Below, piece after piece: positions 1-64,000 of a stretch of 64,000 nucleotides of DNA. Where the stretch lies: positions 32,001-96,000 of the IMG/VR virus record IMGVR_UViG_3300044642_000074, one strand, 5' to 3'. The notes under the pieces were generated by a model that had not been told where the DNA came from, searched no databases, and saw only the letters and a list, made by a program, of their open reading frames with translations. How positions within the stretch are numbered: position 1 is the first letter of the stretch; each line of letters begins with the position of its first letter. Source of the stretch: a virus. Position numbers and translations under genes: made by a program.

Positions 1-1
1 T

Positions 2-652
2 GTTGATGCAGCATCTTATGCAGGAACTATTGAATCAGCTTGTGGTGGTGGAAACTTTTCTGCACCACAAAACTTTACAGCAACCTTTACACCAACTTAC
101 TACTATTATGCTCTAAATGAATATGCTTGTAGTAACTGTACATTAGGTAGCACAAAAGTAGGTAGATCAACTACAGTGCTTTCTACTAGTAGTGGAACAC
201 ACTATAAAGTGGGAAGTTATAGTTATGTAGTTACTAACCAAATCACCCCTGCTCCAGCATCATTTGATGTGGACTTAGATACGTCTACACAAACAGGTGC
301 AAACTGTAGCATTGCTTGTGGATCTGTAAGTAACGGTACTGTAACAATTCAGAATCAGACACAGGGTAGTATTAGTTTTTCAGATTTTAGTCCAGCTTGG
401 TTTACTATAGATAGTGGTAGTGTATCACCTTTGATAAGCGGATCAATTGCAACAGGTACTAATGGTGGGTATATTGGAAACATGAGTATTACAGTAAGTT
501 CTGTTTCTCAAAACGGATGTCTTGTACTAAGAAAAAATGGCATTGTTATAGATAGTAATGCAGTAACTAGTACAGGAATGTATCAGTTTAATAGCTTAAA
601 CATTGCAAATACCGACAGCGTGTCTATACAATTTGTAGCTAGCTGTCCATAA
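2..652 (+). CDS. C-terminal part of a Ser/Thr/Gly/Cys-rich virion (tail fibre/spike-like) protein, 5'-truncated by the window
   Basis: The frame of the 176..652 ORF stays open back to base 2 (VDAASYAGTIESACGGG...). Beta-rich S/T/N composition; upstream of tail genes. Confidence 0.55.
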   Translation, partial: VDAASYAGTIESACGGGNFSAPQNFTATFTPTYYYYALNEYACSNCTLGSTKVGRSTTVLSTSSGTHYKVGSYSYVVTNQITPAPASFDVDLDTSTQTGANCSIACGSVSNGTVTIQNQTQGSISFSDFSPAWFTIDSGSVSPLISGSIATGTNGGYIGNMSITVSSVSQNGCLVLRKNGIVIDSNAVTSTGMYQFNSLNIANTDSVSIQFVASCP

Positions 653-694
653 TATAAAAAAGTCAGTGGTTTTGTTGGTTTCCCTGACATAACA

Positions 695-730
695 AAGCCC
701 CTGGTATTTCTATACTGGGGGCTTAATTTT
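695..730 (+). terminator. Rho-independent terminator-like hairpin
   Basis: AAGCCCCTGGTAT-ttct-ATACTGGGGGCTT, a 13-bp stem with two G.U pairs, followed by AATTTT; downstream of the 652 stop. Confidence 0.65.
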
Positions 731-738
731 GTAGAACT
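724..738 (+). promoter_or_regulatory. Bacteroidota sigma70-type -7 box (TAATTTTG) extended by TAGAAC
   Basis: Matches TAnnTTTG. The 17-mer CTTAATTTTGTAGAACT recurs on the minus strand at 48514-48530. Confidence 0.6.
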
Positions 739-819
739 GTTTATAGTTTGTGTATAATTATACCATAAGCTCTACATAAAGAGCTAATTTTATACACCAT
801 ATACCCAACCCAATACCCT

Positions 820-2136
820 ATGAGCCTAATCCATCAGGTATATGGATCTCTGAGGTGGAAAAAAACCGATGAGTTCTGTGCCACAAAGCTAGGTATTTCC
901 CTGCAGAAATACCAAGAAATCAAGAAACAAATTTTACAGACCAGAGAACTTCTACAGAATGAGCTGGATACCAGTCTTGTAGAACTAGCTGGCCAGCGTA
1001 TGCTCGAGCTGATTGATGATGAGCAGATAAAAAATAAGTACATCACCGATCTGGAAGATCAGCTGGTAGAGGCTATCAACCAGCAGAGAGAAAAGGTCGT
1101 AGAGTTCAAGGAAAACTTGGATGAAGGTACAGCCGAGATCAAGGGTGTAGCATTTGCAGAACCTAAGAGCCCCGAAGAAATTATCCGGATTTTGAAGATA
1201 GACACTGAGAAGTGGAAGCTGTCTTCCTACTGGAACAAACAACACAAAGACTACTGGCTGGTTTCAGCCATGGTTACCCATAAGATTTTAGAAGGTAAGG
1301 ATCTTCTAAAGCATACACTAGAAAACTTTCAACCTGACTATACACCCGTTGCAGAGGTGCATCTTAACGACACGTTTGTTAATCCTACCGTGGGGGTCTT
1401 GAGTATTCAGGACCTCCATTTTGGTAAGGAAGGTAACGACACAGTAGTTAAAGAGTTTCGCGAGGCCGTTTCTAACCTAACACTAAGAGCTTACAAGAGC
1501 CACCGACTGGAGAAGATTATCTATGTCTTTGGTGGGGATCTGCTTAACATGGATACATTCCACGGGCAGACCACCAAGGGCACTCCGGTGGACAATGACA
1601 TGCGTGCACAGGATGCATACAAACAAGCATTTGATTCTCTGTACTGGAGCATCAACTTTGTAAAGCAGTTCTGTAATGAGTTACACGTAGTATACCTTCC
1701 TGGTAACCATGACAGGCTCAGTTCCTATCATATGGCTCATGCCTTGTCTAAGTGTTTTTCTAAAGAAAACAATATCATATTTAACGTAGAATATTCAGAG
1801 CGTAAAGTTATTACCTATGGTAGTAACTTTTTTGCTTTTGAACACGGAGACGTAAGCTCTAAGAATACACCATTAGTATACGCTACAGAGTTTGCTAAAG
1901 AGTGGGGATCTACATTATACCGTACCTGTTATACTGGCCACTGGCATCGTAAGAAGACTGTGGAATACGTTAGTGAAAATGAGGTACACGGTTTTGCTTT
2001 AAAGCAGCTTCCGAGTTTATCCAAGTCTGACTACTGGCATTACCACAACAAGTTTACTGGGGCTAAACGCCAGGCTGTTATGGAGGTACATGACCGTACA
2101 AAAGGTAAGATTACCGAGCTGACATATACTGCCTAA
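820..2136 (+). CDS. Calcineurin-like metallophosphoesterase with N-terminal helical extension
   Basis: Motifs DLH, GGD, GNHD, HGD, GHWH in canonical order. Confidence 0.85.
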   Translation: MSLIHQVYGSLRWKKTDEFCATKLGISLQKYQEIKKQILQTRELLQNELDTSLVELAGQRMLELIDDEQIKNKYITDLEDQLVEAINQQREKVVEFKENLDEGTAEIKGVAFAEPKSPEEIIRILKIDTEKWKLSSYWNKQHKDYWLVSAMVTHKILEGKDLLKHTLENFQPDYTPVAEVHLNDTFVNPTVGVLSIQDLHFGKEGNDTVVKEFREAVSNLTLRAYKSHRLEKIIYVFGGDLLNMDTFHGQTTKGTPVDNDMRAQDAYKQAFDSLYWSINFVKQFCNELHVVYLPGNHDRLSSYHMAHALSKCFSKENNIIFNVEYSERKVITYGSNFFAFEHGDVSSKNTPLVYATEFAKEWGSTLYRTCYTGHWHRKKTVEYVSENEVHGFALKQLPSLSKSDYWHYHNKFTGAKRQAVMEVHDRTKGKITELTYTA

Positions 2137-2143
2137 ACTCTAC

Positions 2144-2190
2144 AAGTTTAGCTAGGAAACCTCAGAGATTTTCCGTAAATTATTAATGTA
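2144..2190 (+). promoter_or_regulatory. Putative phage late-promoter/operator motif, copy 1
   Basis: AAGTTTAG..AAACCTCAGAGATTTT..GTAAATTATTAATGTA aligns with 19189-19234; both precede structural operons. Confidence 0.6.
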
Positions 2191-2197
2191 GAACCTT

Positions 2198-2803
2198 GTG
2201 GCCATACCCTATAAAAAACCAGACCTAAACGCTCCTAGATACCGCCCTAAGAAACTGAACTTCACTAACCAGGATTTCTATAATCAGTTTATACAGGCTA
2301 ATCCCAGGTTTGCTTCTTTAACTCCACAGAAGTTTAAAGAGGTTGTTACCAATTTTAATGGTAAGATATGGGAAACAGTAATAGCAGAAAGGGACGGAGT
2401 AGAACTGCCAGAGCAGCTCGGATTTATTTTTATAGGAACATGCCCTCGTAAAAAAAGTAACGTAGACTTTCACAAGTCTCAGACGTATGGAGTAAAACTT
2501 CAGAACCAGAATTGGGAATCCGATCAGTACGTTGCTAAAATCTTCTACACAAATTTTGAAACTAAGTACCGGTTCAAGCATCACGAGATGTGGGGCTTTA
2601 CCGGTGTAAGAGACTTCAAACGTACGGTTGGGAAGACCTATCCTACAGAGTGGAAGAAATATGTGATGGTAGATAATCTTGTAAGGGTAAGCCGAATCTT
2701 TCGTAAGCAGAAGTTCAGACATTATAAAGAAGACCTTACTCAGCAACTCTTAGAAGAGTATGATGAGTTTAACCTAGAAACACCATGGCCAGACCTACCA
2801 TAG
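2198..2803 (+). CDS. IHF/HU-like protein of the crAss-like structural module
   Basis: Basic protein with VELPEQLGFIFIG, resembling the HU/IHF V.L.GFG.F strand; sits before the ring-protein genes as in crAss-like phages. Confidence 0.5.
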   Translation: MAIPYKKPDLNAPRYRPKKLNFTNQDFYNQFIQANPRFASLTPQKFKEVVTNFNGKIWETVIAERDGVELPEQLGFIFIGTCPRKKSNVDFHKSQTYGVKLQNQNWESDQYVAKIFYTNFETKYRFKHHEMWGFTGVRDFKRTVGKTYPTEWKKYVMVDNLVRVSRIFRKQKFRHYKEDLTQQLLEEYDEFNLETPWPDLP

Positions 2804-3459
2804 GAAATATCCTTTCAAGAATCCGTACCCAGGTAAAGGCGGTAAGGCAAGATGCTTTACTGACTGACCGGGTAATCTATACGTTTGTCCTCAAGCATGC
2901 CAAATGGCTAATGAAGCGTGAGGATGCGAAGAACCGTTTGCTTGGGTTTTCCGGAGTGGTTCAGACTATGGACTTTGTGGAACTGATTGAGGTAGATAAG
3001 GTAGAAGCATGTTGTACAGGTTTAAGTTCTGATTGTAAGATCAAACGTACGAAGGAAAAGATGCCTGTATTTATGCAGGGATACTACGGTCCGTTAATCC
3101 GTACTGTAGCTAGTCTTGATGGATCAGAAGAACTTCAACCTACCAATCCTAATTCTTACTTGGCTATGAGCCGCAGTAAGAACTTTAAGTATAACAAAGC
3201 TAAATACTTCTGGTACCTCGATGACTATTTATACTTTCCAAACCTTGACTGGGATGCTGTACGTATAGAAGGAATCTTTGAAGATGATATTTCAAGATTT
3301 ACTTGTGAAGAGGATAACTGCAAGGTTCGTTCAGACGAAAGTTTTAACGTTCCTGACTATCTACATGGTGAAATAGAATCACAAGTATTTAGAGACTTAG
3401 CAGGTATGTACCAGCTTCCTACGGATATGCCGAACGATAAACAAAATGCTCTTAGGTAA
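2785..3459 (+). CDS. Putative tail ring/adaptor protein
   Basis: 224 aa; size and synteny (IHF - ring - ring - muzzle) typical of crAss-like tails; YFWYLDDYLYF motif. Confidence 0.5.
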   Translation: MARPTIGNILSRIRTQVKAVRQDALLTDRVIYTFVLKHAKWLMKREDAKNRLLGFSGVVQTMDFVELIEVDKVEACCTGLSSDCKIKRTKEKMPVFMQGYYGPLIRTVASLDGSEELQPTNPNSYLAMSRSKNFKYNKAKYFWYLDDYLYFPNLDWDAVRIEGIFEDDISRFTCEEDNCKVRSDESFNVPDYLHGEIESQVFRDLAGMYQLPTDMPNDKQNALR

Positions 3460-4328
3460 TGAAGACAGAACTTCAATATAGAACTTTTGATCAGCTCTTG
3501 GATGAAGTCTCTGCAGACTTTACCACATATAGTATTGAGGGCATGATCGAACCTGGTCAGTTGATCAAGGTTGCTCAGCGTGTAAACTATGATCTGGGTC
3601 TGCGTATTCATGGTACCAAAGAAAAAGTACTGGATATAGAAAAGTCAAAGACTAAACTTCCGGATGATTTTTATGTGCTAAACTACGCATACCTGTGCGG
3701 AAGATATACGGTGTCTAGTCCTGTTATGGCTGGACGTGAAACAGAAAATGTCATACTTAATAAAGATCTCTGCAGAAAGTGCGGCAAACCTGATCCTACT
3801 TGTAGCTGTGAAGCTACTTATACTGTAGAGTGCAATACTGGTCAAAAAGTATTTGTACAGGTTGTAGAAAAACGTAAGTATGAAACTCGTACTTATGACA
3901 CGTTTGAACCTATTCGTATTTCCACATCTACTGGAAAAATAGATGCTACAGACGATAGGGGAGTAAGAGCAGGGTACATTAAGAATGGTTTTATTTATAC
4001 CAACCTAACTGAAGGAAGAATCTTTATTTCTTACCAGGGGTCATTAGAAGATGACCATGGTAATCTTTTGGTACTGGATCATCCTATGATTAACGAGTAC
4101 TATGAATATGCTTTGAAGCAGAGAATATTGGAGAACCTATTTATTGCTGGTGAAGAAGTAAGCCAGAAGATGCAGCTTATAGAGCAGCGTCTTAGAGGTG
4201 CTCGTAATAATGCTCTAAGCATAGTGAACACCCCGGATTTTGCAGAAATGTACAAGCTGTGGCAGACTAATAGAAAGGCCATGTATAGCAAATACTATGA
4301 TATGTTTAAATCAACCGAGGGGTTCTAG
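3459..4328 (+). CDS. Putative tail tubular/ring protein
   Basis: GYIKNGFIYTN..EG.IFISY..DDHG motif typical of crAss-like ring proteins; Cys-rich insert; coupled by TAATG overlap. Confidence 0.55.
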   Translation: MKTELQYRTFDQLLDEVSADFTTYSIEGMIEPGQLIKVAQRVNYDLGLRIHGTKEKVLDIEKSKTKLPDDFYVLNYAYLCGRYTVSSPVMAGRETENVILNKDLCRKCGKPDPTCSCEATYTVECNTGQKVFVQVVEKRKYETRTYDTFEPIRISTSTGKIDATDDRGVRAGYIKNGFIYTNLTEGRIFISYQGSLEDDHGNLLVLDHPMINEYYEYALKQRILENLFIAGEEVSQKMQLIEQRLRGARNNALSIVNTPDFAEMYKLWQTNRKAMYSKYYDMFKSTEGF

Positions 4329-4331
4329 TAT

Positions 4332-4691
4332 ATGAGAATAAAAACCACTATAAAACTTCCGACCTACAGCTGTGATCTCGTAATAAGCGTTGTTGAAAGC
4401 GTAGCCGTAGAAGCAGAGAGACTTTATAAGAAGCATAAGATAACTGAACCGTTTGGAGCTGAGGCAGAAGGAGCTCTTGTAATGATAGGTATGGAAAGAT
4501 ACTACTTGTTGTTTCACAAGGACTTTCTTACTCATAATACTATAGCTCATGAAATATTTCACGCAGCTGTTAGAATAACAGAAGATCGTGACGTGACAGA
4601 TGAAGAAGCTCAGGCTTGGGTCGCTGGATATCTTAGTGCAGTAGTATATAAATTTTTAGAAAAGAAGAAGCTAGAGATAAAACATGGCTGA
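4332..4691 (+). CDS. Small zincin-like (HExxH) protein
   Basis: TIAHEIFHAA followed by DEEAQAW. Confidence 0.6.
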   Translation: MRIKTTIKLPTYSCDLVISVVESVAVEAERLYKKHKITEPFGAEAEGALVMIGMERYYLLFHKDFLTHNTIAHEIFHAAVRITEDRDVTDEEAQAWVAGYLSAVVYKFLEKKKLEIKHG

Positions 4692-7600
4692 GCAAAGACA
4701 AAATAATCCCGGAGCTGTTACCAATACTTTTTCAAAAGGTATGGTAAAAGATTTCAATGATACCTTTGTTGGTGAAGGTCTGTGGACTCATGCCCGTAAC
4801 GCAGTTAATAATTCCCATGATGGTCAGCTGGGTGTTATAGGAAACGAACCTGCTAACCTGCATTGTGTCACACTTCCTTATGATCTCATAGGTGTTATTC
4901 ATTTAAGAGATGACCAGTGGGCAGTATATACTACAAATGATGTAGACTCTGAGATTGGTGTTTTTGATGAGAGCCAGTGTACATACACTAAGAAGGTTAA
5001 CGATCGTTGCCTCAACTTTAGACGTACAAACTTAATTACCGGCATAAGCCGTAGAAGGTTTGATTGTGAGCGTCCTGTTTACTGGGCAGATGGTAGAAAC
5101 CCAGACAGATTTATGGATCTGGATAACCCCCCGTTTAAGTTTACTGAATCTATACAAAACGGGTGTGTTACCAAAACTTATACTAACCAGCTGGATTGTG
5201 AAAAGATCCGCCTGGCTTCTTTGGTTACTGCTCCATGTATAGTCCTAGAAAAAGGAAAGGGAGCTGGTACTTTACCAAATGGATCTTACCAGGTTTGCCT
5301 GGCCTACACAATTAACCAGGTTAAGATAACTGACTATATGGGACTTTCAGAAGTTCAGTCAGTTTTTCATCATGATAATGTAAAGTCATCTTTAGAAGTT
5401 AAGATTACACAAGTTGACCAGAACTTTGACGAGTTTGAACTGGTTATTCTGGCTCAGATAAATGGAGAGACTATTGCCCGCAGAATCGGGTACTATTCTA
5501 CAAACCAGGGTACTATCTACATAGATACTCTTAGCAATGAAAGTCCTACCGTACCGATCAACCAGGTTGTTGTACGTACAGAACCTATAGAAAGAAGTGA
5601 TACCATGTACCAGGTAAATGACTACGCGTTGCGTGTAGGTGTTTACACTAAGTACAAGTTTAACTATCAGCTTCAGGCTAATAATATCCGCAGTAGCTGG
5701 GTAGCTGTAGAATATCCTGCAGAATACTACAAGAAAGGCGGAAACAATACTGGCTACATGAGAGATGAGCAGTATGCGTTTTTTATCCGTTGGGTGTATA
5801 ACACAGGAGAGAGATCTGAATCTTATCATATTCCAGGTCGTAGTGCTTTACCTACTGAAAAAGATATTGTGGTAAATGCAGATGCCTATGAAGCTGCTAA
5901 CGGAGTTACCGTACAGCGTTGGCAGGTGTATAACACTGCTACGATAGAAGGTAGAACTGCAACTTTGCTTGCAGACGGGGGAAGAGTTATTGGTACTGGT
6001 AGAATGGGTTATTGGGAGTCAACTGAAAAGTATCCTGATGATCGTCCGGATATTTGGGGCAACCTTTGCGGTCAACCTATTCGTCATCATAAGTTTCCTG
6101 ATGAAACTTGTGATACTGCTGCTACTAACCGTGTGTTAGATACATTTAGTCAGAGCGGATCTAAGATTGTTATTCTTGGTGTACAGTTTGAAAACATAAC
6201 ACACCCTCTGGATAATAACGGAAATCCTATTACCTCTATAGTAGGATATGAAATACTTAGAGGTTCCCGCCAGGGAAATAAAACTGTTATAGGAAAGGGT
6301 CTCTTAAATAACATGAGAACCTTTAAATTGCCTGAAGATACTACCAATGAAAGGTTGTTTCAGAACTATCCTTTTAATGACCTTCGTGCAGACTCTTACT
6401 TGACAACTGAATTTCAGAGTGGGACTAACGGATCTCCTGATGTAAAGTCATCTAAGATGACAGGATATAAGAAGAACATCTTTTCTTTTCATAGTCCTGA
6501 AACTACATTTAGCCAACCATTTGTAAATGCTACAGAGTTAAAAGTATATCAGCAGCTTAGCGGTACTGCTACTGGACGTTTTATTATTCCGCATAAGCAT
6601 CCTAAGTTTAAACTACCTACTAACTTTGCAGATACTATATCTGACGTATTAGGTGTAGTTCAACAGATAGCAGACATTACAAGTTTGATTGCCGGAGCTG
6701 CTCCGACTATTAATCTTCAAGGTACCTCTGATCTTCCTTTTACACAGAGTCTAATTACTCCACATAGACAAGAGTCTTTATCTGGTATATTTGCCGGGGT
6801 GACTAGTGGATGGGTCGGAACTACCGGTGCACCTGGTGCTGATACTGCAGCATCTTCAAGAAGATCTATTGCAAACACAGCTATTACCGTGGCAAACGGT
6901 ATAGTGATGGTAACGTTGGCAGCATTTAAAGCTAATGTTACTTCTGAGCAAGTATTCAGATTAATTCTTGCTTTAGTACCTTATAGACAATACGCTGCTC
7001 AATATGTGTCTCATGGTTTTTATAACCAGGCAGTTAATCAACCTTTAGATTTCAGACGTCGTTTTGTTACCAATACAAGTTATGTAGGGGCTGACGTAGC
7101 TACGTTTGGTTCATCTTATCAAATCTACAATCTTAACAGAAACCGTTTTGTGGCTGTAGAGATACCTCAAGCTACAGAATTAAATCCTCCTACAGTTGTA
7201 GATAACAGCCGTTTTATCATTAGTGAAAGAAACGCTGAGCTAAACAAAGACCTAACAAGTACAATATCTAGTTTGTACGGAGCTTTAAAGATTCCTTTAG
7301 ATGCTCAGTACGGACAGTTGGAAAGCATTAAGCAGATACCAATATCTTCCTGTGTTTTTAATACAGTAGCAAACACTACCAGCAAGTTTATTACTCCTGT
7401 TTTATTTGGAGGAGACATTTATATTAACAGGTTTACTGAGAAGAACAATATGTTGTTCTTTAATACCTGGCTGATGGGAGAACCTAACGGTGCAGAGCTG
7501 GACTATACTTTATATTTCAGCATGCCGTATTCAAGATTCTGGGTAAACAATACAGATCTTAACGGTGGCTTGTTTGAAGGAGCTTCTAATTTCAGGGTTC

Positions 7601-10227
7601 TGGACGCTAGAGAGTCAAGACTATTTTCAATATCAAAAGGTTACTTCTACTTGTTTAACTCAGGAGTACGTGACTTTTTTGTAGAGAGTGACGTTAACAT
7701 AGCATACCGTGATTGGGATGACCAGCTCGGCAGAAGACACTACGACCCCTATGAAATTGCAGATCTTAACTTACTGATGAGATCTGATGTAATAAAAGAA
7801 AGTAACATATACAAGTATGATTACTCTTTAAGTATATCTAAGCTTTTCAACTCTCAGATTACCTGGGGTAACATGCTTCCTAGGGACTATGATCCTAAGA
7901 AAGCCGAGACATGTTATGTGTATTATCCTAATAGGGTAGTCTACTCTTTGCCTCAGCAGGATGACAGTCGTAAAGACAGTTGGAGAATATATCTTGCCAA
8001 TAACTATAAGACAATGGGTGGTAGAGTTACTGCCATCAAACCAGTAAATAAGACTGGGGCATTGTTTATGATGGCTTTTCAAAGTCCACTCCAGTTTATG
8101 GGAGTAGAGGAACTAAAGCTTGACGCAACTGGTGCAAAGATTACTATAGGTGACGGTGCTTTATTTTCAGGTCCGCAACAGCTACAGGCTATTGTAAACT
8201 CTGATGAAAGCTATGAATACGGATCTTGCCAAAACAGGTTTGCTACCGTTGGTTGCACACATGGGATATTCTGGGTCAGCCAGAACCAGGGTAAAGTATT
8301 TCAGTACCAGGGAGGTTTAAAGGAAATCTCTAGAGACGGAATGAAATGGTGGTTTGCAAACTATCTTCCTAGTGAACTTCTTAAATTATATCCTAACTAT
8401 CCTTTGTATGATAATCCTGTTGCAGGTATTGGAGTACAGATGATTTATGATAATACAAATGAGATAATCTATATTACTAAGAAAGACTATAGACCAAAGA
8501 GAAAAGACTTGTTATATGATCAGGGTGGCTTTTATTATGAGGGCCCAGGGTCAACAACAATTAATACATGCCCTCCGGGTTATACCCTACAGGGGAATAC
8601 CTGTGTAGCTAATACTGCAACGTGTCCTCCAGGTCATCAGTTGATCAACGGAGTATGTACCAAAACTGAAACGATAGATCCAATTCAGTCTGGTCAGGTA
8701 GTAGAAGTATCTAGAACACCATTTGAGGTTTACGGTAATCAAGGTACAAGAGTATACAGTGCCGCTACTGTTGGTTCTACTTCTACTCTTTTAAATACAA
8801 GCAATCCATTTTGGATACGTCAAGTTAGTCCGGCAAACTGGAACTCACTTACTGCAGATCAGAAACAAGCGTTTGATCTTAACAATGGACCGGTAAACCG
8901 TATCTCTATATGGGGGCGTACACTATCCGGATCTACTGTACTAAATAACTATAACCACAGCGGTGCTGATCTAAATCCTGTTAGTCAATGGATTGGCTTC
9001 GATGTTTGTATAAATATCACAACAACTAAGACATACTATGTAGCTATTGCTGCAGACAATGATTACAGGTTTTCTTTGGACGGAAACCTGATCTTAAGTG
9101 ACACTGGTGGTACTACTGCTACTTTTAACTTCCTTCATATCTACCCTGTAACTATTACAGCTGGTAGTCATATACTTCGTTTGGAAGGGAAGAACAACGG
9201 TCAGAAAGCAGGATTTGGTTGTGAGATTTTTGACCTAGATAACAGACCAACTGGTACCAGTGTGGTAGATTTCTTAAATGCTCAGACGAGCTACGATAAT
9301 TTGATTGTAGTCTTTACAACCAGAAACGTAACACAGTTTTCTTCTAACCTGTACACCTGTCCTGTTGGATATGGTTTAGCTAACCCTACCTGTACAGAAC
9401 CTGTATGTCAAAGAATTACTACAGCTGCTCCTGTGTTTGATACAAAGCAGCCTACTGTAGTTACAGTAAAAAATAAGATCTACTGCAACTTTGATAAAGG
9501 TGAATGTTGGGAAAATGCTAGCTGGACTATTTCTTACGATCCTAAGACACAGACCTGGATATCATTTCATGATTGGATTCCAAGCTTCCTGATTCCTGGT
9601 AAGGCTCACTTCATGAGCGTTAACATGAACTCTATATGGAAGCATAACATTCGTTGTGATAAGTACACTAACTTCTATGGTATAGACTATCCGTTTGAGG
9701 TAGAGTTTGTATCAGCTACCGGTCAGGTAGTTAATTCTATGAGAAACATAGAGTACTTAATGGAAGCATATAAGATGCACAATGACTGCCGTGATAAGTT
9801 TCATGTACTAGATGCAAACTTTGATCAGGCTATTATACATAATTCAGAACAAATATCCGGTCTTCTTGAACTTGAACTGAAAAGCAAGACTAATCCTGTA
9901 GCTATGTTGAGCTATCCTCAGGTCCGTACTCAGTCTATTGGAATAAACTATTCTAAGGAAGAGAATAAGTACAGGTTTAATCAGTTCTGGGATATCACGC
10001 GTAACCGCGGAGAGTTCCAGGGAGTGAATGTTCCGATGTTTAACACAGAACCAAACGGATATAAGTTTCAAATAAACCCTACTTATGTGAACTATAATAA
10101 ATCTCCACTGGAGCGTAAGAAGTTCAGACATAACGTAAACAAGGTATTCTTAAGAAAATTAGTAAGTAATGATACCAAGTATCTATTTAAGATATCTAAC
10201 CAAAAGATTCTACAAAGTCCTAGATAA
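4684..10227 (+). CDS. Tail stabilisation/muzzle protein with Cys-repeat and PA14-like insertion
   Basis: 1847 aa; N-terminal NTFSKGMVKD, YMRDEQYAFFI, GGDIYINRF and C-terminal WTISY..WISFHDW motifs typical of crAss-like muzzle proteins; follows the ring genes. Confidence 0.7.
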   Translation: MAEQRQNNPGAVTNTFSKGMVKDFNDTFVGEGLWTHARNAVNNSHDGQLGVIGNEPANLHCVTLPYDLIGVIHLRDDQWAVYTTNDVDSEIGVFDESQCTYTKKVNDRCLNFRRTNLITGISRRRFDCERPVYWADGRNPDRFMDLDNPPFKFTESIQNGCVTKTYTNQLDCEKIRLASLVTAPCIVLEKGKGAGTLPNGSYQVCLAYTINQVKITDYMGLSEVQSVFHHDNVKSSLEVKITQVDQNFDEFELVILAQINGETIARRIGYYSTNQGTIYIDTLSNESPTVPINQVVVRTEPIERSDTMYQVNDYALRVGVYTKYKFNYQLQANNIRSSWVAVEYPAEYYKKGGNNTGYMRDEQYAFFIRWVYNTGERSESYHIPGRSALPTEKDIVVNADAYEAANGVTVQRWQVYNTATIEGRTATLLADGGRVIGTGRMGYWESTEKYPDDRPDIWGNLCGQPIRHHKFPDETCDTAATNRVLDTFSQSGSKIVILGVQFENITHPLDNNGNPITSIVGYEILRGSRQGNKTVIGKGLLNNMRTFKLPEDTTNERLFQNYPFNDLRADSYLTTEFQSGTNGSPDVKSSKMTGYKKNIFSFHSPETTFSQPFVNATELKVYQQLSGTATGRFIIPHKHPKFKLPTNFADTISDVLGVVQQIADITSLIAGAAPTINLQGTSDLPFTQSLITPHRQESLSGIFAGVTSGWVGTTGAPGADTAASSRRSIANTAITVANGIVMVTLAAFKANVTSEQVFRLILALVPYRQYAAQYVSHGFYNQAVNQPLDFRRRFVTNTSYVGADVATFGSSYQIYNLNRNRFVAVEIPQATELNPPTVVDNSRFIISERNAELNKDLTSTISSLYGALKIPLDAQYGQLESIKQIPISSCVFNTVANTTSKFITPVLFGGDIYINRFTEKNNMLFFNTWLMGEPNGAELDYTLYFSMPYSRFWVNNTDLNGGLFEGASNFRVLDARESRLFSISKGYFYLFNSGVRDFFVESDVNIAYRDWDDQLGRRHYDPYEIADLNLLMRSDVIKESNIYKYDYSLSISKLFNSQITWGNMLPRDYDPKKAETCYVYYPNRVVYSLPQQDDSRKDSWRIYLANNYKTMGGRVTAIKPVNKTGALFMMAFQSPLQFMGVEELKLDATGAKITIGDGALFSGPQQLQAIVNSDESYEYGSCQNRFATVGCTHGIFWVSQNQGKVFQYQGGLKEISRDGMKWWFANYLPSELLKLYPNYPLYDNPVAGIGVQMIYDNTNEIIYITKKDYRPKRKDLLYDQGGFYYEGPGSTTINTCPPGYTLQGNTCVANTATCPPGHQLINGVCTKTETIDPIQSGQVVEVSRTPFEVYGNQGTRVYSAATVGSTSTLLNTSNPFWIRQVSPANWNSLTADQKQAFDLNNGPVNRISIWGRTLSGSTVLNNYNHSGADLNPVSQWIGFDVCINITTTKTYYVAIAADNDYRFSLDGNLILSDTGGTTATFNFLHIYPVTITAGSHILRLEGKNNGQKAGFGCEIFDLDNRPTGTSVVDFLNAQTSYDNLIVVFTTRNVTQFSSNLYTCPVGYGLANPTCTEPVCQRITTAAPVFDTKQPTVVTVKNKIYCNFDKGECWENASWTISYDPKTQTWISFHDWIPSFLIPGKAHFMSVNMNSIWKHNIRCDKYTNFYGIDYPFEVEFVSATGQVVNSMRNIEYLMEAYKMHNDCRDKFHVLDANFDQAIIHNSEQISGLLELELKSKTNPVAMLSYPQVRTQSIGINYSKEENKYRFNQFWDITRNRGEFQGVNVPMFNTEPNGYKFQINPTYVNYNKSPLERKKFRHNVNKVFLRKLVSNDTKYLFKISNQKILQSPR

Positions 10228-13200
10228 TGAATAAGCTGCTCCAACATATTATGAATGCGGGGGATGTATCAGATAAGTTTCTGGTGCATTTCAATAATGG
10301 AGTACCTCTTACTAAGAAACCTTTAGTAAAAGCTCAGCAGGGTATTCAAAACGTTACCGTAGATGGTAAACGTATGAGGACAGATTCTCCTGAATATAAA
10401 AATCTTTACAGTAAAGGCATAGGCCGTTGGATGAAAAAAGATGCTTCAGGAAACTGGGTACCTGGTACTGCCAATGATTCTGGGTCTGAGTTTGTATCTT
10501 CTCCCAAGACATTAGAAGAAGTTGTTGTTAAGAGTACAGTTAAACCTAACTCACTTGGAGCATACTCTTCCAAATTCTATAGAGAAAATCCTTTTGAAAC
10601 CTTCTTTAAAGATAGGTATGGTCAGATAAAAGATGAATTTACTTCAGAGCCTATATGGGCTCAACGTGCAGTAGGTGGATGGGATAGAGAAAGTAGACAG
10701 AAGAATATACGTGAGCAGATTCAACAAGAGTATGATAAGAAGTATAGTGATTACTTAACCCAAAGATTACTTCAAAGAAATCCTCAAGGAGACCAGTACA
10801 GGGATGATTGGTTATCTAATAAGAACTTTACTAACAGGGAACTTAGTATACTTACTGCTAATGAAAACCTGCCTCAGCCAAACTTATATTCTCAGGGTGC
10901 TCAGGGTCTCTACAATACTGCTGATATGTTGGCTCTTGGAAAGCTTCCAGAGCTTGCTGTACCTGGTATAGCTAAATCTGAAGTTGCTCAGTATAACAGT
11001 CCTTTACTTACTTTTCAACCGCTTTCTATTCCAGCTAAGATGGTTCAGTCTTTTTACACAGACGACTATACATTTAGAGACGCTGTGAGAGGTACTCCTA
11101 ATAAAGCAAGTCTTACGGAAGATATAATTACTGATCCTTTAACATGGTGGACACTTGGTGGTAAATCATTACTTACTGCGGCTGGTAAAGCCAGTGGTAT
11201 AAATACTGCAAGGTTTTTTCCTGAAGTAAGTAACTTTTCTAAACTATCTAAGCCACCAAAAACACAGTTTGCTCAAGATGCTGATGACTTTTTAAAAGCT
11301 GGTAAAGAAGTAGTAGATCCTGAAACAGGTGTATCTAAATTTGTTTATGAGCTGGATGATGTATCTACTGCTTCTGATAATCCTTTTGTTTGGTATCCTG
11401 ATAGTCAAGCAGGTAAAAAACCTTATACAGGTGGTGGCGTGGAGCTTACATTTGATGACTTAGTAGATGTATCTGATATTCCTGTTCTTAATAACAAGAT
11501 CAGTCCTATTGGTACTAGTGGATCAAAGACCTTTGGAAGTACCTTATCTAATATTTACGATAAAGGTAAGAGCAAGCTTATGAAGCTTTTTGCTAATACA
11601 AACCAATGGGATGTTTCTAAACCACTTGGTACTTTGCAAGATTATAAAAGTTGGGGTAACAATATTCATAAAGAACTTGATTATGTAGATCCTGCTCTTA
11701 TCCGTGATGCTCACAAAAAAGCTATAAAATATTTTAAATCTACCGGACAGTGGGGGAATATGCAAAACTCACCTAGAGAGTTCGGTCTTTTTATAAGGGC
11801 AGAACTAGCTGATAAAATACCATCTTTTGCAAATCCTGTAGTAGTTGATCCTGCAACGGGAGCTAGATTCAATTATGGACAAGAGGCTTGGCATCCGAGT
11901 TTATACCCAGATAATCAGCAAGCCATGTATTTTAGCACGGTTAGAAACGAGGCTGAATATTACAAAGATGCTCCATTTGCTGCACAAGAGGCTCAACCGC
12001 TTTCTTGGGGGTATGATGCAGAAAAATTTACTCCGCAAGAAGCTAATCTTATAACAGGGTATGCACATGGTTATGATAATCCTCTTAATAATGTGTTTAG
12101 AGCTAGATCCACAGTAGGAGCAAAAAAATTTTATGAAACTAAAGGTAATGAGTTAAATACAGCTGTACAGAAGAATAAGTTTCCTGTAGCTACTCAAGTA
12201 AGAAGAGGTGTTGATAACTATCCTGTAGAGATTTTAGATCCAGTTACCTATAAGCCAACTGGTGTTTTTAAGAGACGTTCTGAATTAGGTGTAGGAGATG
12301 TATTTAAAGATGAAGGTTTTATGTCCACTAGTCTTAATACTAACCATACATGGGGAACAGCCGATGCTTCAGAACTTATTGATATACCCGGAGGCGGAGT
12401 TCAGTCTTATGCTTTTCCTAACGCTATGTCAAACAGCCCTTATTTTCCCGAGGCTGAGGCTATATTACCAAAAGGATTAATACGTAAAGTAGAAGAAGTA
12501 AGAGAACCCGTAAGCGGTGGTAGTTATGGTTTTCCTAATAATGCCAGAATCAGAACTAGTATATTAAATCCTTATAGTGTTTTACTTCCAGTAGTTGGTG
12601 GTGCGGCTGCAATACAAGGTCAGAAAAAACAAGGTGGTCCTATTGTAGACCCGCGTGGTCAGTGGGCTCATCCTGGTAAAGTTACTCGTATACCTGGATC
12701 AGATATTACTATGCAGGGAGTAAACTACCCGGTGTATGCCAAACCTAACAAAGGCAAAGGTGGTATGATGTATCCAGGGGGGAATTACTCTTTCCCCAAA
12801 GCTGATTATGTAGATGAGTATCCTATGATGCAAAGAGGAGGTCAATATATAGACTCTGTGTTTAACGCTAACCGAAATCTTAACTGGGTAAAACGACTAT
12901 ATGATAAAAACACACCTAGTATCCAGATTCCTGGAGAGCCTTACCCGTCTACCCACTACATGGAATATGCCGATAACCGCGTATATCCTCAAGTAGTACA
13001 GATGCCAGATGGTAAGTTGAAACACCTGGGTAAGAACGCTTACGACTATGCTGACTCTACTAAAACATACATTAAGTTTCCAACAGAAGCTGATGCTAAA
13101 TGGTTTAGTCAAAACTATAAGAAGGGTAAAGGCGTATTAGGTAACAGGCAATTAGGAGGTCAGTCTGCAGGGAAAAGTCCTTACTTTTTTATGAACATTA

Positions 13201-14135
13201 ATAATGATATGGAAGAAAGATTTCGTGCCCTTGATTATGTTAAAGATGAATATAACAAGGGTATGGATTTTCATACTAAGTGGCTTAACTCACCTATGTA
13301 CAAGAGTATGATTAACGCGTCTGATCCTGCCAATGCAAAACAAATTACTGACCAACGTAAAAAACGTCTTTCTGCTGTGACTATGAAATACGTTGATACT
13401 GCATATGGCCCAGATATTAGGACTGGAGCTACAGCTGATAATCTAGGAAATATAAAGGTATACCCAATAGGTGTTGGTCATAACAGCGTTGGTACTCATG
13501 AAATATCTCATGTAACAGACAATGGTCCAGGGCTCGATCTTATACCTGCTAAAGATCAAATTAACATTTTAGAAAAAGCTTATGATAAAGTAAACTTACC
13601 AAAGTATGAAGCTGATAAAGAGTATGTTGATTATATTACTAAACCAACAGAGACAAGAGCTAGATTAAATCAAATACGTCAGCAAGCTTCTGAAAATAAA
13701 TTATATGACCCTTTTACTCAAAAAGTAAACCCAGCTATATATAATAAACTTAAAAATTTTAAGTTTGATAAGTCAGTAGACTGGAGTCCTCTTCAACAGT
13801 TAAAAGAAGCTTATAGTGATCAACAGATTATGGAACTGCTTAATAGTGTTTCTAAAGTAAATACTAATAACGATATGCAAAACATGATGGCCAGTGGTGG
13901 ACAGCATGGCGGTCTTGACCGTTGGTTTGCAGAGAAATGGGTAGATGTAAAGACAGGAAAAGCATGTGGTAGACAAGAAGGTGAAAGCAGAGCTTACCCG
14001 GCATGTCGTCCTTCTAGACGAGTATCATCCCAGACACCAAAGACTTCTTCAGAAATGAGTCCTGCTGAGAAGGCTAAGTTTAAAAGGACTAAGACATCCT
14101 CAGAACGTATAAACTATAATCATAAAAGAAATTAA
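10227..14135 (+). CDS. Multidomain putative virion cargo protein: ADP-ribosyltransferase, zincin and small basic domains
   Basis: ART motifs VRRG (12198), FMSTS (12318) and EAE (12450); HEISH (13497) with downstream ETRAR; C-terminal GLDRWFAEKWVD...CGR...YPACRP; xxxGG linkers. Confidence 0.75.
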   Translation: MNKLLQHIMNAGDVSDKFLVHFNNGVPLTKKPLVKAQQGIQNVTVDGKRMRTDSPEYKNLYSKGIGRWMKKDASGNWVPGTANDSGSEFVSSPKTLEEVVVKSTVKPNSLGAYSSKFYRENPFETFFKDRYGQIKDEFTSEPIWAQRAVGGWDRESRQKNIREQIQQEYDKKYSDYLTQRLLQRNPQGDQYRDDWLSNKNFTNRELSILTANENLPQPNLYSQGAQGLYNTADMLALGKLPELAVPGIAKSEVAQYNSPLLTFQPLSIPAKMVQSFYTDDYTFRDAVRGTPNKASLTEDIITDPLTWWTLGGKSLLTAAGKASGINTARFFPEVSNFSKLSKPPKTQFAQDADDFLKAGKEVVDPETGVSKFVYELDDVSTASDNPFVWYPDSQAGKKPYTGGGVELTFDDLVDVSDIPVLNNKISPIGTSGSKTFGSTLSNIYDKGKSKLMKLFANTNQWDVSKPLGTLQDYKSWGNNIHKELDYVDPALIRDAHKKAIKYFKSTGQWGNMQNSPREFGLFIRAELADKIPSFANPVVVDPATGARFNYGQEAWHPSLYPDNQQAMYFSTVRNEAEYYKDAPFAAQEAQPLSWGYDAEKFTPQEANLITGYAHGYDNPLNNVFRARSTVGAKKFYETKGNELNTAVQKNKFPVATQVRRGVDNYPVEILDPVTYKPTGVFKRRSELGVGDVFKDEGFMSTSLNTNHTWGTADASELIDIPGGGVQSYAFPNAMSNSPYFPEAEAILPKGLIRKVEEVREPVSGGSYGFPNNARIRTSILNPYSVLLPVVGGAAAIQGQKKQGGPIVDPRGQWAHPGKVTRIPGSDITMQGVNYPVYAKPNKGKGGMMYPGGNYSFPKADYVDEYPMMQRGGQYIDSVFNANRNLNWVKRLYDKNTPSIQIPGEPYPSTHYMEYADNRVYPQVVQMPDGKLKHLGKNAYDYADSTKTYIKFPTEADAKWFSQNYKKGKGVLGNRQLGGQSAGKSPYFFMNINNDMEERFRALDYVKDEYNKGMDFHTKWLNSPMYKSMINASDPANAKQITDQRKKRLSAVTMKYVDTAYGPDIRTGATADNLGNIKVYPIGVGHNSVGTHEISHVTDNGPGLDLIPAKDQINILEKAYDKVNLPKYEADKEYVDYITKPTETRARLNQIRQQASENKLYDPFTQKVNPAIYNKLKNFKFDKSVDWSPLQQLKEAYSDQQIMELLNSVSKVNTNNDMQNMMASGGQHGGLDRWFAEKWVDVKTGKACGRQEGESRAYPACRPSRRVSSQTPKTSSEMSPAEKAKFKRTKTSSERINYNHKRN

Positions 14136-14146
14136 TTATATATCCT

Positions 14147-15958
14147 ATGGCTAACAAACCTAATAATCCTGCCCTTTGGTCTAAAGCTAAGTCTTTAGCT
14201 AAACAGAAATTTGATGTCTATCCCTCAGCCTATGCTAACGGCTGGGCAGCTAAGTGGTACAAAGGTAAAGGAGGTACTTGGCGTAAAGCTGAGTACGGAA
14301 TGGAAGTACCGTTTATGAATAACGGTGGAGAAAAAATGCCACCCGAGATTGCTCGTGCACGTTTTGCTGCAGCAGGTAATCTTGATAAGATGGGTGATTA
14401 TGGTTATGCTTATGGTGGAGATACACCTAAATATATGCAACAAGGTGGACAACAAGATCAGATTATGATGGTTATTCAGCAGTTTGCTCAAATGAATCAA
14501 GTTGATCCCCAAGAAGTTATACAGCAACTTCAACAGTTGCCTGCTGAACAACAACAAGCAGCTATTCAAAAGATGGCAGAAACAATACAACAAGCTTCTC
14601 AGCAGCAACCTGATATGGTGCAAGCTGCTATGGCTTATGGTGGATATACTACTGGTGTATTTGCTGATGGTGGAGAACCTGATGGGTCTATGGCCCTTGG
14701 TCAGATAGATGCTGCAGTAGATAAACTTCAGAAACTTCGTCAGTTTATTCAACCTGAGTCTGATCTAGAACCATGGGTAAGTTCTAAACTTACTAAGATG
14801 GATGATTATGCAGATGCCGTGTCTGACTACATGATGTATAACCCAGAAGCCCAGGGAGAGATGATGGAAGAGCCTCAGGGACTTCCTATGCAACAAATGA
14901 AAGAAGGTGGTATTCCTACCCGTTACAAGAACATGGGCTTTTCTAAAGTTGGGGCTAAGAAAGAATCTACCCGTCCTGGTAAAAAGTGGATGGTGCTAGC
15001 CAAGAAAGGTAGTGACTATAAAGTAGTACACGGTGGATACGATGGTATGAAGGACTTCTCTCAGCATGGATCTGAGAAACGTAAAGATCGTTTCTGGGAC
15101 CGTATGGGTGGTAAGAACTCAGCTAAAGCCAAGGATCCGTTTAGTCCTTTGTACTGGCATAAAAGATTTGGTACCTGGCAAGATGGTGGAGAGATATATG
15201 GTATGGGTGGATATATACCAGAATATGGCATGGGTGGCATGCCTTGTTATGAATGTGGTGGTATGTTTGCAGAAGGCGGAATGTATGATTGCCCTGATCA
15301 GGAGAAAGACCCTGTAACAGGTAAGTGTAAAGCTGAGGTTGTTCGTGGTAGAGAAGCAAATGCTGCTAACAAAGCAGCTAGTGCAGACATGAACGCATGG
15401 GCTAAGCAAGTTGCTGCTATGGATAAAGAAGTTGCTAAACAGAATGCTGCTCAGTATGCTGGACAAAAAAGTTTTGATTATGACTGGATGCAATCTCCTG
15501 TAGATAAAGCAGAGAAGAAAGCAGCTATTGCTCAATACAAACAATTTATTCAGCAGAACCCTAATGTATTTGTAGCAGATGATTCATCTGGGTACAATCC
15601 AGAACAGAAGTATATCATTGCTTCTAAGCTTAAGCAAAAATCAAGCACTCCAATGGGATCTAAAGCATTCCAGCAAAAGTTTAACCAGGATGCACGTTTG
15701 CTAGATCTTGGACGTATACAGTCTGACATTGTTCCTTTAATGGGTGGCTGGAGTGGAATTCAGAACTGGCTGTTTGGTAATAAAAAATTCGGTGGCTACA
15801 TAGGACAAGACGGAAAGCGTCACATATCTAAGACACCTACCTGGTCTGGAAATACCGGTTATCAAGAAGGTGGTCCTGTTCTAGGGGATGTAATGGATGT
15901 AACACCTGAACAGCTTGAAGTTCTTCGTGCTCAAGGCTATGACTTTGAAATAATCTAA
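14147..15958 (+). CDS. Multidomain phi-x-x-GG repeat protein, putative virion cargo
   Basis: 13 phi-x-x-GG motifs separating small domains and a Q-rich segment. Confidence 0.7.
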   Translation: MANKPNNPALWSKAKSLAKQKFDVYPSAYANGWAAKWYKGKGGTWRKAEYGMEVPFMNNGGEKMPPEIARARFAAAGNLDKMGDYGYAYGGDTPKYMQQGGQQDQIMMVIQQFAQMNQVDPQEVIQQLQQLPAEQQQAAIQKMAETIQQASQQQPDMVQAAMAYGGYTTGVFADGGEPDGSMALGQIDAAVDKLQKLRQFIQPESDLEPWVSSKLTKMDDYADAVSDYMMYNPEAQGEMMEEPQGLPMQQMKEGGIPTRYKNMGFSKVGAKKESTRPGKKWMVLAKKGSDYKVVHGGYDGMKDFSQHGSEKRKDRFWDRMGGKNSAKAKDPFSPLYWHKRFGTWQDGGEIYGMGGYIPEYGMGGMPCYECGGMFAEGGMYDCPDQEKDPVTGKCKAEVVRGREANAANKAASADMNAWAKQVAAMDKEVAKQNAAQYAGQKSFDYDWMQSPVDKAEKKAAIAQYKQFIQQNPNVFVADDSSGYNPEQKYIIASKLKQKSSTPMGSKAFQQKFNQDARLLDLGRIQSDIVPLMGGWSGIQNWLFGNKKFGGYIGQDGKRHISKTPTWSGNTGYQEGGPVLGDVMDVTPEQLEVLRAQGYDFEII

Positions 15959-16768
15959 TCTATGAAAATACGTATTACAAAAAAAGGGCTACCTAAAGCT
16001 CAGTGGTTAAACAGTCAACCTGGAGTTCAGTTACAGCTGCCTGCCAGTTCGCAACCTAACTTTGCATGGATGACATCTCAGCAGATGCAGAATTATCTTA
16101 TGCCTGCTGCTCCACAAACGTTACCTGTTAACAACACAAGCCTTCCTCCTGATGTTATTATTCCTAGGAACTTGTATCCAGCTATGACAGATGCTGAGAT
16201 GGCTCCTCCTGAAGTTCTTGATCAACAAAACCAAGTAAGTCAACCTGTTGATATAGCAGCTGCTTTAGGTATTGGACCAAAGAGAGAAGCTTGGGAAATA
16301 GAGCAGCAGAAAAAATATGATACCGATCCAAACTATGCATTGAAGTTTGATGATAGTGTTGGCTTTGGTATGCTTCAGGGGTATACAGATCCTAAGCGTC
16401 TTACTAGTAGGCAAGATCTTAAGAAGTACGTAAACTTCTTTAACAAAAAGTACGGTACGAAACTAAAGATGCCTACTTACAATCCAGGCTTAGCTAAGGC
16501 TGCTAACGCTGTTAGTACAGGTATTGGAGCTTTGGCCTTAGCTGGTAATGCAGTAGATTATTTAGAAGCTAATAAAAAAGGAAAAGAGTGGGAACGTTTC
16601 TTCCGTCAGCGTATGATGGAACCTGCTCCCAATACTGAGTTTGAAGGTATTGAGAATATTAACTCCGGAAGAATGTTTGAAAACATGCTACCTAAACCTA
16701 ATCAAGGACGTTTTGATTATGGTGGTGTAGCTAACAATATGTTTGATTCTATGAAAATACGTATTACA
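15959..16768 (+). repeat. 21-nt direct repeat TCTATGAAAATACGTATTACA at 15959-15979 and 16748-16768
   Basis: Exact match read from the sequence; encodes MKIRIT at the gene start and again internally in frame. Confidence 0.9.
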
Positions 16769-19162
16769 TCTGCTCCTCAGTCCATGGAGTATGGAGGTCA
16801 GTCTAACTACGGACTTGATCTTGGTAGAAGAAAAATCTATACAGACATGCCTGAGTCCCAGGCTGAGTCAGTTACTAGTTCTGTAGGAGCTGTACCTAGA
16901 GCTATGGCGAATATTGAAGCTGAAGGCGGAGAAACTGTCTTTGGAGACATGGACGGTGATGGAGCTATGGAACATATGAACATAGTTGGTAAACGTCACC
17001 ATCAAGGTGGTGTACCATTAAATGTACCTGAAGGAAGTTTTATCTTTTCAGATACAGCTAAGATGAGAATCAAAGATCCTGCTGTTCTTGCTATGTTTGG
17101 TAAGACTATTACAAAAGGAAATAAAGGATATACTCCGGCTCAAATTGCTAAGCAGTATAACATAAATAAGTATAAAGCAGTAATGGAAGATCCTAATGCG
17201 GATCATGTTGCCAAAGCTACTGCACAGTTAATGGTAAACAATTACCGTAAGAAACTTGGTGGCCTTGCTCTGATACAAGAAGAGATGAAAGGATTTCCTC
17301 AAGGTATACCTCAAGTAGCTGAAGCTGCTACAGACAAACCTATGATGGCAAAGTTTGGCGGATACCTTCCGGAATATCAAACAGCAGGACAAGCTCCTCC
17401 TGTTATACCTCAAGCTTTTAGGATAACTTCTTTGACTCCTGAGGTACAAGCTGCGTTAGCTGAATTTGCTAGCCGTCAAAATCCTGGGGGTGGTCAAAAT
17501 ACAACAGTGTCTGCGTCTAATACCAGATCTCCTCAGGCTTTAGCTGATATGAGTGACCCAGAGTTCCAGAAGTTTATGGATCTGGTTAACAAGTATGATA
17601 ATAAGCAGAGAAAAGATGCTAGTTATATAAATTCTATGACAGATGCAGACGCTAAAGAGTTTGCCCGTCTTGCTACCAAGTTTGGTTTTAAAAGAACAGA
17701 CAAAGATGGTAAACAGCAGTATAGAGTTGTACAAGGATCTACTCCAGATTATAACTTTACAATAAAAGGTAAAGACGGAAAACCTCAAAAGATTGGATTT
17801 TTTGGTGGCTACCGTCCGCAGCAATACGAGCGTAGAGTTGTAGAAGATGTTCTTGGAGAAGACTCTGTAAAGAATATGAGTGAGCTAGATATCCGTAAAG
17901 CTTACTTTAAAGAACTTGGTGTTGATGTAAGTGGTATGAGTGATGATCAGTTAAAGGATTCTAAGAAACTTTATACTGATGCAAACTTTTTTCAAAATGT
18001 CTTCTATCCTAAGTTTACTCAAAGGTTTGGTAAAGATGATTACCGTAGCCAGCTTGGTGATGACTTGTTGATTGGTGCTGAGCACTATGATGCATATCGT
18101 AAAAAAGAGAAATCTCAGGATACTACCGTTATAGGTTATATCTGTAAGGGTGTGTCTGCAAATGGTGCTCCTATTGTAGAAAGTTCTAGCTTTAGAGATG
18201 AAGCTGCTTTGGCTGCAGCTGGTGCGTCTAAGTCATACCAAGTAGCTATCTTAAACTGTGGCAAAGACACTGATATAGATATAGATATTATTCCTGGAAA
18301 GAAGAAGCAACCTACTGACTTCATGACTCCTGATAAGCTTACGTTAATGGCTGCTGCAGCTATTCCACCAAAAGGATATTTTCCTTTTGTATCGGATATG
18401 CCGTTTAGACCGGGTCAACTAGCTTTAGAAGACTGGTTAAGCCAGGTTCAGAATATTCAACAGGGGTATAACACTTCAGCAAATATGTTGGGTACATACA
18501 ACCCTGGTACAGCTATGGCGTCTAACTTATCTTTCTTAGCAGGTCAGGCTGGTGATCAGACTGCCCAGGCTATTTCACAGGTAGGCAGCCGTAACGTTGA
18601 CAGATTCAACCAATTTGCAAACACTGAGACTCAGCGTAGACAGAATGTTGATGCATACAATACATCAGCCAGAGACAAACGCTGGGATGGGTACACTGTA
18701 ACCAAACAAAACCTAGATAATGCTCGTAGGAGATATCTTAATACAGTCACTAAAGCCACTAATAATATGTGGGCTAACCGTATGTACTTAGATATGATTA
18801 ATTCTGTTAATCCTTTCTTTAATGTAGATCCTAGATCTGGTCTTTCTTATTTTACAAATGATGGGTATACTACAAAAGATCTTGGAAGAAGTTCTGCCGG
18901 TGCAGGTGGAGGAGGTATAGATTGGTCTGAAATAAGCAGAGGCTTTCAAGATGCCAAAGGCAAGTTTCCTGGTCTTACTGAAGAGCAGTATCTCAGAATG
19001 ACCAATCAAAGAACTACATCTGTTGATACAAACAGAGACGGTCTACCTGACAGGACAAGTACTGCAAACATGGGACCCATGAGCTACATGTCTCAGATGC
19101 TTCCTATGTATATGGCAATGTCTAACATTGCTAGATCAGCTAATCCTTTTACCGGGCAATAA
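15962..19162 (+). CDS. Putative virion cargo/ejection protein with EAEGGE...GxxHxxGGV domain
   Basis: NIEAEGGETV and GKRHHQGGVPL motifs seen in Bacteroidota phage virion proteins; FDYGG, MEYGG and AKFGG motifs. Confidence 0.6.
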   Translation: MKIRITKKGLPKAQWLNSQPGVQLQLPASSQPNFAWMTSQQMQNYLMPAAPQTLPVNNTSLPPDVIIPRNLYPAMTDAEMAPPEVLDQQNQVSQPVDIAAALGIGPKREAWEIEQQKKYDTDPNYALKFDDSVGFGMLQGYTDPKRLTSRQDLKKYVNFFNKKYGTKLKMPTYNPGLAKAANAVSTGIGALALAGNAVDYLEANKKGKEWERFFRQRMMEPAPNTEFEGIENINSGRMFENMLPKPNQGRFDYGGVANNMFDSMKIRITSAPQSMEYGGQSNYGLDLGRRKIYTDMPESQAESVTSSVGAVPRAMANIEAEGGETVFGDMDGDGAMEHMNIVGKRHHQGGVPLNVPEGSFIFSDTAKMRIKDPAVLAMFGKTITKGNKGYTPAQIAKQYNINKYKAVMEDPNADHVAKATAQLMVNNYRKKLGGLALIQEEMKGFPQGIPQVAEAATDKPMMAKFGGYLPEYQTAGQAPPVIPQAFRITSLTPEVQAALAEFASRQNPGGGQNTTVSASNTRSPQALADMSDPEFQKFMDLVNKYDNKQRKDASYINSMTDADAKEFARLATKFGFKRTDKDGKQQYRVVQGSTPDYNFTIKGKDGKPQKIGFFGGYRPQQYERRVVEDVLGEDSVKNMSELDIRKAYFKELGVDVSGMSDDQLKDSKKLYTDANFFQNVFYPKFTQRFGKDDYRSQLGDDLLIGAEHYDAYRKKEKSQDTTVIGYICKGVSANGAPIVESSSFRDEAALAAAGASKSYQVAILNCGKDTDIDIDIIPGKKKQPTDFMTPDKLTLMAAAAIPPKGYFPFVSDMPFRPGQLALEDWLSQVQNIQQGYNTSANMLGTYNPGTAMASNLSFLAGQAGDQTAQAISQVGSRNVDRFNQFANTETQRRQNVDAYNTSARDKRWDGYTVTKQNLDNARRRYLNTVTKATNNMWANRMYLDMINSVNPFFNVDPRSGLSYFTNDGYTTKDLGRSSAGAGGGGIDWSEISRGFQDAKGKFPGLTEEQYLRMTNQRTTSVDTNRDGLPDRTSTANMGPMSYMSQMLPMYMAMSNIARSANPFTGQ

Positions 19163-19188
19163 GTTTATTCACACGCTTTAAACCTGTT

Positions 19189-19234
19189 AAGTTTAGTATT
19201 AAACTTCAGAGATTTTTTAGTATATTATAATGTA
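19189..19234 (+). promoter_or_regulatory. Putative phage late-promoter/operator motif, copy 2
   Basis: AAGTTTAGTATTAAACTTCAGAGATTTTTTAGTATATTATAATGTA; contains the palindrome AAGTTTA-gtat-TAAACTT. Confidence 0.6.
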
Positions 19235-19239
19235 CACCT

Positions 19240-21600
19240 ATGGCTACATACCTTCCTAATATTACTGACGCAATACCAGAGCCAGCGTTGTTTACGCCTG
19301 ACTTTTCCTTCTTAGATACTATGCTAAGGAGAAGGCAGGGTCTTTATGAGCAAGGCTTTGCTCAGGTAAACAGTGCGTACAACTTTCTTAACAGGGATGT
19401 AACGCAGGCTTACAATGCTCAGACTAAACAAAGATATCTTAATGAAGCTCGTTCTCGTTTAAAGAACTTGTCTGCTATGGATTTGTCTCAAAGACAGAAT
19501 GTTTCTACAGCAACAGGTGTATTTGAACCTTTTTATAAGAATAGTACTTTACTTGGTGACCAGGCTCTTACTGCTCACTGGAACCAGCAGTTAAGTGTAG
19601 CAGATTCCTATCGTTTACAAGACGGAGGAAAAGAGTTTCATGAAGATAATGCTGCTCTTGTCCGAATGCAACAGGAAAAGTTCAGAAGTGATACTCCTGA
19701 TTCATGGCAAAGGTATTACGGTAACCGTGAATATTATACTCCTTTTTATGACGCAGATAAGGAGATGATAGAGCTGATGAAGAACTTTAAGCCTTCTTCT
19801 ACAAAGATTGAAAGGGTAAACGGTATGTACATGGTTACTACCAAAGATGCTTCTTGGACCAAGGAGGAGATTTCTAGATACCTGAACGCTACTTTGTCAG
19901 AAAAAGCAAAGAAGCAGTTAGGTATACATGCAAAAGTTAGATACTCTGATCCTGCTGCTGTAGCTGGTCTATATGTTAACCAGGCTCAGATGGAACTTCC
20001 TGTTATTGAACAGAAGATATCAGATGTTAATGCATCTATAAAGAGTGAAAGAAACAAAGAAAAGCTTGAACAGCTTAAGAGTCTGCGTGAAACATTTGTA
20101 CAGAACAGAAACGAGATTGCTTCAAACTTAGAAAGTATTTCTAAAGGAGATATATCTTTTTTACAAGGTAATGCTGAAAAGTTTGCCAGAAACGTATATA
20201 TGTCTCAGGCTGTAGACCGTATAGCCAAAGGGTTTTCTCATAAAGATATTGAGCAGACCATTGATGCTAACCAAGTAGCCATGATGTATGCCCGCATGGC
20301 TTTTGACCGTGCTGAAAACGAAAAGAACAGAAAGGCTCAACAAGGAACTGAACTTCCTATAGTACCTGTTACTAGGGAAGGTGAGACAGTAACTACTTCA
20401 TACAGTACTTTACAGAATGATATTAAGAATGCTAAGAAAGTATCTGATGCTAAGTTTAACGAACTTAAAGACTACATGACTACTCAAGATGCTTTCCGTG
20501 GAAGATCTTCTGCTAGTATTACAGGGGAGGAAGTACAAAAATGGGTTTCTTCTCATCAACAGAATGAAAAAGTAATAGCTTTTGTAAATGCAGAAACAGT
20601 ACATAGTGCTAAGAATGACCAGCTTACTAACTGGCAAAAAGGTGCTGAGCAGTGGGCTGTTCAACAAATGGGCAGTGAATATGATCAGCTATTAACATAC
20701 CGTGAAGAACAAAAGAAACTTGAAAACAAAGCTGTAAATAATATTACAGGTACTCAAACTATGACTGTAAATGGTCGTACGTTTCAAGTTCCTTCCTCAG
20801 TAATACCGGCAGGAAAAGATAAGTATTATTTTGAAAGAGGACCTTATGGTAAATCTCGGTATGATATAGATAAAGACTTGGCTAAAGCAGGTAGTAAGAT
20901 GGTTGCTAGACAACAAACAGGTATAAATGGAGAGGCTTTAGAAAAGAAGTTTACTGATTTGAAAAAGCAGTATAATAGTAAGCAGAATACTGTGGAGGTA
21001 AGTAAGAATACTCAAGGGTTTACTTTGAGTACTGATGATAAAAGATATAAATCTGCGGTGGGTTATCTTGAATCTATTTCTGGAGCTGATGGTATGATTT
21101 CTGGTGTAAAATGGTTTCCGACTTTAGAAGGGTTTGACATGACCTTTAAGTTAAATGATGCTGATAAAACAAATCCTAAAGATAGAGAAAAGCTAAGGAA
21201 TGATTTAATAAGTACACTAGGAACTAATCAGGTTACTTATAATAAAGACACTGATGTTTTTACTGTTGGAAATTTGGCCCCTACAATATCTCCTAGGTTA
21301 GATCCTTATGGAGGTATTCCACCTGTGCACAGACAAGCGTTATCTTCTATTGAGGGGCTTGCTGGTCAGCCCGGTATGACAAGATCAACTGTTGCTTTTC
21401 CGATGACAGGAAAAGCTGGTACACATGCTGTACAAGTTGTAAAGTTGTTTGGAACCACCCCAGAATCTGACAGTTATATATTATATATGAATAACAAGTC
21501 TATAGATAGACCCTATAGTTCTCCATTGGACGCTTATGGTGCTGCTTTTGGCTTGGTCAACAATCCTGTTGCTTTGAGTACAGTATTGTCTGGTAACTAA
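19240..21600 (+). CDS. Putative virion cargo (ejection) protein
   Basis: 786 aa, helical/coiled-coil; directly upstream of the vRNAP as in crAss-like cargo operons. Confidence 0.55.
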   Translation: MATYLPNITDAIPEPALFTPDFSFLDTMLRRRQGLYEQGFAQVNSAYNFLNRDVTQAYNAQTKQRYLNEARSRLKNLSAMDLSQRQNVSTATGVFEPFYKNSTLLGDQALTAHWNQQLSVADSYRLQDGGKEFHEDNAALVRMQQEKFRSDTPDSWQRYYGNREYYTPFYDADKEMIELMKNFKPSSTKIERVNGMYMVTTKDASWTKEEISRYLNATLSEKAKKQLGIHAKVRYSDPAAVAGLYVNQAQMELPVIEQKISDVNASIKSERNKEKLEQLKSLRETFVQNRNEIASNLESISKGDISFLQGNAEKFARNVYMSQAVDRIAKGFSHKDIEQTIDANQVAMMYARMAFDRAENEKNRKAQQGTELPIVPVTREGETVTTSYSTLQNDIKNAKKVSDAKFNELKDYMTTQDAFRGRSSASITGEEVQKWVSSHQQNEKVIAFVNAETVHSAKNDQLTNWQKGAEQWAVQQMGSEYDQLLTYREEQKKLENKAVNNITGTQTMTVNGRTFQVPSSVIPAGKDKYYFERGPYGKSRYDIDKDLAKAGSKMVARQQTGINGEALEKKFTDLKKQYNSKQNTVEVSKNTQGFTLSTDDKRYKSAVGYLESISGADGMISGVKWFPTLEGFDMTFKLNDADKTNPKDREKLRNDLISTLGTNQVTYNKDTDVFTVGNLAPTISPRLDPYGGIPPVHRQALSSIEGLAGQPGMTRSTVAFPMTGKAGTHAVQVVKLFGTTPESDSYILYMNNKSIDRPYSSPLDAYGAAFGLVNNPVALSTVLSGN

Positions 21601-21614
21601 ATATCCTATACCCC

Positions 21615-24600
21615 ATGATAGAAAACCTTTTTGAACAAGGCTTAGATAACGTTGACGTTCCTGAAAACTTGGAAGAAACTCCAGGTTTAGAACTTGGTAA
21701 TCTAGATCAGCCTGAAAGTCCTGAGCAAAGTCCATTAGGAACACCTGCTCCTGTTCAATCTACACCTTCGGTTGATCCTCCTACAAAGAAGTATAAGTCT
21801 TATGAGGCTGCTTTGGATGCTGCAGAACTTGGGGCTAAAAAGTTTTTTCCTTTTGCTGATACTGACTTCTTAAGATCCAAGACTGTTTCTGGTGATCGTG
21901 CCAGAAAGTATAACGATATGGAATATGGCTACCGTTATGGTGTAGACATGGATGACTTTTACGGGGAGATGGAAAGTCCGCTAACTACTTTTGCTAAAGG
22001 AGCAGGTAGATTTGTATTAGGTGTAGGAACCAAAGTAGGACAAGGTGCAGGTTTTCTTTTAGGTCTTGCAAACCCTCAGAATTGGGATGAAGATATTATT
22101 ACAAAAGCTTCCGATAACGGTATTACATATTTATTTGACCAGCTGGACGAAAAGACCAAGCAAGATTGGTTACCTACTTTTCAAGAAGCAGCTGATAGAG
22201 ACAAAGGTTTTTGGAATAAGTTTTTTACAGATGGGGATTTTTGGATGACTGATGCTGTAGACGGTGCTGCATTTCTAGTATCTGCATGGGTACCGGGTAT
22301 GGCATTGTCTAAGTTAGGTCTAGGAACAAAGTTAGCTCAAAGTCTTTCAGGTCTTAGACTTGGTGTTGGCGGAGCTGAAGCTGCTGTAGAAGGAGCAGCC
22401 ATGACACAGAACTATCTTACTAAAGCTAACAGTATCTTCAAAACAGGTATTGATAAGTTTAATGCTTGGGCTTTAGCAACAAGTTCTGAAGCTATGTTTG
22501 AAGCTGCAGAAGCAAGAAGGGGTATTATAGACTCATTGACTTATGATGAGTTTGGACGTTTGAAAATTAATCCTGTTACAGGAACTCCATATTCAGAAGA
22601 TGAGAAAAGAAAGATTGCCGGTGGAGCTGCTCAGAATAGTTTCTTACTTAATGCTGCTTTGCTTGCTGGTACAAATGCTTTAGAACTTAGATGGATAGGC
22701 TCTATGTTTGGAGCTGGAGAAAGAGCTGCTGTTAGTGGAATAACCGGTGCAACTAATCTTACAGACCGTATGGTTGCAGAACAGGCAGTAGGTAAGTTTA
22801 GTAAGTTTTTATCATCTGGTAAGGGTGCTTTTTTAAGTGGAGCTACACAAGGTATTCTTGCAGAAGGTTTTGTAGAAGAGAATGCTCAGCTTGCTATACA
22901 GCGTGTAAATCAGCAGTATGGTATGCAAGGTAAGGTTGCTGAATTTGGTAACCTTGGAGACTTTATAACTCAGTTTAAGAATCAAACCTTCAATGCTTTA
23001 ATCGGCAAGGACCCAGAGGCTGCTACTAGTATAGGTATTGGTGGTATTCTTGGTACGCTAGGAGGTGGTATATCTTCTACAATACAACAGCGTAAAGATA
23101 GAACTCTTACAGAACAGGTAATAAATGCATATAACTTAGCCCAGGATAACTGGCTTAAGTTTGGTAACATATATAAAACTCAAGATGTATTTACTGTAGA
23201 TGAACAGGGTACTACTGTAAAAACACAGCAGGTAGTCTTTGATCAAAACGGGGAACCTGTAGTTGATCAAGAAAAACTGTCGGGTGCTTTAACAGGTTAT
23301 ACTGCAGTAACAGCTGCACTAGATGAAGCTTCAAAACTACAACCAGGTTTTCAAAGAGATATACTTAGAGACACTGCTTTTGCAGATTTTGTAACAGCTC
23401 ATATTAATGCTGGTATAGAAAACACTGTTATAGATAAACTTAACAGTCTTCAAAAAGCTTCACCTCAGGATCTTGCAAAGCTTGGATTTACTGTTGGTGA
23501 AAACGCAGAGCAGCAGATCAATAGGTATAAGAACCTAGCATCTGCTATTATCAATCAGAACAAACTGATTAACTCTGATATCTTGGTTGACAATAGCCAG
23601 GAAGATAAAGCCCGTAAAAATTATTTATTAAAGCTTGCTGCTGACCAGGCTGTATATAAGAGCTTGGTAAATGAGAACCAGACAGCCCTAACCGAGATAC
23701 AGAATCAGTTAGTTACTTCTGAGAATTCTTCATTGTCAGATGGTTTAGTAGAACAGCTTAATGAGCTTGCTCAAAGGATCAAGTCTCAGGAAGAGATACT
23801 TCAGGAAATGGGTACTAGTCCTGACACTGGTATTCGTAAGCAGGTAGCTAATCAAGTACTTGATGAGCTGAAGCAAAACTACGAACAGTTAGAAAAAGAT
23901 AATACTACAACTATTCAGAGTCTTAAAAAAGACAAGGATGGTTTTTATGAATATGAAAAACCAGGCCGTAATATACCTGGTGTATATGATCAGTACAAGA
24001 AGAAAGTAAGATTAAAAGGTGAACTGCAAAACCAGATTAAGTTAAATGGCCTTGAGTGGTCTAAGTATGCTGATACTAAAAACGGTAAGCAGAACTTTTT
24101 ACAGATGTTCAAAGAGGACATTGTTGATCCTTTAACTCAAGCCGCAGCTGAAGCTCAGGACGCACAGTCTCAACTCGGAAAAACAATTACTCTTACTGGC
24201 ACAGATGCTAACGGTAATCCTAAAGCAATAGATATAACCGTAGGTAAACTGTACGTTGGTAAGTTTACCAAGTCAGAAAGATACAGAGGCAAGCAGATTG
24301 TATCTGTATTTAATAATGATAAGATTAAGATATTAGATATATCAGAGGATGGCTCTACCGTTACTATAAAGGCTAATGGAGAGGTTATGGAAATGTCAGC
24401 ACAAGAGCTGGCAGATATTGCTATACCAGAAAACTGGAGAGCGTTTGATTCTTTAACTGATGATCAGAAACTTTATTTGACCCTGCGTAACCAAGTAATT
24501 GAGTACAGGGTTTTAGAACGAGATGCATCAGGTAAACCTATAAAACAAGCTAATGGTAAGTACAAGACACGCGTTGTAAAAGGACGTGTGGCTATGAATA

Positions 24601-27600
24601 AGAACAGAACTGATCTTTTATTTACATATATAGACCCTACTACTAACAAGAAGAAGTTTGTGGACTTTGACATGAGGTATGTAGTAAATCAGGAGTCTCT
24701 TGAAAAACTTCTTACCCCTCAGCAGTTTTCTGTTAAATCTCAGGAGGAAAAGGTTAAACAAAAGTATGAGACTCAAAAGCAGTTTCTTACAAACCTTATT
24801 ACTGAAACCGAAGCTAAGCTAGCTGATGCAGATACTCGTCGTCAGGCTAATGTTCAGGAGTTCCAGAAGCTGGAAGAAGATCTGAAAGGTATGAGAGAAA
24901 TGCTTGAAGAAGCTGTTTCATTCCTTGAAAAGAATCCTTATACCCGTGGCAGAAAAAGCAATGCGTACAAGTCAATGGAAGAATTGTCTCAGCAGCTTAC
25001 TGATGAGATCAATAAAAAAGAGACCCAGCTTGCTGCTTTGCAAAAAGAAAAGGAAGATCTAACCAATCTTCTTGAAGCTCTTAAGAGCACTAATGAACTT
25101 TACTACCAAGGTCTTATTGAGTTGGAAGAGACTAGCCAGCCGTTTCTGGCTGATCAGTCCGGATCTATATTTGCTCAAGAACAGGCTGACTTGGAAACTG
25201 CACAAGACAATCAGGTAACCAGACGCTTTAACAGCTCTGAGTTAGAACAGATGATTGAGCAGACTGAAACTGAGGTAGAACTTATTGACGATAGAGTAAA
25301 CTATTTACAGGGATATATTAACCAGCTGAAAAAAATGCTGGATAAAGTCCTGGTATTTAAAGATGTAGCTGATGCGTTGATGGAGATCACTGATCGTGAG
25401 CAGCTTCGTAACGCTCTGAAGATGCTAGAAGACCAGAGCTCTGTTCTTGCAGACAATACTGATGTAACCAAAGTTGGTGATATACTTTTACCTTCTGCTC
25501 CTGTTGAGAACATAGCTCCTCAGGTAACTGATGTAATAAAGAAAGAAATTGTGAAGGCTCTCCGTAAAGGACTTGCCCGTGGAGATAAAGGTATAGAAGC
25601 TCAGTACACCCTTGAGTTGATTCAACGTTTAAAGGATTCTGTACAAGAGATGGATGATCTCATTCAGAAAAGAGATGAGCTTGCTCCTAAGTTAATCAGA
25701 CTAGAAACTGCCCTTCAGCAGAAGCAATTGCTTACTAGCTTGCAGGAAAGAGTAAACTTCTTAAAGACTATACAGGAAGGATTACTTGCCCAGTATGAAA
25801 TACGTCAGCAGGAAATACTTACCCAGCGTCAAAGTAAGACAGCTGAGGTTGTACAGAACCAGATGATGGGGGACAAGCTTGCTGATGAGGAAGTATCTCA
25901 GGATTCTGAAACGTACAACTTTGATGTTAAGAAGCCTCTTTTAGCAGTACATGGATTATTTACTACTGCCGGTAGGCACTTTGTAGATGATGCGGATACA
26001 GAGCTGAACATGGAAAACAATAACGCCCTGTTCTATAAGTTATCTGCAATGGCCGATTTGCTTACAGATGAGTTTTACTTGATGCCTGTAACTGCAGAGA
26101 ATGATACGTTTGGTATCAGACGTCCTGATGTTTACGGGGATGATATCAAGTTGGTTGTAGTAAAGAAAGTAGGTAATGAGTTTAAGTTTGTAGATGCAAA
26201 CGGTGAGGTTTTAGAAAATCCTACTAAAGAAACTTTAGTATATACTTCTATGCATGGTAATGCTACCATGTTTGGAGATAACGTACAGGCCGCAGTAGAC
26301 AGTGTAAAGAACAGCTTTACTACAAAAGGTCTGACTGATGCTGAGATCCTGGATCATATTAAAAGATTCAAAGCATTCAGAGATAAGATCAAAGCTGATA
26401 TAGAAGCCGGAAGACCTGCTTATGTACCTGTAATGGGTAAGAGCAAGGGTGTGCAAGTCTTTGTAGAAAAAGACGCTAGTGGTCTACCTCAGGAACTTCC
26501 TATGGAAGGAAGACTAATCAGTGAAGACACTGCTGACTATACTAACATGACCCACCCAGATGGGCAGGGTATATCTTTAGTAGTGTCTACTTTAAAAGAT
26601 AACACTGCTGTGGATGTAAAACCCGGTCGTGTTATAATGCAAAAAGCAGACGGTACCGGATTCCGCGTATTTAACCGTCAGCTTTCACAAGAAGAAAAAG
26701 ACAACTTTATAAATACACTAAAGGTTCTTACTGGCTTATTGGCTAGAAAGAATTCTACTACAAGTCCTCTGTCTAAGCAAGAGGCTTTGGATCTTAGTGA
26801 TGTTCTTACTTACTTGAACGGTTTAGTATTCTGGACTAAGCAGGATAGTATAAGTCAAAGTGAGAATAAGTTTTATATTAACCAGGACAATGGTATGCTT
26901 TACCGCGGCACCAATGCTGTAGCACTTACAGCAGATGCTATTGAAGCAGCTAAAGAAACTCTTACCAAGGATCTTTACCACCAGGTTAATAACAACCTGG
27001 TTAAACTTAATGATCCTTTCTTCCAGGTTATTGTAGATGAGAACATGAAGATCAGTAAGGTAGAGTACCAAAACTATGTGCATTACTTACTGGGTACTCA
27101 GGACATGAAGGGACAGAATCGTAGACTCGGTACACCAGTGGTCTATACCAATACTCCTGCATATAGTCCTGATGACTTGACACCTCAACTTAAGAGCGTA
27201 TTCTTTACTTACCAGGATCCTGATAATCCGATCATCCCTAAGGTTACCGTTACACAGAATAACATAGCGTTTCCTGCTGCACAGGCTCAGCCAAACGGTC
27301 AGCCAGTAGTAGGTACTGCAGCTACTGGATTTGTAATTAATCCTGCTGCTTTTGGTGCAACGGCACCTGCAGCATCTCAGCAGCAGACTCCTGCTCCTGC
27401 AGTTGCTGCCCAGAATCCTTTTATATTTAATCCTGCCGGTTTTACAGCTCAGCCTCAGGCACAACCTGCAGCTCAGCCACAACCCGCTGTTCCTGGTTTT
27501 GTATTCAATCCTAATCAGCCAGTACAACCTCAGTCTACTACTCAGGCTCCGGCCAATCCTTTTATCTTAAATACTGCAGAGTTTGTTGCTCCTCCTCAAC

Positions 27601-30600
27601 CGGTATTTCCTACAACTCAGACAGCAACACCTGGTGCAAGTACTCTGATAAGTACCATACTTTCTGATCAATATCAGCAAAGTATGCCTAGCATGTCTGA
27701 CCCTAGTACCAAGGTTAGCAATGTGTACAGAGAAGCTCTGGATACTTTGAAGAAAAGAGAAGACTTTAAAAAGGTAGCTAAATGGTTTAGTGAGAAACTT
27801 CCACAGATTTCTGTAGAGAAAGTAGCTGAGCTTATTGACGGTATTGCATGGGGGGCATTTAAAAACGGTGCGGTATATATATCTGAGAATGCAGAAGAAG
27901 GTACTGGTTTCCACGAAGCTTTTGAAGCAGTGTGGGGTAGTTATCTTACTGTAGAAGAACAGATGGAGCTTGCAAAAGCGTTCCGTTCTTTAGAAGGAGA
28001 GTTTACTAATCCGTTTACTAAAGAGACCAAACCTTACAGCCAGGCTTCTATGTACGATGTACGTGAGATGTTAGCTGAGGGTATGAGAGATTATATGTTA
28101 GAAAGAAGTACTTACGGAGGTAAGATACTTGCTTTCTTTAAAGAACTATGGAATGCTATTAAAGCACTAGTAGGACTTGGAAACATTAATGAAGCTGAAG
28201 AGCTAATTAATAATGTCTATAAGTCTATTAATCAGGGTAAGTACGTCAATGCTAAACAGGTTCGTGACGTTAGCATGATGGGTACAGCTTACAGTCAGGC
28301 TATCCCAGGTACTACGCAGGAGTTTAGTACACAGTTTACTGAAGGACTTACCGGGTTCTTCTTTATGAATCTGTATGCTAGCCAAAAGAATATTGACAGC
28401 TTACTTGATAAGTATTCAAATACCAACCAGCTTCTGAAACAACTCTTTGTTCAGAGTTTGGAAGACATGAAATCTTACCTGGTTGGACCTATGTCTAACT
28501 TTGCTCAGCGTTATGTTAACGTAGCAAGAAAGCAACTTGGTCGTGACCTTACACAGGATGAGCTGAACTTCTTATATACTCAGTATCTTAACCAGGATAG
28601 AAATGCATACCAGATAGAGCAGGCCTTCGGTCAGCCAAAGTATGTGTATGATAACCTAAAAGCATCTCTGAAGAAGTTTGGTTTGCAGTTTAAAGAATTG
28701 ACAAGCCAGGAAGATGAGGAGTTTATTAATAATAAAGAAGAATCTGTAACTGATGCTTTAGGTATCCGTGATGCTATTTTCATAGACCCCCGCAGACTTA
28801 CTGCAGTAAACTTCAGAATGTTACTTGGGTCTTTGACTTCAGATACCTATGACAGTGCATACAAGTCAGACACTAACCCGATGGGTATTGTGTTTGAAAA
28901 AAATAATCTTGGTCTTCCCAAGCTAATTGACTTTGATAATGTTCATAACATGCTTATCAATGAGCTTAATGGATCTGCTTCCCGTATTGAGGGAGGTAAG
29001 TTCATTGACGCTTTGACCGAGATGATGAACAAGCTTGATAAGAAATATAAAAACATTAACGGTACTTATAAGCCTGGATACGTATGGATCCAGCGTCTGA
29101 AGAACCGTTTGAAATATGCCGGTACTGAAGGAAGTTATTTTACAACTGCTAACATTACTGCAGATGATATAGCCTTGATGATCGGTTTTGAGAAGAGTTT
29201 GCTTAACAAGCAGAACCTTCCTGTAAAGACTATTATTGGAGAGAACGGTTACATCTTTGATACAGATCCTATTCAGACAAACTCTGAAAGCAAGATCCGC
29301 GAAGAGTGGGAAAACAATGTGATGACAAGTACTCAGCCTTTGTCCCGTAAGAGTCAGTCTAGTTTATTGGGTGTGGATGACAAGGGTATGATCGTTATTG
29401 ATCGTAGCAGCTACGCATATGCCGGTAACCCTGCTGATACAAGCAAGCCACACTTGTCTATGTCTAGACCTACGTTTAACCAGATAATAGAAATACTATC
29501 TGAGTTTGGAATTAAGTTTACGGCTAGCAATGAGGAGCTTAAGAAGCATAAGGTTGCTATTAACAGATCTTATAGTGCGATCAGGGAAAAGATCATAGAC
29601 GGTACTATTTCTACCATGCAAGATCTTTATGGTCGCAACGTAGTTAACAAGGCCATCACTGACCTAGTGGAAATCCAGGCAGAGTACAGTGCAGAGGATA
29701 ATGTACTAATGCATTTAACTGCAGAAGGTAAACCTCAGTACTCTATCACACTACCTTCCAACATTACATATGTACTTAACTCATTGAATGATGCTAAGAA
29801 TCTTGCTGACTTTGTAAGCAGCAATCCTCAGTTTGGTTTTGTAGACCAGAGCGGAAATGTTGCACTACATCCTTACCAAAGCAGAAGCTTGTTGTTAAAA
29901 CCAGGTGGGCTGATATTTGATGCAGATGGAAACAAGCGTCTTGATATGGATGTAAAGTACCATCTTATTTCTGGTGTGGCTGCTCAGGACAGTGACGGTA
30001 CAAATACGTCTGACCTGACTTACCCTGACCGTGTAATGCAGGAAATACATTACTTACTTAAGAATATTCACTATACTATTATCAACTCTGATAAGTCTAC
30101 AGAGTTTGCTTTAGGACTGAACAATAGTTTTGTCAGCTTTAGAGAAGCATCTGCCGGCATTGATTCAGCTGACTTTAGTAAGGTAATTAATATTTACATG
30201 GATCAGCTAGAAGATGAAATAGATTCAGCTGTCCGTGAACAGGAGCTTCCTAGTAATATACAATACTATTCTAAAGAAGTTAAGCAGCTTGGTCACTACA
30301 GGGATATCCTGGGGCCCGCGTTAGTAAAAGAGTTTACTGATAAGGTTCTTAAAAAGAAGATGACCAAGCAGGACTTCATGAACAAGCCTGCTGTACAGGC
30401 TGCTATAAAGAACCATATTACTGGTCTTGCTAGTGAGACCTTACAAGGCCTGATTGATCTAGATATTATTAAAGCTACCCAGGTTGGAACAACAACTGCA
30501 GGAAAACCTGTATTTGAATACAGCACCAAGGCTATCAGTCAGGAGCAGTTGTCTTTACTGAAGCTTGATGGTAGCCAGATGAACCAGGCAGATATAGAAT

Positions 30601-33600
30601 CATTGATGACATATCTAGCTGTGAACAAAGAGATTGCGGTGGTAGAACAGCATAAGCTTATCTACGGTCATCCAGTTATGTATAAAGATTTGGCTAAGCG
30701 TGCAAACGGTGCCAACTCTAACAAAGATGCTATTGTAGATAACCACGAGATTGTCAAGTGGATGGATCAGAACATGCCGCGTTTGGATGGCAAGAAGCGT
30801 AGTAGCAATACTACACAGACATTTAAGAATATTTCTTTCAAGGATGTTAATACGGTATCTGAGTTTTATAAAGAGATAGCAGAAAACATGTATGCTTCTA
30901 TGAAGGAAGACATGTCAAAAGATGCTGCAGAAAAACGTATTGGTGTTAAGTTTGACGCCAAGGGTAAGTTCAAAAACTTTATCCTTGATGACAAGAAAGG
31001 ATTTACCGGAGAGATCAAGGCTTATCTTAACCTTAATGAGGCGGACGCTCAGGCGTATATCATGCCTGATCTTTATAGAGACATGTTATACTTGTCTTCT
31101 AAGATCAGTAAGAACCAGCTTCGTCAGTGGGAGTATGAAAGAGCCTACGAGGTGGTAGCAAGAAGCTCAAAGCGTAAGGACCACCCTGCATATAAAAACT
31201 ACTCTAAGATTTATACTAAGGAACAAATGGCTGAGTTTAGGAAGATTGTTGAGGCCGGAAGCCCTGGTATAGTTATGCAGCCACTCAAACCTCAGTACTT
31301 TGGTTATGCTAATAACTCAAGCCTGATGCAGACCGTGTTCCTTAAACACTCGGTACAACCTAAGTTCTACCGTCAGGTAGAGGGCAGTCAGTTTGAAAAA
31401 CTTTATTTGGCTGCACAGAACAATCAGGTAGATATTGTAGGCTTTGAGTCTGGAGAGAAAGTAGGTAACATGCTTAACAGCAAGGGAGAGTTCTTGCCTA
31501 TATATAATACAGCCGGTGAAATTAACATACCGGTTCAGTATGATCAGAACGGAAACACCCAGTCTGTAAACCTTCCTGACGGCATGCCGGTACAGGAATT
31601 GTTTACCCGTTACTATGGTATTCAGCAGGAAGTACCTGCTCTTTCTAAGAGCAAGGTTGTACGCGGTACCCAGGTAACCAAGCTGGTTATGAGTAACTTC
31701 AAGGTAGATGGTAAGTTTACATCTGCTGAAGCAGAAGCTAAGGTTAATGAGTACAATAGTATTCTAAGACAAATGATCCGTTTGGGTAAAGAGGAGTTAT
31801 TAGAAGAGCTGGGTATGCAGAGACTTGGTGATGGAAGCTATATTGTTGCTGACATTAATAAGATGGTAAGCATGCTCAGGGAAGAGTTGGAAAAGAGAGA
31901 TCTTCCAAACAATTTGATTGATGGCTTACAGGCTACACCAGATGGTAGCAGCCTTATGTATAAGTTTGACACGCTGGCTAACCGTAATAAGATTGACAAT
32001 ATCCTGAACTCTATTGTAGATAGCAGGGTAATTTCAGATAAGATGTTTGGTAAGTCTGCCGTACAGGTAGCTTCTACAGGTTTTGAAGGAGCTGGTCGTA
32101 CAATGGTTTACCTAAATAATGGTGTATACGAAGAGGTTGCTGAAAATGAACTGACCGATGAACAGCGTGCAAGTGTACAGACTACATCCAATGAACTTAA
32201 GTTCTACCGTAATGAAAACGGCAGGATTCAAGGTATGGAAGTATACATATCCTGGTTCTTTGACGGAGTTAAACCTGAAGATGTTGGTTTAAAACTGGTT
32301 AACGGTATTTACCAGATTCCGGAAAACTTTGACATGCGTTTACTGGAAGCTATCGGTTTTCGTATTCCTACTCAAGGTATGAACTCTATTGAGAACATCA
32401 TCATCAAAGGATTCCTACCTAAGGAAGCCGGTGATATGGTGGTAGTTCCATCTGAGATTGTAGGTAAGGCCGGATCTGACTTTGACATAGATAAGCTAAA
32501 CATGTACCTGTCTAACTACTATGTATTAGACGGAAAGATTAACTACCTGCAAGACGGGTTGACTACAGAACAGCTTACTGAAATAGCCAAGAAAATATAT
32601 GCTGAGAATACTGACACAAGAGTAGAAACTAATGAGTTTATTAACTCTGTTTTTGAAGGAATACCTAATGATGAAACAGAATTTGTTCAGTCTTTTGTAA
32701 AGAGTTATGAGAAGAAGAATCTGCAGAACAAGTTTAAGAAAGTAATGCAGGATCTTGTTTCTCTACCTGAGAACTATCGTCAGTTGGTTGTACCTAACGG
32801 TGCCGCTACACTGAAGTCTCTAGCTTCTGAGATCAATGAACTTAAGGGTAGAGATGATGCTGAGTCTTCATTCCTGGCCCTAAGAAAGTTTATTCCTATG
32901 GCTGAGGTACGCCAACGTTACCTTACCGGTAAAGCAATGGTGGGTATCGCTGCCCTCCAGACTACCTCTCATACTATGAGTCAGGTATCTAGTATCAGAC
33001 TTACCGGTACATACGATCCTAAATCACTGTACTATCTTTTTGAAGGTACCCGTAAAAAAGAGATCATTGTTCGTCTGCCACATAACCGTACTGAAAACGG
33101 TGATCTATATCTCTATGCAAAGAAAGATCAGAGCGGACGTTGGATATCAGAACTTCTGTCTGAGGCATTGACTGGTTTCGTGGATGCAGCAAAAGATCCG
33201 TTTGTATTTGAACTTAACCTTAGTCTTGGTACAGCTGGTACCTGGTTTTATCTACAGAAGTTAGGTGTACCTGTTCAGGATATAGCTTACCTATTCAACC
33301 AGCCAATTGTTGACCAGTACATGAAGGAAGAGGCTAAGAACCGTTCTTACTTCAAGAAAGCCAACGATGAGTCACTGAGCAAGTTTTTGCTGATGATGAA
33401 GGTAGCTGCTCCTTATATGGATAACGTTCCTTCGTTAAGGGGAACTTATGAGAAGATCAACAACCTTCTTTCTGAAATAGAAAAGTTTGAGGACGCAGAT
33501 ATTCCTTTCCAGCTTAAGAATCAGCAGATCATTGGATTCAGAAAACAGATCAAGCAGCTTCGCCAGAAGACTGCAGATGAGCTTGCTTCTCTTAGAGACG

Positions 33601-35426
33601 AGTCTAAGACACTTCGTACTGATGATCTAAGAGGTTCTATTGAACGCTATTATAGCAAAGGATATAAACTTAATGAGAAGGATTCAATCTTCCAGTTAGG
33701 TGTACTTTTAGATTATCTGGAATACAACTCTCAGGCTCAGTACTTGACTGAGTTTATTCGCTCTATTGGATATGATAATACCAAGACTAAGTCTATCATA
33801 GAGAACCAGTTGCAGAATACTCGTTGGGAAAAGATGCTGGGTAGTGAGTTTATTGCTAACCCAGAGGCTATTCTTGAGAATACTTTCATTGGTGAGATGA
33901 AAGAACAGAAGGAAGATCTTCCTAACCTGTTCCGTAATTTCTTTGTTTCTCTGCATCCTAAGGCTCAGCCGGTCTTTGAACCACTGAAAAGACAGATAAA
34001 CAACCGGGATATCTTTATGCTTCCTGATGCCCAGGCTGAGTTGATAAACAAATACCAGAACTTCTTTATAAATTATATTATACAGACTACTCCGTATATG
34101 AAGAACGGAATACAGACCAGCTTGAATGGTCAGTATGAAAACTTGATGAAAGGAGCAATGTCTATGGGTAAACAGCTGAAGATGCTTCGTGAGGTTCCTG
34201 ATCCTAATATTTCTGAGAACCTAGTTGTAAAGGAACTCCTGCCTATCCTAACATCTGATTCTACGCAGGTAGATAATATCAAGCTGTTTAAGAATCGTAT
34301 GGATACTTTTAAAAACAATATACTTATAGAGTCTGTAGACAATCTGTACAGCTATGCTAAGACTACTGGTAATATAGCTCTACAAAACTTTGTAGAAAAT
34401 TTGGGAACATTTGCTATCTTGCAAACAGGTCTACAAGAAGGTGGTTTAAACTACACAAAGATTCTTCCAGTTCACCTCTATACAAAGGTTGTTAATGAGA
34501 TCATGACCAACTTTACAGATGGTGTAGCAGAGGTTAATCCTCAGCTTGTTTGGAGACAGTTCCATCAGAACAACTGGAGAAACCAGAACATCACACCTAG
34601 AGTGAAGTTTGCAAAGAAAGATAAGCTTACCGGTAATTTATTACTTAGTGCAAGCTACAGTGATTCAGAGTATGACTATGTTTCTAAGACAACCATACGC
34701 CCTGACATTGCCGGCCGTGCAAACGAGCAGAGAAGAGCTGAGCTCCTTAAGCAGAAGAGATACAATGAGGTGTTTGAGACTGTTATATATGAAAAGATTC
34801 AGAGTGACCTGGATATGGGAGATGATACAAACGTAGCTTACCGACCTATACAAAAACTTGGAGACGTATATAAATTCGTGGAAGTATACGCAACAGACAG
34901 ATCGTCTATTATACCTCAGAACCTTACCGTGGATCTTACCACAGGAGCTCTTCAGGCTACTTATATTCCTCAAAGTGAAGTAAGTGTAGTAAGTGAAGCT
35001 AGTGCTGTAAAACCGGTACTGCCTCAGAATCAGGGTATGGCAATGCCTTCTAACTTAATCTTGAACCTAGGTGGAGTACAACCTGTTGCTGCTGAATCTA
35101 AAGTAGCAGAAGCTGCTTTAACACCAGTTGATAAAAATACTCTAAAAGATGGTGACGTTGTTTTTGACAAAAACGGAACCAGATTTACATTTAGAGGTTT
35201 AAGAGCTGAAGGACAAGTTGGTGCTCGTTCTCCAAGACTTGAAGAAGCCAATGGAAATATTGTTATTCCTGGTGAAAACATACAGCTTTTCCGTTCATCT
35301 GATCAGAACATTTCCGATGCTCAGATCATTGCTAGCTCTGAATACAAAACCTGGGCTGCCAATAATGCTAATCCGTTAATGACTGACCAAGAGAATTTAG
35401 AATACTATAAACAGTGTAAGTTATAA
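21615..35426 (+). CDS. Giant virion RNA polymerase-containing protein (crAss-like single-chain two-barrel RNAP)
   Basis: 4603 aa; GFRIPTQ (32355) and catalytic GSDFDIDK (32472-32495); N-terminal hydrophobic Gly/Ala helices, coiled coils and a zincin-like segment. Confidence 0.9.
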   Translation: MIENLFEQGLDNVDVPENLEETPGLELGNLDQPESPEQSPLGTPAPVQSTPSVDPPTKKYKSYEAALDAAELGAKKFFPFADTDFLRSKTVSGDRARKYNDMEYGYRYGVDMDDFYGEMESPLTTFAKGAGRFVLGVGTKVGQGAGFLLGLANPQNWDEDIITKASDNGITYLFDQLDEKTKQDWLPTFQEAADRDKGFWNKFFTDGDFWMTDAVDGAAFLVSAWVPGMALSKLGLGTKLAQSLSGLRLGVGGAEAAVEGAAMTQNYLTKANSIFKTGIDKFNAWALATSSEAMFEAAEARRGIIDSLTYDEFGRLKINPVTGTPYSEDEKRKIAGGAAQNSFLLNAALLAGTNALELRWIGSMFGAGERAAVSGITGATNLTDRMVAEQAVGKFSKFLSSGKGAFLSGATQGILAEGFVEENAQLAIQRVNQQYGMQGKVAEFGNLGDFITQFKNQTFNALIGKDPEAATSIGIGGILGTLGGGISSTIQQRKDRTLTEQVINAYNLAQDNWLKFGNIYKTQDVFTVDEQGTTVKTQQVVFDQNGEPVVDQEKLSGALTGYTAVTAALDEASKLQPGFQRDILRDTAFADFVTAHINAGIENTVIDKLNSLQKASPQDLAKLGFTVGENAEQQINRYKNLASAIINQNKLINSDILVDNSQEDKARKNYLLKLAADQAVYKSLVNENQTALTEIQNQLVTSENSSLSDGLVEQLNELAQRIKSQEEILQEMGTSPDTGIRKQVANQVLDELKQNYEQLEKDNTTTIQSLKKDKDGFYEYEKPGRNIPGVYDQYKKKVRLKGELQNQIKLNGLEWSKYADTKNGKQNFLQMFKEDIVDPLTQAAAEAQDAQSQLGKTITLTGTDANGNPKAIDITVGKLYVGKFTKSERYRGKQIVSVFNNDKIKILDISEDGSTVTIKANGEVMEMSAQELADIAIPENWRAFDSLTDDQKLYLTLRNQVIEYRVLERDASGKPIKQANGKYKTRVVKGRVAMNKNRTDLLFTYIDPTTNKKKFVDFDMRYVVNQESLEKLLTPQQFSVKSQEEKVKQKYETQKQFLTNLITETEAKLADADTRRQANVQEFQKLEEDLKGMREMLEEAVSFLEKNPYTRGRKSNAYKSMEELSQQLTDEINKKETQLAALQKEKEDLTNLLEALKSTNELYYQGLIELEETSQPFLADQSGSIFAQEQADLETAQDNQVTRRFNSSELEQMIEQTETEVELIDDRVNYLQGYINQLKKMLDKVLVFKDVADALMEITDREQLRNALKMLEDQSSVLADNTDVTKVGDILLPSAPVENIAPQVTDVIKKEIVKALRKGLARGDKGIEAQYTLELIQRLKDSVQEMDDLIQKRDELAPKLIRLETALQQKQLLTSLQERVNFLKTIQEGLLAQYEIRQQEILTQRQSKTAEVVQNQMMGDKLADEEVSQDSETYNFDVKKPLLAVHGLFTTAGRHFVDDADTELNMENNNALFYKLSAMADLLTDEFYLMPVTAENDTFGIRRPDVYGDDIKLVVVKKVGNEFKFVDANGEVLENPTKETLVYTSMHGNATMFGDNVQAAVDSVKNSFTTKGLTDAEILDHIKRFKAFRDKIKADIEAGRPAYVPVMGKSKGVQVFVEKDASGLPQELPMEGRLISEDTADYTNMTHPDGQGISLVVSTLKDNTAVDVKPGRVIMQKADGTGFRVFNRQLSQEEKDNFINTLKVLTGLLARKNSTTSPLSKQEALDLSDVLTYLNGLVFWTKQDSISQSENKFYINQDNGMLYRGTNAVALTADAIEAAKETLTKDLYHQVNNNLVKLNDPFFQVIVDENMKISKVEYQNYVHYLLGTQDMKGQNRRLGTPVVYTNTPAYSPDDLTPQLKSVFFTYQDPDNPIIPKVTVTQNNIAFPAAQAQPNGQPVVGTAATGFVINPAAFGATAPAASQQQTPAPAVAAQNPFIFNPAGFTAQPQAQPAAQPQPAVPGFVFNPNQPVQPQSTTQAPANPFILNTAEFVAPPQPVFPTTQTATPGASTLISTILSDQYQQSMPSMSDPSTKVSNVYREALDTLKKREDFKKVAKWFSEKLPQISVEKVAELIDGIAWGAFKNGAVYISENAEEGTGFHEAFEAVWGSYLTVEEQMELAKAFRSLEGEFTNPFTKETKPYSQASMYDVREMLAEGMRDYMLERSTYGGKILAFFKELWNAIKALVGLGNINEAEELINNVYKSINQGKYVNAKQVRDVSMMGTAYSQAIPGTTQEFSTQFTEGLTGFFFMNLYASQKNIDSLLDKYSNTNQLLKQLFVQSLEDMKSYLVGPMSNFAQRYVNVARKQLGRDLTQDELNFLYTQYLNQDRNAYQIEQAFGQPKYVYDNLKASLKKFGLQFKELTSQEDEEFINNKEESVTDALGIRDAIFIDPRRLTAVNFRMLLGSLTSDTYDSAYKSDTNPMGIVFEKNNLGLPKLIDFDNVHNMLINELNGSASRIEGGKFIDALTEMMNKLDKKYKNINGTYKPGYVWIQRLKNRLKYAGTEGSYFTTANITADDIALMIGFEKSLLNKQNLPVKTIIGENGYIFDTDPIQTNSESKIREEWENNVMTSTQPLSRKSQSSLLGVDDKGMIVIDRSSYAYAGNPADTSKPHLSMSRPTFNQIIEILSEFGIKFTASNEELKKHKVAINRSYSAIREKIIDGTISTMQDLYGRNVVNKAITDLVEIQAEYSAEDNVLMHLTAEGKPQYSITLPSNITYVLNSLNDAKNLADFVSSNPQFGFVDQSGNVALHPYQSRSLLLKPGGLIFDADGNKRLDMDVKYHLISGVAAQDSDGTNTSDLTYPDRVMQEIHYLLKNIHYTIINSDKSTEFALGLNNSFVSFREASAGIDSADFSKVINIYMDQLEDEIDSAVREQELPSNIQYYSKEVKQLGHYRDILGPALVKEFTDKVLKKKMTKQDFMNKPAVQAAIKNHITGLASETLQGLIDLDIIKATQVGTTTAGKPVFEYSTKAISQEQLSLLKLDGSQMNQADIESLMTYLAVNKEIAVVEQHKLIYGHPVMYKDLAKRANGANSNKDAIVDNHEIVKWMDQNMPRLDGKKRSSNTTQTFKNISFKDVNTVSEFYKEIAENMYASMKEDMSKDAAEKRIGVKFDAKGKFKNFILDDKKGFTGEIKAYLNLNEADAQAYIMPDLYRDMLYLSSKISKNQLRQWEYERAYEVVARSSKRKDHPAYKNYSKIYTKEQMAEFRKIVEAGSPGIVMQPLKPQYFGYANNSSLMQTVFLKHSVQPKFYRQVEGSQFEKLYLAAQNNQVDIVGFESGEKVGNMLNSKGEFLPIYNTAGEINIPVQYDQNGNTQSVNLPDGMPVQELFTRYYGIQQEVPALSKSKVVRGTQVTKLVMSNFKVDGKFTSAEAEAKVNEYNSILRQMIRLGKEELLEELGMQRLGDGSYIVADINKMVSMLREELEKRDLPNNLIDGLQATPDGSSLMYKFDTLANRNKIDNILNSIVDSRVISDKMFGKSAVQVASTGFEGAGRTMVYLNNGVYEEVAENELTDEQRASVQTTSNELKFYRNENGRIQGMEVYISWFFDGVKPEDVGLKLVNGIYQIPENFDMRLLEAIGFRIPTQGMNSIENIIIKGFLPKEAGDMVVVPSEIVGKAGSDFDIDKLNMYLSNYYVLDGKINYLQDGLTTEQLTEIAKKIYAENTDTRVETNEFINSVFEGIPNDETEFVQSFVKSYEKKNLQNKFKKVMQDLVSLPENYRQLVVPNGAATLKSLASEINELKGRDDAESSFLALRKFIPMAEVRQRYLTGKAMVGIAALQTTSHTMSQVSSIRLTGTYDPKSLYYLFEGTRKKEIIVRLPHNRTENGDLYLYAKKDQSGRWISELLSEALTGFVDAAKDPFVFELNLSLGTAGTWFYLQKLGVPVQDIAYLFNQPIVDQYMKEEAKNRSYFKKANDESLSKFLLMMKVAAPYMDNVPSLRGTYEKINNLLSEIEKFEDADIPFQLKNQQIIGFRKQIKQLRQKTADELASLRDESKTLRTDDLRGSIERYYSKGYKLNEKDSIFQLGVLLDYLEYNSQAQYLTEFIRSIGYDNTKTKSIIENQLQNTRWEKMLGSEFIANPEAILENTFIGEMKEQKEDLPNLFRNFFVSLHPKAQPVFEPLKRQINNRDIFMLPDAQAELINKYQNFFINYIIQTTPYMKNGIQTSLNGQYENLMKGAMSMGKQLKMLREVPDPNISENLVVKELLPILTSDSTQVDNIKLFKNRMDTFKNNILIESVDNLYSYAKTTGNIALQNFVENLGTFAILQTGLQEGGLNYTKILPVHLYTKVVNEIMTNFTDGVAEVNPQLVWRQFHQNNWRNQNITPRVKFAKKDKLTGNLLLSASYSDSEYDYVSKTTIRPDIAGRANEQRRAELLKQKRYNEVFETVIYEKIQSDLDMGDDTNVAYRPIQKLGDVYKFVEVYATDRSSIIPQNLTVDLTTGALQATYIPQSEVSVVSEASAVKPVLPQNQGMAMPSNLILNLGGVQPVAAESKVAEAALTPVDKNTLKDGDVVFDKNGTRFTFRGLRAEGQVGARSPRLEEANGNIVIPGENIQLFRSSDQNISDAQIIASSEYKTWAANNANPLMTDQENLEYYKQCKL

Positions 35427-35430
35427 ACCT

Positions 35431-38400
35431 ATGAAGTGTCTTAATACATCTTTACCTACTGTACAAGAAAGTTTGGCAGTAATCAAGTCTGAGCCCATGG
35501 TGGCTAAGATCTTGGATATGCTGGATGAAAACGCTACTTCCCAAGACGTTATAAAAAAGTACAATGACATGTACAATAAGTCTGAGGAAGGAACAAAACT
35601 GAACCAGAAAGTCATGAGCTTTCTGGACAAGATTGGTGTATCTGTAGAAAAGGTAAACCAGATCAAGGATGCTGAAGGTAATCCTTTGCAAGCTACAGCC
35701 AAGGCTGATATGCTCAATAAGATTATTCAGGTTATTGAAGGTCGTGCTGATCTTAACACATTATCTGAGGAAGCCGCTCACTTTTTTGTAGAGATGCTGA
35801 ACGATGACAGTCCGTTGCTTAAAGAGATGATGGATAAGATCACCGGTTATGATCTGTATAGACAGACTGTAGAAAGATATAAGAATCTGCCTGAGTATAG
35901 ACTTCAGGGAGGTGGTGTTAACTTTCCTAAGCTTAAGAAGGAAGCTATTGGTCAGCTGATAGCTCAGGCTATTATCAGACAGGAACAAGGGAATGAGACT
36001 GATGAACGTCTTGGTTTCTTGATGAAATGGTGGAGCAAGCTTTGGGACTTTGTTACTAAGTCTTTTAGCAGGGTAGAGGAGAATCCGTTTGAAACAGCTG
36101 CTCAGCAAATTGTAGCCGGGGAAACTGCAGACTTAGAAGTAAACAAAGACATAGAAGGTGTATACTTTCAGCTTGATGATAGTATAAACAAACTAAAGGA
36201 CGAGCAAAGCAGATTGACACTAGATAACAGTGTTGATCCGCGTACTGGACAGAAGCGTCACGTATACAATCGTGATGGCAAAGTTGTAAAGTTAAACGTT
36301 ACTACAGCTAAAGTAGACCCATACTATAGAAGCATATTCCCTAATGACAAAAGAGACGAGCGTAAAAAGCAGGTTGACCTTGAAAAAGCTCAGTACGGGG
36401 ACATGATCCACGCTACTATAGAAGCAATCATTGATACTTATATTGATCCAATAACAAAGAGACGCAGGGTTAGCCCGGCTCAGTCAAGATCTCAATACGT
36501 AGGTACTGACTTCTATAATACCTTGGACGCTTATGTACGTGAGTTGATCAGTACATACGATCCTAATACCGTGTTTATGCGTGAGGTTAAGGTTTATGAC
36601 CCAACTCAAGACATGGCAGGTAGTATTGACTTGATTGCCGTTACACCGGATGGTACCGTGAATGTTTATGACTGGAAGAGTCAGGAAGTAGGTAAAGGTA
36701 AAACTGAACTTCCTTCTTATAAAGAAAAGGCATACAAGATTCAGCTGCAGGAATATGTAAACATACTTAGAAATGTATACGGCTTTAATAAGTTTGGTAA
36801 GATAAGAGCCATTCCTATTAAGACAAACTTTGCTTATACGGGTCCTGTAGGAGCTAAGCAGCTTTCCGGATTAAATAGTGTGGAGATCGCACCTGTTGAC
36901 TCTCGTTTAACAGATCCATCTAAAGATTACTTGCTACCAATTACTTTAAAAGAAGATAAGGAAGAAGATGAAAGTCTTTCTGAAATGATTGGTAAGCTTA
37001 ACAGCTTGTTAGAGCGTTTTGAAAACACAGCTAAGAATGCTAGAGCTTCCGAAAGAATTAAGATGCAGGATCAGATTGATCGTTACAGAAAAGCTATCAG
37101 GGATCTACATCTTAGAAAAGATATTAGGAAATTTATTGAGCTAGGTACTTTTGAAGTTAACCGCTACCAGAAGAAACTAAATGAAAACACCCTTACAGAA
37201 AAGGATGCTTTAGAATCACTAGATATCTTAAAGGTTTTCTCTGGTACTACCTATTACTTTAAGAACTATATGGGCCAGCTTCGTGCTGCATTAAATGCAG
37301 AGCAGGATCCGAATGTAAAACAGATTTACCAGGATATCATCAATAACTATAACTCTCTTAACTCTAATGCTGAGATTACAGTAAAAGAAATGGAGAAGGC
37401 TATTTTGGAAATAGGTAAGAAGGTAGCTGAAGAAAAAGGAGGTATTCAGAATCTGATGATGTCAGAAAAAAAGATTGGTTCTGCTGCCGGATTCTTTGAT
37501 GCTCTTAGCCAAATACCACAAAGAGCTTTTAAAGCTTTTTACAGAATACTTAGCGATGCTCAGAATAAACGTGACCTTTTATATGCAGAGTCTGTAAAAA
37601 CCTTGGGTCAGCTTAAGACAGATCTTGATGCCTGGGCTAGAAATAAAGGTCTTGCTGGAGAAAGAATGTTTGACGGACTATTGGAAATAGATGAGAAAGG
37701 TAACTGGAACGGTGAGTTTCTTAGAAAATATAATAAGCAAGCATATAAAGAACGTAAGAAAGCTATTGATGGTGCGGATATAAACTGGATCAAAGCTAAT
37801 ATGACTTTTGATAAAGCCTGGTATGAAAAAGACCTGGCTTCATACGTCAAGTATGTAGAGTCTATGCAGTATGATACAGATCCTCAGATAAACGCTGCTA
37901 TTCAACAGCGTACAATCAATAACTGGATCTCTAACTTTAACGTTGCTGCAAACGGTCAGAATGACTTTGCGTTGTTAAATGTACAAAACAAGTACATGAG
38001 ATTTAATGATAACTGGATTACTGACAAGTGGAAGAACCTGCAGAAGCCAGAGAATGCACCGTTAAAGAAAGTGTATGATGAGTTCCAGAAACTTCTACGT
38101 AGGTCAGAAGACTTAGGTATGATAGATGAATACTCTTGGGACTTTATTCCGTCTATCTACAAAGGAAAGCTAGATCATATTGCTTTTGGTGGTAGTGTGT
38201 TTACCTCAAAAGGATTTTTAGAAGAGCTACAAGTAGCAACCGGAGACAACTATACACCACAGATAGATCCTATTACCGGTAAGGTTATGATGAACATACC
38301 TGTTCATTTTACCCAGGATATTGGGGTAGAAAAAGAAGATGGTACAGTTGATTACTCTCAGAAGAGTAGAGATCTTTTTAAAGTATTTGGTGTATGGTCT

Positions 38401-40050
38401 GCACAGATGGCTTCCTACGAAGCTATGAGTGAGATAGAAGATGCTGCCAATATACTTGTCCATGTGGAAAAGAACAAGGATTCACTTGTTACTGATAACT
38501 GGGGTAATGTAGTTATTGAGAATAACTCAGCTAAGGTTGCAAAAGGAAATGAGCGTAATGCTAAACTACTTGAGGACTTTGTAAACTTCTACATGTATAA
38601 CAAGATGAGTGACAATACCTCTGATACTAAGTTTAAGTTCAGAGATAAAGAATACTCTCTTAATAAGACTGCCAGATGGTTTATGAAATTCTTCTCGTTA
38701 AAGACTCTTGCGTTAAACCCTATATCAGGTACAGCACAGTTTGTTGGTGGTACCGGTAACGCTTTGTTTCTTGCTGCCAAGAAAACTATATTTACTACAG
38801 GAGACTGGACCAGCTCAGTTTATCAAGTTACAAAACGTGATCCTAAGACTATTGCACTATTACACTATGCGGATATTCTTTTAGAAGACCGTAAAGAGGC
38901 CAGGTCAACAGAGCTTTCTGTATCTAAGATTGTACAGTTTAATACGATGGACAAAATGTATTTTATCCAACGTGCTTCAGATAAAGCTGTTCAGTATCCT
39001 GTTGCTATTGCTACAATGATGAACCACATGGTTGATGAAAACGGTAATATTGTAGATATTACAAAGACAGTTAAGAAAGAGTTTGATTATGACAAAGTGT
39101 TTTATAACGTATCTCCTGAGGAGCGTAATGCTCTTAAAGAAAAGATAGATGCTAAAGTAAAAGAACTAAAGGAAAACAAGTCAATCTATGCTACTACCAA
39201 GATTGTAAATGACAAGCTTGAGATTCCAGGAATAGATATTAACTCTCAGGAGTGGGCCAAGTTCAGAGGTAAGATCAAGCAGGTTAATAAAACAATCCTG
39301 GGTAACTCTACCCGTGATGATATTAACTCAGTACGAACTACACAGTTAGGTATGGCTTTAATGCAGTTCCGTTCATGGATGCCTCAGATGGTTAAAGAGC
39401 GTTTTGGTAAACTGAATTATAACCAGGATCTTGATCTGTACTCAATGGGTAAGACTAGGTTATTTTTTGGAGAGATTATTAAACACCCGTTAACTATTGC
39501 TAAGTCTATTATATCTAGTTCCGGAACAAACATGATTGAAGCTGCTAAGCAGCGTTATATTCAAGAAAGAGCTGATGCTGCTTTAGAGGGAAGAGACTTT
39601 ACTTTAAGTGAAGCTGAGTTTATTGATATGTATGTTGGTAATATCAGGTCCCAGATCCGCGAGTTGGCTACAGTTATTGGGGTACTCTCATTGATTATGA
39701 TGGCTAAGCCTGGGGATGATGATGACAAGCATGAGAAAGGTGTTAGAAAATACATAGCCCGAGCTTTAGAAAAATACTATGCGGAGTTTTCATTCTACTA
39801 TCTACCTACATCATTTACAGAACTAGTTAACTCACCATTTCCTGTGGTAGGTTTAGCTACTGATTTTATTAGCTTTACTGAAGCTAGTGGTAAACAGTTT
39901 TACGGATATGTAACAGATGATGCCAAGATACAGAAAGACGCTAAACCTCTTAAGTATGGCTCAAGATTACTACCTATATTAAAAGAAGGTATCATGATGA
40001 GGGCCATCTTTGATGATGACTTTAGAAAAGAATGGGATATCAGATTATAA
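35431..40050 (+). CDS. Large virion cargo protein with degenerate zincin and PD-(D/E)XK nuclease domain
   Basis: EEAAH (35767); YGDMIH..IE, E.KV, AGSIDL, VYDWKS, YKIQLQEY (about 36390-36760). Confidence 0.7.
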   Translation: MKCLNTSLPTVQESLAVIKSEPMVAKILDMLDENATSQDVIKKYNDMYNKSEEGTKLNQKVMSFLDKIGVSVEKVNQIKDAEGNPLQATAKADMLNKIIQVIEGRADLNTLSEEAAHFFVEMLNDDSPLLKEMMDKITGYDLYRQTVERYKNLPEYRLQGGGVNFPKLKKEAIGQLIAQAIIRQEQGNETDERLGFLMKWWSKLWDFVTKSFSRVEENPFETAAQQIVAGETADLEVNKDIEGVYFQLDDSINKLKDEQSRLTLDNSVDPRTGQKRHVYNRDGKVVKLNVTTAKVDPYYRSIFPNDKRDERKKQVDLEKAQYGDMIHATIEAIIDTYIDPITKRRRVSPAQSRSQYVGTDFYNTLDAYVRELISTYDPNTVFMREVKVYDPTQDMAGSIDLIAVTPDGTVNVYDWKSQEVGKGKTELPSYKEKAYKIQLQEYVNILRNVYGFNKFGKIRAIPIKTNFAYTGPVGAKQLSGLNSVEIAPVDSRLTDPSKDYLLPITLKEDKEEDESLSEMIGKLNSLLERFENTAKNARASERIKMQDQIDRYRKAIRDLHLRKDIRKFIELGTFEVNRYQKKLNENTLTEKDALESLDILKVFSGTTYYFKNYMGQLRAALNAEQDPNVKQIYQDIINNYNSLNSNAEITVKEMEKAILEIGKKVAEEKGGIQNLMMSEKKIGSAAGFFDALSQIPQRAFKAFYRILSDAQNKRDLLYAESVKTLGQLKTDLDAWARNKGLAGERMFDGLLEIDEKGNWNGEFLRKYNKQAYKERKKAIDGADINWIKANMTFDKAWYEKDLASYVKYVESMQYDTDPQINAAIQQRTINNWISNFNVAANGQNDFALLNVQNKYMRFNDNWITDKWKNLQKPENAPLKKVYDEFQKLLRRSEDLGMIDEYSWDFIPSIYKGKLDHIAFGGSVFTSKGFLEELQVATGDNYTPQIDPITGKVMMNIPVHFTQDIGVEKEDGTVDYSQKSRDLFKVFGVWSAQMASYEAMSEIEDAANILVHVEKNKDSLVTDNWGNVVIENNSAKVAKGNERNAKLLEDFVNFYMYNKMSDNTSDTKFKFRDKEYSLNKTARWFMKFFSLKTLALNPISGTAQFVGGTGNALFLAAKKTIFTTGDWTSSVYQVTKRDPKTIALLHYADILLEDRKEARSTELSVSKIVQFNTMDKMYFIQRASDKAVQYPVAIATMMNHMVDENGNIVDITKTVKKEFDYDKVFYNVSPEERNALKEKIDAKVKELKENKSIYATTKIVNDKLEIPGIDINSQEWAKFRGKIKQVNKTILGNSTRDDINSVRTTQLGMALMQFRSWMPQMVKERFGKLNYNQDLDLYSMGKTRLFFGEIIKHPLTIAKSIISSSGTNMIEAAKQRYIQERADAALEGRDFTLSEAEFIDMYVGNIRSQIRELATVIGVLSLIMMAKPGDDDDKHEKGVRKYIARALEKYYAEFSFYYLPTSFTELVNSPFPVVGLATDFISFTEASGKQFYGYVTDDAKIQKDAKPLKYGSRLLPILKEGIMMRAIFDDDFRKEWDIRL

Positions 40051-40085
40051 AAGAAAAGAGCACTAACTGTGCTCTTTCTTTTTTC
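40051..40085. terminator. Bidirectional terminator between the convergent blocks
   Basis: AAAGAGCAC-taact-GTGCTCTTT with A-rich and T-rich flanks at the +/- convergence. Confidence 0.75.
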
Positions 40086-40236
40086 TTCCAAGACTTAGTG
40101 TAAAGCTCATAAAAATAAGTCCTACACGAAGACTGTAGACAGGAACCTTATAGATGTTGTCTATACCTGTTATAAATTCAACGCCTAGTAAAGCTCGGGT
40201 AGAGCTTAATAGCTCAAAGGTAAATGTCCAAAGCAT
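40063..40236 (-). CDS. Small hydrophobic hypothetical protein (57 aa)
   Basis: The ATG at 40236 follows the 40239 stop; preferred over the overlapping 40293 start. Confidence 0.45.
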   Translation of the reverse strand: MLWTFTFELLSSTRALLGVEFITGIDNIYKVPVYSLRVGLIFMSFTLSLGRKKKEHS

Positions 40237-40238
40237 AG

Positions 40239-40682
40239 TTATTGTTTTTCTACGGTGAAAGGATGACGTCCCAGGTAGCAGTCTTCCGGCCAACCCATGT
40301 GACGTTTAAACCCGTTGATGAAGCTTTGTATATTACTAGCTCCAACAGGGTTATGGCTGTGGACTGAAACAGCATTAATTGTTTTCCCAGAATTTTGGGA
40401 AAACTCTACTAGCCATCGGGCACAGTCTAACCCGGTTTTTTCCTTATAGCTTTCATAGTCTGGTTGTTGCCATCCAATGCTTAGCTTCTGTTTAAAGTAA
40501 TCATCTATGTGTTCCTCTGCCAGATCGTGATCAAAACTGATCAGGTCAGGTATGCCTTTTTCTATAATAAATCCTGTAAACTCTTCATAGTTCCGAACAA
40601 CAGACCAGGGATTATACCCCGGTATTGTTGTTGTTGGTGTCCTCTGATCGTCCAGGTACAATGCTGTTTTTAAGGTGCTCAT
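40239..40682 (-). CDS. Cyclic-phosphate-processing receiver-like domain protein
   Basis: LYLDDQR, ISFDHDL, TGLDCARWL and VHSHNPVG motifs. Confidence 0.75.
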   Translation of the reverse strand: MSTLKTALYLDDQRTPTTTIPGYNPWSVVRNYEEFTGFIIEKGIPDLISFDHDLAEEHIDDYFKQKLSIGWQQPDYESYKEKTGLDCARWLVEFSQNSGKTINAVSVHSHNPVGASNIQSFINGFKRHMGWPEDCYLGRHPFTVEKQ

Positions 40683-40833
40683 AGAATGGATCTATATTTA
40701 TGTTACCCTTGCTGTGCTTGGGTTCATAAGGGCAGTGTCTGCAGCCATTGCCACAGCACTGTCCACGGTTAATATGAAATAAGGGAGTGAGGATTACTCG
40801 GTCTCCCTCCATGTAGTAGAAGTCTTCTTTCAT
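40612..40833 (-). CDS. Small Cys-rich protein (DUF5522-like)
   Basis: RGQCCGNGCRHCPY motif. Confidence 0.7.
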   Translation of the reverse strand: MKEDFYYMEGDRVILTPLFHINRGQCCGNGCRHCPYEPKHSKGNINIDPFYEHLKNSIVPGRSEDTNNNNTGV

Positions 40834-41234
40834 ATAGCTTCATTAAGAAGGATATTACATTTTTCCATCCAGTTACCAGCTAATACGTCAACGATAATAG
40901 GGGCTTTCATACCTTTTTTATAGGCTTCGTAGCTTTCTTGTTCGTTGTCATCCAGGTGCCAGACGAACTCTGTTCCTTCTAAATAGTTTACTTTCCACTG
41001 CATGCAAGTAAATCTTACCCGCCAGCGTGGGATACCTAATCTGTCTACTACTTCCCAGAGATCATCCAGGGTAGCGTTATGAGGATACTTGTGTTTGTGG
41101 TTCTCGTCCCAGCGTGTGGTGACAACCCAAACTTCTATGCCGGATTCTATTAGTTCTTTAGCATAGTCTTGTACGTTTTGAAACTCTAACGTTCCGTCAA
41201 AGTCAAAGCTTACTTTTTTAGGGATTACTTTCAT
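40830..41234 (-). CDS. HAD-superfamily phosphatase
   Basis: SFDFDGTL, VVTTR and HLDDN motifs; start moved to the ATG at 41234 (ATGA overlap with the upstream small gene). Confidence 0.75.
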   Translation of the reverse strand: MKVIPKKVSFDFDGTLEFQNVQDYAKELIESGIEVWVVTTRWDENHKHKYPHNATLDDLWEVVDRLGIPRWRVRFTCMQWKVNYLEGTEFVWHLDDNEQESYEAYKKGMKAPIIVDVLAGNWMEKCNILLNEAI

Positions 41235-41359
41235 AGGATAAAGGATAATAACCAGCTCCATAGTCTGAAGCCGAGGTAAAAAATAATAGACCAGGTGATG
41301 ATGAAGGTCCAGTTCAGACTACTCAGTCTGTGTTTCCAGGTACGAATTATACTCTTCAT
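41231..41359 (-). CDS. 42-aa single-pass membrane protein, absent from the ORF track
   Basis: MKSIIRTWKHRLSSLNWTFIITWSIIFYLGFRLWSWLLSFIL*; its stop overlaps the HAD start (ATGA). Confidence 0.5.
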   Translation of the reverse strand: MKSIIRTWKHRLSSLNWTFIITWSIIFYLGFRLWSWLLSFIL

Positions 41360-41588
41360 ATATTTTAGGGTATTTACGCAGTATATCTTCCCTAGTAATC
41401 TCATGTCTGCCTGCTTCTACACTAATTATAAACAGCTCATCATACAGACTATCTTTTATGCAGGATATAGAGTCTAGTTGTTTATTTAATTCAGGAATTT
41501 GTTTTACCTGCTGTTTTAAATCAAACAACGTGTAGAACAGTAGCCCTATGGTACTGATACTCAGTATCGGGCCTATATACTTTTTCAT
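41319..41588 (-). CDS. Hypothetical protein with N-terminal TM helix and coiled coil
   Basis: ORF in operon; hydrophobic N-terminus. Confidence 0.55.
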   Translation of the reverse strand: MKKYIGPILSISTIGLLFYTLFDLKQQVKQIPELNKQLDSISCIKDSLYDELFIISVEAGRHEITREDILRKYPKIYEEYNSYLETQTE

Positions 41589-41866
41589 AAGAATTGATAT
41601 TTAGAACATTTACTAATAAGATCTTCATCTTCAGGCTTAAGTTTAGATAACCTACAGGCTACCTCCTTACCGTATTTTGAAGAGAATACTCTGGTTTTTG
41701 TTGTACATCTTTGTTGTACTTGGCTTGCACTTAGTCCTAGCTTATGTGCTGCTTTTGCAAAGCTGGGGTATACACCCACAAGCCGCTTATCTGTTGGATC
41801 ATAGACTTTTATACAGGTGTCTTTATGCAATCCGTTCAGGTCATCTTTCATTGATATCATATCCAA
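41585..41866 (-). CDS. NUMOD1-like HTH DNA-binding protein
   Basis: VYD...VGVYPSFAKAAHKLGLSASQVQQRC pattern. Confidence 0.55.
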   Translation of the reverse strand: MDMISMKDDLNGLHKDTCIKVYDPTDKRLVGVYPSFAKAAHKLGLSASQVQQRCTTKTRVFSSKYGKEVACRLSKLKPEDEDLISKCSKYQFL

Positions 41867-41919
41867 TCTATAGAACTTGTAGAGGTAAAAGTAGAGAACT
41901 TATCTAACATCTACAAATA

Positions 41920-41950
41920 AATAAGGGGGAAAATTTACTTCCCCCTTATT
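41920..41950 (-). terminator. Hairpin terminator
   Basis: AATAAGGGGGAA-aatttac-TTCCCCCTTATT, a perfect 12-bp stem after the 41955 stop. Confidence 0.7.
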
Positions 41951-41954
41951 GTTA

Positions 41955-42179
41955 TTAGTCAAAGCTTATATCTCTGTTACTCATGTACTCTCGTAGAAGA
42001 TCTCGGATCTCCTGGTACGCGTCATACTTGTCTTGAGATAGGTCGTCAGAAGCATATTTAGTTTTAGCTCTTAGTTCCTGATCAAGATCCCAGCATACTA
42101 TATACCAGCTAGTAGCATTGGTTGCCATCTTAAAATCTTCTTGGTCATCGGGTAGATTGAACTCTAGAATTGCTTTCAT
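41955..42179 (-). CDS. Conserved phage hypothetical protein
   Basis: MKAILEFNLPDD N-terminus, recalled as common in aquatic phages. Confidence 0.6.
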   Translation of the reverse strand: MKAILEFNLPDDQEDFKMATNATSWYIVCWDLDQELRAKTKYASDDLSQDKYDAYQEIRDLLREYMSNRDISFD

Positions 42180-42408
42180 CGGTAAGGATTTTACTGTGAT
42201 TAAAAGGATAATATTCTTCTAGAGCACGTTTGTAAAACTCCATCTCCAGGCTATCCTTTTTGTACAGGATTTCCTGGTGTGTGAGTTTACGAGTAGCTCT
42301 GTTTTCTTTTTCTCTTTGGTACAGCCAGTAGCAACACACGGCTAGTATACTAAAGAAGACAGCTGGTACTACATAAAAACTAAAGAAGTTACTAAGCTTT
42401 TGTTTCAT
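42145..42408 (-). CDS. Hypothetical membrane-anchored protein
   Basis: N-terminal TM segment; overlapping operon structure. Confidence 0.5.
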   Translation of the reverse strand: MKQKLSNFFSFYVVPAVFFSILAVCCYWLYQREKENRATRKLTHQEILYKKDSLEMEFYKRALEEYYPFNHSKILTDESNSRVQSTR

Positions 42409-42622
42409 AGTATAGCTTTCTTACTTTTACTCCCAGTTCCATATCATTGGAAGTATTAATAATCATTTTTTCAGGTACCGCAATATGTGTACGGTTGGTT
42501 CCTTCCCTGTAACATTTGGAACAGAGTTGACCAAATCCTTCTATATAACCTATCCGTAAGTCTATATGGGTAGTGTCATCATAGGGAGTTTCTACTTTAC
42601 ATAGGATACAACTGTCTTTCAT
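42392..42622 (-). CDS. Small zinc-ribbon protein
   Basis: CILC...CSKC. Confidence 0.55.
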   Translation of the reverse strand: MKDSCILCKVETPYDDTTHIDLRIGYIEGFGQLCSKCYREGTNRTHIAVPEKMIINTSNDMELGVKVRKLYYETKA

Positions 42623-42634
42623 AGTAATTGGATT

Positions 42635-42892
42635 TTATAGGTCTACATTGATGTACTCATTTGTTTGTTTCCATCTAAGTTGTAAATCTTCCCAGTAACC
42701 TGTTTCATCATTGAACCGGTTACAAATTGTAACCAACTCAGGAAAACCAAGAGCTATCTTAGCTCGGTTTTTTCTATCAAGTTTCCAAATGGCTTCTATA
42801 AGAGCAGTCATGCCGCTGCCTGCCATGCCTTTTTTGTAGTGCATAAATACTACTTCTGCTTCTGTCAATTGGGGTCTTTTTTCTGTGCTCAT
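42635..42892 (-). CDS. Hypothetical protein
   Basis: ORF in operon, ATGA-coupled. Confidence 0.55.
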   Translation of the reverse strand: MSTEKRPQLTEAEVVFMHYKKGMAGSGMTALIEAIWKLDRKNRAKIALGFPELVTICNRFNDETGYWEDLQLRWKQTNEYINVDL

Positions 42893-43581
42893 AATGTTAA
42901 AATATTTCCGTGTGATGTAAGTCCAAGGTCAAACCTGCCATCGTACACACAGGCTGCATTTGAGAATACAGTTTTGGTACGGGAATAGTGTGCCACTCCT
43001 TGGTTAGTGTCAACACCCTTCATATTATGTATATGACCGAAACAAACTAGCTTTAATGTGTCCTTTAGAGCCCAGCATCTTTTCATAAGAGACAGGTCTC
43101 CACACATTTCTAGGTCTCCTTCTCGGTCAAAGCTTAAGTCCCTGACTCCTTTCGGGGGTCCGTGGACTATTAATACATCTGTGTCATCAGGAATCATCTG
43201 CCACACTTTATGTGTTTTGTCTCTTGCTTTCATGAATGACCAGTCACAAAAGCTTGGGGTAATAGGACTACCGTAGAACTTGACTCCGTCTATAATAGTT
43301 GCTTGGTTTTCTAGGTAGATAATTCCGGCTTCAGCAAAATACCCAGGGGTAACTAGACGACGTTCTATGGAAGTATCATGATTACCTGCTACATAGATCT
43401 TGTGTTTTACAGGTACATTTTTGTACCACTCTATAAAGTCTAGTACTTCGTTGCTGTTACGATACGGGTCTCTGTAGTTACTGCAGTCACCACTGTGCAC
43501 TACTACGTCTATATCCTGAAATCTTTCATCAGGAAATGTACCATGAAACCCATGAGTATCAGATATGTGTAGGATCTTCAT
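42889..43581 (-). CDS. Metallophosphoesterase (MPPED/239FB-like)
   Basis: HISDTH, HSGD, AGNHD, HGPP and FGHIH motifs. Confidence 0.88.
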   Translation of the reverse strand: MKILHISDTHGFHGTFPDERFQDIDVVVHSGDCSNYRDPYRNSNEVLDFIEWYKNVPVKHKIYVAGNHDTSIERRLVTPGYFAEAGIIYLENQATIIDGVKFYGSPITPSFCDWSFMKARDKTHKVWQMIPDDTDVLIVHGPPKGVRDLSFDREGDLEMCGDLSLMKRCWALKDTLKLVCFGHIHNMKGVDTNQGVAHYSRTKTVFSNAACVYDGRFDLGLTSHGNILTL

Positions 43582-43783
43582 TGTTTAAATATTTTTCCTC
43601 ATTAATGTAGTTTTCAGCATCATTAACATGATTACATTGAGCATCCGTATAACCCACATTATAGTCGGCTATTCGTTGCTGATACTCCATCTGTCTAGCT
43701 TGTTCTATTAGTTCAGCTACTTTATCGTAACTGGTTCTATTAATTCTAGAAACTAGCCAATCAACTACAGTTTGCTTTATCAT
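43559..43783 (-). CDS. Hypothetical protein
   Basis: KQTVVDWL...AxQME pattern recalled from Bacteroidota phages. Confidence 0.55.
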   Translation of the reverse strand: MIKQTVVDWLVSRINRTSYDKVAELIEQARQMEYQQRIADYNVGYTDAQCNHVNDAENYINEEKYLNNEDPTHI

Positions 43784-43793
43784 ATAATGATAT

Positions 43794-44510
43794 TCATATT
43801 AGTTTTTCTTTACGTAGTATACTACCTACAGTAAAGAGTAATGAAACCATGTCAGAGCCGTTCATAATCTTATGATCAAAGTCCCAGTTGTCTAGTCCAG
43901 TCTCAGAAGGGTGTGCATTTATTGCACTAACTCCAGGACGGTCTACTCGGATTACTATACCACCTGCATCTTTAATAGCTTTAGCTTCATTAGGAAAGCG
44001 TGTGTCTGTAATAATCCAGTTGTTACAGTCCCAACCATTAGGGGCACGGTCTGCAGGAACACATTCATAGTCTGCCATCAAAGCATTGACCCAGGTGTTT
44101 TCATGTAGTCCTGTACGGAGACCTTCTGTACCAAGTTTTTGTAAGAAGTCTCTTACAGTCATTGGTGTTTGTGTATCTGTCCAATCTTCTACATGCCCGT
44201 CATAATATTCACCGAATGTTCTTACTGTTTTATTCCATTCAGGTCCAAGGTTGGTCTTCTTGAATTCCTGGTCTTCAAACTTCTCTTCCGGGATTCCGGT
44301 AAGTAGTGACGCTATGGTCTTAAGCTTACCGGCCCATTTCTTAATTTCCCATCCGGACTTTTCTTCTATCCACCACTCGTTGTGAGCGTAGTCTTTAAGT
44401 ATGTCATCTATGTCTTGACCTTCGGGTAGATCATTACATGCGGCTATTTGTATTAGTTTGCCTACTGTGTCTTTACCAGATCCAGAGTAGCCGTTTATAC
44501 CGATTATCAT
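43794..44510 (-). CDS. Deoxynucleoside monophosphate kinase (T4 gp1-like)
   Basis: GYSGSGKDT P-loop, RDFLQKLGTE, ITDTRFPNE and HPSE motifs. Confidence 0.88.
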   Translation of the reverse strand: MIIGINGYSGSGKDTVGKLIQIAACNDLPEGQDIDDILKDYAHNEWWIEEKSGWEIKKWAGKLKTIASLLTGIPEEKFEDQEFKKTNLGPEWNKTVRTFGEYYDGHVEDWTDTQTPMTVRDFLQKLGTEGLRTGLHENTWVNALMADYECVPADRAPNGWDCNNWIITDTRFPNEAKAIKDAGGIVIRVDRPGVSAINAHPSETGLDNWDFDHKIMNGSDMVSLLFTVGSILRKEKLI

Positions 44511-44854
44511 AGTTCATTTAGTTTTATATCAGGGAAAGGGATTGAGTTCTTTTTCCATTCTGCTGCTTCTTCTTTATTCAGGAGTACATCTTTGATCTGG
44601 ATCTTTCTATCTTCTTTTAACTTTCTTAAGGACTTGGATTGTTCTTTACTAGTGAGGTGCCAGCCATGGCAATGCTTACAATAGTAGTACCTGCACTGTC
44701 CTGGCTTACCAGCCCGTCTGTTAACCCTTTTACCTTGTATGTGATCATAGAATCTACCTGTTGATTTTATTCTTGTTATGGCTTCCTTAGCAGCTCCTGG
44801 ATCAGGATACCTCATTTTCCCTGTAGCTTTGCATTTGTTGCTCAGGTTCTCCAT
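44507..44854 (-). CDS. Small basic Zn-binding phage protein
   Basis: C..TGK.RY and YYCKHCHGWHLTS. Confidence 0.6.
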   Translation of the reverse strand: MENLSNKCKATGKMRYPDPGAAKEAITRIKSTGRFYDHIQGKRVNRRAGKPGQCRYYYCKHCHGWHLTSKEQSKSLRKLKEDRKIQIKDVLLNKEEAAEWKKNSIPFPDIKLNEL

Positions 44855-45188
44855 ATTTCTCTATTAGAAATTTATCTATGACGTCTACTATTTCTTCCAT
44901 ATCATCTGGTTTAATCCTCATAAGCTGTTCTGTAAGAACCATTACATAAACCAGGTCAGACTTATCTAGATCTTTCTTTACTTTCAGTACACTGTCAGAA
45001 CTGGGAAGCAGATCACAGATTGTGTTGATAGCTCCAGTTACTTTAGTTAGTGCACTGTTTAATACATGTTTTTGTTTCTGACTGGTCAGGGCTTTTGCAT
45101 AGTCTATTCTGATCTCTATACACTTGGCGTGCTGGAGTACTGACTGAAATAACTCACTAACCGTATGTTGACTTAGTACTTCTGCCAT
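44802..45188 (-). CDS. Hypothetical protein
   Basis: ORF in operon. Confidence 0.55.
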   Translation of the reverse strand: MAEVLSQHTVSELFQSVLQHAKCIEIRIDYAKALTSQKQKHVLNSALTKVTGAINTICDLLPSSDSVLKVKKDLDKSDLVYVMVLTEQLMRIKPDDMEEIVDVIDKFLIEKYGEPEQQMQSYRENEVS

Positions 45189-45191
45189 AGG

Positions 45192-45225
45192 AAAAGGCGG
45201 GGGTAGAAGAACTACCCCCTTCTTT
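45192..45225 (-). terminator. GC-rich hairpin (terminator or attenuator)
   Basis: GGGGGTAG-aagaa-CTACCCCC in a 39-nt intergenic gap. Confidence 0.55.
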
Positions 45226-45227
45226 TA

Positions 45228-46052
45228 TTAGTTAAACATTACACCGTAAGCGGTATTGAATTCCTGTTCCTCCTCTGTTTCTACTATATTCAGAATTTCT
45301 TCAGTATCTTCTTCTACAGCAGCGTAAGTGTTTTGAAGCTGACCCAACTCGTTCACAAAAAAGTTGTGGACTTTCTGGTGATCACTGAGATAGTTCAGTG
45401 GATGAGAATCTTTAAGAGCCAGTGTGACGTGGTTATAAAGATCCCAAGCTGAGTTAGGATTAATACTGTACTGGTGAGTAGGCTTTTCAATCTCTCTTTG
45501 TACCATACCGATTTGTGTGAGCGTGAGAATCTCCTGCTCTATAAATAACCTGCCTATCATAGAACCTTGTTGTGACTTGGTTAAGTGTACCTGTTTAAGC
45601 ATCTCTTTGTCTGCTACCAGGTTATTATAATATTCCTTGGCATGATTAATCTGAAACTGGATAGAATTGGTTACATCTACTAATGCAGAGCCGGTATGCT
45701 TGCGTTTATAGTTAGCCAAATCTCCTGAGACTACTCCGTTCATACAGATAAAGACCTGTGCACCAACGGCACACTTGAACCTCATCATCTTGTTATAAGA
45801 GTTAGACCAGGCAAACATGAGACCCATGTCTTGGTCTGTTCCGTAGTTCAGGTGATAAACACCTTGAGCTACTTGTCCATCAAGGCTGGTTTTATACAGC
45901 TCTTGGTTGATTACAAAGCCAGCGTTGGCTAGTTCTGCACGGGTCTGGTCAATGACGTACCCATGTGGGATTACTGTGTAACGCTTACCATGTTGAGGTA
46001 ATGCTGCGTTACGGATGTGCTGCTCAGTTACAAATTGTGTTTTTACTGGCAT
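45228..46052 (-). CDS. DUF932-like phage protein
   Basis: NSYN...F.CMNG...RKHT...SAWDLYNHVT pattern. Confidence 0.65.
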   Translation of the reverse strand: MPVKTQFVTEQHIRNAALPQHGKRYTVIPHGYVIDQTRAELANAGFVINQELYKTSLDGQVAQGVYHLNYGTDQDMGLMFAWSNSYNKMMRFKCAVGAQVFICMNGVVSGDLANYKRKHTGSALVDVTNSIQFQINHAKEYYNNLVADKEMLKQVHLTKSQQGSMIGRLFIEQEILTLTQIGMVQREIEKPTHQYSINPNSAWDLYNHVTLALKDSHPLNYLSDHQKVHNFFVNELGQLQNTYAAVEEDTEEILNIVETEEEQEFNTAYGVMFN

Positions 46053-46062
46053 AACTGTGGTT

Positions 46063-48000
46063 TTAAAAAAGTGATAGTTGTGTAAATGACTTGGGTTTGA
46101 CCTTTTCTATCTGGGCTATCTGCTTGTATATCTCCTCTAGATAGTACTGTAGGTTGATGTCGTAAGAACTAAAAGGTTTGTCATTGTCTATGAAATTGAC
46201 TACAGTTTGTAGCCACTGTCCTGACTCTACTTGGATCTCTCTTCCGTCCTTATGACACTTTACAAGCTTGCCTCCTGTATTAGATACATAGTATCTTACG
46301 ATCTTCTGAAGACGTTCTATTGTTAGCTGACCTTCTACTATATTTCTTTCTTCATAGTACCAGCCGGCTTTAGCTTTTACACCTGCACAATAGTCTGTGA
46401 TATCTTGATTCTGAGCCAAGAAGTCTTCAGGCATAATACCGTTTACAAAATAGGCGTAGATAGCTTTGGGGATTATCAGAAAGCTTTTGTTCTTATGAAA
46501 GACAGCTACTTTCTTTTTATCTAGATCCTCCCATTCAAACGCACCCTTGCATTTTACTTTGTCTTTGGTAGTGATGGCTATGTAGTTATTCACGTCCCTG
46601 ATAATCATCTTCTTGTACTGGTCGTGTTCAAGTGCGAGCTGGGTCATCTGCTCCCATTTGGAACAGATATCCATGTACTTGCCTACGGCAGCAGAAGGAA
46701 TCATTGTTTCCAGACCGTCTGTGTTTTGCATTAGCGGTATGGCGTCAGGTATCTCCGTACAGATCATTTCATAAAGCATGCTGAGTAACAGCTGCCCGTT
46801 AATAGTAATCTGCATAGTCATCCGGGGATCGTACAGAAAAGAGTTTTCATCACCTGTGAGACCGTAGGTTGAGTTCAGGATGATCTTGTAGACGTAGTTC
46901 TTGGGATCCGTTTTAGGAATCTTCTTACGTTCTTCAAAGAACCATTCGTACAATTCTCCAAACTCTTTCTTAGGAAGGTGTTCGGGATGAAACCCATTTT
47001 TGATAGCAAGATTAGGATAGAAGCTAGTAACATCTGAAGTCATTATTGTCCAACCAGGTTCAGCTTCATACAGACCTGCATCAGCTGCACCATGGATACC
47101 GCCAAGACCATAGTCTGTGCGTATACCACGATATGTAACACTGTGCTTGAAACCTTCCTTAGTAGAAGTGATAACTTTTTTTCTGAAGTAATCCAGTACT
47201 TCCTGGAACTCTGGCGTTTTAAACTGTACATAGGGAAGTATGCAGTCAGCCAAAATAATGTACGGTCTGGGAGTACGCAGCTGTTTGATATCAGCCTTGG
47301 CCCATCCGATCTTTTGATGCAGGAAGTGTAGGAATAGTTCTTTAGATATTCTTGGCTCTGAAGCACTGTATAGATCAATACCGTATTCTCTGGTCAGAGT
47401 CTGACGCAGAACGATCTGTTCTTTACTATGCTCTAGAATTTTCTTTGTAGACAGTACGTCGTTAAGACAATACTTGACTATCATTCCTAATTGGTTACTG
47501 TCTGTAACAGGTTGATAGTGCGGATGTGGCATCTCTTCTACATTCTGCCAATCCATAGAGTACTGTATCCATTTAAGAGAGCTCATCTTAGCACGGTTAT
47601 CCCAGTGGTTCATCTTAAAGAGATCAATTTGTCTGATCTTTAGTTTGAATAGGGGATACTCGGCAAACTCTCCTCTGTCAGTACGATTAATAGTCTTCTG
47701 AGCATAATCATATATGGCTTTGATTAACTCCTCTGTATTTAGTTTGAGAAGTTCTTGTTGATTGTCCAGCATCCATTGAGTTATCTGGGCATCAAAAGCA
47801 AGACCGTTATATGAGATATGCCATTCTTTATCTTTCTTACACCGGTTCAGAAACTTTACAAACTTTGCAAAGTCATTTCTGTCTTGGTGTATTACAAAGA
47901 CGTGTCTTACGTTATCATCTTTGTAATGCTGGAATACTGCCACGAAACAGTTTATAAGTGTTTCGTAGTCCATTACCCAGTGTGTTTTTTGGTTGGTCAT
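46063..48000 (-). CDS. polB: Family B DNA polymerase (crAss-like)
   Basis: Exonuclease DYE and YNGLAFD, YCLNDV; polymerase SDVTSFYPN, KIILNSTYG and NTDG. Confidence 0.93.
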   Translation of the reverse strand: MTNQKTHWVMDYETLINCFVAVFQHYKDDNVRHVFVIHQDRNDFAKFVKFLNRCKKDKEWHISYNGLAFDAQITQWMLDNQQELLKLNTEELIKAIYDYAQKTINRTDRGEFAEYPLFKLKIRQIDLFKMNHWDNRAKMSSLKWIQYSMDWQNVEEMPHPHYQPVTDSNQLGMIVKYCLNDVLSTKKILEHSKEQIVLRQTLTREYGIDLYSASEPRISKELFLHFLHQKIGWAKADIKQLRTPRPYIILADCILPYVQFKTPEFQEVLDYFRKKVITSTKEGFKHSVTYRGIRTDYGLGGIHGAADAGLYEAEPGWTIMTSDVTSFYPNLAIKNGFHPEHLPKKEFGELYEWFFEERKKIPKTDPKNYVYKIILNSTYGLTGDENSFLYDPRMTMQITINGQLLLSMLYEMICTEIPDAIPLMQNTDGLETMIPSAAVGKYMDICSKWEQMTQLALEHDQYKKMIIRDVNNYIAITTKDKVKCKGAFEWEDLDKKKVAVFHKNKSFLIIPKAIYAYFVNGIMPEDFLAQNQDITDYCAGVKAKAGWYYEERNIVEGQLTIERLQKIVRYYVSNTGGKLVKCHKDGREIQVESGQWLQTVVNFIDNDKPFSSYDINLQYYLEEIYKQIAQIEKVKPKSFTQLSLF

Positions 48001-48044
48001 GATACGGATGTTCAGTTAAGCTGTTCCCCCTTTTTACTGTTGCC

Positions 48045-48069
48045 AAAAAAAGGCAGAGTTAACTGCCTT
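48045..48069 (-). terminator. Rho-independent terminator
   Basis: Minus strand reads AAGGCAG-ttaact-CTGCCTT followed by a T-run. Confidence 0.7.
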
Positions 48070-48095
48070 GGTTGGTTTTGGTCATAGGGCTGTCC

Positions 48096-48500
48096 TTAAA
48101 CAGTAATAAGATTGGACGATGGAGCTTCTGTATAAGCCTGCTCCATGTATTGAGCATAGTCAAACACATCTGCGTTTATTGCAAAAGAGTTAACTATGTC
48201 TTTGATATCTTCTGGATTTTCTATGTAGTACTCGTAATAACTTTCTAATGTCTTACGCTCTTCAGCATAATCTTTACCATTAGCTCTACGTCCTACTTTC
48301 ATTGTTTTAACATCACCATGGTCATCAAGCTTGGCAACCATATGCATACTTTGTTTCTTTTCTTTACCGATCAAAGCAAGTACTTTACTATCACGGTCAA
48401 AAATTGCTTCGTTGTATGGGCAGTCAGCTTCAATAGGGATCATTTTAAATGTCTTATTGTTACCCCAGCTGCCGGTAACGAGCATCATTGATTTATTCAT
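48096..48500 (-). CDS. Hypothetical protein
   Basis: ORF with its own TAnnTTTG box and downstream terminator. Confidence 0.6.
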   Translation of the reverse strand: MNKSMMLVTGSWGNNKTFKMIPIEADCPYNEAIFDRDSKVLALIGKEKKQSMHMVAKLDDHGDVKTMKVGRRANGKDYAEERKTLESYYEYYIENPEDIKDIVNSFAINADVFDYAQYMEQAYTEAPSSNLITV

Positions 48501-48501
48501 A

Positions 48502-48530
48502 GTTCTACAGATTAGTTCTACAAAATTAAG
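48502..48530 (-). promoter_or_regulatory. TAATTTTG -7 box with tandem TGTAGAAC motifs
   Basis: Minus strand reads CTTAATTTTGTAGAACTAATCTGTAGAAC directly before the ATG at 48500. Confidence 0.6.
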
Positions 48531-49086
48531 TGGTTTTCTGCAAGATCTCCAAATCTTCTACAGGTATTTTTAAAGTTTCTTTTTTTAAGTCACATGGGTC
48601 ACATAGTTCCCCGATCTTTTGTAACATGTACAAGTCAACATCTAGTAGCTTGGCATAGACTTCATAGAACCTATCTGGAAACAGGTAAGATTCTATATAC
48701 TTATACTCACTAGATGTATCTCCATAGTAAGTCTTGATAGCCCGTTTTAACACAGGGGACAATTTGGAGTATTTACCCAGCATGAAGTTAAACCAGTCAT
48801 CCATATATGTTTGATAATCAAACAGATACAAATTGTAATCACGGATGTGAAGTACTTGGCTAAATAGTGGATTAGTTATGAGCATCTGCTCTTCAAAAAT
48901 CTTGTAGCCTTCACTCTCGTTTTCTTTATACGCACATACTAATTTCATATCCTCCGGCTCTACTATACCGTTAATTGATATATAGGTACCGGCAGGGGAG
49001 AAGTTCGCAGTCTTTTTTACTCCCAGGGCAGGGAATAAAAAAGACCTTGACTTCTGAAAATACTTGGTATACAAGCTATCTATCAT
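48526..49086 (-). CDS. Hypothetical protein
   Basis: 186-aa ORF in the replication block. Confidence 0.6.
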   Translation of the reverse strand: MIDSLYTKYFQKSRSFLFPALGVKKTANFSPAGTYISINGIVEPEDMKLVCAYKENESEGYKIFEEQMLITNPLFSQVLHIRDYNLYLFDYQTYMDDWFNFMLGKYSKLSPVLKRAIKTYYGDTSSEYKYIESYLFPDRFYEVYAKLLDVDLYMLQKIGELCDPCDLKKETLKIPVEDLEILQKTT

Positions 49087-49097
49087 TCCGTTCTCTT

Positions 49098-50126
49098 TTA
49101 GAGAACTACGAGACCTTGAGCAAACTCATAAGGAAGATCGTAGCTCCTGTTTTGATAATGCCATTCTGCTTTCTTTATACATTCTGTGAACCGGTCCAAC
49201 CAACTGTTCAGGGTTTTTTCAGATACAGGGAAAGCATAACTTTGGAACGTACGATCAATTACCACAAAGTGGAACTTGACCTGGTATCCATTGTTTAAAA
49301 GTTGAGCGTATACTTGACTTACCATGATCATGTAGACCACAGCTTGAAGCCAGTAAGAATAATACTCTATACTCTCAGGAAAATCCTTGAGATCTTTGGA
49401 TGTAGTCTTGATATCATTAACAAAGATTGTTCTATTATCATGATCTATAACCAGGTTGTCTATTATACCTTTAAGTCCATAAGCTTGGTTAGGTAAGTCT
49501 ATCAGTATGTTTTTTTCATTGATAACTTCTTTGTTATCAAAATCAGTTACATTACAACCGATAAGGCTGCATACCTGCTGGTTGGTCTTTATAATTTCTA
49601 CTGCGTCTTGGCAGAACTTTAAGGTGTCAGGATCTACAAGAGTCTTGTTACCTTTAGTTTTTAAGAACTCCCAGTAGCTTACTGCTTCTGCAGTGATGAT
49701 TTTATCAAGACGCTGCTGGTCAGTCTTCAGGTTCTGGAAGTAGTTCATATCTGCCATAACATCCAGAATAGCTCCGTCAAACTGTGCAAGTTCTGTACGG
49801 TCGTCACCGTTGCGAGAGAGTTCTGCATAGTGACGAAACACACGGTCTATTACTGTTCTTAAGTTGCCACTAGGAATAGTACCAGGGGTCATCATAAACT
49901 CCTCAGCAAACATTTCAGGTTCTAAAAGCAGAAGATGTATAAGCTTACCTTGAACAAGGTGTTGCTCTAGCTTTTCTTCTTTTAGTCCTAGTACATACAT
50001 CTGATAAAAGATCTGAGGATTCCAGATCAGTTTATTCAGGCTACTATAAGAGTAATAAAACTTTTTACTGTAAAAGTCTTTTTCTAAGATCCCTACGGAT
50101 TCTTGCATGATAGATTCTAGTTCCAT
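49098..50126 (-). CDS. PD-(D/E)XK exonuclease (RecE/ExoVIII-, Cas4-like)
   Basis: SYSSL, GKLIH, KGIIDNL, NDIKTT and YWLQAVVY motifs. Confidence 0.82.
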   Translation of the reverse strand: MELESIMQESVGILEKDFYSKKFYYSYSSLNKLIWNPQIFYQMYVLGLKEEKLEQHLVQGKLIHLLLLEPEMFAEEFMMTPGTIPSGNLRTVIDRVFRHYAELSRNGDDRTELAQFDGAILDVMADMNYFQNLKTDQQRLDKIITAEAVSYWEFLKTKGNKTLVDPDTLKFCQDAVEIIKTNQQVCSLIGCNVTDFDNKEVINEKNILIDLPNQAYGLKGIIDNLVIDHDNRTIFVNDIKTTSKDLKDFPESIEYYSYWLQAVVYMIMVSQVYAQLLNNGYQVKFHFVVIDRTFQSYAFPVSEKTLNSWLDRFTECIKKAEWHYQNRSYDLPYEFAQGLVVL

Positions 50127-50443
50127 CCTTCTTCGGGTTTTTGTTTTAGTAATTTCATAGCGGCATCACATAGTTGCATGCCGCTGATTTGGTTACCTGC
50201 TACTATACTGTGTTCATCGGAAAACTCCGGATACTTTTCTACAAAGAGTCTAGCTACTCCTCTCCAGCTGTGTGTGTTTATATCTTCAGGACCGTCACCT
50301 ACACGCCAGTTTCGGATGTCGGTTACCATACTTTGAGAAAGATCATTGTTTAGTCCGTTTATAATCTTTTCTTCTGCTTCTTGCATGAACTTATTTAACT
50401 GCTGGTATTCTTCAGATTGAAACCATTCTTTAAAAGTTGACAT
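50117..50443 (-). CDS. Hypothetical protein
   Basis: ORF in operon. Confidence 0.55.
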   Translation of the reverse strand: MSTFKEWFQSEEYQQLNKFMQEAEEKIINGLNNDLSQSMVTDIRNWRVGDGPEDINTHSWRGVARLFVEKYPEFSDEHSIVAGNQISGMQLCDAAMKLLKQKPEEGWN

Positions 50444-50870
50444 CTGGTTTAGCGTTTAAGGGTTTCCAGTTATGTTTATCTCTAGCACAATTTTGACAGA
50501 GTACAGTAATCCATCCGCTAGTATGGCCGATATTATCTTCTGACCCACACTCTTGACAAGTATATGAGCAGATATACTCAGCCATGTTAATCATACCTTC
50601 TACAACTTCATCATGTCCGTCAGTATAGAAGCGTAAGCCTCCAAACTTTTCTTTCATTTGACTGCAGGTAACTTGGGCCGGTCTGTACTCACCATTTTTT
50701 GTATAGGAAATATGATTGTCTATATACCTTTGCATAGAACCACAGAGCTTATCTATTACTGGTAACCAACCGTCTGGTACACCAAACCAGTTTACCATAC
50801 CAGGGTTCCCTTCGTACTGCTGAAATATCTTTGGATACTTCTGTATTAGTTGTTCTGTGGTGATGGCCAT
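50430..50870 (-). CDS. Conserved phage protein with C-terminal Zn ribbon
   Basis: QMKEKFGGLRFY, CQECG and GWITVLCQNC. Confidence 0.7.
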   Translation of the reverse strand: MAITTEQLIQKYPKIFQQYEGNPGMVNWFGVPDGWLPVIDKLCGSMQRYIDNHISYTKNGEYRPAQVTCSQMKEKFGGLRFYTDGHDEVVEGMINMAEYICSYTCQECGSEDNIGHTSGWITVLCQNCARDKHNWKPLNAKPDVNF

Positions 50871-51025
50871 ACTCCTAATTCTATTAGTTTTACACGGATA
50901 CGTTTTTCAGATTTAGTATCTACGGTATAAGCGTTCTCGTATTGGAGGAACTCTACTAGTTCATCGTATTTACTTTGCAGGTCTGCCACACTACTAGGGC
51001 ATGCTTTTACTTCTACGTTTTGCAT
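50846..51025 (-). CDS. 59-aa hypothetical protein, absent from the ORF track
   Basis: MQNVEVKACPSSVADLQSKYDELVEFLQYE...; TAATG coupling to the upstream gene; fills the gap. Confidence 0.55.
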   Translation of the reverse strand: MQNVEVKACPSSVADLQSKYDELVEFLQYENAYTVDTKSEKRIRVKLIELGVWPSPQNN

Positions 51026-51474
51026 TAGAAACAGTTTTCCATATCCCGGGGATAATAACGGCCCAAGATGTTTCCGTTGTAGTTGTTAAGTCTAAGTACA
51101 TCTAGCTTGATCTGCCAGGCTACTTCTGCGTACGTAAGGTATTTTTTAGAGCAGCAGAGTTCTATGATAGTTCTCTTAAACCGCTGCTTACCATACTTCT
51201 GAATATCTGCAAGGAGTACTTTAGAAGATCCATAGTAATCCTTCCAGTCAGACTCTTTTACTGTACGTTCGTACGTCTTACGGGTCTTTGTAACTTTTTT
51301 TACTTTCTGTGAAATCTTCTTCTTACGTGTATTACGCAGGATCTTTTTGCCTATATAGCTTTTGAATGTTACAGTATCCTGTATCATGTATACAAACCCT
51401 TGGACCTTTTCATAATCCGGCAGGTCTTCTATATTGTTTATAGGCTTGTCTTTATAGAACCAAGGTTCTTGCAT
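51025..51474 (-). CDS. GIY-YIG-family nuclease-like protein (Seg-like)
   Basis: GFVY.I....SYIGKK, ESDWKDYYGSS and YNGNI. Confidence 0.75.
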   Translation of the reverse strand: MQEPWFYKDKPINNIEDLPDYEKVQGFVYMIQDTVTFKSYIGKKILRNTRKKKISQKVKKVTKTRKTYERTVKESDWKDYYGSSKVLLADIQKYGKQRFKRTIIELCCSKKYLTYAEVAWQIKLDVLRLNNYNGNILGRYYPRDMENCF

Positions 51475-51488
51475 AGGGTTGGATATTA

Positions 51489-51511
51489 AGTTCTACAAAT
51501 ATACTGTAGAA
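51489..51511 (-). promoter_or_regulatory. TATATTTG -7 box with TAGAAC extension and an inverted copy
   Basis: Plus strand AGTTCTACAAATATACTGTAGAA. Confidence 0.55.
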
Positions 51512-51516
51512 TATAA

Positions 51517-52488
51517 TTAGTTCTCCAACTTTCTGTTTAGTATTGGTACTATTCTTAAGAACACTTCTTTGGGTCCAAAGTCCTTAATAGAATCAGAAGG
51601 ATCTTTACTCATAGGTAAGACTGTTGTCACCAGTTCAGGATAGAGTTCTTTATATCTTTCCATGGCTTTGATACCGGCATCATCATAGTCAAACATGACG
51701 ATGATCTTTTTATAGTTTTTCAGATACTCGGTCATCGTTTCCTTCTTGATTAGAGAGTTCTCAGAGTCTGGAGCTATTACGTCCAGTTTAAGTTTAAGGC
51801 TTTTTAAAGACATGATGTCTTTTAGAGAGCTTGTGATTAACAGGAAATCATTGTTCTTTACTTGCTCAGAGCCTTGTACGTAGTCAGTTACTTTGATGAA
51901 TTTCTTGTCCAGGGTTTTGGGCTGGTAGATTTTATACAAGGTACCGTCAGCTTTAAAGTATCCATACATGTAGTTACCTGTAATACGCAGTTCTTTATCA
52001 TCTTTTACCATTAGGTAAGACTCTAGGGGTACTACGTTATGTTCAGTCAAGAGTCGCGTACCAATATTATACTGGGTCCAGTAGTACTGGTCCTGTGTAC
52101 TCCACTGACGTTTCTTAAAGCTGACTACTTTGTACTTAGATGCCTGTTTAAATTCCTGCACATCATAACCACCGTTATTGTGTAGTACAAAGTCATTGTA
52201 CTTTTCTACCACTTGCTGGCAAGCTTTATGATATGGCAGTTCTGTAAGTTCTTTAACCAGATCTATGGCTGAACCACCTTTACCAGAAGAAAAATCTTTA
52301 TACCGGTACATCTTTTTGTTTGCATCAAAATAGATACACATGCTAGGAGTACGTTCCTTGGAATTAAAAAGACTTTTGATTTTTACATCATGTCCGTTTA
52401 GTTTCTCTTTTAGTTTGCAGTAGTGCTCAAATATCCAGGGTGTTGGTACATCTTTCATGTCATGTACCAGGTTCTTTGTTTTAAACAT
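51517..52488 (-). CDS. DnaG-type primase (crAss-like)
   Basis: ERTPSM..YKDF..GKGG N-terminal domain; KIYQP; TOPRIM FDYDDAG and KDPSD. Confidence 0.82.
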   Translation of the reverse strand: MFKTKNLVHDMKDVPTPWIFEHYCKLKEKLNGHDVKIKSLFNSKERTPSMCIYFDANKKMYRYKDFSSGKGGSAIDLVKELTELPYHKACQQVVEKYNDFVLHNNGGYDVQEFKQASKYKVVSFKKRQWSTQDQYYWTQYNIGTRLLTEHNVVPLESYLMVKDDKELRITGNYMYGYFKADGTLYKIYQPKTLDKKFIKVTDYVQGSEQVKNNDFLLITSSLKDIMSLKSLKLKLDVIAPDSENSLIKKETMTEYLKNYKKIIVMFDYDDAGIKAMERYKELYPELVTTVLPMSKDPSDSIKDFGPKEVFLRIVPILNRKLEN

Positions 52489-52509
52489 AAACCATCCATT
52501 TTAAAGGAG

Positions 52510-52543
52510 AAAAAAAATGAGGGGAGTGTAGAAACACCCCCCG
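52510..52543 (-). terminator. Rho-independent terminator
   Basis: Minus strand GGGGGGTGT-ttct-ACACTCCCC then a T-run. Confidence 0.65.
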
Positions 52544-52568
52544 TTGAATGGATAGAGAAATAAGATGA

Positions 52569-53180
52569 TTACATCTCAAAATCATCAGTAGCCGGCTCAA
52601 AGCTGCTCACTGGTCTAGTGATCAAAGCTTTATAGTGGTACTTATTGTTTTTATCAAACTTGTCTAGTTTGTCTTCTTCTGCAGACACAAACTTGTACTT
52701 AGGAAGAGACAGCTTGATAATGGTTTTACCGTTGTACTCTTCTTCGGTGCCCTTAAGGAACCAGTACAGTTTCTTTCCTTTTACTAGATTTAGAGCCTGT
52801 GTAGCCCAGTCTTCAATAGAAGAAGCCTGGATACGGTTTAGTTCATCACGAAGACCCAACTCTGTGGCAATCATGGTAAGTTTGTACATGATCTCATTGC
52901 GAGATACGTTTCCGTTGTTGAACTCATCTGTCCAGATGGTTGCACTAACACGACCAGTTTGACCCTTGTACTTAGGTCCATCTGGATTGTCTTTGTCTAT
53001 AGACCAGCCCTCAAAGTTCTCTAACTCAGGTCCTTCAAGATAAAGCTCTAGGCTTTTCTTGTCACCCTTGTTTGAGGTTCTTAACTGGCCACTGTTGATG
53101 TGGGCATAAACTACCCCTGGTTGTAACGACTTTGCTAAGCCGCCTCCTGTCTTGACTTCTTGTCCTTGTGTACTGAACAT
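52569..53180 (-). CDS. Putative single-stranded DNA-binding protein
   Basis: Between a Sak4-like ATPase and the primase; acidic tail ATDDFEM. Confidence 0.5.
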   Translation of the reverse strand: MFSTQGQEVKTGGGLAKSLQPGVVYAHINSGQLRTSNKGDKKSLELYLEGPELENFEGWSIDKDNPDGPKYKGQTGRVSATIWTDEFNNGNVSRNEIMYKLTMIATELGLRDELNRIQASSIEDWATQALNLVKGKKLYWFLKGTEEEYNGKTIIKLSLPKYKFVSAEEDKLDKFDKNNKYHYKALITRPVSSFEPATDDFEM

Positions 53181-53215
53181 ACTGTCTGTTTTGTATTTGT
53201 TAGAAAAAATAGATA

Positions 53216-53899
53216 CTAGTTTTCATAGGCCTGCATTGCATCTTTGACGTATGCCAGGTTATTAGGTATTTCAAAATCAGGGAACATTCCCTTGGGACTC
53301 TTGCAGGTATTGTCACCGGTAGTCTGAGTCTCAAACACATACCGGATAGTACCATCTTTATCTTTCTTTACTTTACCGAAAAGAACCATAGAAAACAGAC
53401 CTTCAAAGGTCAGCTTCTCATCTACCATACGACCGATAGTCTTGGCTTTAAACTTACGTTTGCCTTCCATGTCGGTAGATTCTTCTGCGTGAGTTAAGAA
53501 AAAGATAGTCAGGTCATCTCTGAGATCTTTAGGCATTCGTGCAATACGAGCTAGGTGTCCACCAATCTGGGTGAACTTTTCGTAACCTTTCTCATCTACA
53601 CGGTCAAAGAACTCAAAGGAACTCATATACTGAAAGTCATCTATAACTATAGTCTTGATCTCTTGACGCTTAGTATTTACATAGCCAAGACATGCTTCTA
53701 TTTGCTGTGCAGTAGAACCTGAATAAAGGTTACCACTAGGGTTGTCTTTACTCCAGAGCACATACTTCTTTTTCCAGCCTTTGAAAGGCAAGGGTTTGTT
53801 AGCTACGTTAATAATAAATGTCTCTTTAGGATCTAGTGATTCTATAGAGGTAGACTTGCCAGCACCGCTTTCCGCGATAACTAAGATTCCATTTGCCAT
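53216..53899 (-). CDS. Sak4-like AAA recombination ATPase
   Basis: AESGAGKST, VIDD and KTIG motifs. Confidence 0.78.
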   Translation of the reverse strand: MANGILVIAESGAGKSTSIESLDPKETFIINVANKPLPFKGWKKKYVLWSKDNPSGNLYSGSTAQQIEACLGYVNTKRQEIKTIVIDDFQYMSSFEFFDRVDEKGYEKFTQIGGHLARIARMPKDLRDDLTIFFLTHAEESTDMEGKRKFKAKTIGRMVDEKLTFEGLFSMVLFGKVKKDKDGTIRYVFETQTTGDNTCKSPKGMFPDFEIPNNLAYVKDAMQAYEN

Positions 53900-53900
53900 A

Positions 53901-54518
53901 TTACTTCTGTGATTTTATTAGTTCGTTAAGCCAAGACTTAGAGCTTACAGGTTTTCCTGTATGGATAGCATAGAAATCCCTTATAGTCATTTCTTGATAA
54001 AGGGCATCTTCCATTGGTCCAGGAGCTTTGTAAGCAACAGAAGGTTTAGGAGCAGCTACCGTTTTTGTTGGGACATCTTCTAGTATGGCAGATGTACCGC
54101 TGATAGCAATACTGCTGGCGTTAACTATTCTAAGTTCTTCTAGAGGAACTAGATAAGAACCTCTTTCGTTAAGCTCATACTCTTCCTCAAAGTTTGGATT
54201 GTATGGAATCTTGTAAACTGTTCGGCTTGAATCTAGTGGTTCAAACTCATTTGTAATTAGTTCAAAATAGAAACCTTTTTCTTTCTTGAACTCTGATGAA
54301 AAGATACCTACTACGTTACGAGCTTGCTTGTCGTAGAAAGGCATCTTCATGTTAAAGTCCAAACGGCTGATACCAAGATTTTCTATAAGCCTATAATGAT
54401 GCTCACGAAAATCTTCTAGGATTTCTGCCTTGTACTTTTTTTGTTCATCTTGACTTAAGGCTTTGTACTCCTGGTACGTCAGCCTCTTACGTGTTGGTGG
54501 GTGTGCTGTTGTAAACAT
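53901..54518 (-). CDS. Hypothetical protein
   Basis: C-terminal MTIRDFYAI motif. Confidence 0.6.
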   Translation of the reverse strand: MFTTAHPPTRKRLTYQEYKALSQDEQKKYKAEILEDFREHHYRLIENLGISRLDFNMKMPFYDKQARNVVGIFSSEFKKEKGFYFELITNEFEPLDSSRTVYKIPYNPNFEEEYELNERGSYLVPLEELRIVNASSIAISGTSAILEDVPTKTVAAPKPSVAYKAPGPMEDALYQEMTIRDFYAIHTGKPVSSKSWLNELIKSQK

Positions 54519-54529
54519 GATATTGTGTT

Positions 54530-55585
54530 TTAGATCTCTTCTCCAATAGGAGCTGATATGTTTCTTTGATTACCGTTACCGGCTCTTTCTGTAAACCTTA
54601 CAAAACCATTTGGTCTTGCAGCAGTAGGTTCTGGTACTTCTGCCATGCGTTGCTGCTTACCAAACATCTTTAGAAATATGATGCTTTTCTTTTCATCACC
54701 GTTTCTTACTTTGAGCAGGTGTAGGAAAACATCATCTTCTTTAGCTTCGTAAGCATACGGACCATAGCTTTTTATATCAGATTTCCAGGGTCTTGACAGA
54801 ACTACTACCATGTCTGAACCCTGCATCAAAGCGTCACCGCCAAAGATGTCAGAGCTTGTTGGGTAGTTTGCAATAGAACCGGATACCTTACGAGCAGCTT
54901 CATCTATACTTCTGTTTAGCTGGGTGATCATCAGAACAATGATTGGTATTTTGTTCTTAAGCTTCATCAGCATTTCAGTAGTATTGTAGAGTACATCAAA
55001 TTTGTCTTTGTCAGCACCACTTTTTTTGATAAGCCAGCTATGGTCTATCGTAACAATAAGTGGTTTGCTGCCTCCTTCTAGATATACTTCCTTGATGACT
55101 TCTTCCATTTCAGCAGAAGTGATTGATTCGGATATAAGGTCTCGTTTGATACCTTGTTTTTCCATATACTCACACTCTGCTAGGTACTGCTTCATTTTTT
55201 CTATAATAAATTCATCCAGCTGTCTGTCAGTGCTTAGAACAACACCATAGTCCTGTGCTACTTCACCTGCAAACTGACGGGCTGCGTACTGTTCATCACC
55301 CATCTCAAACTGAAACTCCAGTATGTTAAACTGCTGATCAGGATTAAGACGGTGGGCTTCACGGAGTATCTGTGATACAAGCATTGTCTTACCGGCACCA
55401 GGTCTGGCACCGATAGTAAGCATAGATCCCCATTCGAGTCCTGCTATACCGGCTGAGTTAAACCCAGGCCATGGTGTTCGCAGACTCTTGATGTCTCCGT
55501 TACGTCTTTTTTCTATATACTTAAGTCCTTTTCTTAAAACGGATACGTAGCTTTTACGTCCAAACTTTTTTTGTTCAGTACTCAT
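54530..55585 (-). CDS. dnaB: DnaB-like replicative helicase (motor domain only)
   Basis: GARPGAGKT, FEM, IDH, TQLNR and KVRNG. Confidence 0.88.
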   Translation of the reverse strand: MSTEQKKFGRKSYVSVLRKGLKYIEKRRNGDIKSLRTPWPGFNSAGIAGLEWGSMLTIGARPGAGKTMLVSQILREAHRLNPDQQFNILEFQFEMGDEQYAARQFAGEVAQDYGVVLSTDRQLDEFIIEKMKQYLAECEYMEKQGIKRDLISESITSAEMEEVIKEVYLEGGSKPLIVTIDHSWLIKKSGADKDKFDVLYNTTEMLMKLKNKIPIIVLMITQLNRSIDEAARKVSGSIANYPTSSDIFGGDALMQGSDMVVVLSRPWKSDIKSYGPYAYEAKEDDVFLHLLKVRNGDEKKSIIFLKMFGKQQRMAEVPEPTAARPNGFVRFTERAGNGNQRNISAPIGEEI

Positions 55586-55596
55586 CTATAAATGAT

Positions 55597-55824
55597 CTAA
55601 TATTGGCTGAATGTTTCACTAACCATAGACTCTAGTTCGTTTAACCCATCGTTTTTGCCATTGTAGTAAGCTTGAGTCATCATCTTATCTACGAGCGTTT
55701 CAAGAAGACCGAAGTTTATAAGCTTAACTTCTTCTTTAATATCTCCATAAAGTTTAGCTGAGGGCAGCTGATCAAAAATCTTTCTAAGTTCTTGCTGATG
55801 TGGGGTTGTGTTTTCTGTGGACAT
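55597..55824 (-). CDS. Hypothetical protein
   Basis: ORF in operon. Confidence 0.5.
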   Translation of the reverse strand: MSTENTTPHQQELRKIFDQLPSAKLYGDIKEEVKLINFGLLETLVDKMMTQAYYNGKNDGLNELESMVSETFSQY

Positions 55825-55891
55825 GTTCTTTTTTAGGGGATGTAAATTTAGATAACTTGTTGTAGAACTCCAAAAATAATCTGTAGAAGTT

Positions 55892-56470
55892 TTAGGTTTC
55901 TGAAAGAATTTCTGGGTTGTCTACAATCATCTGGCAATAGTCAGCCAGGAGGGATCTGCTAGTCTTAGTAGAGGTATCTGTACGCTGGATAAAGTAGCTG
56001 CTGGTAGTAATATACTCCAGGTTTTCTCTACCCTTGGTGTAGATATAATAGTCTGTGGCATCTAGTACAAGTGCCCAGTCAAATTCAGGGTAGGTTTTGA
56101 AGAACCAGATAAACTTTTGTTTAAGTTCCTGGACCGTCTGTCTTAAGAGGCCTACCCGGGGAACTCTTTTAGCAGGGAACATTTCACGATAAGTGTTGAT
56201 GCATTGTAAAGCATTCATACCCAATACTTCAGAGGCTACCTTCTTCTTAGTTTTGACCAGAAGAGTCTCAAATTCATCTAGTACAAACAGGGCTCCTGAG
56301 GTCAGGTTACCGTTTGCATCTAGGTGTCCTCTGTTCTGTGCTACCAGTCTTTCTGCGTCTTCATTGATAATACCGGTGGGTTTGATTTTGTTCCGGCAGC
56401 AATCAAGGAAGTACAGCTGGTTCGGGCTCACATTGTACTTGATCAGTGTCGTCCAAAGTTGATGACTCAT
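55892..56470 (-). CDS. Hypothetical protein, possibly a replication initiator or helicase loader
   Basis: Between the DnaA-IV protein and DnaB; function inferred from position only. Confidence 0.45.
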   Translation of the reverse strand: MSHQLWTTLIKYNVSPNQLYFLDCCRNKIKPTGIINEDAERLVAQNRGHLDANGNLTSGALFVLDEFETLLVKTKKKVASEVLGMNALQCINTYREMFPAKRVPRVGLLRQTVQELKQKFIWFFKTYPEFDWALVLDATDYYIYTKGRENLEYITTSSYFIQRTDTSTKTSRSLLADYCQMIVDNPEILSET

Positions 56471-56897
56471 AATTACTCTTTAAGGTTTTAAGGATACTAG
56501 TGTACTTGTGTTGGAAAGGCTCACAGGTTTCTAACAGGTTTTTGCAGGCTGTTATGGCATGGATCACTGTTGTATGATCTTTACCCAGAAACTTACCAAT
56601 GACGGTAAGGTTATACCCCATTTGCCTGGCCAGTAGGCAGAAGATGTTTCTTAGTTCTACTAAAGGCCGGTTCCTGCTTCTGCTTTGCAGACACGTGGGT
56701 TTGTCAAAGAAAACAGGCATGAAAGGTTTAAGGTTATCCTCTAACATTTCAAGAGACATGATTGGTATTTCAGCGTTTTCTGAGGTATACATTTGGGTTA
56801 TTACTGTTGGGTAATAGCCCAGTTTGTTATAAAACACTGACTTAAATTCTGTAATCAGTTTTTTTTCAAGCATAGCTGCGTAGCTTTTTGAATCCAT
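56403..56897 (-). CDS. Protein with DnaA domain IV-like HTH
   Basis: SRSRNRPLVELR..LAR...LTVIGKFLGKDHTTVIHA, the DnaA C-terminal signature. Confidence 0.82.
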   Translation of the reverse strand: MDSKSYAAMLEKKLITEFKSVFYNKLGYYPTVITQMYTSENAEIPIMSLEMLEDNLKPFMPVFFDKPTCLQSRSRNRPLVELRNIFCLLARQMGYNLTVIGKFLGKDHTTVIHAITACKNLLETCEPFQHKYTSILKTLKSNYESSTLDDTDQVQCEPEPAVLP

Positions 56898-57008
56898 AAA
56901 TCTTGGAGGTTTAGTCTACAAATATAGGTTAGTTCTACAATATTACGTATATTATATTGTAGAGTATTTAAAAAGTCTACATAATTTAAGTTTATAAACC
57001 TTTATATA
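56898..57008. promoter_or_regulatory. Divergent control region: host-type promoter (-), late-type motif (+) and TCTACA repeats
   Basis: TATATTTG on the minus strand (56919-56926); GTATATTATATTGTA on the plus strand; four TCTACA/TGTAGA copies. Confidence 0.6.
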
Positions 57009-57281
57009 ATGGCAAAGAAGTTTTACGCCCAGAAGGATGTCCTGGGTTTTCCTATTCCTGGTACTATGATGAGTGGAGAAAAGGTTCCTGCCAACTTGAT
57101 TGAGATTCCTGCACAGAATGTTGCTCCTGGAGCTGGTCAAGTAGCTGTACCACACCCTGGTGATCTTCGCTATTTCGTACGTAAGGACAAGAGTGGAAAG
57201 ATCATCCCTAACTCACTGATTATCAGTTTAAAAAAGCCTGCTGGGGATGTTTATGAGTTTAAACTTATAAAGGCTAGCTAA
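57009..57281 (+). CDS. Hypothetical protein, possibly structural
   Basis: First gene of the + block. Confidence 0.6.
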   Translation: MAKKFYAQKDVLGFPIPGTMMSGEKVPANLIEIPAQNVAPGAGQVAVPHPGDLRYFVRKDKSGKIIPNSLIISLKKPAGDVYEFKLIKAS

Positions 57282-57283
57282 TC

Positions 57284-57589
57284 ATGCAGAGAGAAAGTTC
57301 AGCTATAGCAGCATTTAAAGTCTGGGTTTTCCCTAGTCTTGTGTCTATTATAAGTCTGTTAATCTGGAATGACGTCAACGAGATAAAGGCTGATGTCAAG
57401 GCTCTTATGGCCCAGTCTAACATTGATAAGACCAGGATTGATAATCTTGAGCGACAGGTTTACGGATCTAAGACTGCTAGTCTACCTGAGAAACCTGCTC
57501 AGAAGCCTCCGTTTTTGAATGAACTGTACGCAGTTCTACCGTCTCCGGAGAAGAAACATAAATATAAAAAGATACTATATGACTTTTAA
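57284..57589 (+). CDS. Single-TM coiled-coil protein (holin/antiholin-like)
   Basis: TM at about aa 9-29 then a coiled coil; in the lysis cluster. Confidence 0.5.
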   Translation: MQRESSAIAAFKVWVFPSLVSIISLLIWNDVNEIKADVKALMAQSNIDKTRIDNLERQVYGSKTASLPEKPAQKPPFLNELYAVLPSPEKKHKYKKILYDF

Positions 57590-57827
57590 ACAATGGATTC
57601 TAGATCTATTCAAAGATGAGAGAGGTTCTACCTCGATCAAACCTGTTGTAGGTTTTATGGGGGCCTTGTTTCTCTGTATAACTCTTACTGCTAACTCTTT
57701 TACTCACGGTGATATTAAACCTTCTGATGCTCTTGTGGATGCTGTACTGATTATGACCTGTGTAGGTATTGGAGCAGACAGTGTAGATAAATTTAGCCAC
57801 AAGAAAAAGAAAGAAGATGAAGCTTAG
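57579..57827 (+). CDS. Putative holin (2 TM, basic C-terminus)
   Basis: From the ATG at 57579: two hydrophobic helices and a KKKKEDEA tail; upstream of the endolysin. Confidence 0.55.
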   Translation: MTFKQWILDLFKDERGSTSIKPVVGFMGALFLCITLTANSFTHGDIKPSDALVDAVLIMTCVGIGADSVDKFSHKKKKEDEA

Positions 57828-58449
57828 TAAATATGCCATTATAGTTCTAGCAGTAATTGGTCTGATTATTTTATCCAGATTAGGTTGTAACAACGGTCTT
57901 GGGTTTTTTGATAAACCTACAGCAGACACTGTAGTTACTATTGATACTTTATGGCAAGAACATGATACAGTAATCTATAAAAAGGTACCTGTAAAAGAAA
58001 TCATTTACGACATAGATACTTTGCCTCCTCAGTATATTCCAGATACAAACTATGATAAGTTAAAAGAACAGTATGAGCTTCTTGTAAAAGAGCATGCTTC
58101 TAAAGTAATTCAGTTTGATACACTTAGAATACCCCAGCTTAAAGGCGGATTTTATATAAAGGATACTGTTCAGTTTAATAAAATATCTGGAAGATCATTT
58201 GAAGCTGATTATGTTATACCTGTTGTAAAAGAAACAATTACTATTACAAAAGAAACTCCTAAAAGGAATCAGCTATATATTGGAGGTGGTGTAAATACTG
58301 CTAAAACATTTGTGCCTCAGTCACTAGAAGCGGGGCTTTTACTCAAAACTAAACGTGATCAGATAATGGGTGTAAAAGCCGGATCTGATATTAACGGTAA
58401 TATAACATACGGCTTCCAGAGTTACTGGAAGATTGGATCTAAAAAATAA
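57817..58449 (+). CDS. Membrane-anchored spanin-like protein
   Basis: N-terminal TM ending in LGC, DT-rich stalk, C-terminal amphipathic beta strands. Confidence 0.5.
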   Translation: MKLSKYAIIVLAVIGLIILSRLGCNNGLGFFDKPTADTVVTIDTLWQEHDTVIYKKVPVKEIIYDIDTLPPQYIPDTNYDKLKEQYELLVKEHASKVIQFDTLRIPQLKGGFYIKDTVQFNKISGRSFEADYVIPVVKETITITKETPKRNQLYIGGGVNTAKTFVPQSLEAGLLLKTKRDQIMGVKAGSDINGNITYGFQSYWKIGSKK

Positions 58450-58455
58450 ATAAAC

Positions 58456-58617
58456 ATGAAAAGTATCGTAAAGATGCTTCTTGGTCTGTTTAAGAAAAAA
58501 GTTTCTAAACAGGTTGAAGAAGTTAAAGAAAAGGTTATGCCTGTAGAGGTAGCTCCTGCACAAGAAAAAAAGAAGAAGAAATATTATCATCCTAAGCCTA
58601 AGAAAGCTAATATCTAA
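58456..58617 (+). CDS. 53-aa Lys-rich peptide, absent from the ORF track
   Basis: MKSIVKMLLGLFKKKVSKQ...KKKKKYYHPKPKKANI*; fills the gap; A-rich leader. Confidence 0.55.
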   Translation: MKSIVKMLLGLFKKKVSKQVEEVKEKVMPVEVAPAQEKKKKKYYHPKPKKANI

Positions 58618-58631
58618 TTAATCTGTATCCT

Positions 58632-59231
58632 ATGAATCTTGAAAAACTTAAAGGCCACGTGCCGGATTCTGTTATTGCACAGATTCCTGGTGTGATTGAT
58701 AGCTTTGCTGTTAATACCCCACTTCGTTTGGCTCATTTTTTAGCTCAGTGTGGTCACGAGTCTGGTGGTTTCAGGCTTACGCAAGAGAATCTAAACTATT
58801 CAGCTAAAGGTCTTATGGGAATCTTCAAGAAGTATTTCCCTACAGAAGCTTTAGCTAATGCTTATGCACGTAAACCTGAAAAGATTGCTAACCGCGTTTA
58901 TGGTTCACGCATGGGTAATGGTCCCGAAGCTAGTGGTGAGGGTTACAAGTTCCGCGGTCGTGGTTATATTCAATTGACTGGTAAACAGAACTATACTGCA
59001 TTTGATGCTACAGTACCTGAAAGTATTGTAGATAATCCAGACTTAGTGGCTACTAAATATCCTTTAGCTTCTGCTGCATGGTTCTGGAGCAAGAACGGTC
59101 TTAACACTCTTGCTGACAAAGGAGCTTCTGATATTAATGTTACTGCTATTACAAAGCGTGTAAACGGTGGTACAATCGGTTTGACAGATAGAATTAAACA
59201 CTTCAAAGAATATCATAACCTGCTGGTATGA
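58632..59231 (+). CDS. Glycoside hydrolase family 19 endolysin
   Basis: AHFLAQCGHESG, ENLNYS, FRGRGYIQLTG.NY and ITKRVNGG. Confidence 0.92.
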   Translation: MNLEKLKGHVPDSVIAQIPGVIDSFAVNTPLRLAHFLAQCGHESGGFRLTQENLNYSAKGLMGIFKKYFPTEALANAYARKPEKIANRVYGSRMGNGPEASGEGYKFRGRGYIQLTGKQNYTAFDATVPESIVDNPDLVATKYPLASAAWFWSKNGLNTLADKGASDINVTAITKRVNGGTIGLTDRIKHFKEYHNLLV

Positions 59232-59271
59232 TAGGACATGTTATTAAAAACATACCTAAAAACTATAAGAT

Positions 59272-59406
59272 ATGGCTAAGGCCAAAGGCTCCAAAGCCGG
59301 AGAATCTAGAAAGGTCACCTTCGGTAAACGTAAAACAGGAAGAGCTGCTAAAAGCAGAGGACCTAAAGACAAAAAAGTCTCTAAGTACCAAGGACAGGGA
59401 AGATAA
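59272..59406 (+). CDS. 44-aa highly basic peptide ending KYQGQGR
   Basis: MAKAKGSKAGESRKVTFGKRKTGRAAKSRGPKDKKVSKYQGQGR*. Confidence 0.65.
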   Translation: MAKAKGSKAGESRKVTFGKRKTGRAAKSRGPKDKKVSKYQGQGR

Positions 59407-59440
59407 TTGTTTATAAAAACCAACCTCTAAAACTTATACT

Positions 59441-59923
59441 ATGAATCTTAGGGGTTTTTTTATTGTATTATTTTCTTTTTTGTGTGTATCAGTATACTCA
59501 CAAAATATTTTTATTGATAGTGTCCGTAATAACATAGCTACTGGTCCACTAACAGCTAACAAAAATCTGAGTTTTGGTGTGAAGAATATTCTAGCCGAAG
59601 TACTTCAGGATAAAGGTTTGGACTTACTTCCAAAAAAACAAGAAGCAGAACTTAGTCTAGTAACTGAGATCTACTTTTTTGATATTACACAAACCAATGC
59701 AGGTGTATCTGTTTTTAAAAAGCAGAGTAACACTACAGTAATGGGTTTAAAGGGTAGCCTTTATAAAAACGGGAAACTAGTTAGTTCTAAAAAAGTAGAA
59801 GAATCCTCTTCAGAGGTAGTGATGGCTAATCTGGTAATTCCCGAAGACGGAAAACCTAATCAGCAATCAGTTAGTAATGTTATAAAAAAAGCCTGTCAAG
59901 CTTTAATTGACAAACTTCTATGA
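59441..59923 (+). CDS. Exported protein, short CsgG-like/DUF-type fold
   Basis: Signal peptide ending YS|Q; FGVKNILAEVLQ resembles LGVTNIIVEYLE of the 63029 protein. Confidence 0.55.
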   Translation: MNLRGFFIVLFSFLCVSVYSQNIFIDSVRNNIATGPLTANKNLSFGVKNILAEVLQDKGLDLLPKKQEAELSLVTEIYFFDITQTNAGVSVFKKQSNTTVMGLKGSLYKNGKLVSSKKVEESSSEVVMANLVIPEDGKPNQQSVSNVIKKACQALIDKLL

Positions 59924-61821
59924 AAAAACTTTTGCTTGCCTGCTTAGCTATAGTGTTTACTAGTTTGGGTTATTCTCAAACTATTGGTCATTTCCAACAG
60001 TTAGCTTCTGTTAAAAGAGGGGACACTTTAGATGTGGCCTGGTATTATCAACCAAGTGGTTCAGTTGATGTCAGAACATTTCAGGTAGATTTTCAGTTTA
60101 AAAAGCATCTGTTTACTCACATAAGTACTACTATTGATACACCATATGTTACTGTTGGTAGACAACCGCAGCTTGGGTACAATCAGTTTAATAACTTTAA
60201 GTATGACAACTACGTAAACGGAAACTATACTTATGGAGCTGATACTAACTGGGCAGTTGGACGTAACTATTTAACACTTCCTGCTGGCAGTGGTTTTGGT
60301 ACTGGTAATGGATATATTATCCATAATAAGTTTAAGATTAATGAAGTACAGTCTAACTTTGTATCTGATACAATTACTGTTAACTGGGCTCGTCTCTTTA
60401 AAGTAGATGGAACTACTATTGGAGATAACGTAGCAACTCTTACAAATAAGAAGCTTGCTATTTTCTTACAGGGTAACTTGACTATCTCAGGAAAGATCTG
60501 GATGGGGTCTAATACCGGCTTGCCAACGATTATTGCATATGCTGATAATACAGGTATTGAGGTTTCTCGTACAGTTCCTGCAGCCAATGGTACATATACT
60601 CTGACAAATATAGAACAGAATACTAAGTATAAGATAAAGGTTGTTTTCTCAAGAGATAGTCTAATCACAATGCGTGATCGTGCAGTAACTATTGCTGATG
60701 CTGTGAAGACTTATAATGAATTTACCGGAGCTAATGTTAGCCAGACATTCCCAAGAACTTTCTTGACAAACGGTCTTGCTTATTTGATTGCAGATGTCAG
60801 CCGAAACGGAGTCTTAGATGGTGGTGATCCTTATGGAATTTATGCTTCTGTATCAGGTCTAAGACCAATTGATACTGCACGTCTTGTAAATGTTTTCTTA
60901 AAGAATGAGTTTGATTCTTTGGCCATAGCAGCAAATCAGTGGACTAGTTGGGCAAGTAATGTAGACAAGGGTCTGTTTGTATTTGACTCTGTAGGTACTG
61001 TTAATAATACTAACGTAGACATTAAATACTTCTTATTGGGTGACGTAGACCGCTCACATTCTTCACCTGTGTTTAATGCACAAGGTCAGCAAGTTGCCCG
61101 TACAATCTATAAGGGAAATATAAATGTTAGAATCCCAGATACTTATACAAACTCTAGTGATCCTCTCTATGTACCCTTCAATGTAAGTTATGCTAGTTAT
61201 AAAAATACAGGGTTACAGTTTGAGATGAAGTATGATCCTGCTGTTGTTAGGTTTGACCAGATTCAGTCTAACATAGATGGTCCATGGCTTCAATATGTGA
61301 CTAACGATAGTATTGCTGGTATCATCAGATTTGGTGGTATGAACAACCAAACAACCGGATATTTAAGTGGTGACTTTACTCCTTATAAGCTAAAGTTTTC
61401 TCCTAAAAATCTAGGAACAAACATAACAAGTTACGTATATGTTAGACGTCTTATGGATGCTAGTGATGAGAACGGTGATCATTATAACATCGTACTTCAG
61501 TCAGATAGAATTGTTCTTAGCTACCGTATGAACGGTGCTACCTCTGTCTTTACAAATATGGAGCCTACTGTAAATGTTAGTCCTAATCCTAATACAGGTC
61601 AGTTTGAACTAGTGGTATTTGTACCGCGTAACTCAACTATGAAAGCCGTGGTGTATGATATGAACGGAAAATTGATTAGAGAGTTAGGCAACTTTAAGAC
61701 TGAAGATGCTGAGCAAAAATTTCGTAAAACCGTACCTACAGGGGACCTTCCTGCCGGTATGTATAATATAGTACTCTTTGATAACCGTAAGAGATATACT
61801 ACTAAAATGATTAAATCCTAA
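59920..61821 (+). CDS. T9SS type A CTD protein with dockerin-like and cohesin-like domains
   Basis: Signal peptide; ADVSRNGVLDGGD and LGDVDRS; GLQFEMKYDP cohesin-like strand; CTD VSPNP..G.F...VYDMNGK...LPAGMY...KMIK. Confidence 0.8.
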   Translation: MKKLLLACLAIVFTSLGYSQTIGHFQQLASVKRGDTLDVAWYYQPSGSVDVRTFQVDFQFKKHLFTHISTTIDTPYVTVGRQPQLGYNQFNNFKYDNYVNGNYTYGADTNWAVGRNYLTLPAGSGFGTGNGYIIHNKFKINEVQSNFVSDTITVNWARLFKVDGTTIGDNVATLTNKKLAIFLQGNLTISGKIWMGSNTGLPTIIAYADNTGIEVSRTVPAANGTYTLTNIEQNTKYKIKVVFSRDSLITMRDRAVTIADAVKTYNEFTGANVSQTFPRTFLTNGLAYLIADVSRNGVLDGGDPYGIYASVSGLRPIDTARLVNVFLKNEFDSLAIAANQWTSWASNVDKGLFVFDSVGTVNNTNVDIKYFLLGDVDRSHSSPVFNAQGQQVARTIYKGNINVRIPDTYTNSSDPLYVPFNVSYASYKNTGLQFEMKYDPAVVRFDQIQSNIDGPWLQYVTNDSIAGIIRFGGMNNQTTGYLSGDFTPYKLKFSPKNLGTNITSYVYVRRLMDASDENGDHYNIVLQSDRIVLSYRMNGATSVFTNMEPTVNVSPNPNTGQFELVVFVPRNSTMKAVVYDMNGKLIRELGNFKTEDAEQKFRKTVPTGDLPAGMYNIVLFDNRKRYTTKMIKS

Positions 61822-61825
61822 TACT

Positions 61826-62143
61826 ATGTCAGAAGAACAAGTTCAACAAGAAGAAGGTACCTGGTCAAGTCTTAAGAAGACTATTGTAGGTACACTTGCT
61901 ACAGTTATTACTGGTGGTGGAGCTTATGTAGCTACCACATTATTTGGTGGAGGTGACGCTGCTCAACCTGCAGCTCCTGCTCAGCCAAGTATCATCATTA
62001 ATAATACACAGCAACAACAGCAGCAACAGGCTGCCGGTAAGACCGTTATAATTAAAGAGGCAGCTCCTGCCGCAGCTAAACCTGCAGAAGAGAAACCTAA
62101 GCCTAAGAAAGATGACTGGGCTAAAGAAGAACCAAAGTGGTAA
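61826..62143 (+). CDS. Membrane-anchored Q/P/A-rich protein
   Basis: TM at about aa 19-41, poly-Q, KP-rich tail. Confidence 0.65.
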   Translation: MSEEQVQQEEGTWSSLKKTIVGTLATVITGGGAYVATTLFGGGDAAQPAAPAQPSIIINNTQQQQQQQAAGKTVIIKEAAPAAAKPAEEKPKPKKDDWAKEEPKW

Positions 62144-62159
62144 TTTATAAACAAACTAT

Positions 62160-62777
62160 ATGACTAAGGAAAAAACAAACGAAACTGGTTTTCAAGCTTT
62201 ATTGAACGCTATGATGAAAAGACGCTGGTTTATTACAGCGTTAGTACTAGGATCTTTTATGTTGATAATCGGTGGTATATTCTCCGCTATCACATATAGC
62301 ACTCCGATTCAGGGTGAATGGAAAGAACTTTTACTACTCTTACTTGGTGCCTTTATTGGTAGTTATGGTAAGATCATTGACTACTGGTTTTCTGATACAG
62401 ACAAAGACAAGATGCTTGTCCAGAAGATGGATGAGGAAGACGGTGTTAGTCTGTCTCATACCAACGACATGAAAGAGTCAGCTAAACCTGCTAGTACCAG
62501 TCTTGTAGACCCAACCTTTGCCGCATTTGCCGCAAAAGCTGCGGAGAATAAAGAACCAATCACCGCAGAAACAAAATCTGCTGAAGCTGCACCTGCTAAA
62601 AAAGGTGTAGAGATTGATGAAGATGGAGACGGTGTTATGGACGGTCTTGACTTTGATGGTGACGGTAAGATTGACGAATACTTTGCACACAGACAGTGTG
62701 AGCATATTTGGGGTGACGCTGATGGAGACGGTGATGAAGAGTGCCTTAAGTGTGGCAAGATAAAAGATCCGGAATAA
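62160..62777 (+). CDS. Two-TM membrane protein with DxDGDG repeats and Cys/His motif
   Basis: Two TM helices; DEDGDG, DFDGDG, DADGDG; CEH...CLKC. Confidence 0.7.
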   Translation: MTKEKTNETGFQALLNAMMKRRWFITALVLGSFMLIIGGIFSAITYSTPIQGEWKELLLLLLGAFIGSYGKIIDYWFSDTDKDKMLVQKMDEEDGVSLSHTNDMKESAKPASTSLVDPTFAAFAAKAAENKEPITAETKSAEAAPAKKGVEIDEDGDGVMDGLDFDGDGKIDEYFAHRQCEHIWGDADGDGDEECLKCGKIKDPE

Positions 62778-62810
62778 TATTTTTCACTTAATCCTGTAAC
62801 ATGGAAGCTG

Positions 62811-63032
62811 ATGAACAAAAGAAACAGACTAAAGATTTTACGTTCCTCTCGGGATATAAGCTTGATGTTGGCAATGTTCTTTTTGCCATTAGGTTACGAT
62901 CTTTTATTCAAGACGCTCTTAAACATCACGGGCAGTTTTTGGGTTACCGATATCATATTTTATTGTATATCAGGCTTATTCTGGCTGCTTTACTTTTTAT
63001 TATCCAAGACTTTAAAGTCTAATAATGTATGA
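62811..63032 (+). CDS. Small two-TM membrane protein
   Basis: MFFLPLGYD..F..W; ATGA-coupled to the 63029 gene. Confidence 0.6.
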   Translation: MNKRNRLKILRSSRDISLMLAMFFLPLGYDLLFKTLLNITGSFWVTDIIFYCISGLFWLLYFLLSKTLKSNNV

Positions 63033-63790
63033 AAACTACCAAAGAAAATCTAAGAATAATCCTATTGGTTGGTTTATGGTTCTTGTTTATGTTTTTAATC
63101 AGTTCTGTACTAACTAAGTGTACTGCTCAAACTGTAGGATCTACAAAAACAGAACAATACCAAGCTGGTTTTGAAAAGAAAGTAAACATTGATTCCTTGA
63201 TGGACTATGACGGTCCAACTATTCCTGTTCAGTTGTTGAATATAGGAATCAGTGAAGAGGTGTATGCTATATACCCAGAACTTAAAGACAAACGTGTCGG
63301 TCTGGGCGTTACTAATATCATTGTTGAGTATCTGGAGGAAACCGGTAGGTTCACCTTTACAGAAGATAAGACAGAGATCAAGAACCGTATGGTAAAACAG
63401 TTTCAGGCATCTGCCTCAGGTTTTACCGAGAATAAGCTTGACGGTAAAGGCAAGATAAAACTTGCCCGTTATTTTGTTTACATAGAAGTGTATGACTTCT
63501 CTGTATCTGTAGATGAGGAGTTGAAGCTTAAAGATGGTGTTAAAGAAACTATGGTTACACGCCTTGGTCTACAAGCCAAGTTTGTAGATGCTGAAACAGG
63601 AGAATACTTCACTGCCTCAGGTCTTGGAGAAGCTAAAACAGTTAGAGAGCTTACTCTTCTTAATGATGATAACCTCTCTGAGATTAAGTTCAACCAATCA
63701 ACGATTGGTATCACTACTAAGAAAGCTCTGGAAACAGCGGCTTCAAGAGTAGTTCTGCGTATGATAAAGAAGCAGATCTTTAAAAACTAG
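63029..63790 (+). CDS. CsgG/HfaB-like (curli-assembly fold) exported protein
   Basis: GVTNIIVEYLEETGRFTF.E, ARYFVY.EVYDF, LQAKFVDAETGE...SG.G and KKALE.A, the CsgG-family layout. Confidence 0.7.
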   Translation: MKTTKENLRIILLVGLWFLFMFLISSVLTKCTAQTVGSTKTEQYQAGFEKKVNIDSLMDYDGPTIPVQLLNIGISEEVYAIYPELKDKRVGLGVTNIIVEYLEETGRFTFTEDKTEIKNRMVKQFQASASGFTENKLDGKGKIKLARYFVYIEVYDFSVSVDEELKLKDGVKETMVTRLGLQAKFVDAETGEYFTASGLGEAKTVRELTLLNDDNLSEIKFNQSTIGITTKKALETAASRVVLRMIKKQIFKN

Positions 63791-64000
63791 TGTGGCACCG
63801 CGCCTTTTATATCATATTATTGCTTGCTTTTACTTTGACTGCAAGAAGTCAGGTGTTGACGTATCCGTTTACAGATCCTTGTACAAAGGTCGTGACTACG
63901 TTTACAATACCTGTAACGGGTAATACTACTATTTACTTTCTGGGAAAATCAGCCTCGTTTACTGCAGCAGATGTCAGTAGCGGGGCTTTTGCTGTTTGGA
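63790..64000 (+). CDS. Exported protein, 3'-truncated by the window
   Basis: GTG at 63790 opens MWHRAFYIILLLAFTLTARS|QVLTYPFTDPCT..., open to the window end. Confidence 0.6.
   Translation, partial: MWHRAFYIILLLAFTLTARSQVLTYPFTDPCTKVVTTFTIPVTGNTTIYFLGKSASFTAADVSSGAFAVW

Follow-up and report, generated by a model that had tools for sequence, protein, structure and literature searches.

Three adjacent genes of an uncultured crAss-like phage carry a recurring Phi-x-x-G-G motif (Phi being Met, Tyr, Trp, Phe and sometimes Lys) that is a conserved seam between protein modules. Natural gene ends coincide with this seam, starting just past the Gly-Gly or ending just short of the motif, an agreement that is new here. 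The Met/aromatic-x-x-Gly-Gly motif is real and is borne by relatives numbering in the thousands, and it is apparently undescribed so far, a literature search for a published description having found none. Judged from the sequences compared, it is retained solely where two modules share one chain. We rate the chance that the seam is an uncut joint and module-exchange point at a little short of even.

Genomic setting and module content

The window analysed is a stretch of 64,000 nt of the record IMGVR_UViG_3300044642_000074 (record positions 32,001-96,000), from a genome record that is about 88% complete and few of whose proteins are recognised by Pfam. As the initial annotation held, the three genes are flanked by a muzzle-like gene on one side and by crassvirus genes for the virion RNA polymerase on the other, in a genome that also encodes crAss ring proteins 1 and 2 and a crassvirus capsid protein. 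Its 4603-aa protein joins gp67-like and gp66-like parts of an RNA polymerase in one fused chain, an identity that rests on BLASTP to phi14:2 gp66 and crAss001 gp50, while a Pfam search of this protein matched no family.

The bead-on-a-string architecture proposed for the three proteins was borne out (Table 1), with several unrelated enzymatic or binding domains on one chain. The order in the 1302-aa protein, with boundaries drawn from Pfam matches and conserved blocks, is an N-terminal KAQ tag, an ADP-ribosyltransferase (ADPrib_exo_Tox, residues 598-760), a 'GQWAHPG' module, a zincin with its HExxH region and the C-terminal half of DUF5872 (residues 1215-1290), and in relatives YkuD, tail lysozyme, amidase, SLT and DUF3597 occur as well. 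The zincin region is similar to the zincin modules of phi14:2 g070 (E=3e-5), a virion protein detected there by MS/MS; a protein-atlas lead to LPD23 at 0.91 came without a Pfam match, and a search of PDB sequences with the region returned no match. From gene order and module homology, including this zincin resemblance, we infer that the three genes probably encode modular proteins packed in the virion and ejected, that is, polyvalent cargo.

Table 1. Positions of the putative cargo genes, seams and modules in the window
Feature	Position	Strand	Basis or remark
1302-aa polyvalent cargo-type protein (putative)	10227..14135	+	ORF; Pfam
KKQGG seam before 'GQWAHPG' module	12624..12638	+	G803/G804 invariant in 33 relatives
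MQRGG seam closing 'GQWAHPG' module	12828..12842	+	G871 nearly invariant
RQLGG before zincin region	13146..13160	+	no Met/aromatic at -3
HEISH, sole HExxH of the block formed by cargo and virion RNA polymerase genes	13497..13511	+	region similar to phi14:2 g070 zincin modules
MASGG seam before DUF5872 C-half	13887..13901	+	G1224/G1225 invariant in 33 relatives
11-nt gap between 1302-aa and 603-aa genes	14136..14146	.	fused relatives: ...KEYGGEQTEQD-M...
603-aa bead-on-a-string protein, richest in motif	14147..15958	+	motif count; AlphaFold2 model
Linker with MNNGG, YAYGG, MQQGG, residues 57-101	14315..14449	+	pLDDT<50
Linker with MAYGG and FADGG, residues 162-176	14630..14674	+	model; alignment of relatives
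MKEGG seam immediately before DUF5754 module	14897..14911	+	M251, G254, G255 invariant
DUF5754 module	14963..15106	+	Pfam PF19058, E=1.2e-6
WQDGG, YGMGG, YGMGG array; conserved N-terminal block stops here	15176..15238	+	HSP ends; pLDDT<50
Variable cassette, residues 350-562	15194..15832	+	coverage drop and breakpoints
4-Cys mini-module (probable zinc ribbon) enclosing YECGG, FAEGG	15245..15328	+	conserved in relatives
YQEGG seam and conserved C-terminal mini-domain (...FEII)	15860..15955	+	pLDDT ~90
1066-aa protein with probable C1-like (portal-binding) core	15962..19162	+	relatives; core model; structural match
FDYGG, second MKIRIT start (16751), MEYGG (16784)	16712..16798	+	relatives' starts; core model
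Folded core of 1066-aa protein	16871..17320	+	model pLDDT>90 over residues 304-453
AKFGG directly after folded core	17348..17362	+	G203/G204 of segment invariant in 33 relatives

Enrichment of the motif

Every motif that the initial annotation had named is present where it was placed, including 13 of 13 in the 603-aa protein. The expected enrichment proved strong in the 603-aa protein (12 [MFYW]xxGG observed against 1.29 expected from whole-protein shuffles, p<0.0005) and moderate in the 1302-aa protein (5 against 0.97, p=0.0035), whereas the 1066-aa protein is not enriched when taken alone (2 against 0.95, not significant). Shuffling confined to 20-aa blocks, which preserves local composition, gave the same picture, with expectations of 2.36 (p<0.001), 1.15 (p=0.006) and 1.15 (not significant), respectively. 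Genome-wide, the three genes hold 19 such motifs in 2,971 aa against 16 in the remaining 107 ORFs, which total 33,618 aa, about a 13-fold difference in density (odds ratio 13.5, p=2e-12), and the fused polymerase protein holds none against 1.97 expected.

Members of the 603-aa family (more than 3,700 relatives) have a median of 11 motifs against 1.16 expected, and relatives of the 1302-aa protein together have 739 against 136 expected. In all three families Met or an aromatic residue is 2.5-3.3 times commoner at -3 from Gly-Gly than at other flanking positions; in the 1066-aa family, which has 1,598 relatives, the figures are 34% at -3 and 13% elsewhere in the flanks.

Position of the seams within the chains

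Modelled with AlphaFold2, the 603-aa protein reaches a mean pLDDT of 58, and 13 of 13 motif sites lie in, or border, stretches of pLDDT<50 that separate small confident modules. The claim that the motifs fall at module boundaries held for these low-confidence linkers but not for YECGG and FAEGG, which lie inside the 4-Cys mini-module, where CYECGG...YDCPDQEKDPVTGKC is conserved in 29 relatives. In the first linker (residues 57-101) Phi and Gly-Gly are 97-100% conserved among aligned relatives. The Phi/G/G positions exceed the remaining linker in conservation only modestly (0.71 against 0.62, p=0.013), which counts against the uncut-joint reading favoured below. Tandem arrays comprise two to five motifs spaced 7 to 10 residues. 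The MKEGG seam moves together with DUF5754 in rearranged relatives. The copies of DUF5754 in a Flavobacterium podovirus and in a portal fusion of a cyanophage are not flanked by such motifs. The C-terminal mini-domain stands at the C-terminus of most family members. When the 603-aa protein was compared by tblastn with 50,697 phage records, the sole match was one of 27 residues in two cyanophages. A further KGKGG at residue 39, absent from the initial list, is part of the conserved N-terminal module.

In the 1066-aa protein FDYGG and MEYGG both lie within low-confidence stretches of the model, and many relatives start at query residue 264. The folded core that follows is probably homologous, judging from modelled structure, to the portal-bound domain of crAss001 C1: chain 7qog_M came first in Foldseek (E=0.25) as well as in VIA-align (Z 5.2; 94 of 126 residues superposed at rmsd 3.4 A and 21% identity), in a tie with unrelated helical chains. 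Sequence comparison of the core with crAss001 gp45 was not significant by BLASTP or HMM, and hhalign gave a probability of 8.9%. PF25725 (crAss_CARG1) matched neither the 1066-aa protein nor anything else in the genome, PF25712 (crassvirus cargo protein 2) had no match in the genome, BLASTP of the 786-aa protein against crAss001 gp46 found nothing, and the 1066-aa protein had no match among PDB sequences.

Coincidence with gene ends and exchange points

The agreement of the motif with natural chain breaks and exchange points is, like its enrichment, linker position and conservation, observed directly. Stand-alone N-termini fall at -6 to +3 of the residue after Gly-Gly in 50% of 7,064 alignments, where random positions give 10%, a coincidence that spans several unrelated module classes, and stand-alone C-termini fall within -4 to +8 of the point where the motif begins in 51% (against 12%). 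At the KKQGG seam, for example, stand-alone relatives begin with M(G/A/P/R)KKK aligned to MQQGG. The 1302-aa and 603-aa genes themselves are, by comparison with their relatives, the split form of a single protein that is whole elsewhere, with K-E-Y-G-G at the junction; 29 loci are fused and 24 split at this point, and 29 of 29 fused DUF5872N modules have a motif directly upstream.

The modular exchange that had been proposed also emerged, in that relatives have swapped, fused and split modules at motif-marked boundaries. HSP breakpoints from 119 relatives cluster at residues 349-350 and 562-573 of the 603-aa protein, beside WQDGG and YQEGG, and the cassette between them (residues 350-562) is exchanged for YkuD, tail lysozyme, DUF3597 and others (Pfam, 10 relatives). 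The order of YkuD, lysozyme, DUF3597, DUF5872 and DUF5754 varies among relatives, with motifs between the mapped modules, and various upstream modules adjoin the MASGG point.

Possible functions of the seam

In the reading that we favour, the motif, lying in disordered linker mostly immediately before the next module, would form a turn and act as a flexible joint that is not cut. Each module of 30-150 residues could then fold and unfold independently during storage and subsequent threading through portal and tail, in the manner put forward for crAss001 C1, a single chain that spans capsid to tail and partly unfolds on ejection (PMC10172136), and the seam would be where relatives insert, swap, fuse and split modules. 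The conserved hydrophobic residue shows selection for more than floppiness, and the near-invariant Gly-Gly with site-specific Met, Trp or Tyr is not explained by a passive hinge and suggests partner recognition. Loss of the motif at free ends sets a limit on the uncut-joint reading, as it is equally compatible with a cleavage site. It is conceivable, if somewhat doubtful, that Phi-x-x-G-G is a code read by an unrecognised machine of one crassvirus lineage, either a processing protease or a loading receptor on the portal or capsid.

Cleavage, one of the two roles first suggested for the motif, was not supported, and we regard it as unlikely that some phage or host protease cuts after or within Gly-Gly, in the head or after injection, and so frees the effectors. 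The strong conservation of Gly-Gly and Phi at orthologous sites would fit such a protease, as would the position of the motif directly ahead of modules, where a cut would give the same N-termini as in stand-alone relatives, and its absence where genes are already separate. The 1302-aa protein even contains a zincin, and zincin peptidases have been proposed to process polyvalent proteins (PMC5512222), while fused crassvirus virion proteins have been proposed as 'likely cleaved' (bioRxiv 10.1101/2020.03.07.982082). However, among 80 related loci just 7 have a zincin of this type, no motif occurs in the fused polymerase protein, and no cognate protease was found: PF00770, PF02902 and PF03412 (C5, C48 and C39) at E<=1 and the T4-type prohead protease Peptidase_S78 are absent from the genome at its present completeness, and 20 structural-module ORFs have no peptidase Pfam match. 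A protease may still have escaped recognition, given the incompleteness of the record and the few proteins that Pfam recognises. Adenain-type and double-glycine-leader sites have a hydrophobic residue at P4 and Gly at P2 and P1, whereas in the logo here Met, Tyr, Trp or Phe precedes the first Gly by three residues, at P5, one position further from Gly-Gly. Cutting the tandem arrays would yield mere scraps of 7-10 residues. The residue after Gly-Gly also speaks against cutting, being Pro before the C-terminal mini-domain in 27 of 40 relatives and before the 'GQWAHPG' module (consensus GGPI across 33 relatives), and Tyr at 12.5% of sites, an N-terminal Tyr in a cytoplasmic product being an N-degron. 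We infer that the seams are not cut.

The other role first suggested, docking, is weakened by what is seen at the natural free ends of chains, where the motif is lost; modules do not each keep it. That the repeats form a multivalent handle, binding the portal, capsid interior, tail barrel, DNA or each other and so loading or condensing the cargo, seems to us improbable. Dense arrays, which leave no space for modules between motifs, would suit a handle, and so would composition, as Met or aromatic residues plus Gly resemble sticker-and-spacer low-complexity sequence. The FAYGG of crAss001 gp45, 7 residues past the portal-bound domain (PMC10172136 for the domain), points the same way, but the crAss001 structure resolves no motif, its modelled C1 chain covering residues 431-547, and the cultured crassviruses that do load cargo show no clear enrichment of it. 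We give very little credence to the motif having no function of its own, as a by-product of Gly/Tyr/Met-rich linkers, of common descent or of a DNA signal such as a GGTGG recombination hotspot. It is true that relatives share descent, so that homologue counts are not independent, and that GGT encodes the first Gly of 18 motifs out of 23. This reading is nevertheless largely refuted, as enrichment persists under local-composition shuffles, the -3 register is specific, and the motif recurs next to many unrelated modules. The explanation at the DNA level (GGTGG hotspot or codon bias) was rejected, GGT use at the motif Gly (78%) being close to that of other GG dipeptides (63%).

Significance and comparison with known systems

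Few known phages are more abundant than crassviruses, and the seam bears on the way in which several megadaltons of protein are stored and then ejected by them. A seam at module junctions offers a rule for parsing giant unannotated proteins into modules, a means of tracing effector exchange among phages and a guide for designing packaging and ejection tests. Should the seams be cut or docked, they would constitute a new viral code for processing or loading; if neither, they would be a compact natural way to thread multi-domain proteins through a narrow channel.

Gly-Gly-specific processing is known from adenovirus adenain, the African swine fever virus (ASFV) polyprotein protease pS273R and the C39 double-glycine leader peptidases. 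The likeness to their sites lies in Gly-Gly with a preceding hydrophobic residue in a viral, exported or loaded protein, and the differences in P5 rather than P4 and in these protease families not having been found in the genome. To our knowledge, podovirus ejection proteins are not built from many mini-modules linked by a recurring short motif. They do share with the proteins described here an internal location, passage through portal and tail unfolded, wall-degrading activity and early action (T7 gp14-16, P22 gp7/16/20, N4; PMC10172136).

The crAss001 cargo proteins C1 (gp45) and C2 (gp46) (Bayfield et al. 2023; PMC10172136; PDB 7QOG) occupy the same position between the muzzle and virion RNA polymerase genes, and C1, the best structural match of the 1066-aa core, is Gly-rich with an F-x-x-GG just past its portal-bound domain. 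Unlike the three genes here taken together, gp45, gp46 and phi14:2 g068-g070 show no clear enrichment of the motif, and the marine proteins are far more modular than this cargo. In peptide-mass fingerprinting with the gel-band MALDI peak lists of crAss001 virions (PMC6235969), bands 1-10 resolve to gp44, gp50+gp47, gp49, gp20, gp26/gp22, gp22/gp25, gp25 and gp23; gp45 never rises above shuffled expectation in these bands, which are uninformative on its length.

Polyvalent proteins (Iyer, Burroughs, Anand, de Souza, Aravind 2017; PMC5512222) likewise place unrelated effector and wall-degrading domains on one chain, DNA-delivered in their case and probably so here, combine an ADP-ribosyltransferase with a zincin and undergo extensive domain shuffling. 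They appear without a described junction peptide (neither 'glycine' nor 'linker' occurs in the paper), whereas in the proteins described here the zincin is sporadic and the seams carry one recurring Phi-x-x-G-G.

Genome setting of the three genes

The virus record containing the window is 114.8 kb long and comes from a crassvirus, with the crassvirus major capsid protein found upstream by Pfam search. The three motif-bearing genes have ring, muzzle-like and polymerase genes as neighbours and therefore sit where Bacteroides phage crAss001 has its cargo genes gp45 and gp46 (PMC10172136). The catalytic virion RNA polymerase part of the 4603-aa protein matches phi14:2 gp66 (E=2e-28) and crAss001 gp50 (2e-27). 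No protein of this genome was recovered as a member of either of the two Pfam crassvirus cargo families. Both zincin modules of Cellulophaga phage phi14:2 g070, a protein seen in virions by MS/MS, are similar to the zincin region of the 1302-aa protein (E=3e-5). In the 1066-aa protein, residues 304-453 form a folded core (pLDDT>90 in the predicted structure), whose top match in both Foldseek and VIA-align is the portal-bound domain of crAss001 cargo protein C1 (gp45), at Z 5.2 with 94 residues and 21% identity, yet unrelated helical chains tie with it.

Features of the cargo region and its neighbours
Feature	Coordinates	Observation
Tail ring protein 2	2785-3456	
Tail ring protein 1	3459-4325	
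1847-aa protein, muzzle-like	4684-10227	Collinear alignment to N-terminus of crAss001 gp44 (muzzle), E=1e-4
1302-aa protein (+)	10227-14135	
1302-aa and 603-aa genes together	10227-15958	One protein of ~1,800-1,900 residues in relatives, e.g. 1844 aa
K-A-Q, 1302-aa protein	10323-10343	PLVKAQQG at residue 33
DUF5872 halves	13869-14281	C-half closes first gene, N-half opens next
603-aa protein (+)	14147-15958	
603-aa residues 3-29	14153-14233	93% identity to hypothetical protein of Synechococcus myophages Sf-CH5 and Sf-CH8
1066-aa protein (+)	15962-19162	
MKIRIT copies	15962-16770	Residues 1 and 264 of 1066-aa protein
K-A-Q, 1066-aa protein	15989-16003	GLPKAQ at residue 10
4603-aa fusion protein	21615-35426	One part phi14:2 gp67-like, the other virion RNA polymerase-like (catalytic, gp66-like)
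Region with 4603-aa and gp49/gp65-like 1539-aa proteins	21615-40050	4603-aa parts joined without any Phi-x-x-GG; 1539-aa protein has PD-(D/E)XK nuclease match

A conserved seam between modules

The most fitting description of the motif Phi-x-x-G-G (Phi being Met, Tyr, Trp or Phe, sometimes Lys) is a conserved seam in polyvalent cargo proteins. Every motif coordinate in the initial annotation proved correct, and the motif is enriched in two proteins and genome-wide. Counted as [MFYW]xxGG, the 603-aa protein has 12 motifs vs 1.29 expected and the 1302-aa protein 5 vs 0.97 (2.36 and 1.15, respectively, in 20-residue-block shuffles), and the three genes carry 19 motifs in 2,971 residues vs 16 in 33,618 elsewhere (odds ratio 13.5, p=2e-12); the 1066-aa protein, however, has only 2 vs 0.95 expected (1.15 in block shuffles). 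The fused polymerase protein has none vs 1.97 expected. The 603-aa protein has more than 3,700 relatives, the best 119 of which show a median of 11 motifs vs 1.16 expected, while the C-terminal half of the 1302-aa protein yields 739 vs 136 expected across 113 relatives. The register of the motif is specific, Met or an aromatic residue at -3 from GG being 2.5-3.3 times as frequent as at neighbouring positions in each of the three families, and the logo reads [M>Y>K,W,F]-[A/Q/K/E]-x-G-G-[E/Y/T]-[P/T]. A literature search found no published description of this motif.

The proposed placement at domain boundaries was largely borne out in a model of the 603-aa protein that AlphaFold2 built from a 42-sequence alignment (mean pLDDT 58). 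Its confident parts are small modules, namely helices 102-152 and 180-230, DUF5754 (258-341), a long helix (395-439) and a C-terminal mini-domain (577-603), and 13/13 motifs lie in or border the segments of pLDDT<50 between them. MQQGG adjoins helix 102, MKEGG adjoins DUF5754 and YQEGG the C-terminal domain; YECGG and FAEGG, however, are not linker sites and fall within a conserved unit of four Cys that is probably a zinc ribbon. Conservation of Phi and GG reaches 93-100% at 9/14 orthologous sites. When all low-confidence segments are pooled, the three defining positions show a modest excess of conservation over other linker residues (0.71 vs 0.62, p=0.013), with the two x positions lower at 0.41.

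Module exchange and natural chain breaks

The suggestion that effector domains are swapped modularly gained support from the 119 relatives aligned to the 603-aa protein, which cover residues 1-350 and 562-603 with a drop in between. Alignment ends cluster at 349-350, right behind WQDGG, and starts at 562-573, at YQEGG; the stretch between is a cassette whose content varies among relatives, with L,D-transpeptidase, tail lysozyme, DUF3597 and other modules as occupants, and DUF5754 may precede or follow these while retaining its own flanking motifs. By these alignments the seams are exchange points.

The 1302-aa and 603-aa genes encode in two pieces a protein that relatives make whole: those of ~1,000-1,850 residues read through the junction as ...HRRKEYGGEQTEQD-MANKPNNP..., and in this genome a stop, 11 nt and a start interrupt it there. 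The undivided protein of relatives shares the N-terminal tag and, at the C-terminus, the ...FEII mini-domain. Fused relatives keep the DUF5872 order of C-half, then N-half, opposite to the Pfam model, and the C-half is >85% identical despite very different upstream contexts. The N-terminal module of the 603-aa protein, followed through 80 related IMG/VR loci, opens an ORF at 24 of them and lies inside one at 29; 29/29 internal copies have a motif immediately upstream, typically M-K-x-G-G-N-V-P-T-N-P. Stand-alone N-termini fall at -6 to +3 of the post-GG residue in 50% of 7,064 alignments (10% for random positions) and C-termini end at -4 to +8 of the motif start in 51% vs 12%; these alignments are non-independent, but the effect repeats across module classes, with N-termini matching the GG in several unrelated ones. 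The motif is therefore part of neither neighbour, being present in joined modules and lost in unjoined ones.

Candidate tags and a shared mini-domain

K-A-Q may serve as an N-terminal tag for packaging or ejection. It lies within the first 45 residues of 48/113 and 48/150 relatives of the 1302-aa and 1066-aa proteins, respectively, and in the family consensus it recurs behind the 1066-aa core, as YGGxLPKxQxGG. Many relatives of the 1066-aa protein start at the second MKIRIT, and residues 1-263 are therefore an added N-terminal module with a duplicated start tag. On sequence identity, the mini-domain at residues 3-29 of the 603-aa protein is common to very distant phage groups.

Possible roles of the motif

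The motif may be an uncut joint, for which we put the chances close to even, whereby modules would fold singly and the chain would thread module by module. The initial annotation had proposed a protease site or a docking signal. Loss of the motif at free ends is compatible with a joint and with a cleavage site alike, and the enzyme could be unrecognised or come from the host; cleavage is nevertheless rather unlikely. A uniform site is opposed by a hydrophobic residue at P5, not P4, by tandem arrays spaced 7-10 residues, by Pro after GG at the C-terminal seam in 27/40 relatives and by Tyr after GG at 12.5% of sites. Moreover, the genome gave zero matches to Peptidase_C39, C48, C5 and S78, and the 20 ORFs of the structural module none to peptidase families. 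HEISH of the 1302-aa protein is the sole HExxH within the cargo and polymerase block, and a zincin of this type is BLASTP-detectable at only 7/80 loci (DUF5872C, 53; DUF5754, 62; 1066-aa core, 68), with any HExxH in motif-rich ORFs at 20/78; this census used 10-kb flanks, which leaves zincins of the distant gp65-like gene, as discussed by Drobysheva et al. (bioRxiv 10.1101/2020.03.07.982082), outside its range. A zincin has been described in phi14:2 gp65, and its 1539-aa orthologue in this genome has no HExxH.

A docking or condensing handle is doubtful, since a handle needed by each module would not be dropped from unjoined ones. That the motif has no function of its own is very improbable, given that its enrichment survives block shuffling and its -3 register is specific in three families.

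Comparison with known phages

In phi14:2, g070 (10360-12141) directly follows the muzzle gene; it encodes a virion protein and has two tandem zincin modules (HEFTH and HEFIH) related to the 1302-aa zincin region, with the junction ...NEAAMGG-PVDPP. In our re-analysis of published crAss001 gel spectra (PMC6235969, supplementary MALDI lists), gp45 (90.8 kDa, ~12 copies expected) was undetectable by peptide-mass fingerprinting in bands 1-10; other proteins of these bands were identified, and the portal, of equal expected copy number, was clear in band 5. Aphanizomenon phage CL131 gp012 (2402-6583) is a 1393-aa annotated portal protein with embedded DUF5754 and matches PHROG 220 ('minor head protein and DNA pilot').

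This CL131 fusion has 1 motif vs 0.77 expected, and in Flavobacterium elemoviruses DUF5754 is a motif-free, 82-aa stand-alone ORF. crAss001 gp45 has three F-x-x-GG where 1.37 are expected, including one that lies 7 residues past the portal-bound domain, gp46 (C2) has none, and phi14:2 g068-g070 are not enriched. With DUF5754 motif-poor in these other phages and the crAss001 and phi14:2 proteins not clearly enriched, the seam characterises an uncultured crassvirus branch rather than the modules themselves.

Follow-up and report, generated by a model that had tools for sequence, protein, structure and literature searches.

The window, a 64,000-nucleotide stretch of the IMG/VR virus record IMGVR_UViG_3300044642_000074, ends inside a run of closely spaced genes. 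Seven open reading frames (A–G) were confirmed between positions 59441 and 64000, all on the + strand. Overlaps of 4 nt join A to B, E to F and, past the window edge, G to H; F and G overlap by 1 nt, and the remaining gaps measure 4 to 33 nt. This bears out the tightly coupled run after the endolysin described in the original prediction. A–F lie wholly inside the window, but G is cut at the window edge (461 aa in full) and is followed by an eighth gene, H, which encodes a lectin.

Upstream lie a GH19-type endolysin (58632..59231, + strand; PF00182, E = 1.5e-9; phrog_181 endolysin, E = 7e-70) and five lysis-type genes (pre1–pre5; 57009..58617, + strand), whose putative roles are read from topology only. 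Pre1 and pre5 are short (90 and 53 aa), pre2 (101 aa) combines an N-terminal transmembrane (TM) segment with a coiled coil, pre3 is holin-like with two TM segments, and pre4 (210 aa) starts with a signal or lipobox-like LGC; none of the five matched a PHROG. From 57009 to 66617, 15 genes form a single + strand block, with a divergent AT-rich region at one end and a closing stem-loop (window-equivalent 66630-66661) at the other. Because the lysis genes and the cassette share this gap-free, same-strand block, they probably form one transcription unit. The cassette core consists of A, B, C, F and G, usually accompanied by the head protein H, and all core products bear export or membrane signals. 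The four predicted signal peptides ending before Gln were recovered in A (VYS|Q), B (GYS|Q), F (CTA|Q) and G (ARS|Q), and H has the same arrangement (TQA|Q).

F (63029..63790, + strand; 253 aa) had been described as CsgG/HfaB-like in the original prediction. Pfam and NCBIfam searches called neither A nor F CsgG directly, so the assignment of F needs profile and fold evidence. The F family profile matches the E. coli CsgG chains (E = 7.5e-4), and 18 of 54 F relatives match PF03783 (best E = 1.9e-17). In a Foldseek search, the AF2 model of F (pLDDT 87) has CsgG as its best matches (E = 7e-8), and VIA-align superimposes the two with Z 14.1 and an rmsd of 3.1 Å over 173 residues, the next family reaching Z 10.7 and decameric TraT Z 8.0. 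Long β-hairpins are modeled where CsgG has its membrane hairpins, and a conserved Y-P occupies the position of the CsgG constriction loop. Judged by profile and predicted fold together, F is a true but divergent CsgG homolog belonging to a phage-specific, non-lipidated clade. This clade lacks the lipobox Cys, which is kept in distant, probably bacterial, relatives, and carries a charged ELKDKR stretch in place of the CsgG constriction residues N55 and F56. Neither curlin repeats, already reported as missing, nor CsgF were found anywhere in the genome.

A (59441..59923, + strand; 160 aa) is an exported protein with an SPI-type signal followed by Gln. Alignment of the A and F families with hhalign gives a probability of 83-85%, with two common motifs in the same order, and among 34 A-family members PF03923 (YajG-type lipoprotein) is weakly matched by 14 and TraT by 4. 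A is probably a short paralog of F, and would probably keep a CsgG/LptE/TraT-type α/β core without the long hairpins. The CsgG-like label given earlier to both proteins stands for F by profile and fold; A would share it as a probable paralog.

G follows F directly (63790..64000 in the window, + strand; whole gene at window-equivalent 63790-65175, or 7790-9175 in L001). Its AF2 model comprises a signal peptide, a small Cys-pair domain with a long helix, a disordered S/N/G-rich stalk of ~120 aa and a C-terminal 12-stranded outer-membrane barrel. VIA-align places this barrel closest to the NalP translocator (Z 23.5), followed by EspP, EstA, AIDA-I and Hbp (Z 19.7-22.3), with KdgM and FapF at Z 18.4-18.6. 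The C-terminal domain is therefore modeled as an autotransporter-like barrel, its class being tentative because the barrels of KdgM, NanC and FapF are just 4-6 Z units behind. A Pfam search with 46 G-family members gave no match.

B (59920..61821, + strand; 633 aa) consists of a signal peptide, an N-domain, an Ig-like region, a dockerin-like module (285-384), a cohesin (about 402-520) and a C-terminal sorting domain (CTD; 553-633). The predicted T9SS CTD was upheld by both PF18962 (34.3 bits; cut-off 27) and TIGR04183 (37.3 bits; cut-off 23) and is the only one in the genome. By these curated domain matches, B qualifies as a genuine type-A cargo protein of the T9SS. The cohesin, PF00963, is matched by 18 of 33 B-family members (best E = 4.8e-10), B's own match being weak (E = 0.032; 14.9 bits against a Pfam cut-off of 24.1). 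The dockerin-like module is common to B and H and is atypical and below the Pfam threshold, with one clear Ca loop, a ~60-aa spacer and a terminal GDVNxSHSS. It was called from motifs, two sub-threshold Pfam matches (E 0.02-0.03) and a language-model look-alike, the ESM features of B pointing to Dockerin_1 clusters (0.94).

H (L001 9172-10617, window-equivalent 65172-66617, + strand; 481 aa) couples a C-type lectin domain (PF00059, 24.2 bits; cut-off 22.6) to a dockerin-like tail. The EPN...WND sugar site is intact in H and kept in 32 of 32 distinct H-type proteins. Head types vary by locus, with Lectin_C in forms of 480, 584 and 764 aa and PA14 at one locus (L014). As read from the predicted domains, parts of the cassette are fused and split differently from phage to phage. 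The Flavobacterium phage immuto divides B into gp014 (N-domain and dockerin-like module) and gp015 (cohesin and CTD), one locus (L016) fuses the lectin, dockerin-like module and cohesin, and in one subgroup B has no CTD and the next gene encodes a lipoprotein of 118-120 aa that weakly matches Por_Secre_tail.

Three membrane proteins lie between B and F. C (61826..62143, + strand; 105 aa) is predicted to be a bitopic inner-membrane protein, with an N-terminal Gly/Thr-rich TM segment leading into a Q/N-rich and P/A/K/E-rich periplasmic tail with a conserved ...PKW end. It contains no coiled coil, occurs in 73 of 84 cassette loci, and over its first 47 residues is 55% identical to immuto gp016. 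D (62160..62777, + strand; 205 aa) spans the inner membrane twice and has an acidic tail with DxDGDG and a Cys cluster, and E (62811..63032, + strand; 73 aa) is a small 2-TM protein. D is present in 52 of the 84 loci. In the cassette-less sisters L104, L119 and L122, which lack pre3, it stands alone beside the GH19 lysin. E is restricted to close relatives and some cassette-less sisters; its matches in two of the latter (L113 and L116; 49-51% identity) favor its reading frame over an overlapping one at 62801-63022. D and E had been named as membrane partners of the apparatus, a role that is not supported: both also occur next to lysis genes where the cassette is missing. They are more likely holin-type lysis-timing proteins, separable from the block but traveling with it.

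The order A-B-C-(D)-F-G-(H) recurs in 84 loci and is syntenic in the 80 viral contigs kept from 592 matches, so that the genes are indeed co-conserved; A is found in 78 of the 84 loci. Only ~11 of the 84 share backbone genes with this phage, and F retains a median identity of 72% between unrelated backbones. The F family is phage-specific: 592 matches were confirmed in IMG/VR, whereas 185,579 species genomes gave 3. Of 401 Bacteroidota genomes, a single one has a close F, located on a 112-kb contig whose layout resembles that of this phage, and 47 carry distant CsgG-like genes only. Most of the block is also found in immuto, a cultured myophage (gp013-gp019; gp019 matches A weakly, E = 0.007), where replication-type genes surround it and the annotated endolysin is ~8 kb away. 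The cassette is a mobile block of many phage backbones, and the oddity for a crAss-like podophage that was originally suggested is not supported as a peculiarity of this one phage. Among the 58 loci flanked on each side by 3 kb or more, a GH19 homolog lies within 1 kb of the cassette, on either side, in 39 and is missing nearby in 19. In sister phages sharing this backbone, pre1-pre4 and the lysin are retained but A, B, C, F, G and H are missing, which marks the cassette as accessory and dispensable on this backbone, rather than as lysis machinery. We found no published description of it.

Given the co-conserved genes, the modeled CsgG fold of F and the phage nature of the contig, the multi-component envelope apparatus of the original prediction is a fair reading. 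Superinfection exclusion, aggregation, grazing defense and release, the functions named with it, are no more than candidates. Our best reading, to which we give slightly less than an even chance, is that positions 59441-64000 cover the first two thirds of an 'envelope cassette' that spreads horizontally among phages, inserted here at the 3′ end of the lysis operon in a crAss-like phage with a Bacteroidota host, and that the cassette specifies a late-made envelope complex displaying exchangeable sugar-binding heads. Late in infection, the host T9SS would export B and fix it at the cell surface, where dockerin-tagged heads (a C-type lectin here, PA14 elsewhere) could plug into its cohesin. Together with the barrel-and-stalk protein G, F (probably ring-forming) and its short paralog A would lie in the outer membrane or beneath it, and the inner-membrane protein C would reach toward the base formed by F, A and G. 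The likely benefit would be an altered cell surface around the time of lysis, either masking receptors on infected cells and debris or sticking infected cells to neighboring cells or particles. Two observations speak against surface display. H carries a signal peptide only, with no known route over the outer membrane; a CsgG-type pore would pass unfolded chains only. In addition, the subgroup without the B CTD and without H has nothing visibly T9SS-dependent, which leaves the periplasm or the outer membrane, not the surface, as a possible site of action for the conserved core. This widely shared, dispensable cassette appears to send phage-made proteins into the envelope of the infected cell, probably altering its surface.

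The close linkage to a GH19 lysin and to the holin-like D fits a role in release as well as it fits one in surface display. The cassette could belong to the lysis machinery, forming an envelope-spanning complex to open or weaken the outer membrane, or a CsgG-type lysis-timing pore, working with the lysin and the holin-like D and E. Its likely co-transcription with these genes and the GH19 neighbor at 39 of 58 well-flanked loci are consistent with this, like spanins it would place parts in the inner membrane (C), in the periplasm and in the outer membrane, and a lysis-timing role has been proposed for phage CsgG (PMC9004378). We nonetheless consider it unlikely. The sisters that keep the lysis genes show that the cassette is not needed for lysis on this backbone, immuto carries it away from the endolysin, 19 of the 58 loci have no GH19 gene nearby, C has no coiled coil, and lectin or PA14 heads on a cohesin scaffold are of no obvious use in membrane disruption. 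F and/or G might instead form a conduit of the curli or Fap kind, exporting an unfolded phage protein to make fibers or a coat outside, or letting macromolecules in. The CsgG fold of F (Z 14.1), the likeness of the G barrel to the amyloid exporter FapF (Z 18.5), the Q/N-rich stretch in C and the long low-complexity segment in G point this way, as do published proposals of 'sibling capture' and uptake for the CsgGF of pelagimyophages (PMC7029224). Such a conduit is improbable, since curlin repeats and CsgF are missing from the genome, the cassette has no conserved repeat-type substrate gene, C is membrane-anchored with no cleavable signal, and the F clade has lost the lipobox Cys and exchanged the constriction N and F for charged residues.

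The remaining alternatives are less likely still. Plasmid TraT blocks mating, and CsgG/TraT-fold rings of A and F at the outer membrane might likewise block incoming phage DNA or receptors, the other genes being unrelated cargo. The similarity of F to decameric TraT (Z 8.0) and the weak TraT matches of 4 of 34 A-family members would agree with such surface exclusion, but the match is far weaker than that to CsgG (Z 8 versus Z 14), placement in a late lysis block speaks against early exclusion, and strict synteny and domain fusions suggest that the other genes are partners; we regard it as very unlikely. That the region comes from the host or from a chimeric assembly, as the three matches in metagenome-assembled bacterial genomes might suggest, is scarcely credible. 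It lies inside one 114.8-kb contig with a crAss-type TerL, portal and MCP and even G+C across the region, the family has 592 confirmed viral-contig matches plus one cultured phage, and the single close F among 401 Bacteroidota genomes is on a phage-like contig.

The envelope cassette resembles several known systems in part. Pelagimyophages (HTVC008M type) and the OM43 phage Melnitz are likewise lytic aquatic phages with a CsgG-fold outer-membrane protein in a variable region and no curlin subunits (PMC7029224, PMC9004378). Their CsgG/CsgF 'partial curli operon', for which a link to lysis has been discussed (PMC7029224, PMC9004378), differs in that the hosts are Proteobacteria and both proteins are recognizable and of proteobacterial origin. 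Here, F belongs to a phage clade of its own that is not lipidated, gives no direct Pfam match and occurs without CsgF, and it has fixed partners: a T9SS cargo protein (cohesin and dockerin-like), a lectin, an autotransporter-like barrel and a short F paralog. Compared with E. coli CsgG, the type VIII secretion channel (PDB 4UV2/4UV3), the F clade shares the fold, hairpins and Y-P position, but lacks the lipobox Cys, has ELKDKR in place of N55/F56, and occurs in a genome without CsgF or curlin. The G model agrees with type Va autotransporters (NalP, EspP, EstA, AIDA-I) in its C-terminal 12-stranded barrel (Z 19.7-23.5), with the rest of the protein N-terminal to it. It differs in having no sequence match to that family and in its 'passenger', a ~100-aa Cys-pair domain and helix on a ~120-aa disordered stalk. 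'Cryophage', a phage of a Bacteroidota-type host, also encodes proteins with type-A T9SS sorting domains, including a PA14 protein, that vary among phage variants (Bellas et al. 2020, PMC7468147). There, single variable enzyme or PA14 genes each carry their own CTD, whereas here the CTD is confined to one scaffold within a fixed cassette of several genes, and the heads that vary end in a dockerin-like tail, with no CTD. Finally, cohesin–dockerin assemblies (cellulosomal anchoring scaffoldins and non-cellulosomal pairs) likewise have a cohesin adjoining a surface anchor signal, several Ca-loop dockerin-like proteins and exchangeable heads. The present assembly would differ from them in its atypical putative dockerin, in being anchored by T9SS rather than by SLH or sortase, and in bearing lectin heads rather than enzymes.

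The cassette lies on a single viral contig of 114,808 bp (the window covers bases 32001-96000), which also encodes a portal, a major head protein, a giant ORF of 4,603 aa and a large terminase of crAss type (~25% identity to crAss-like phages); G+C is even across the contig. Fifteen tightly packed plus-strand genes form one block running from 57009 to window-equivalent 66617, with minus-strand genes on both flanks. The block starts after a divergent AT-rich gap and ends at a 13-bp stem-loop (66630-66661). Its first genes are of lysis type. They include pre2 and pre3 (both within 57284-57827, + strand), the former an i-spanin-like protein with a transmembrane (TM) segment and a coiled coil, the latter a holin-like protein with two TM segments and a charged tail, as well as pre4 (+), which carries a lipobox-like signal. 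A GH19 endolysin (58632-59231, +) comes after the pre genes and is followed by A (an exported protein of 160 residues), B (a type IX secretion system (T9SS) cargo protein), C (a bitopic inner-membrane protein), D and E (two-TM proteins, D with a DxDGDG motif), F (CsgG-like, 253 residues) and G (a barrel protein of 461 residues, +). The rest of G lies beyond the window edge, as does H (a lectin protein of 481 residues, +). The tight run of genes after the endolysin is as the original prediction described it: all the listed ORFs were found with their features, and neighboring genes overlap at their start and stop codons or are spaced by a few bases. Pre3 starts at 57519 or at the internal 57579; the first start gives a ~70-nt overlap with pre2 in a different frame, which the second removes. 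A further case is a pair of 73-aa ORFs, 62801-63022 and 62811-63032, that overlap out of frame, the second being favoured as the coding frame by matches of ~50% identity in distant sister phages.

Searches of Pfam, NCBIfam and PHROGs gave no family call for A, C, D, E, F or G. Signal peptides ending before Gln, predicted for four proteins, are seen in A, B, F and G and also in H. Bacteroidota substrates of signal peptidase I have been described with this pattern of Gln after the signal peptide. From this pattern, the T9SS sorting domain of B and the hosts of relatives, we infer a Bacteroidota host. The same lysis-plus-cassette layout is found on a 111,986-bp contig, close in size to this phage, in a Sediminibacterium MAG (Chitinophagaceae; JBBAJS010000010.1); the contig is probably a phage genome inside a bacterial bin, and the bin hints at the host group.

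Judged from its relatives and its predicted fold, F is a divergent CsgG. Neither F nor A matches PF03783 at E <= 1, a six-frame genome search at E <= 10 gives no match to this family, and NCBIfam makes no CsgG call for F. The F relatives form ~6,100 clusters at 90% identity, many labelled CsgG by JGI, and only 250 clusters at 50% identity in an exhaustive search. PF03783 is matched by 18 of 54 diverse relatives (best E 1.9e-17), LpoB is matched by nine of the 54 in the same alignment, and the F-family profile finds the E. coli CsgG chains with an E of 7.5e-4. Since relatives and profile match CsgG and F itself has no Pfam match, F is best described as a distant member of the superfamily rather than a member of the Pfam family. 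The monomeric AF2 model of F (pLDDT 87) agrees with this placement. In Foldseek, CsgG chains fill ranks 1-22 (best E 7e-8), and VIA-align superposes the model on CsgG with a Z of 14.1 (r.m.s.d. 3.1 Å over 173 residues), the next family reaching Z 10.7; with membrane-bound CsgG, 193 residues align. Thus, the prediction that F is CsgG-like stands at the level of the modeled fold, with its alpha/beta core and long hairpins, but not at the curated Pfam cut-off. CsgG itself assembles as a nonameric pore of 36 strands.

The phage-type proteins have distinctive features, as seen in an alignment of 19 F sequences from 17 viral loci and two MAG contigs. Most lack a lipobox cysteine, their signal being of SPI type with a Gln after it; an atypical LTKC-TAQ occurs in this phage and in one other locus (L009). 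Distant, probably bacterial, relatives retain ...GC/AC ahead of the mature end. In the profile alignment, YPELKDKRVGLG of F lies opposite YPASNFSTAVPQ of CsgG, the constriction loop containing Tyr 51, Asn 55 and Phe 56. Y-P is retained at this position, and the charged ELKDKR replaces the Asn and Phe of CsgG. As anticipated, there are no curlin repeats; genome-wide searches at E <= 10 found neither PF07012 nor CsgF (PF10614). F probably has a short paralogue in A, as suggested by a profile comparison of the two families (probability 83-85%) and by a motif pair present in the same order in both (N[KR]NLxFGVKNI vs DKRVGLGVTNI; KFNQ..S..KK). A search of PDB profiles with the A family returned only noise. 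Some A-family members weakly match YajG-type lipoprotein and TraT models, and TraT is also among the folds matched by the F model.

The AF2 model of G consists of four parts: a small domain with a cysteine pair, a long helix, ~120 disordered Ser/Asn/Gly-rich residues and a C-terminal barrel. The barrel (residues 248-461; pLDDT ~80-90) is 12-stranded and aligns best with NalP (Z 23.5, r.m.s.d. 2.6 Å over 227 residues), followed by EspP, EstA, AIDA-I and Hbp (Z 19.7-22.3). The NalP and EspP alignments begin at residues 78-84 of the model and so take in helix 85-125, which is modeled at a pLDDT of only ~60 and ends ~120 disordered residues ahead of strand 1. In type Va autotransporters, an alpha-helical linker passes through the barrel immediately before strand 1. 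A FapF-type exporter was considered and rejected: FapF scores Z 18.5, about the same as 12-stranded porins (Z ~18.5) and below the autotransporters, so the FapF link is not specific. At the sequence level, scanning 46 members of the G family against Pfam (E <= 0.05) gave only low-complexity noise, and PDB profile searches with the family gave noise and no outer-membrane protein. The G homologue in immuto, a cultured Flavobacterium myophage, ends in ...GGKLTF, which resembles a BAM-type C-terminal signal.

B is a T9SS cargo protein, as originally predicted. It has an N-terminal Sec signal peptide, MKKLLLACLAIVFTSLGYS followed by Gln, with a hydrophobic stretch at residues 4-22, and residues 553-633, at the extreme C-terminus, form a sorting domain that passes both curated thresholds (PF18962, 34.3 bits vs a cut-off of 27; TIGR04183, 37.3 bits vs 23). 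A six-frame search recovers this C-terminal domain (CTD) at 37.4 bits and finds no other in the genome. The CTD is present in 16 of 33 B-family members. A cohesin domain (PF00963) scores below its cut-off in B itself (14.9 bits vs 24.1; E 0.032) and is matched by 18 of the 33 members (best E 4.8e-10), reaching 36.8 bits in the B-type protein of L007, another of the loci compared. The N-domain of B was tried as a second cohesin, which was not established (hhalign probability 9%), and PDB profile searches with the B family returned only noise.

B (285-384) and H (395-481) have in common a ~100-residue module with a DVNxNGxxDxxD loop, which forms the C-terminus of every H-type protein. Dockerin (PF00404) matches the module only below threshold, in two relatives (E 0.02-0.03), and its ESM features map to Dockerin_1 clusters at 0.94 (18 of 30 hits). 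One calcium loop is clear in its sequence, whereas dockerin has two calcium-binding repeats. H further contains a C-type lectin domain (PF00059, 24.2 bits vs a cut-off of 22.6) with an EPN motif at residue 235 and a WND motif, both kept in all 32 distinct H-type proteins. In C-type lectins, EPN and WND mark a Ca-dependent mannose-type site. At other loci, the same dockerin-like tail carries a PA14 head or a longer form of the lectin. The domains are also partitioned differently among phages. Immuto splits B, with the dockerin part apart from the cohesin-CTD part; in one subgroup B stops after the cohesin, and a separate lipoprotein of 118-120 aa has a weak CTD-like match; and in L016 lectin, dockerin-like module and cohesin form a single fusion. 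Such splitting and fusing is the usual sign of proteins that work together, and on the strength of this domain fusion and fission we infer that the cohesin of B may bind the dockerin-like tails.

Gene-neighborhood conservation was borne out: the 84 loci compared keep A-B-C-(D)-F-G-(H) in almost unchanged order, and only ~11 of them have backbone genes in common with this phage. Cassette-bearing contigs range from ~10 kb to 321 kb and belong to unrelated backbones, from ~100-kb crAss-like phages to 320-kb jumbo phages. The median identity of F is 72% where the genomes have nothing else in common, which points to strong selection acting on contact with a conserved host structure. The cassette is abundant, with its ~6,100 F clusters and, in a search using F as bait, at least 592 confirmed viral-contig matches in IMG/VR; the same search gave three matches in 185,579 species genomes, all in MAGs. 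Of 401 Bacteroidota genomes, a single one has a close F, namely a MAG whose 112-kb contig is phage-like, and 47 others have distant CsgG-like genes, which indicates that the phage clade is not a recent capture from a host. The single close F in these genomes, the viral-contig matches and the crAss-type genes of the contig itself together led us to reject a host chimera. In immuto, gp013-gp019 comprise most of the cassette, gp019 matching A only weakly, and their annotation in the record does not go beyond lectin, cohesin and hypothetical proteins. Directly upstream, gp012 (L005 5193-5771) encodes a DNA/RNA endonuclease of NUC1 type that carries a signal peptide, a position suggesting that in some phages the cassette is accompanied by exported enzymes. 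Four close relatives (L009, at 7687-8999, and L010-L012) have a Zn-ribbon gene and a DUF2589 pair (PF11655, E 4e-30 and 2e-14) between E and F; this insert lacks export signals and is missing from this phage.

The position of the cassette could also mean that it is lysis machinery or a release device. It shares a single unbroken block on one strand with the lysis genes, and in 39 of 58 well-flanked loci a GH19 homologue is no more than 1 kb away from the cassette, on either side. Against this, sister phages found with the conserved 502-aa downstream gene as bait provide a natural control. Eight of them (L103, L104, L108-L111, L119 and L122) share their flanks and pre1-pre4 with this phage but have none of A, B, C, F, G or H, and most cassette-less sisters retain the GH19 lysin, which argues against an essential lysis role; in immuto, moreover, the cassette sits among replication-type genes. 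On this backbone, the slot that separates the lysis genes from the convergent 502-aa gene (window-equivalent 59231-66787) is a cargo hot spot, occupied in cassette-less sisters by M15 peptidases (PF08291, PF13539), collagen-repeat fibre-like genes or small TM proteins. The cassette as a spanin equivalent is likewise rejected for this backbone, because the sisters keep their lysis genes without it. A two-component spanin pairs an i-spanin, which has an N-terminal TM segment and a periplasmic coiled coil, with a small lipoprotein of the outer membrane. C has the TM segment, but its tail is Pro/Ala/Gln-rich rather than a coiled coil; pre2 and pre4 are better, though unproven, spanin candidates.

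D and E are a separate matter. The original prediction counted both as membrane partners of the apparatus, which the wider comparison does not bear out. A homologue of D (62160-62777), 54-55% identical, stands alone beside the GH19 lysin in L104, L119 and L122, where the two-TM pre3 is missing, and homologues of E are also present in phages without the cassette. D and E are therefore read as holin-type proteins traveling with the block, and D and pre3 may be alternative holins.

The picture that we favor over a lytic function starts from what is observed, namely the export signals, family and fold assignments, synteny, domain fusion and fission, variable heads and dispensability of the cassette. 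B would reach the cell surface through the host T9SS, and the heads would dock on its cohesin. At the outer membrane, F and A may assemble into a ring next to the barrel and stalk of G, with C reaching up from the inner membrane. Taken as a whole, this joint model is plausible, though we put it slightly on the doubtful side. Two points weigh against it: H has a signal peptide only and would need a route across the outer membrane, and the core of the cassette would need a role in the subgroup that has neither the CTD of B nor H. The cassette might mask receptors on infected cells and debris, or serve in adhesion or exclusion. The earlier interpretation as an envelope apparatus holds in part, for the export signals, synteny and fold of F, but not for a specific function or for D and E as partners. 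The broader reading, a transferable, self-contained 'surface-conversion' apparatus of Bacteroidota phages that combines a scaffold exported by the host T9SS, sugar-binding heads plugged in by a cohesin-dockerin-type joint, a phage-specific CsgG-like ring and an autotransporter-like barrel, is more speculative and, in our estimation, rather unlikely.

Should the joint model hold, phages would use the Bacteroidota-specific T9SS to redecorate their hosts, and the cassette would be a natural modular display system. In lakes and seas, this would matter for how phages and hosts interact through aggregation, attachment to particles, superinfection and the progeny lost on debris. If the 'surface-conversion' reading were true, it would represent a new class of phage-encoded envelope machine, and infected cells and debris would stick differently to phages, cells or particles. 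Since immuto (host strain LMO8) is cultured and carries most of the block, the cassette is directly testable.

A literature search found no paper on this cassette, but its elements have precedents. CsgG and CsgF occur without curlins, and with no assigned function, in pelagimyophages and phage Melnitz (PMC7029224, PMC9004378), and phage-encoded T9SS cargo, including a PA14 protein, has been described in 'Cryophage' (PMC7468147). Compared with CsgG, the phage F lacks the lipobox cysteine, has the charged ELKDKR in place of Asn and Phe, and is encoded in a genome without curlin or CsgF. The type Va autotransporters have a C-terminal 12-stranded barrel like that modeled for G, though G has no sequence match to that family. 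The cassette is a widespread variant on both known phage CsgG and phage T9SS cargo.
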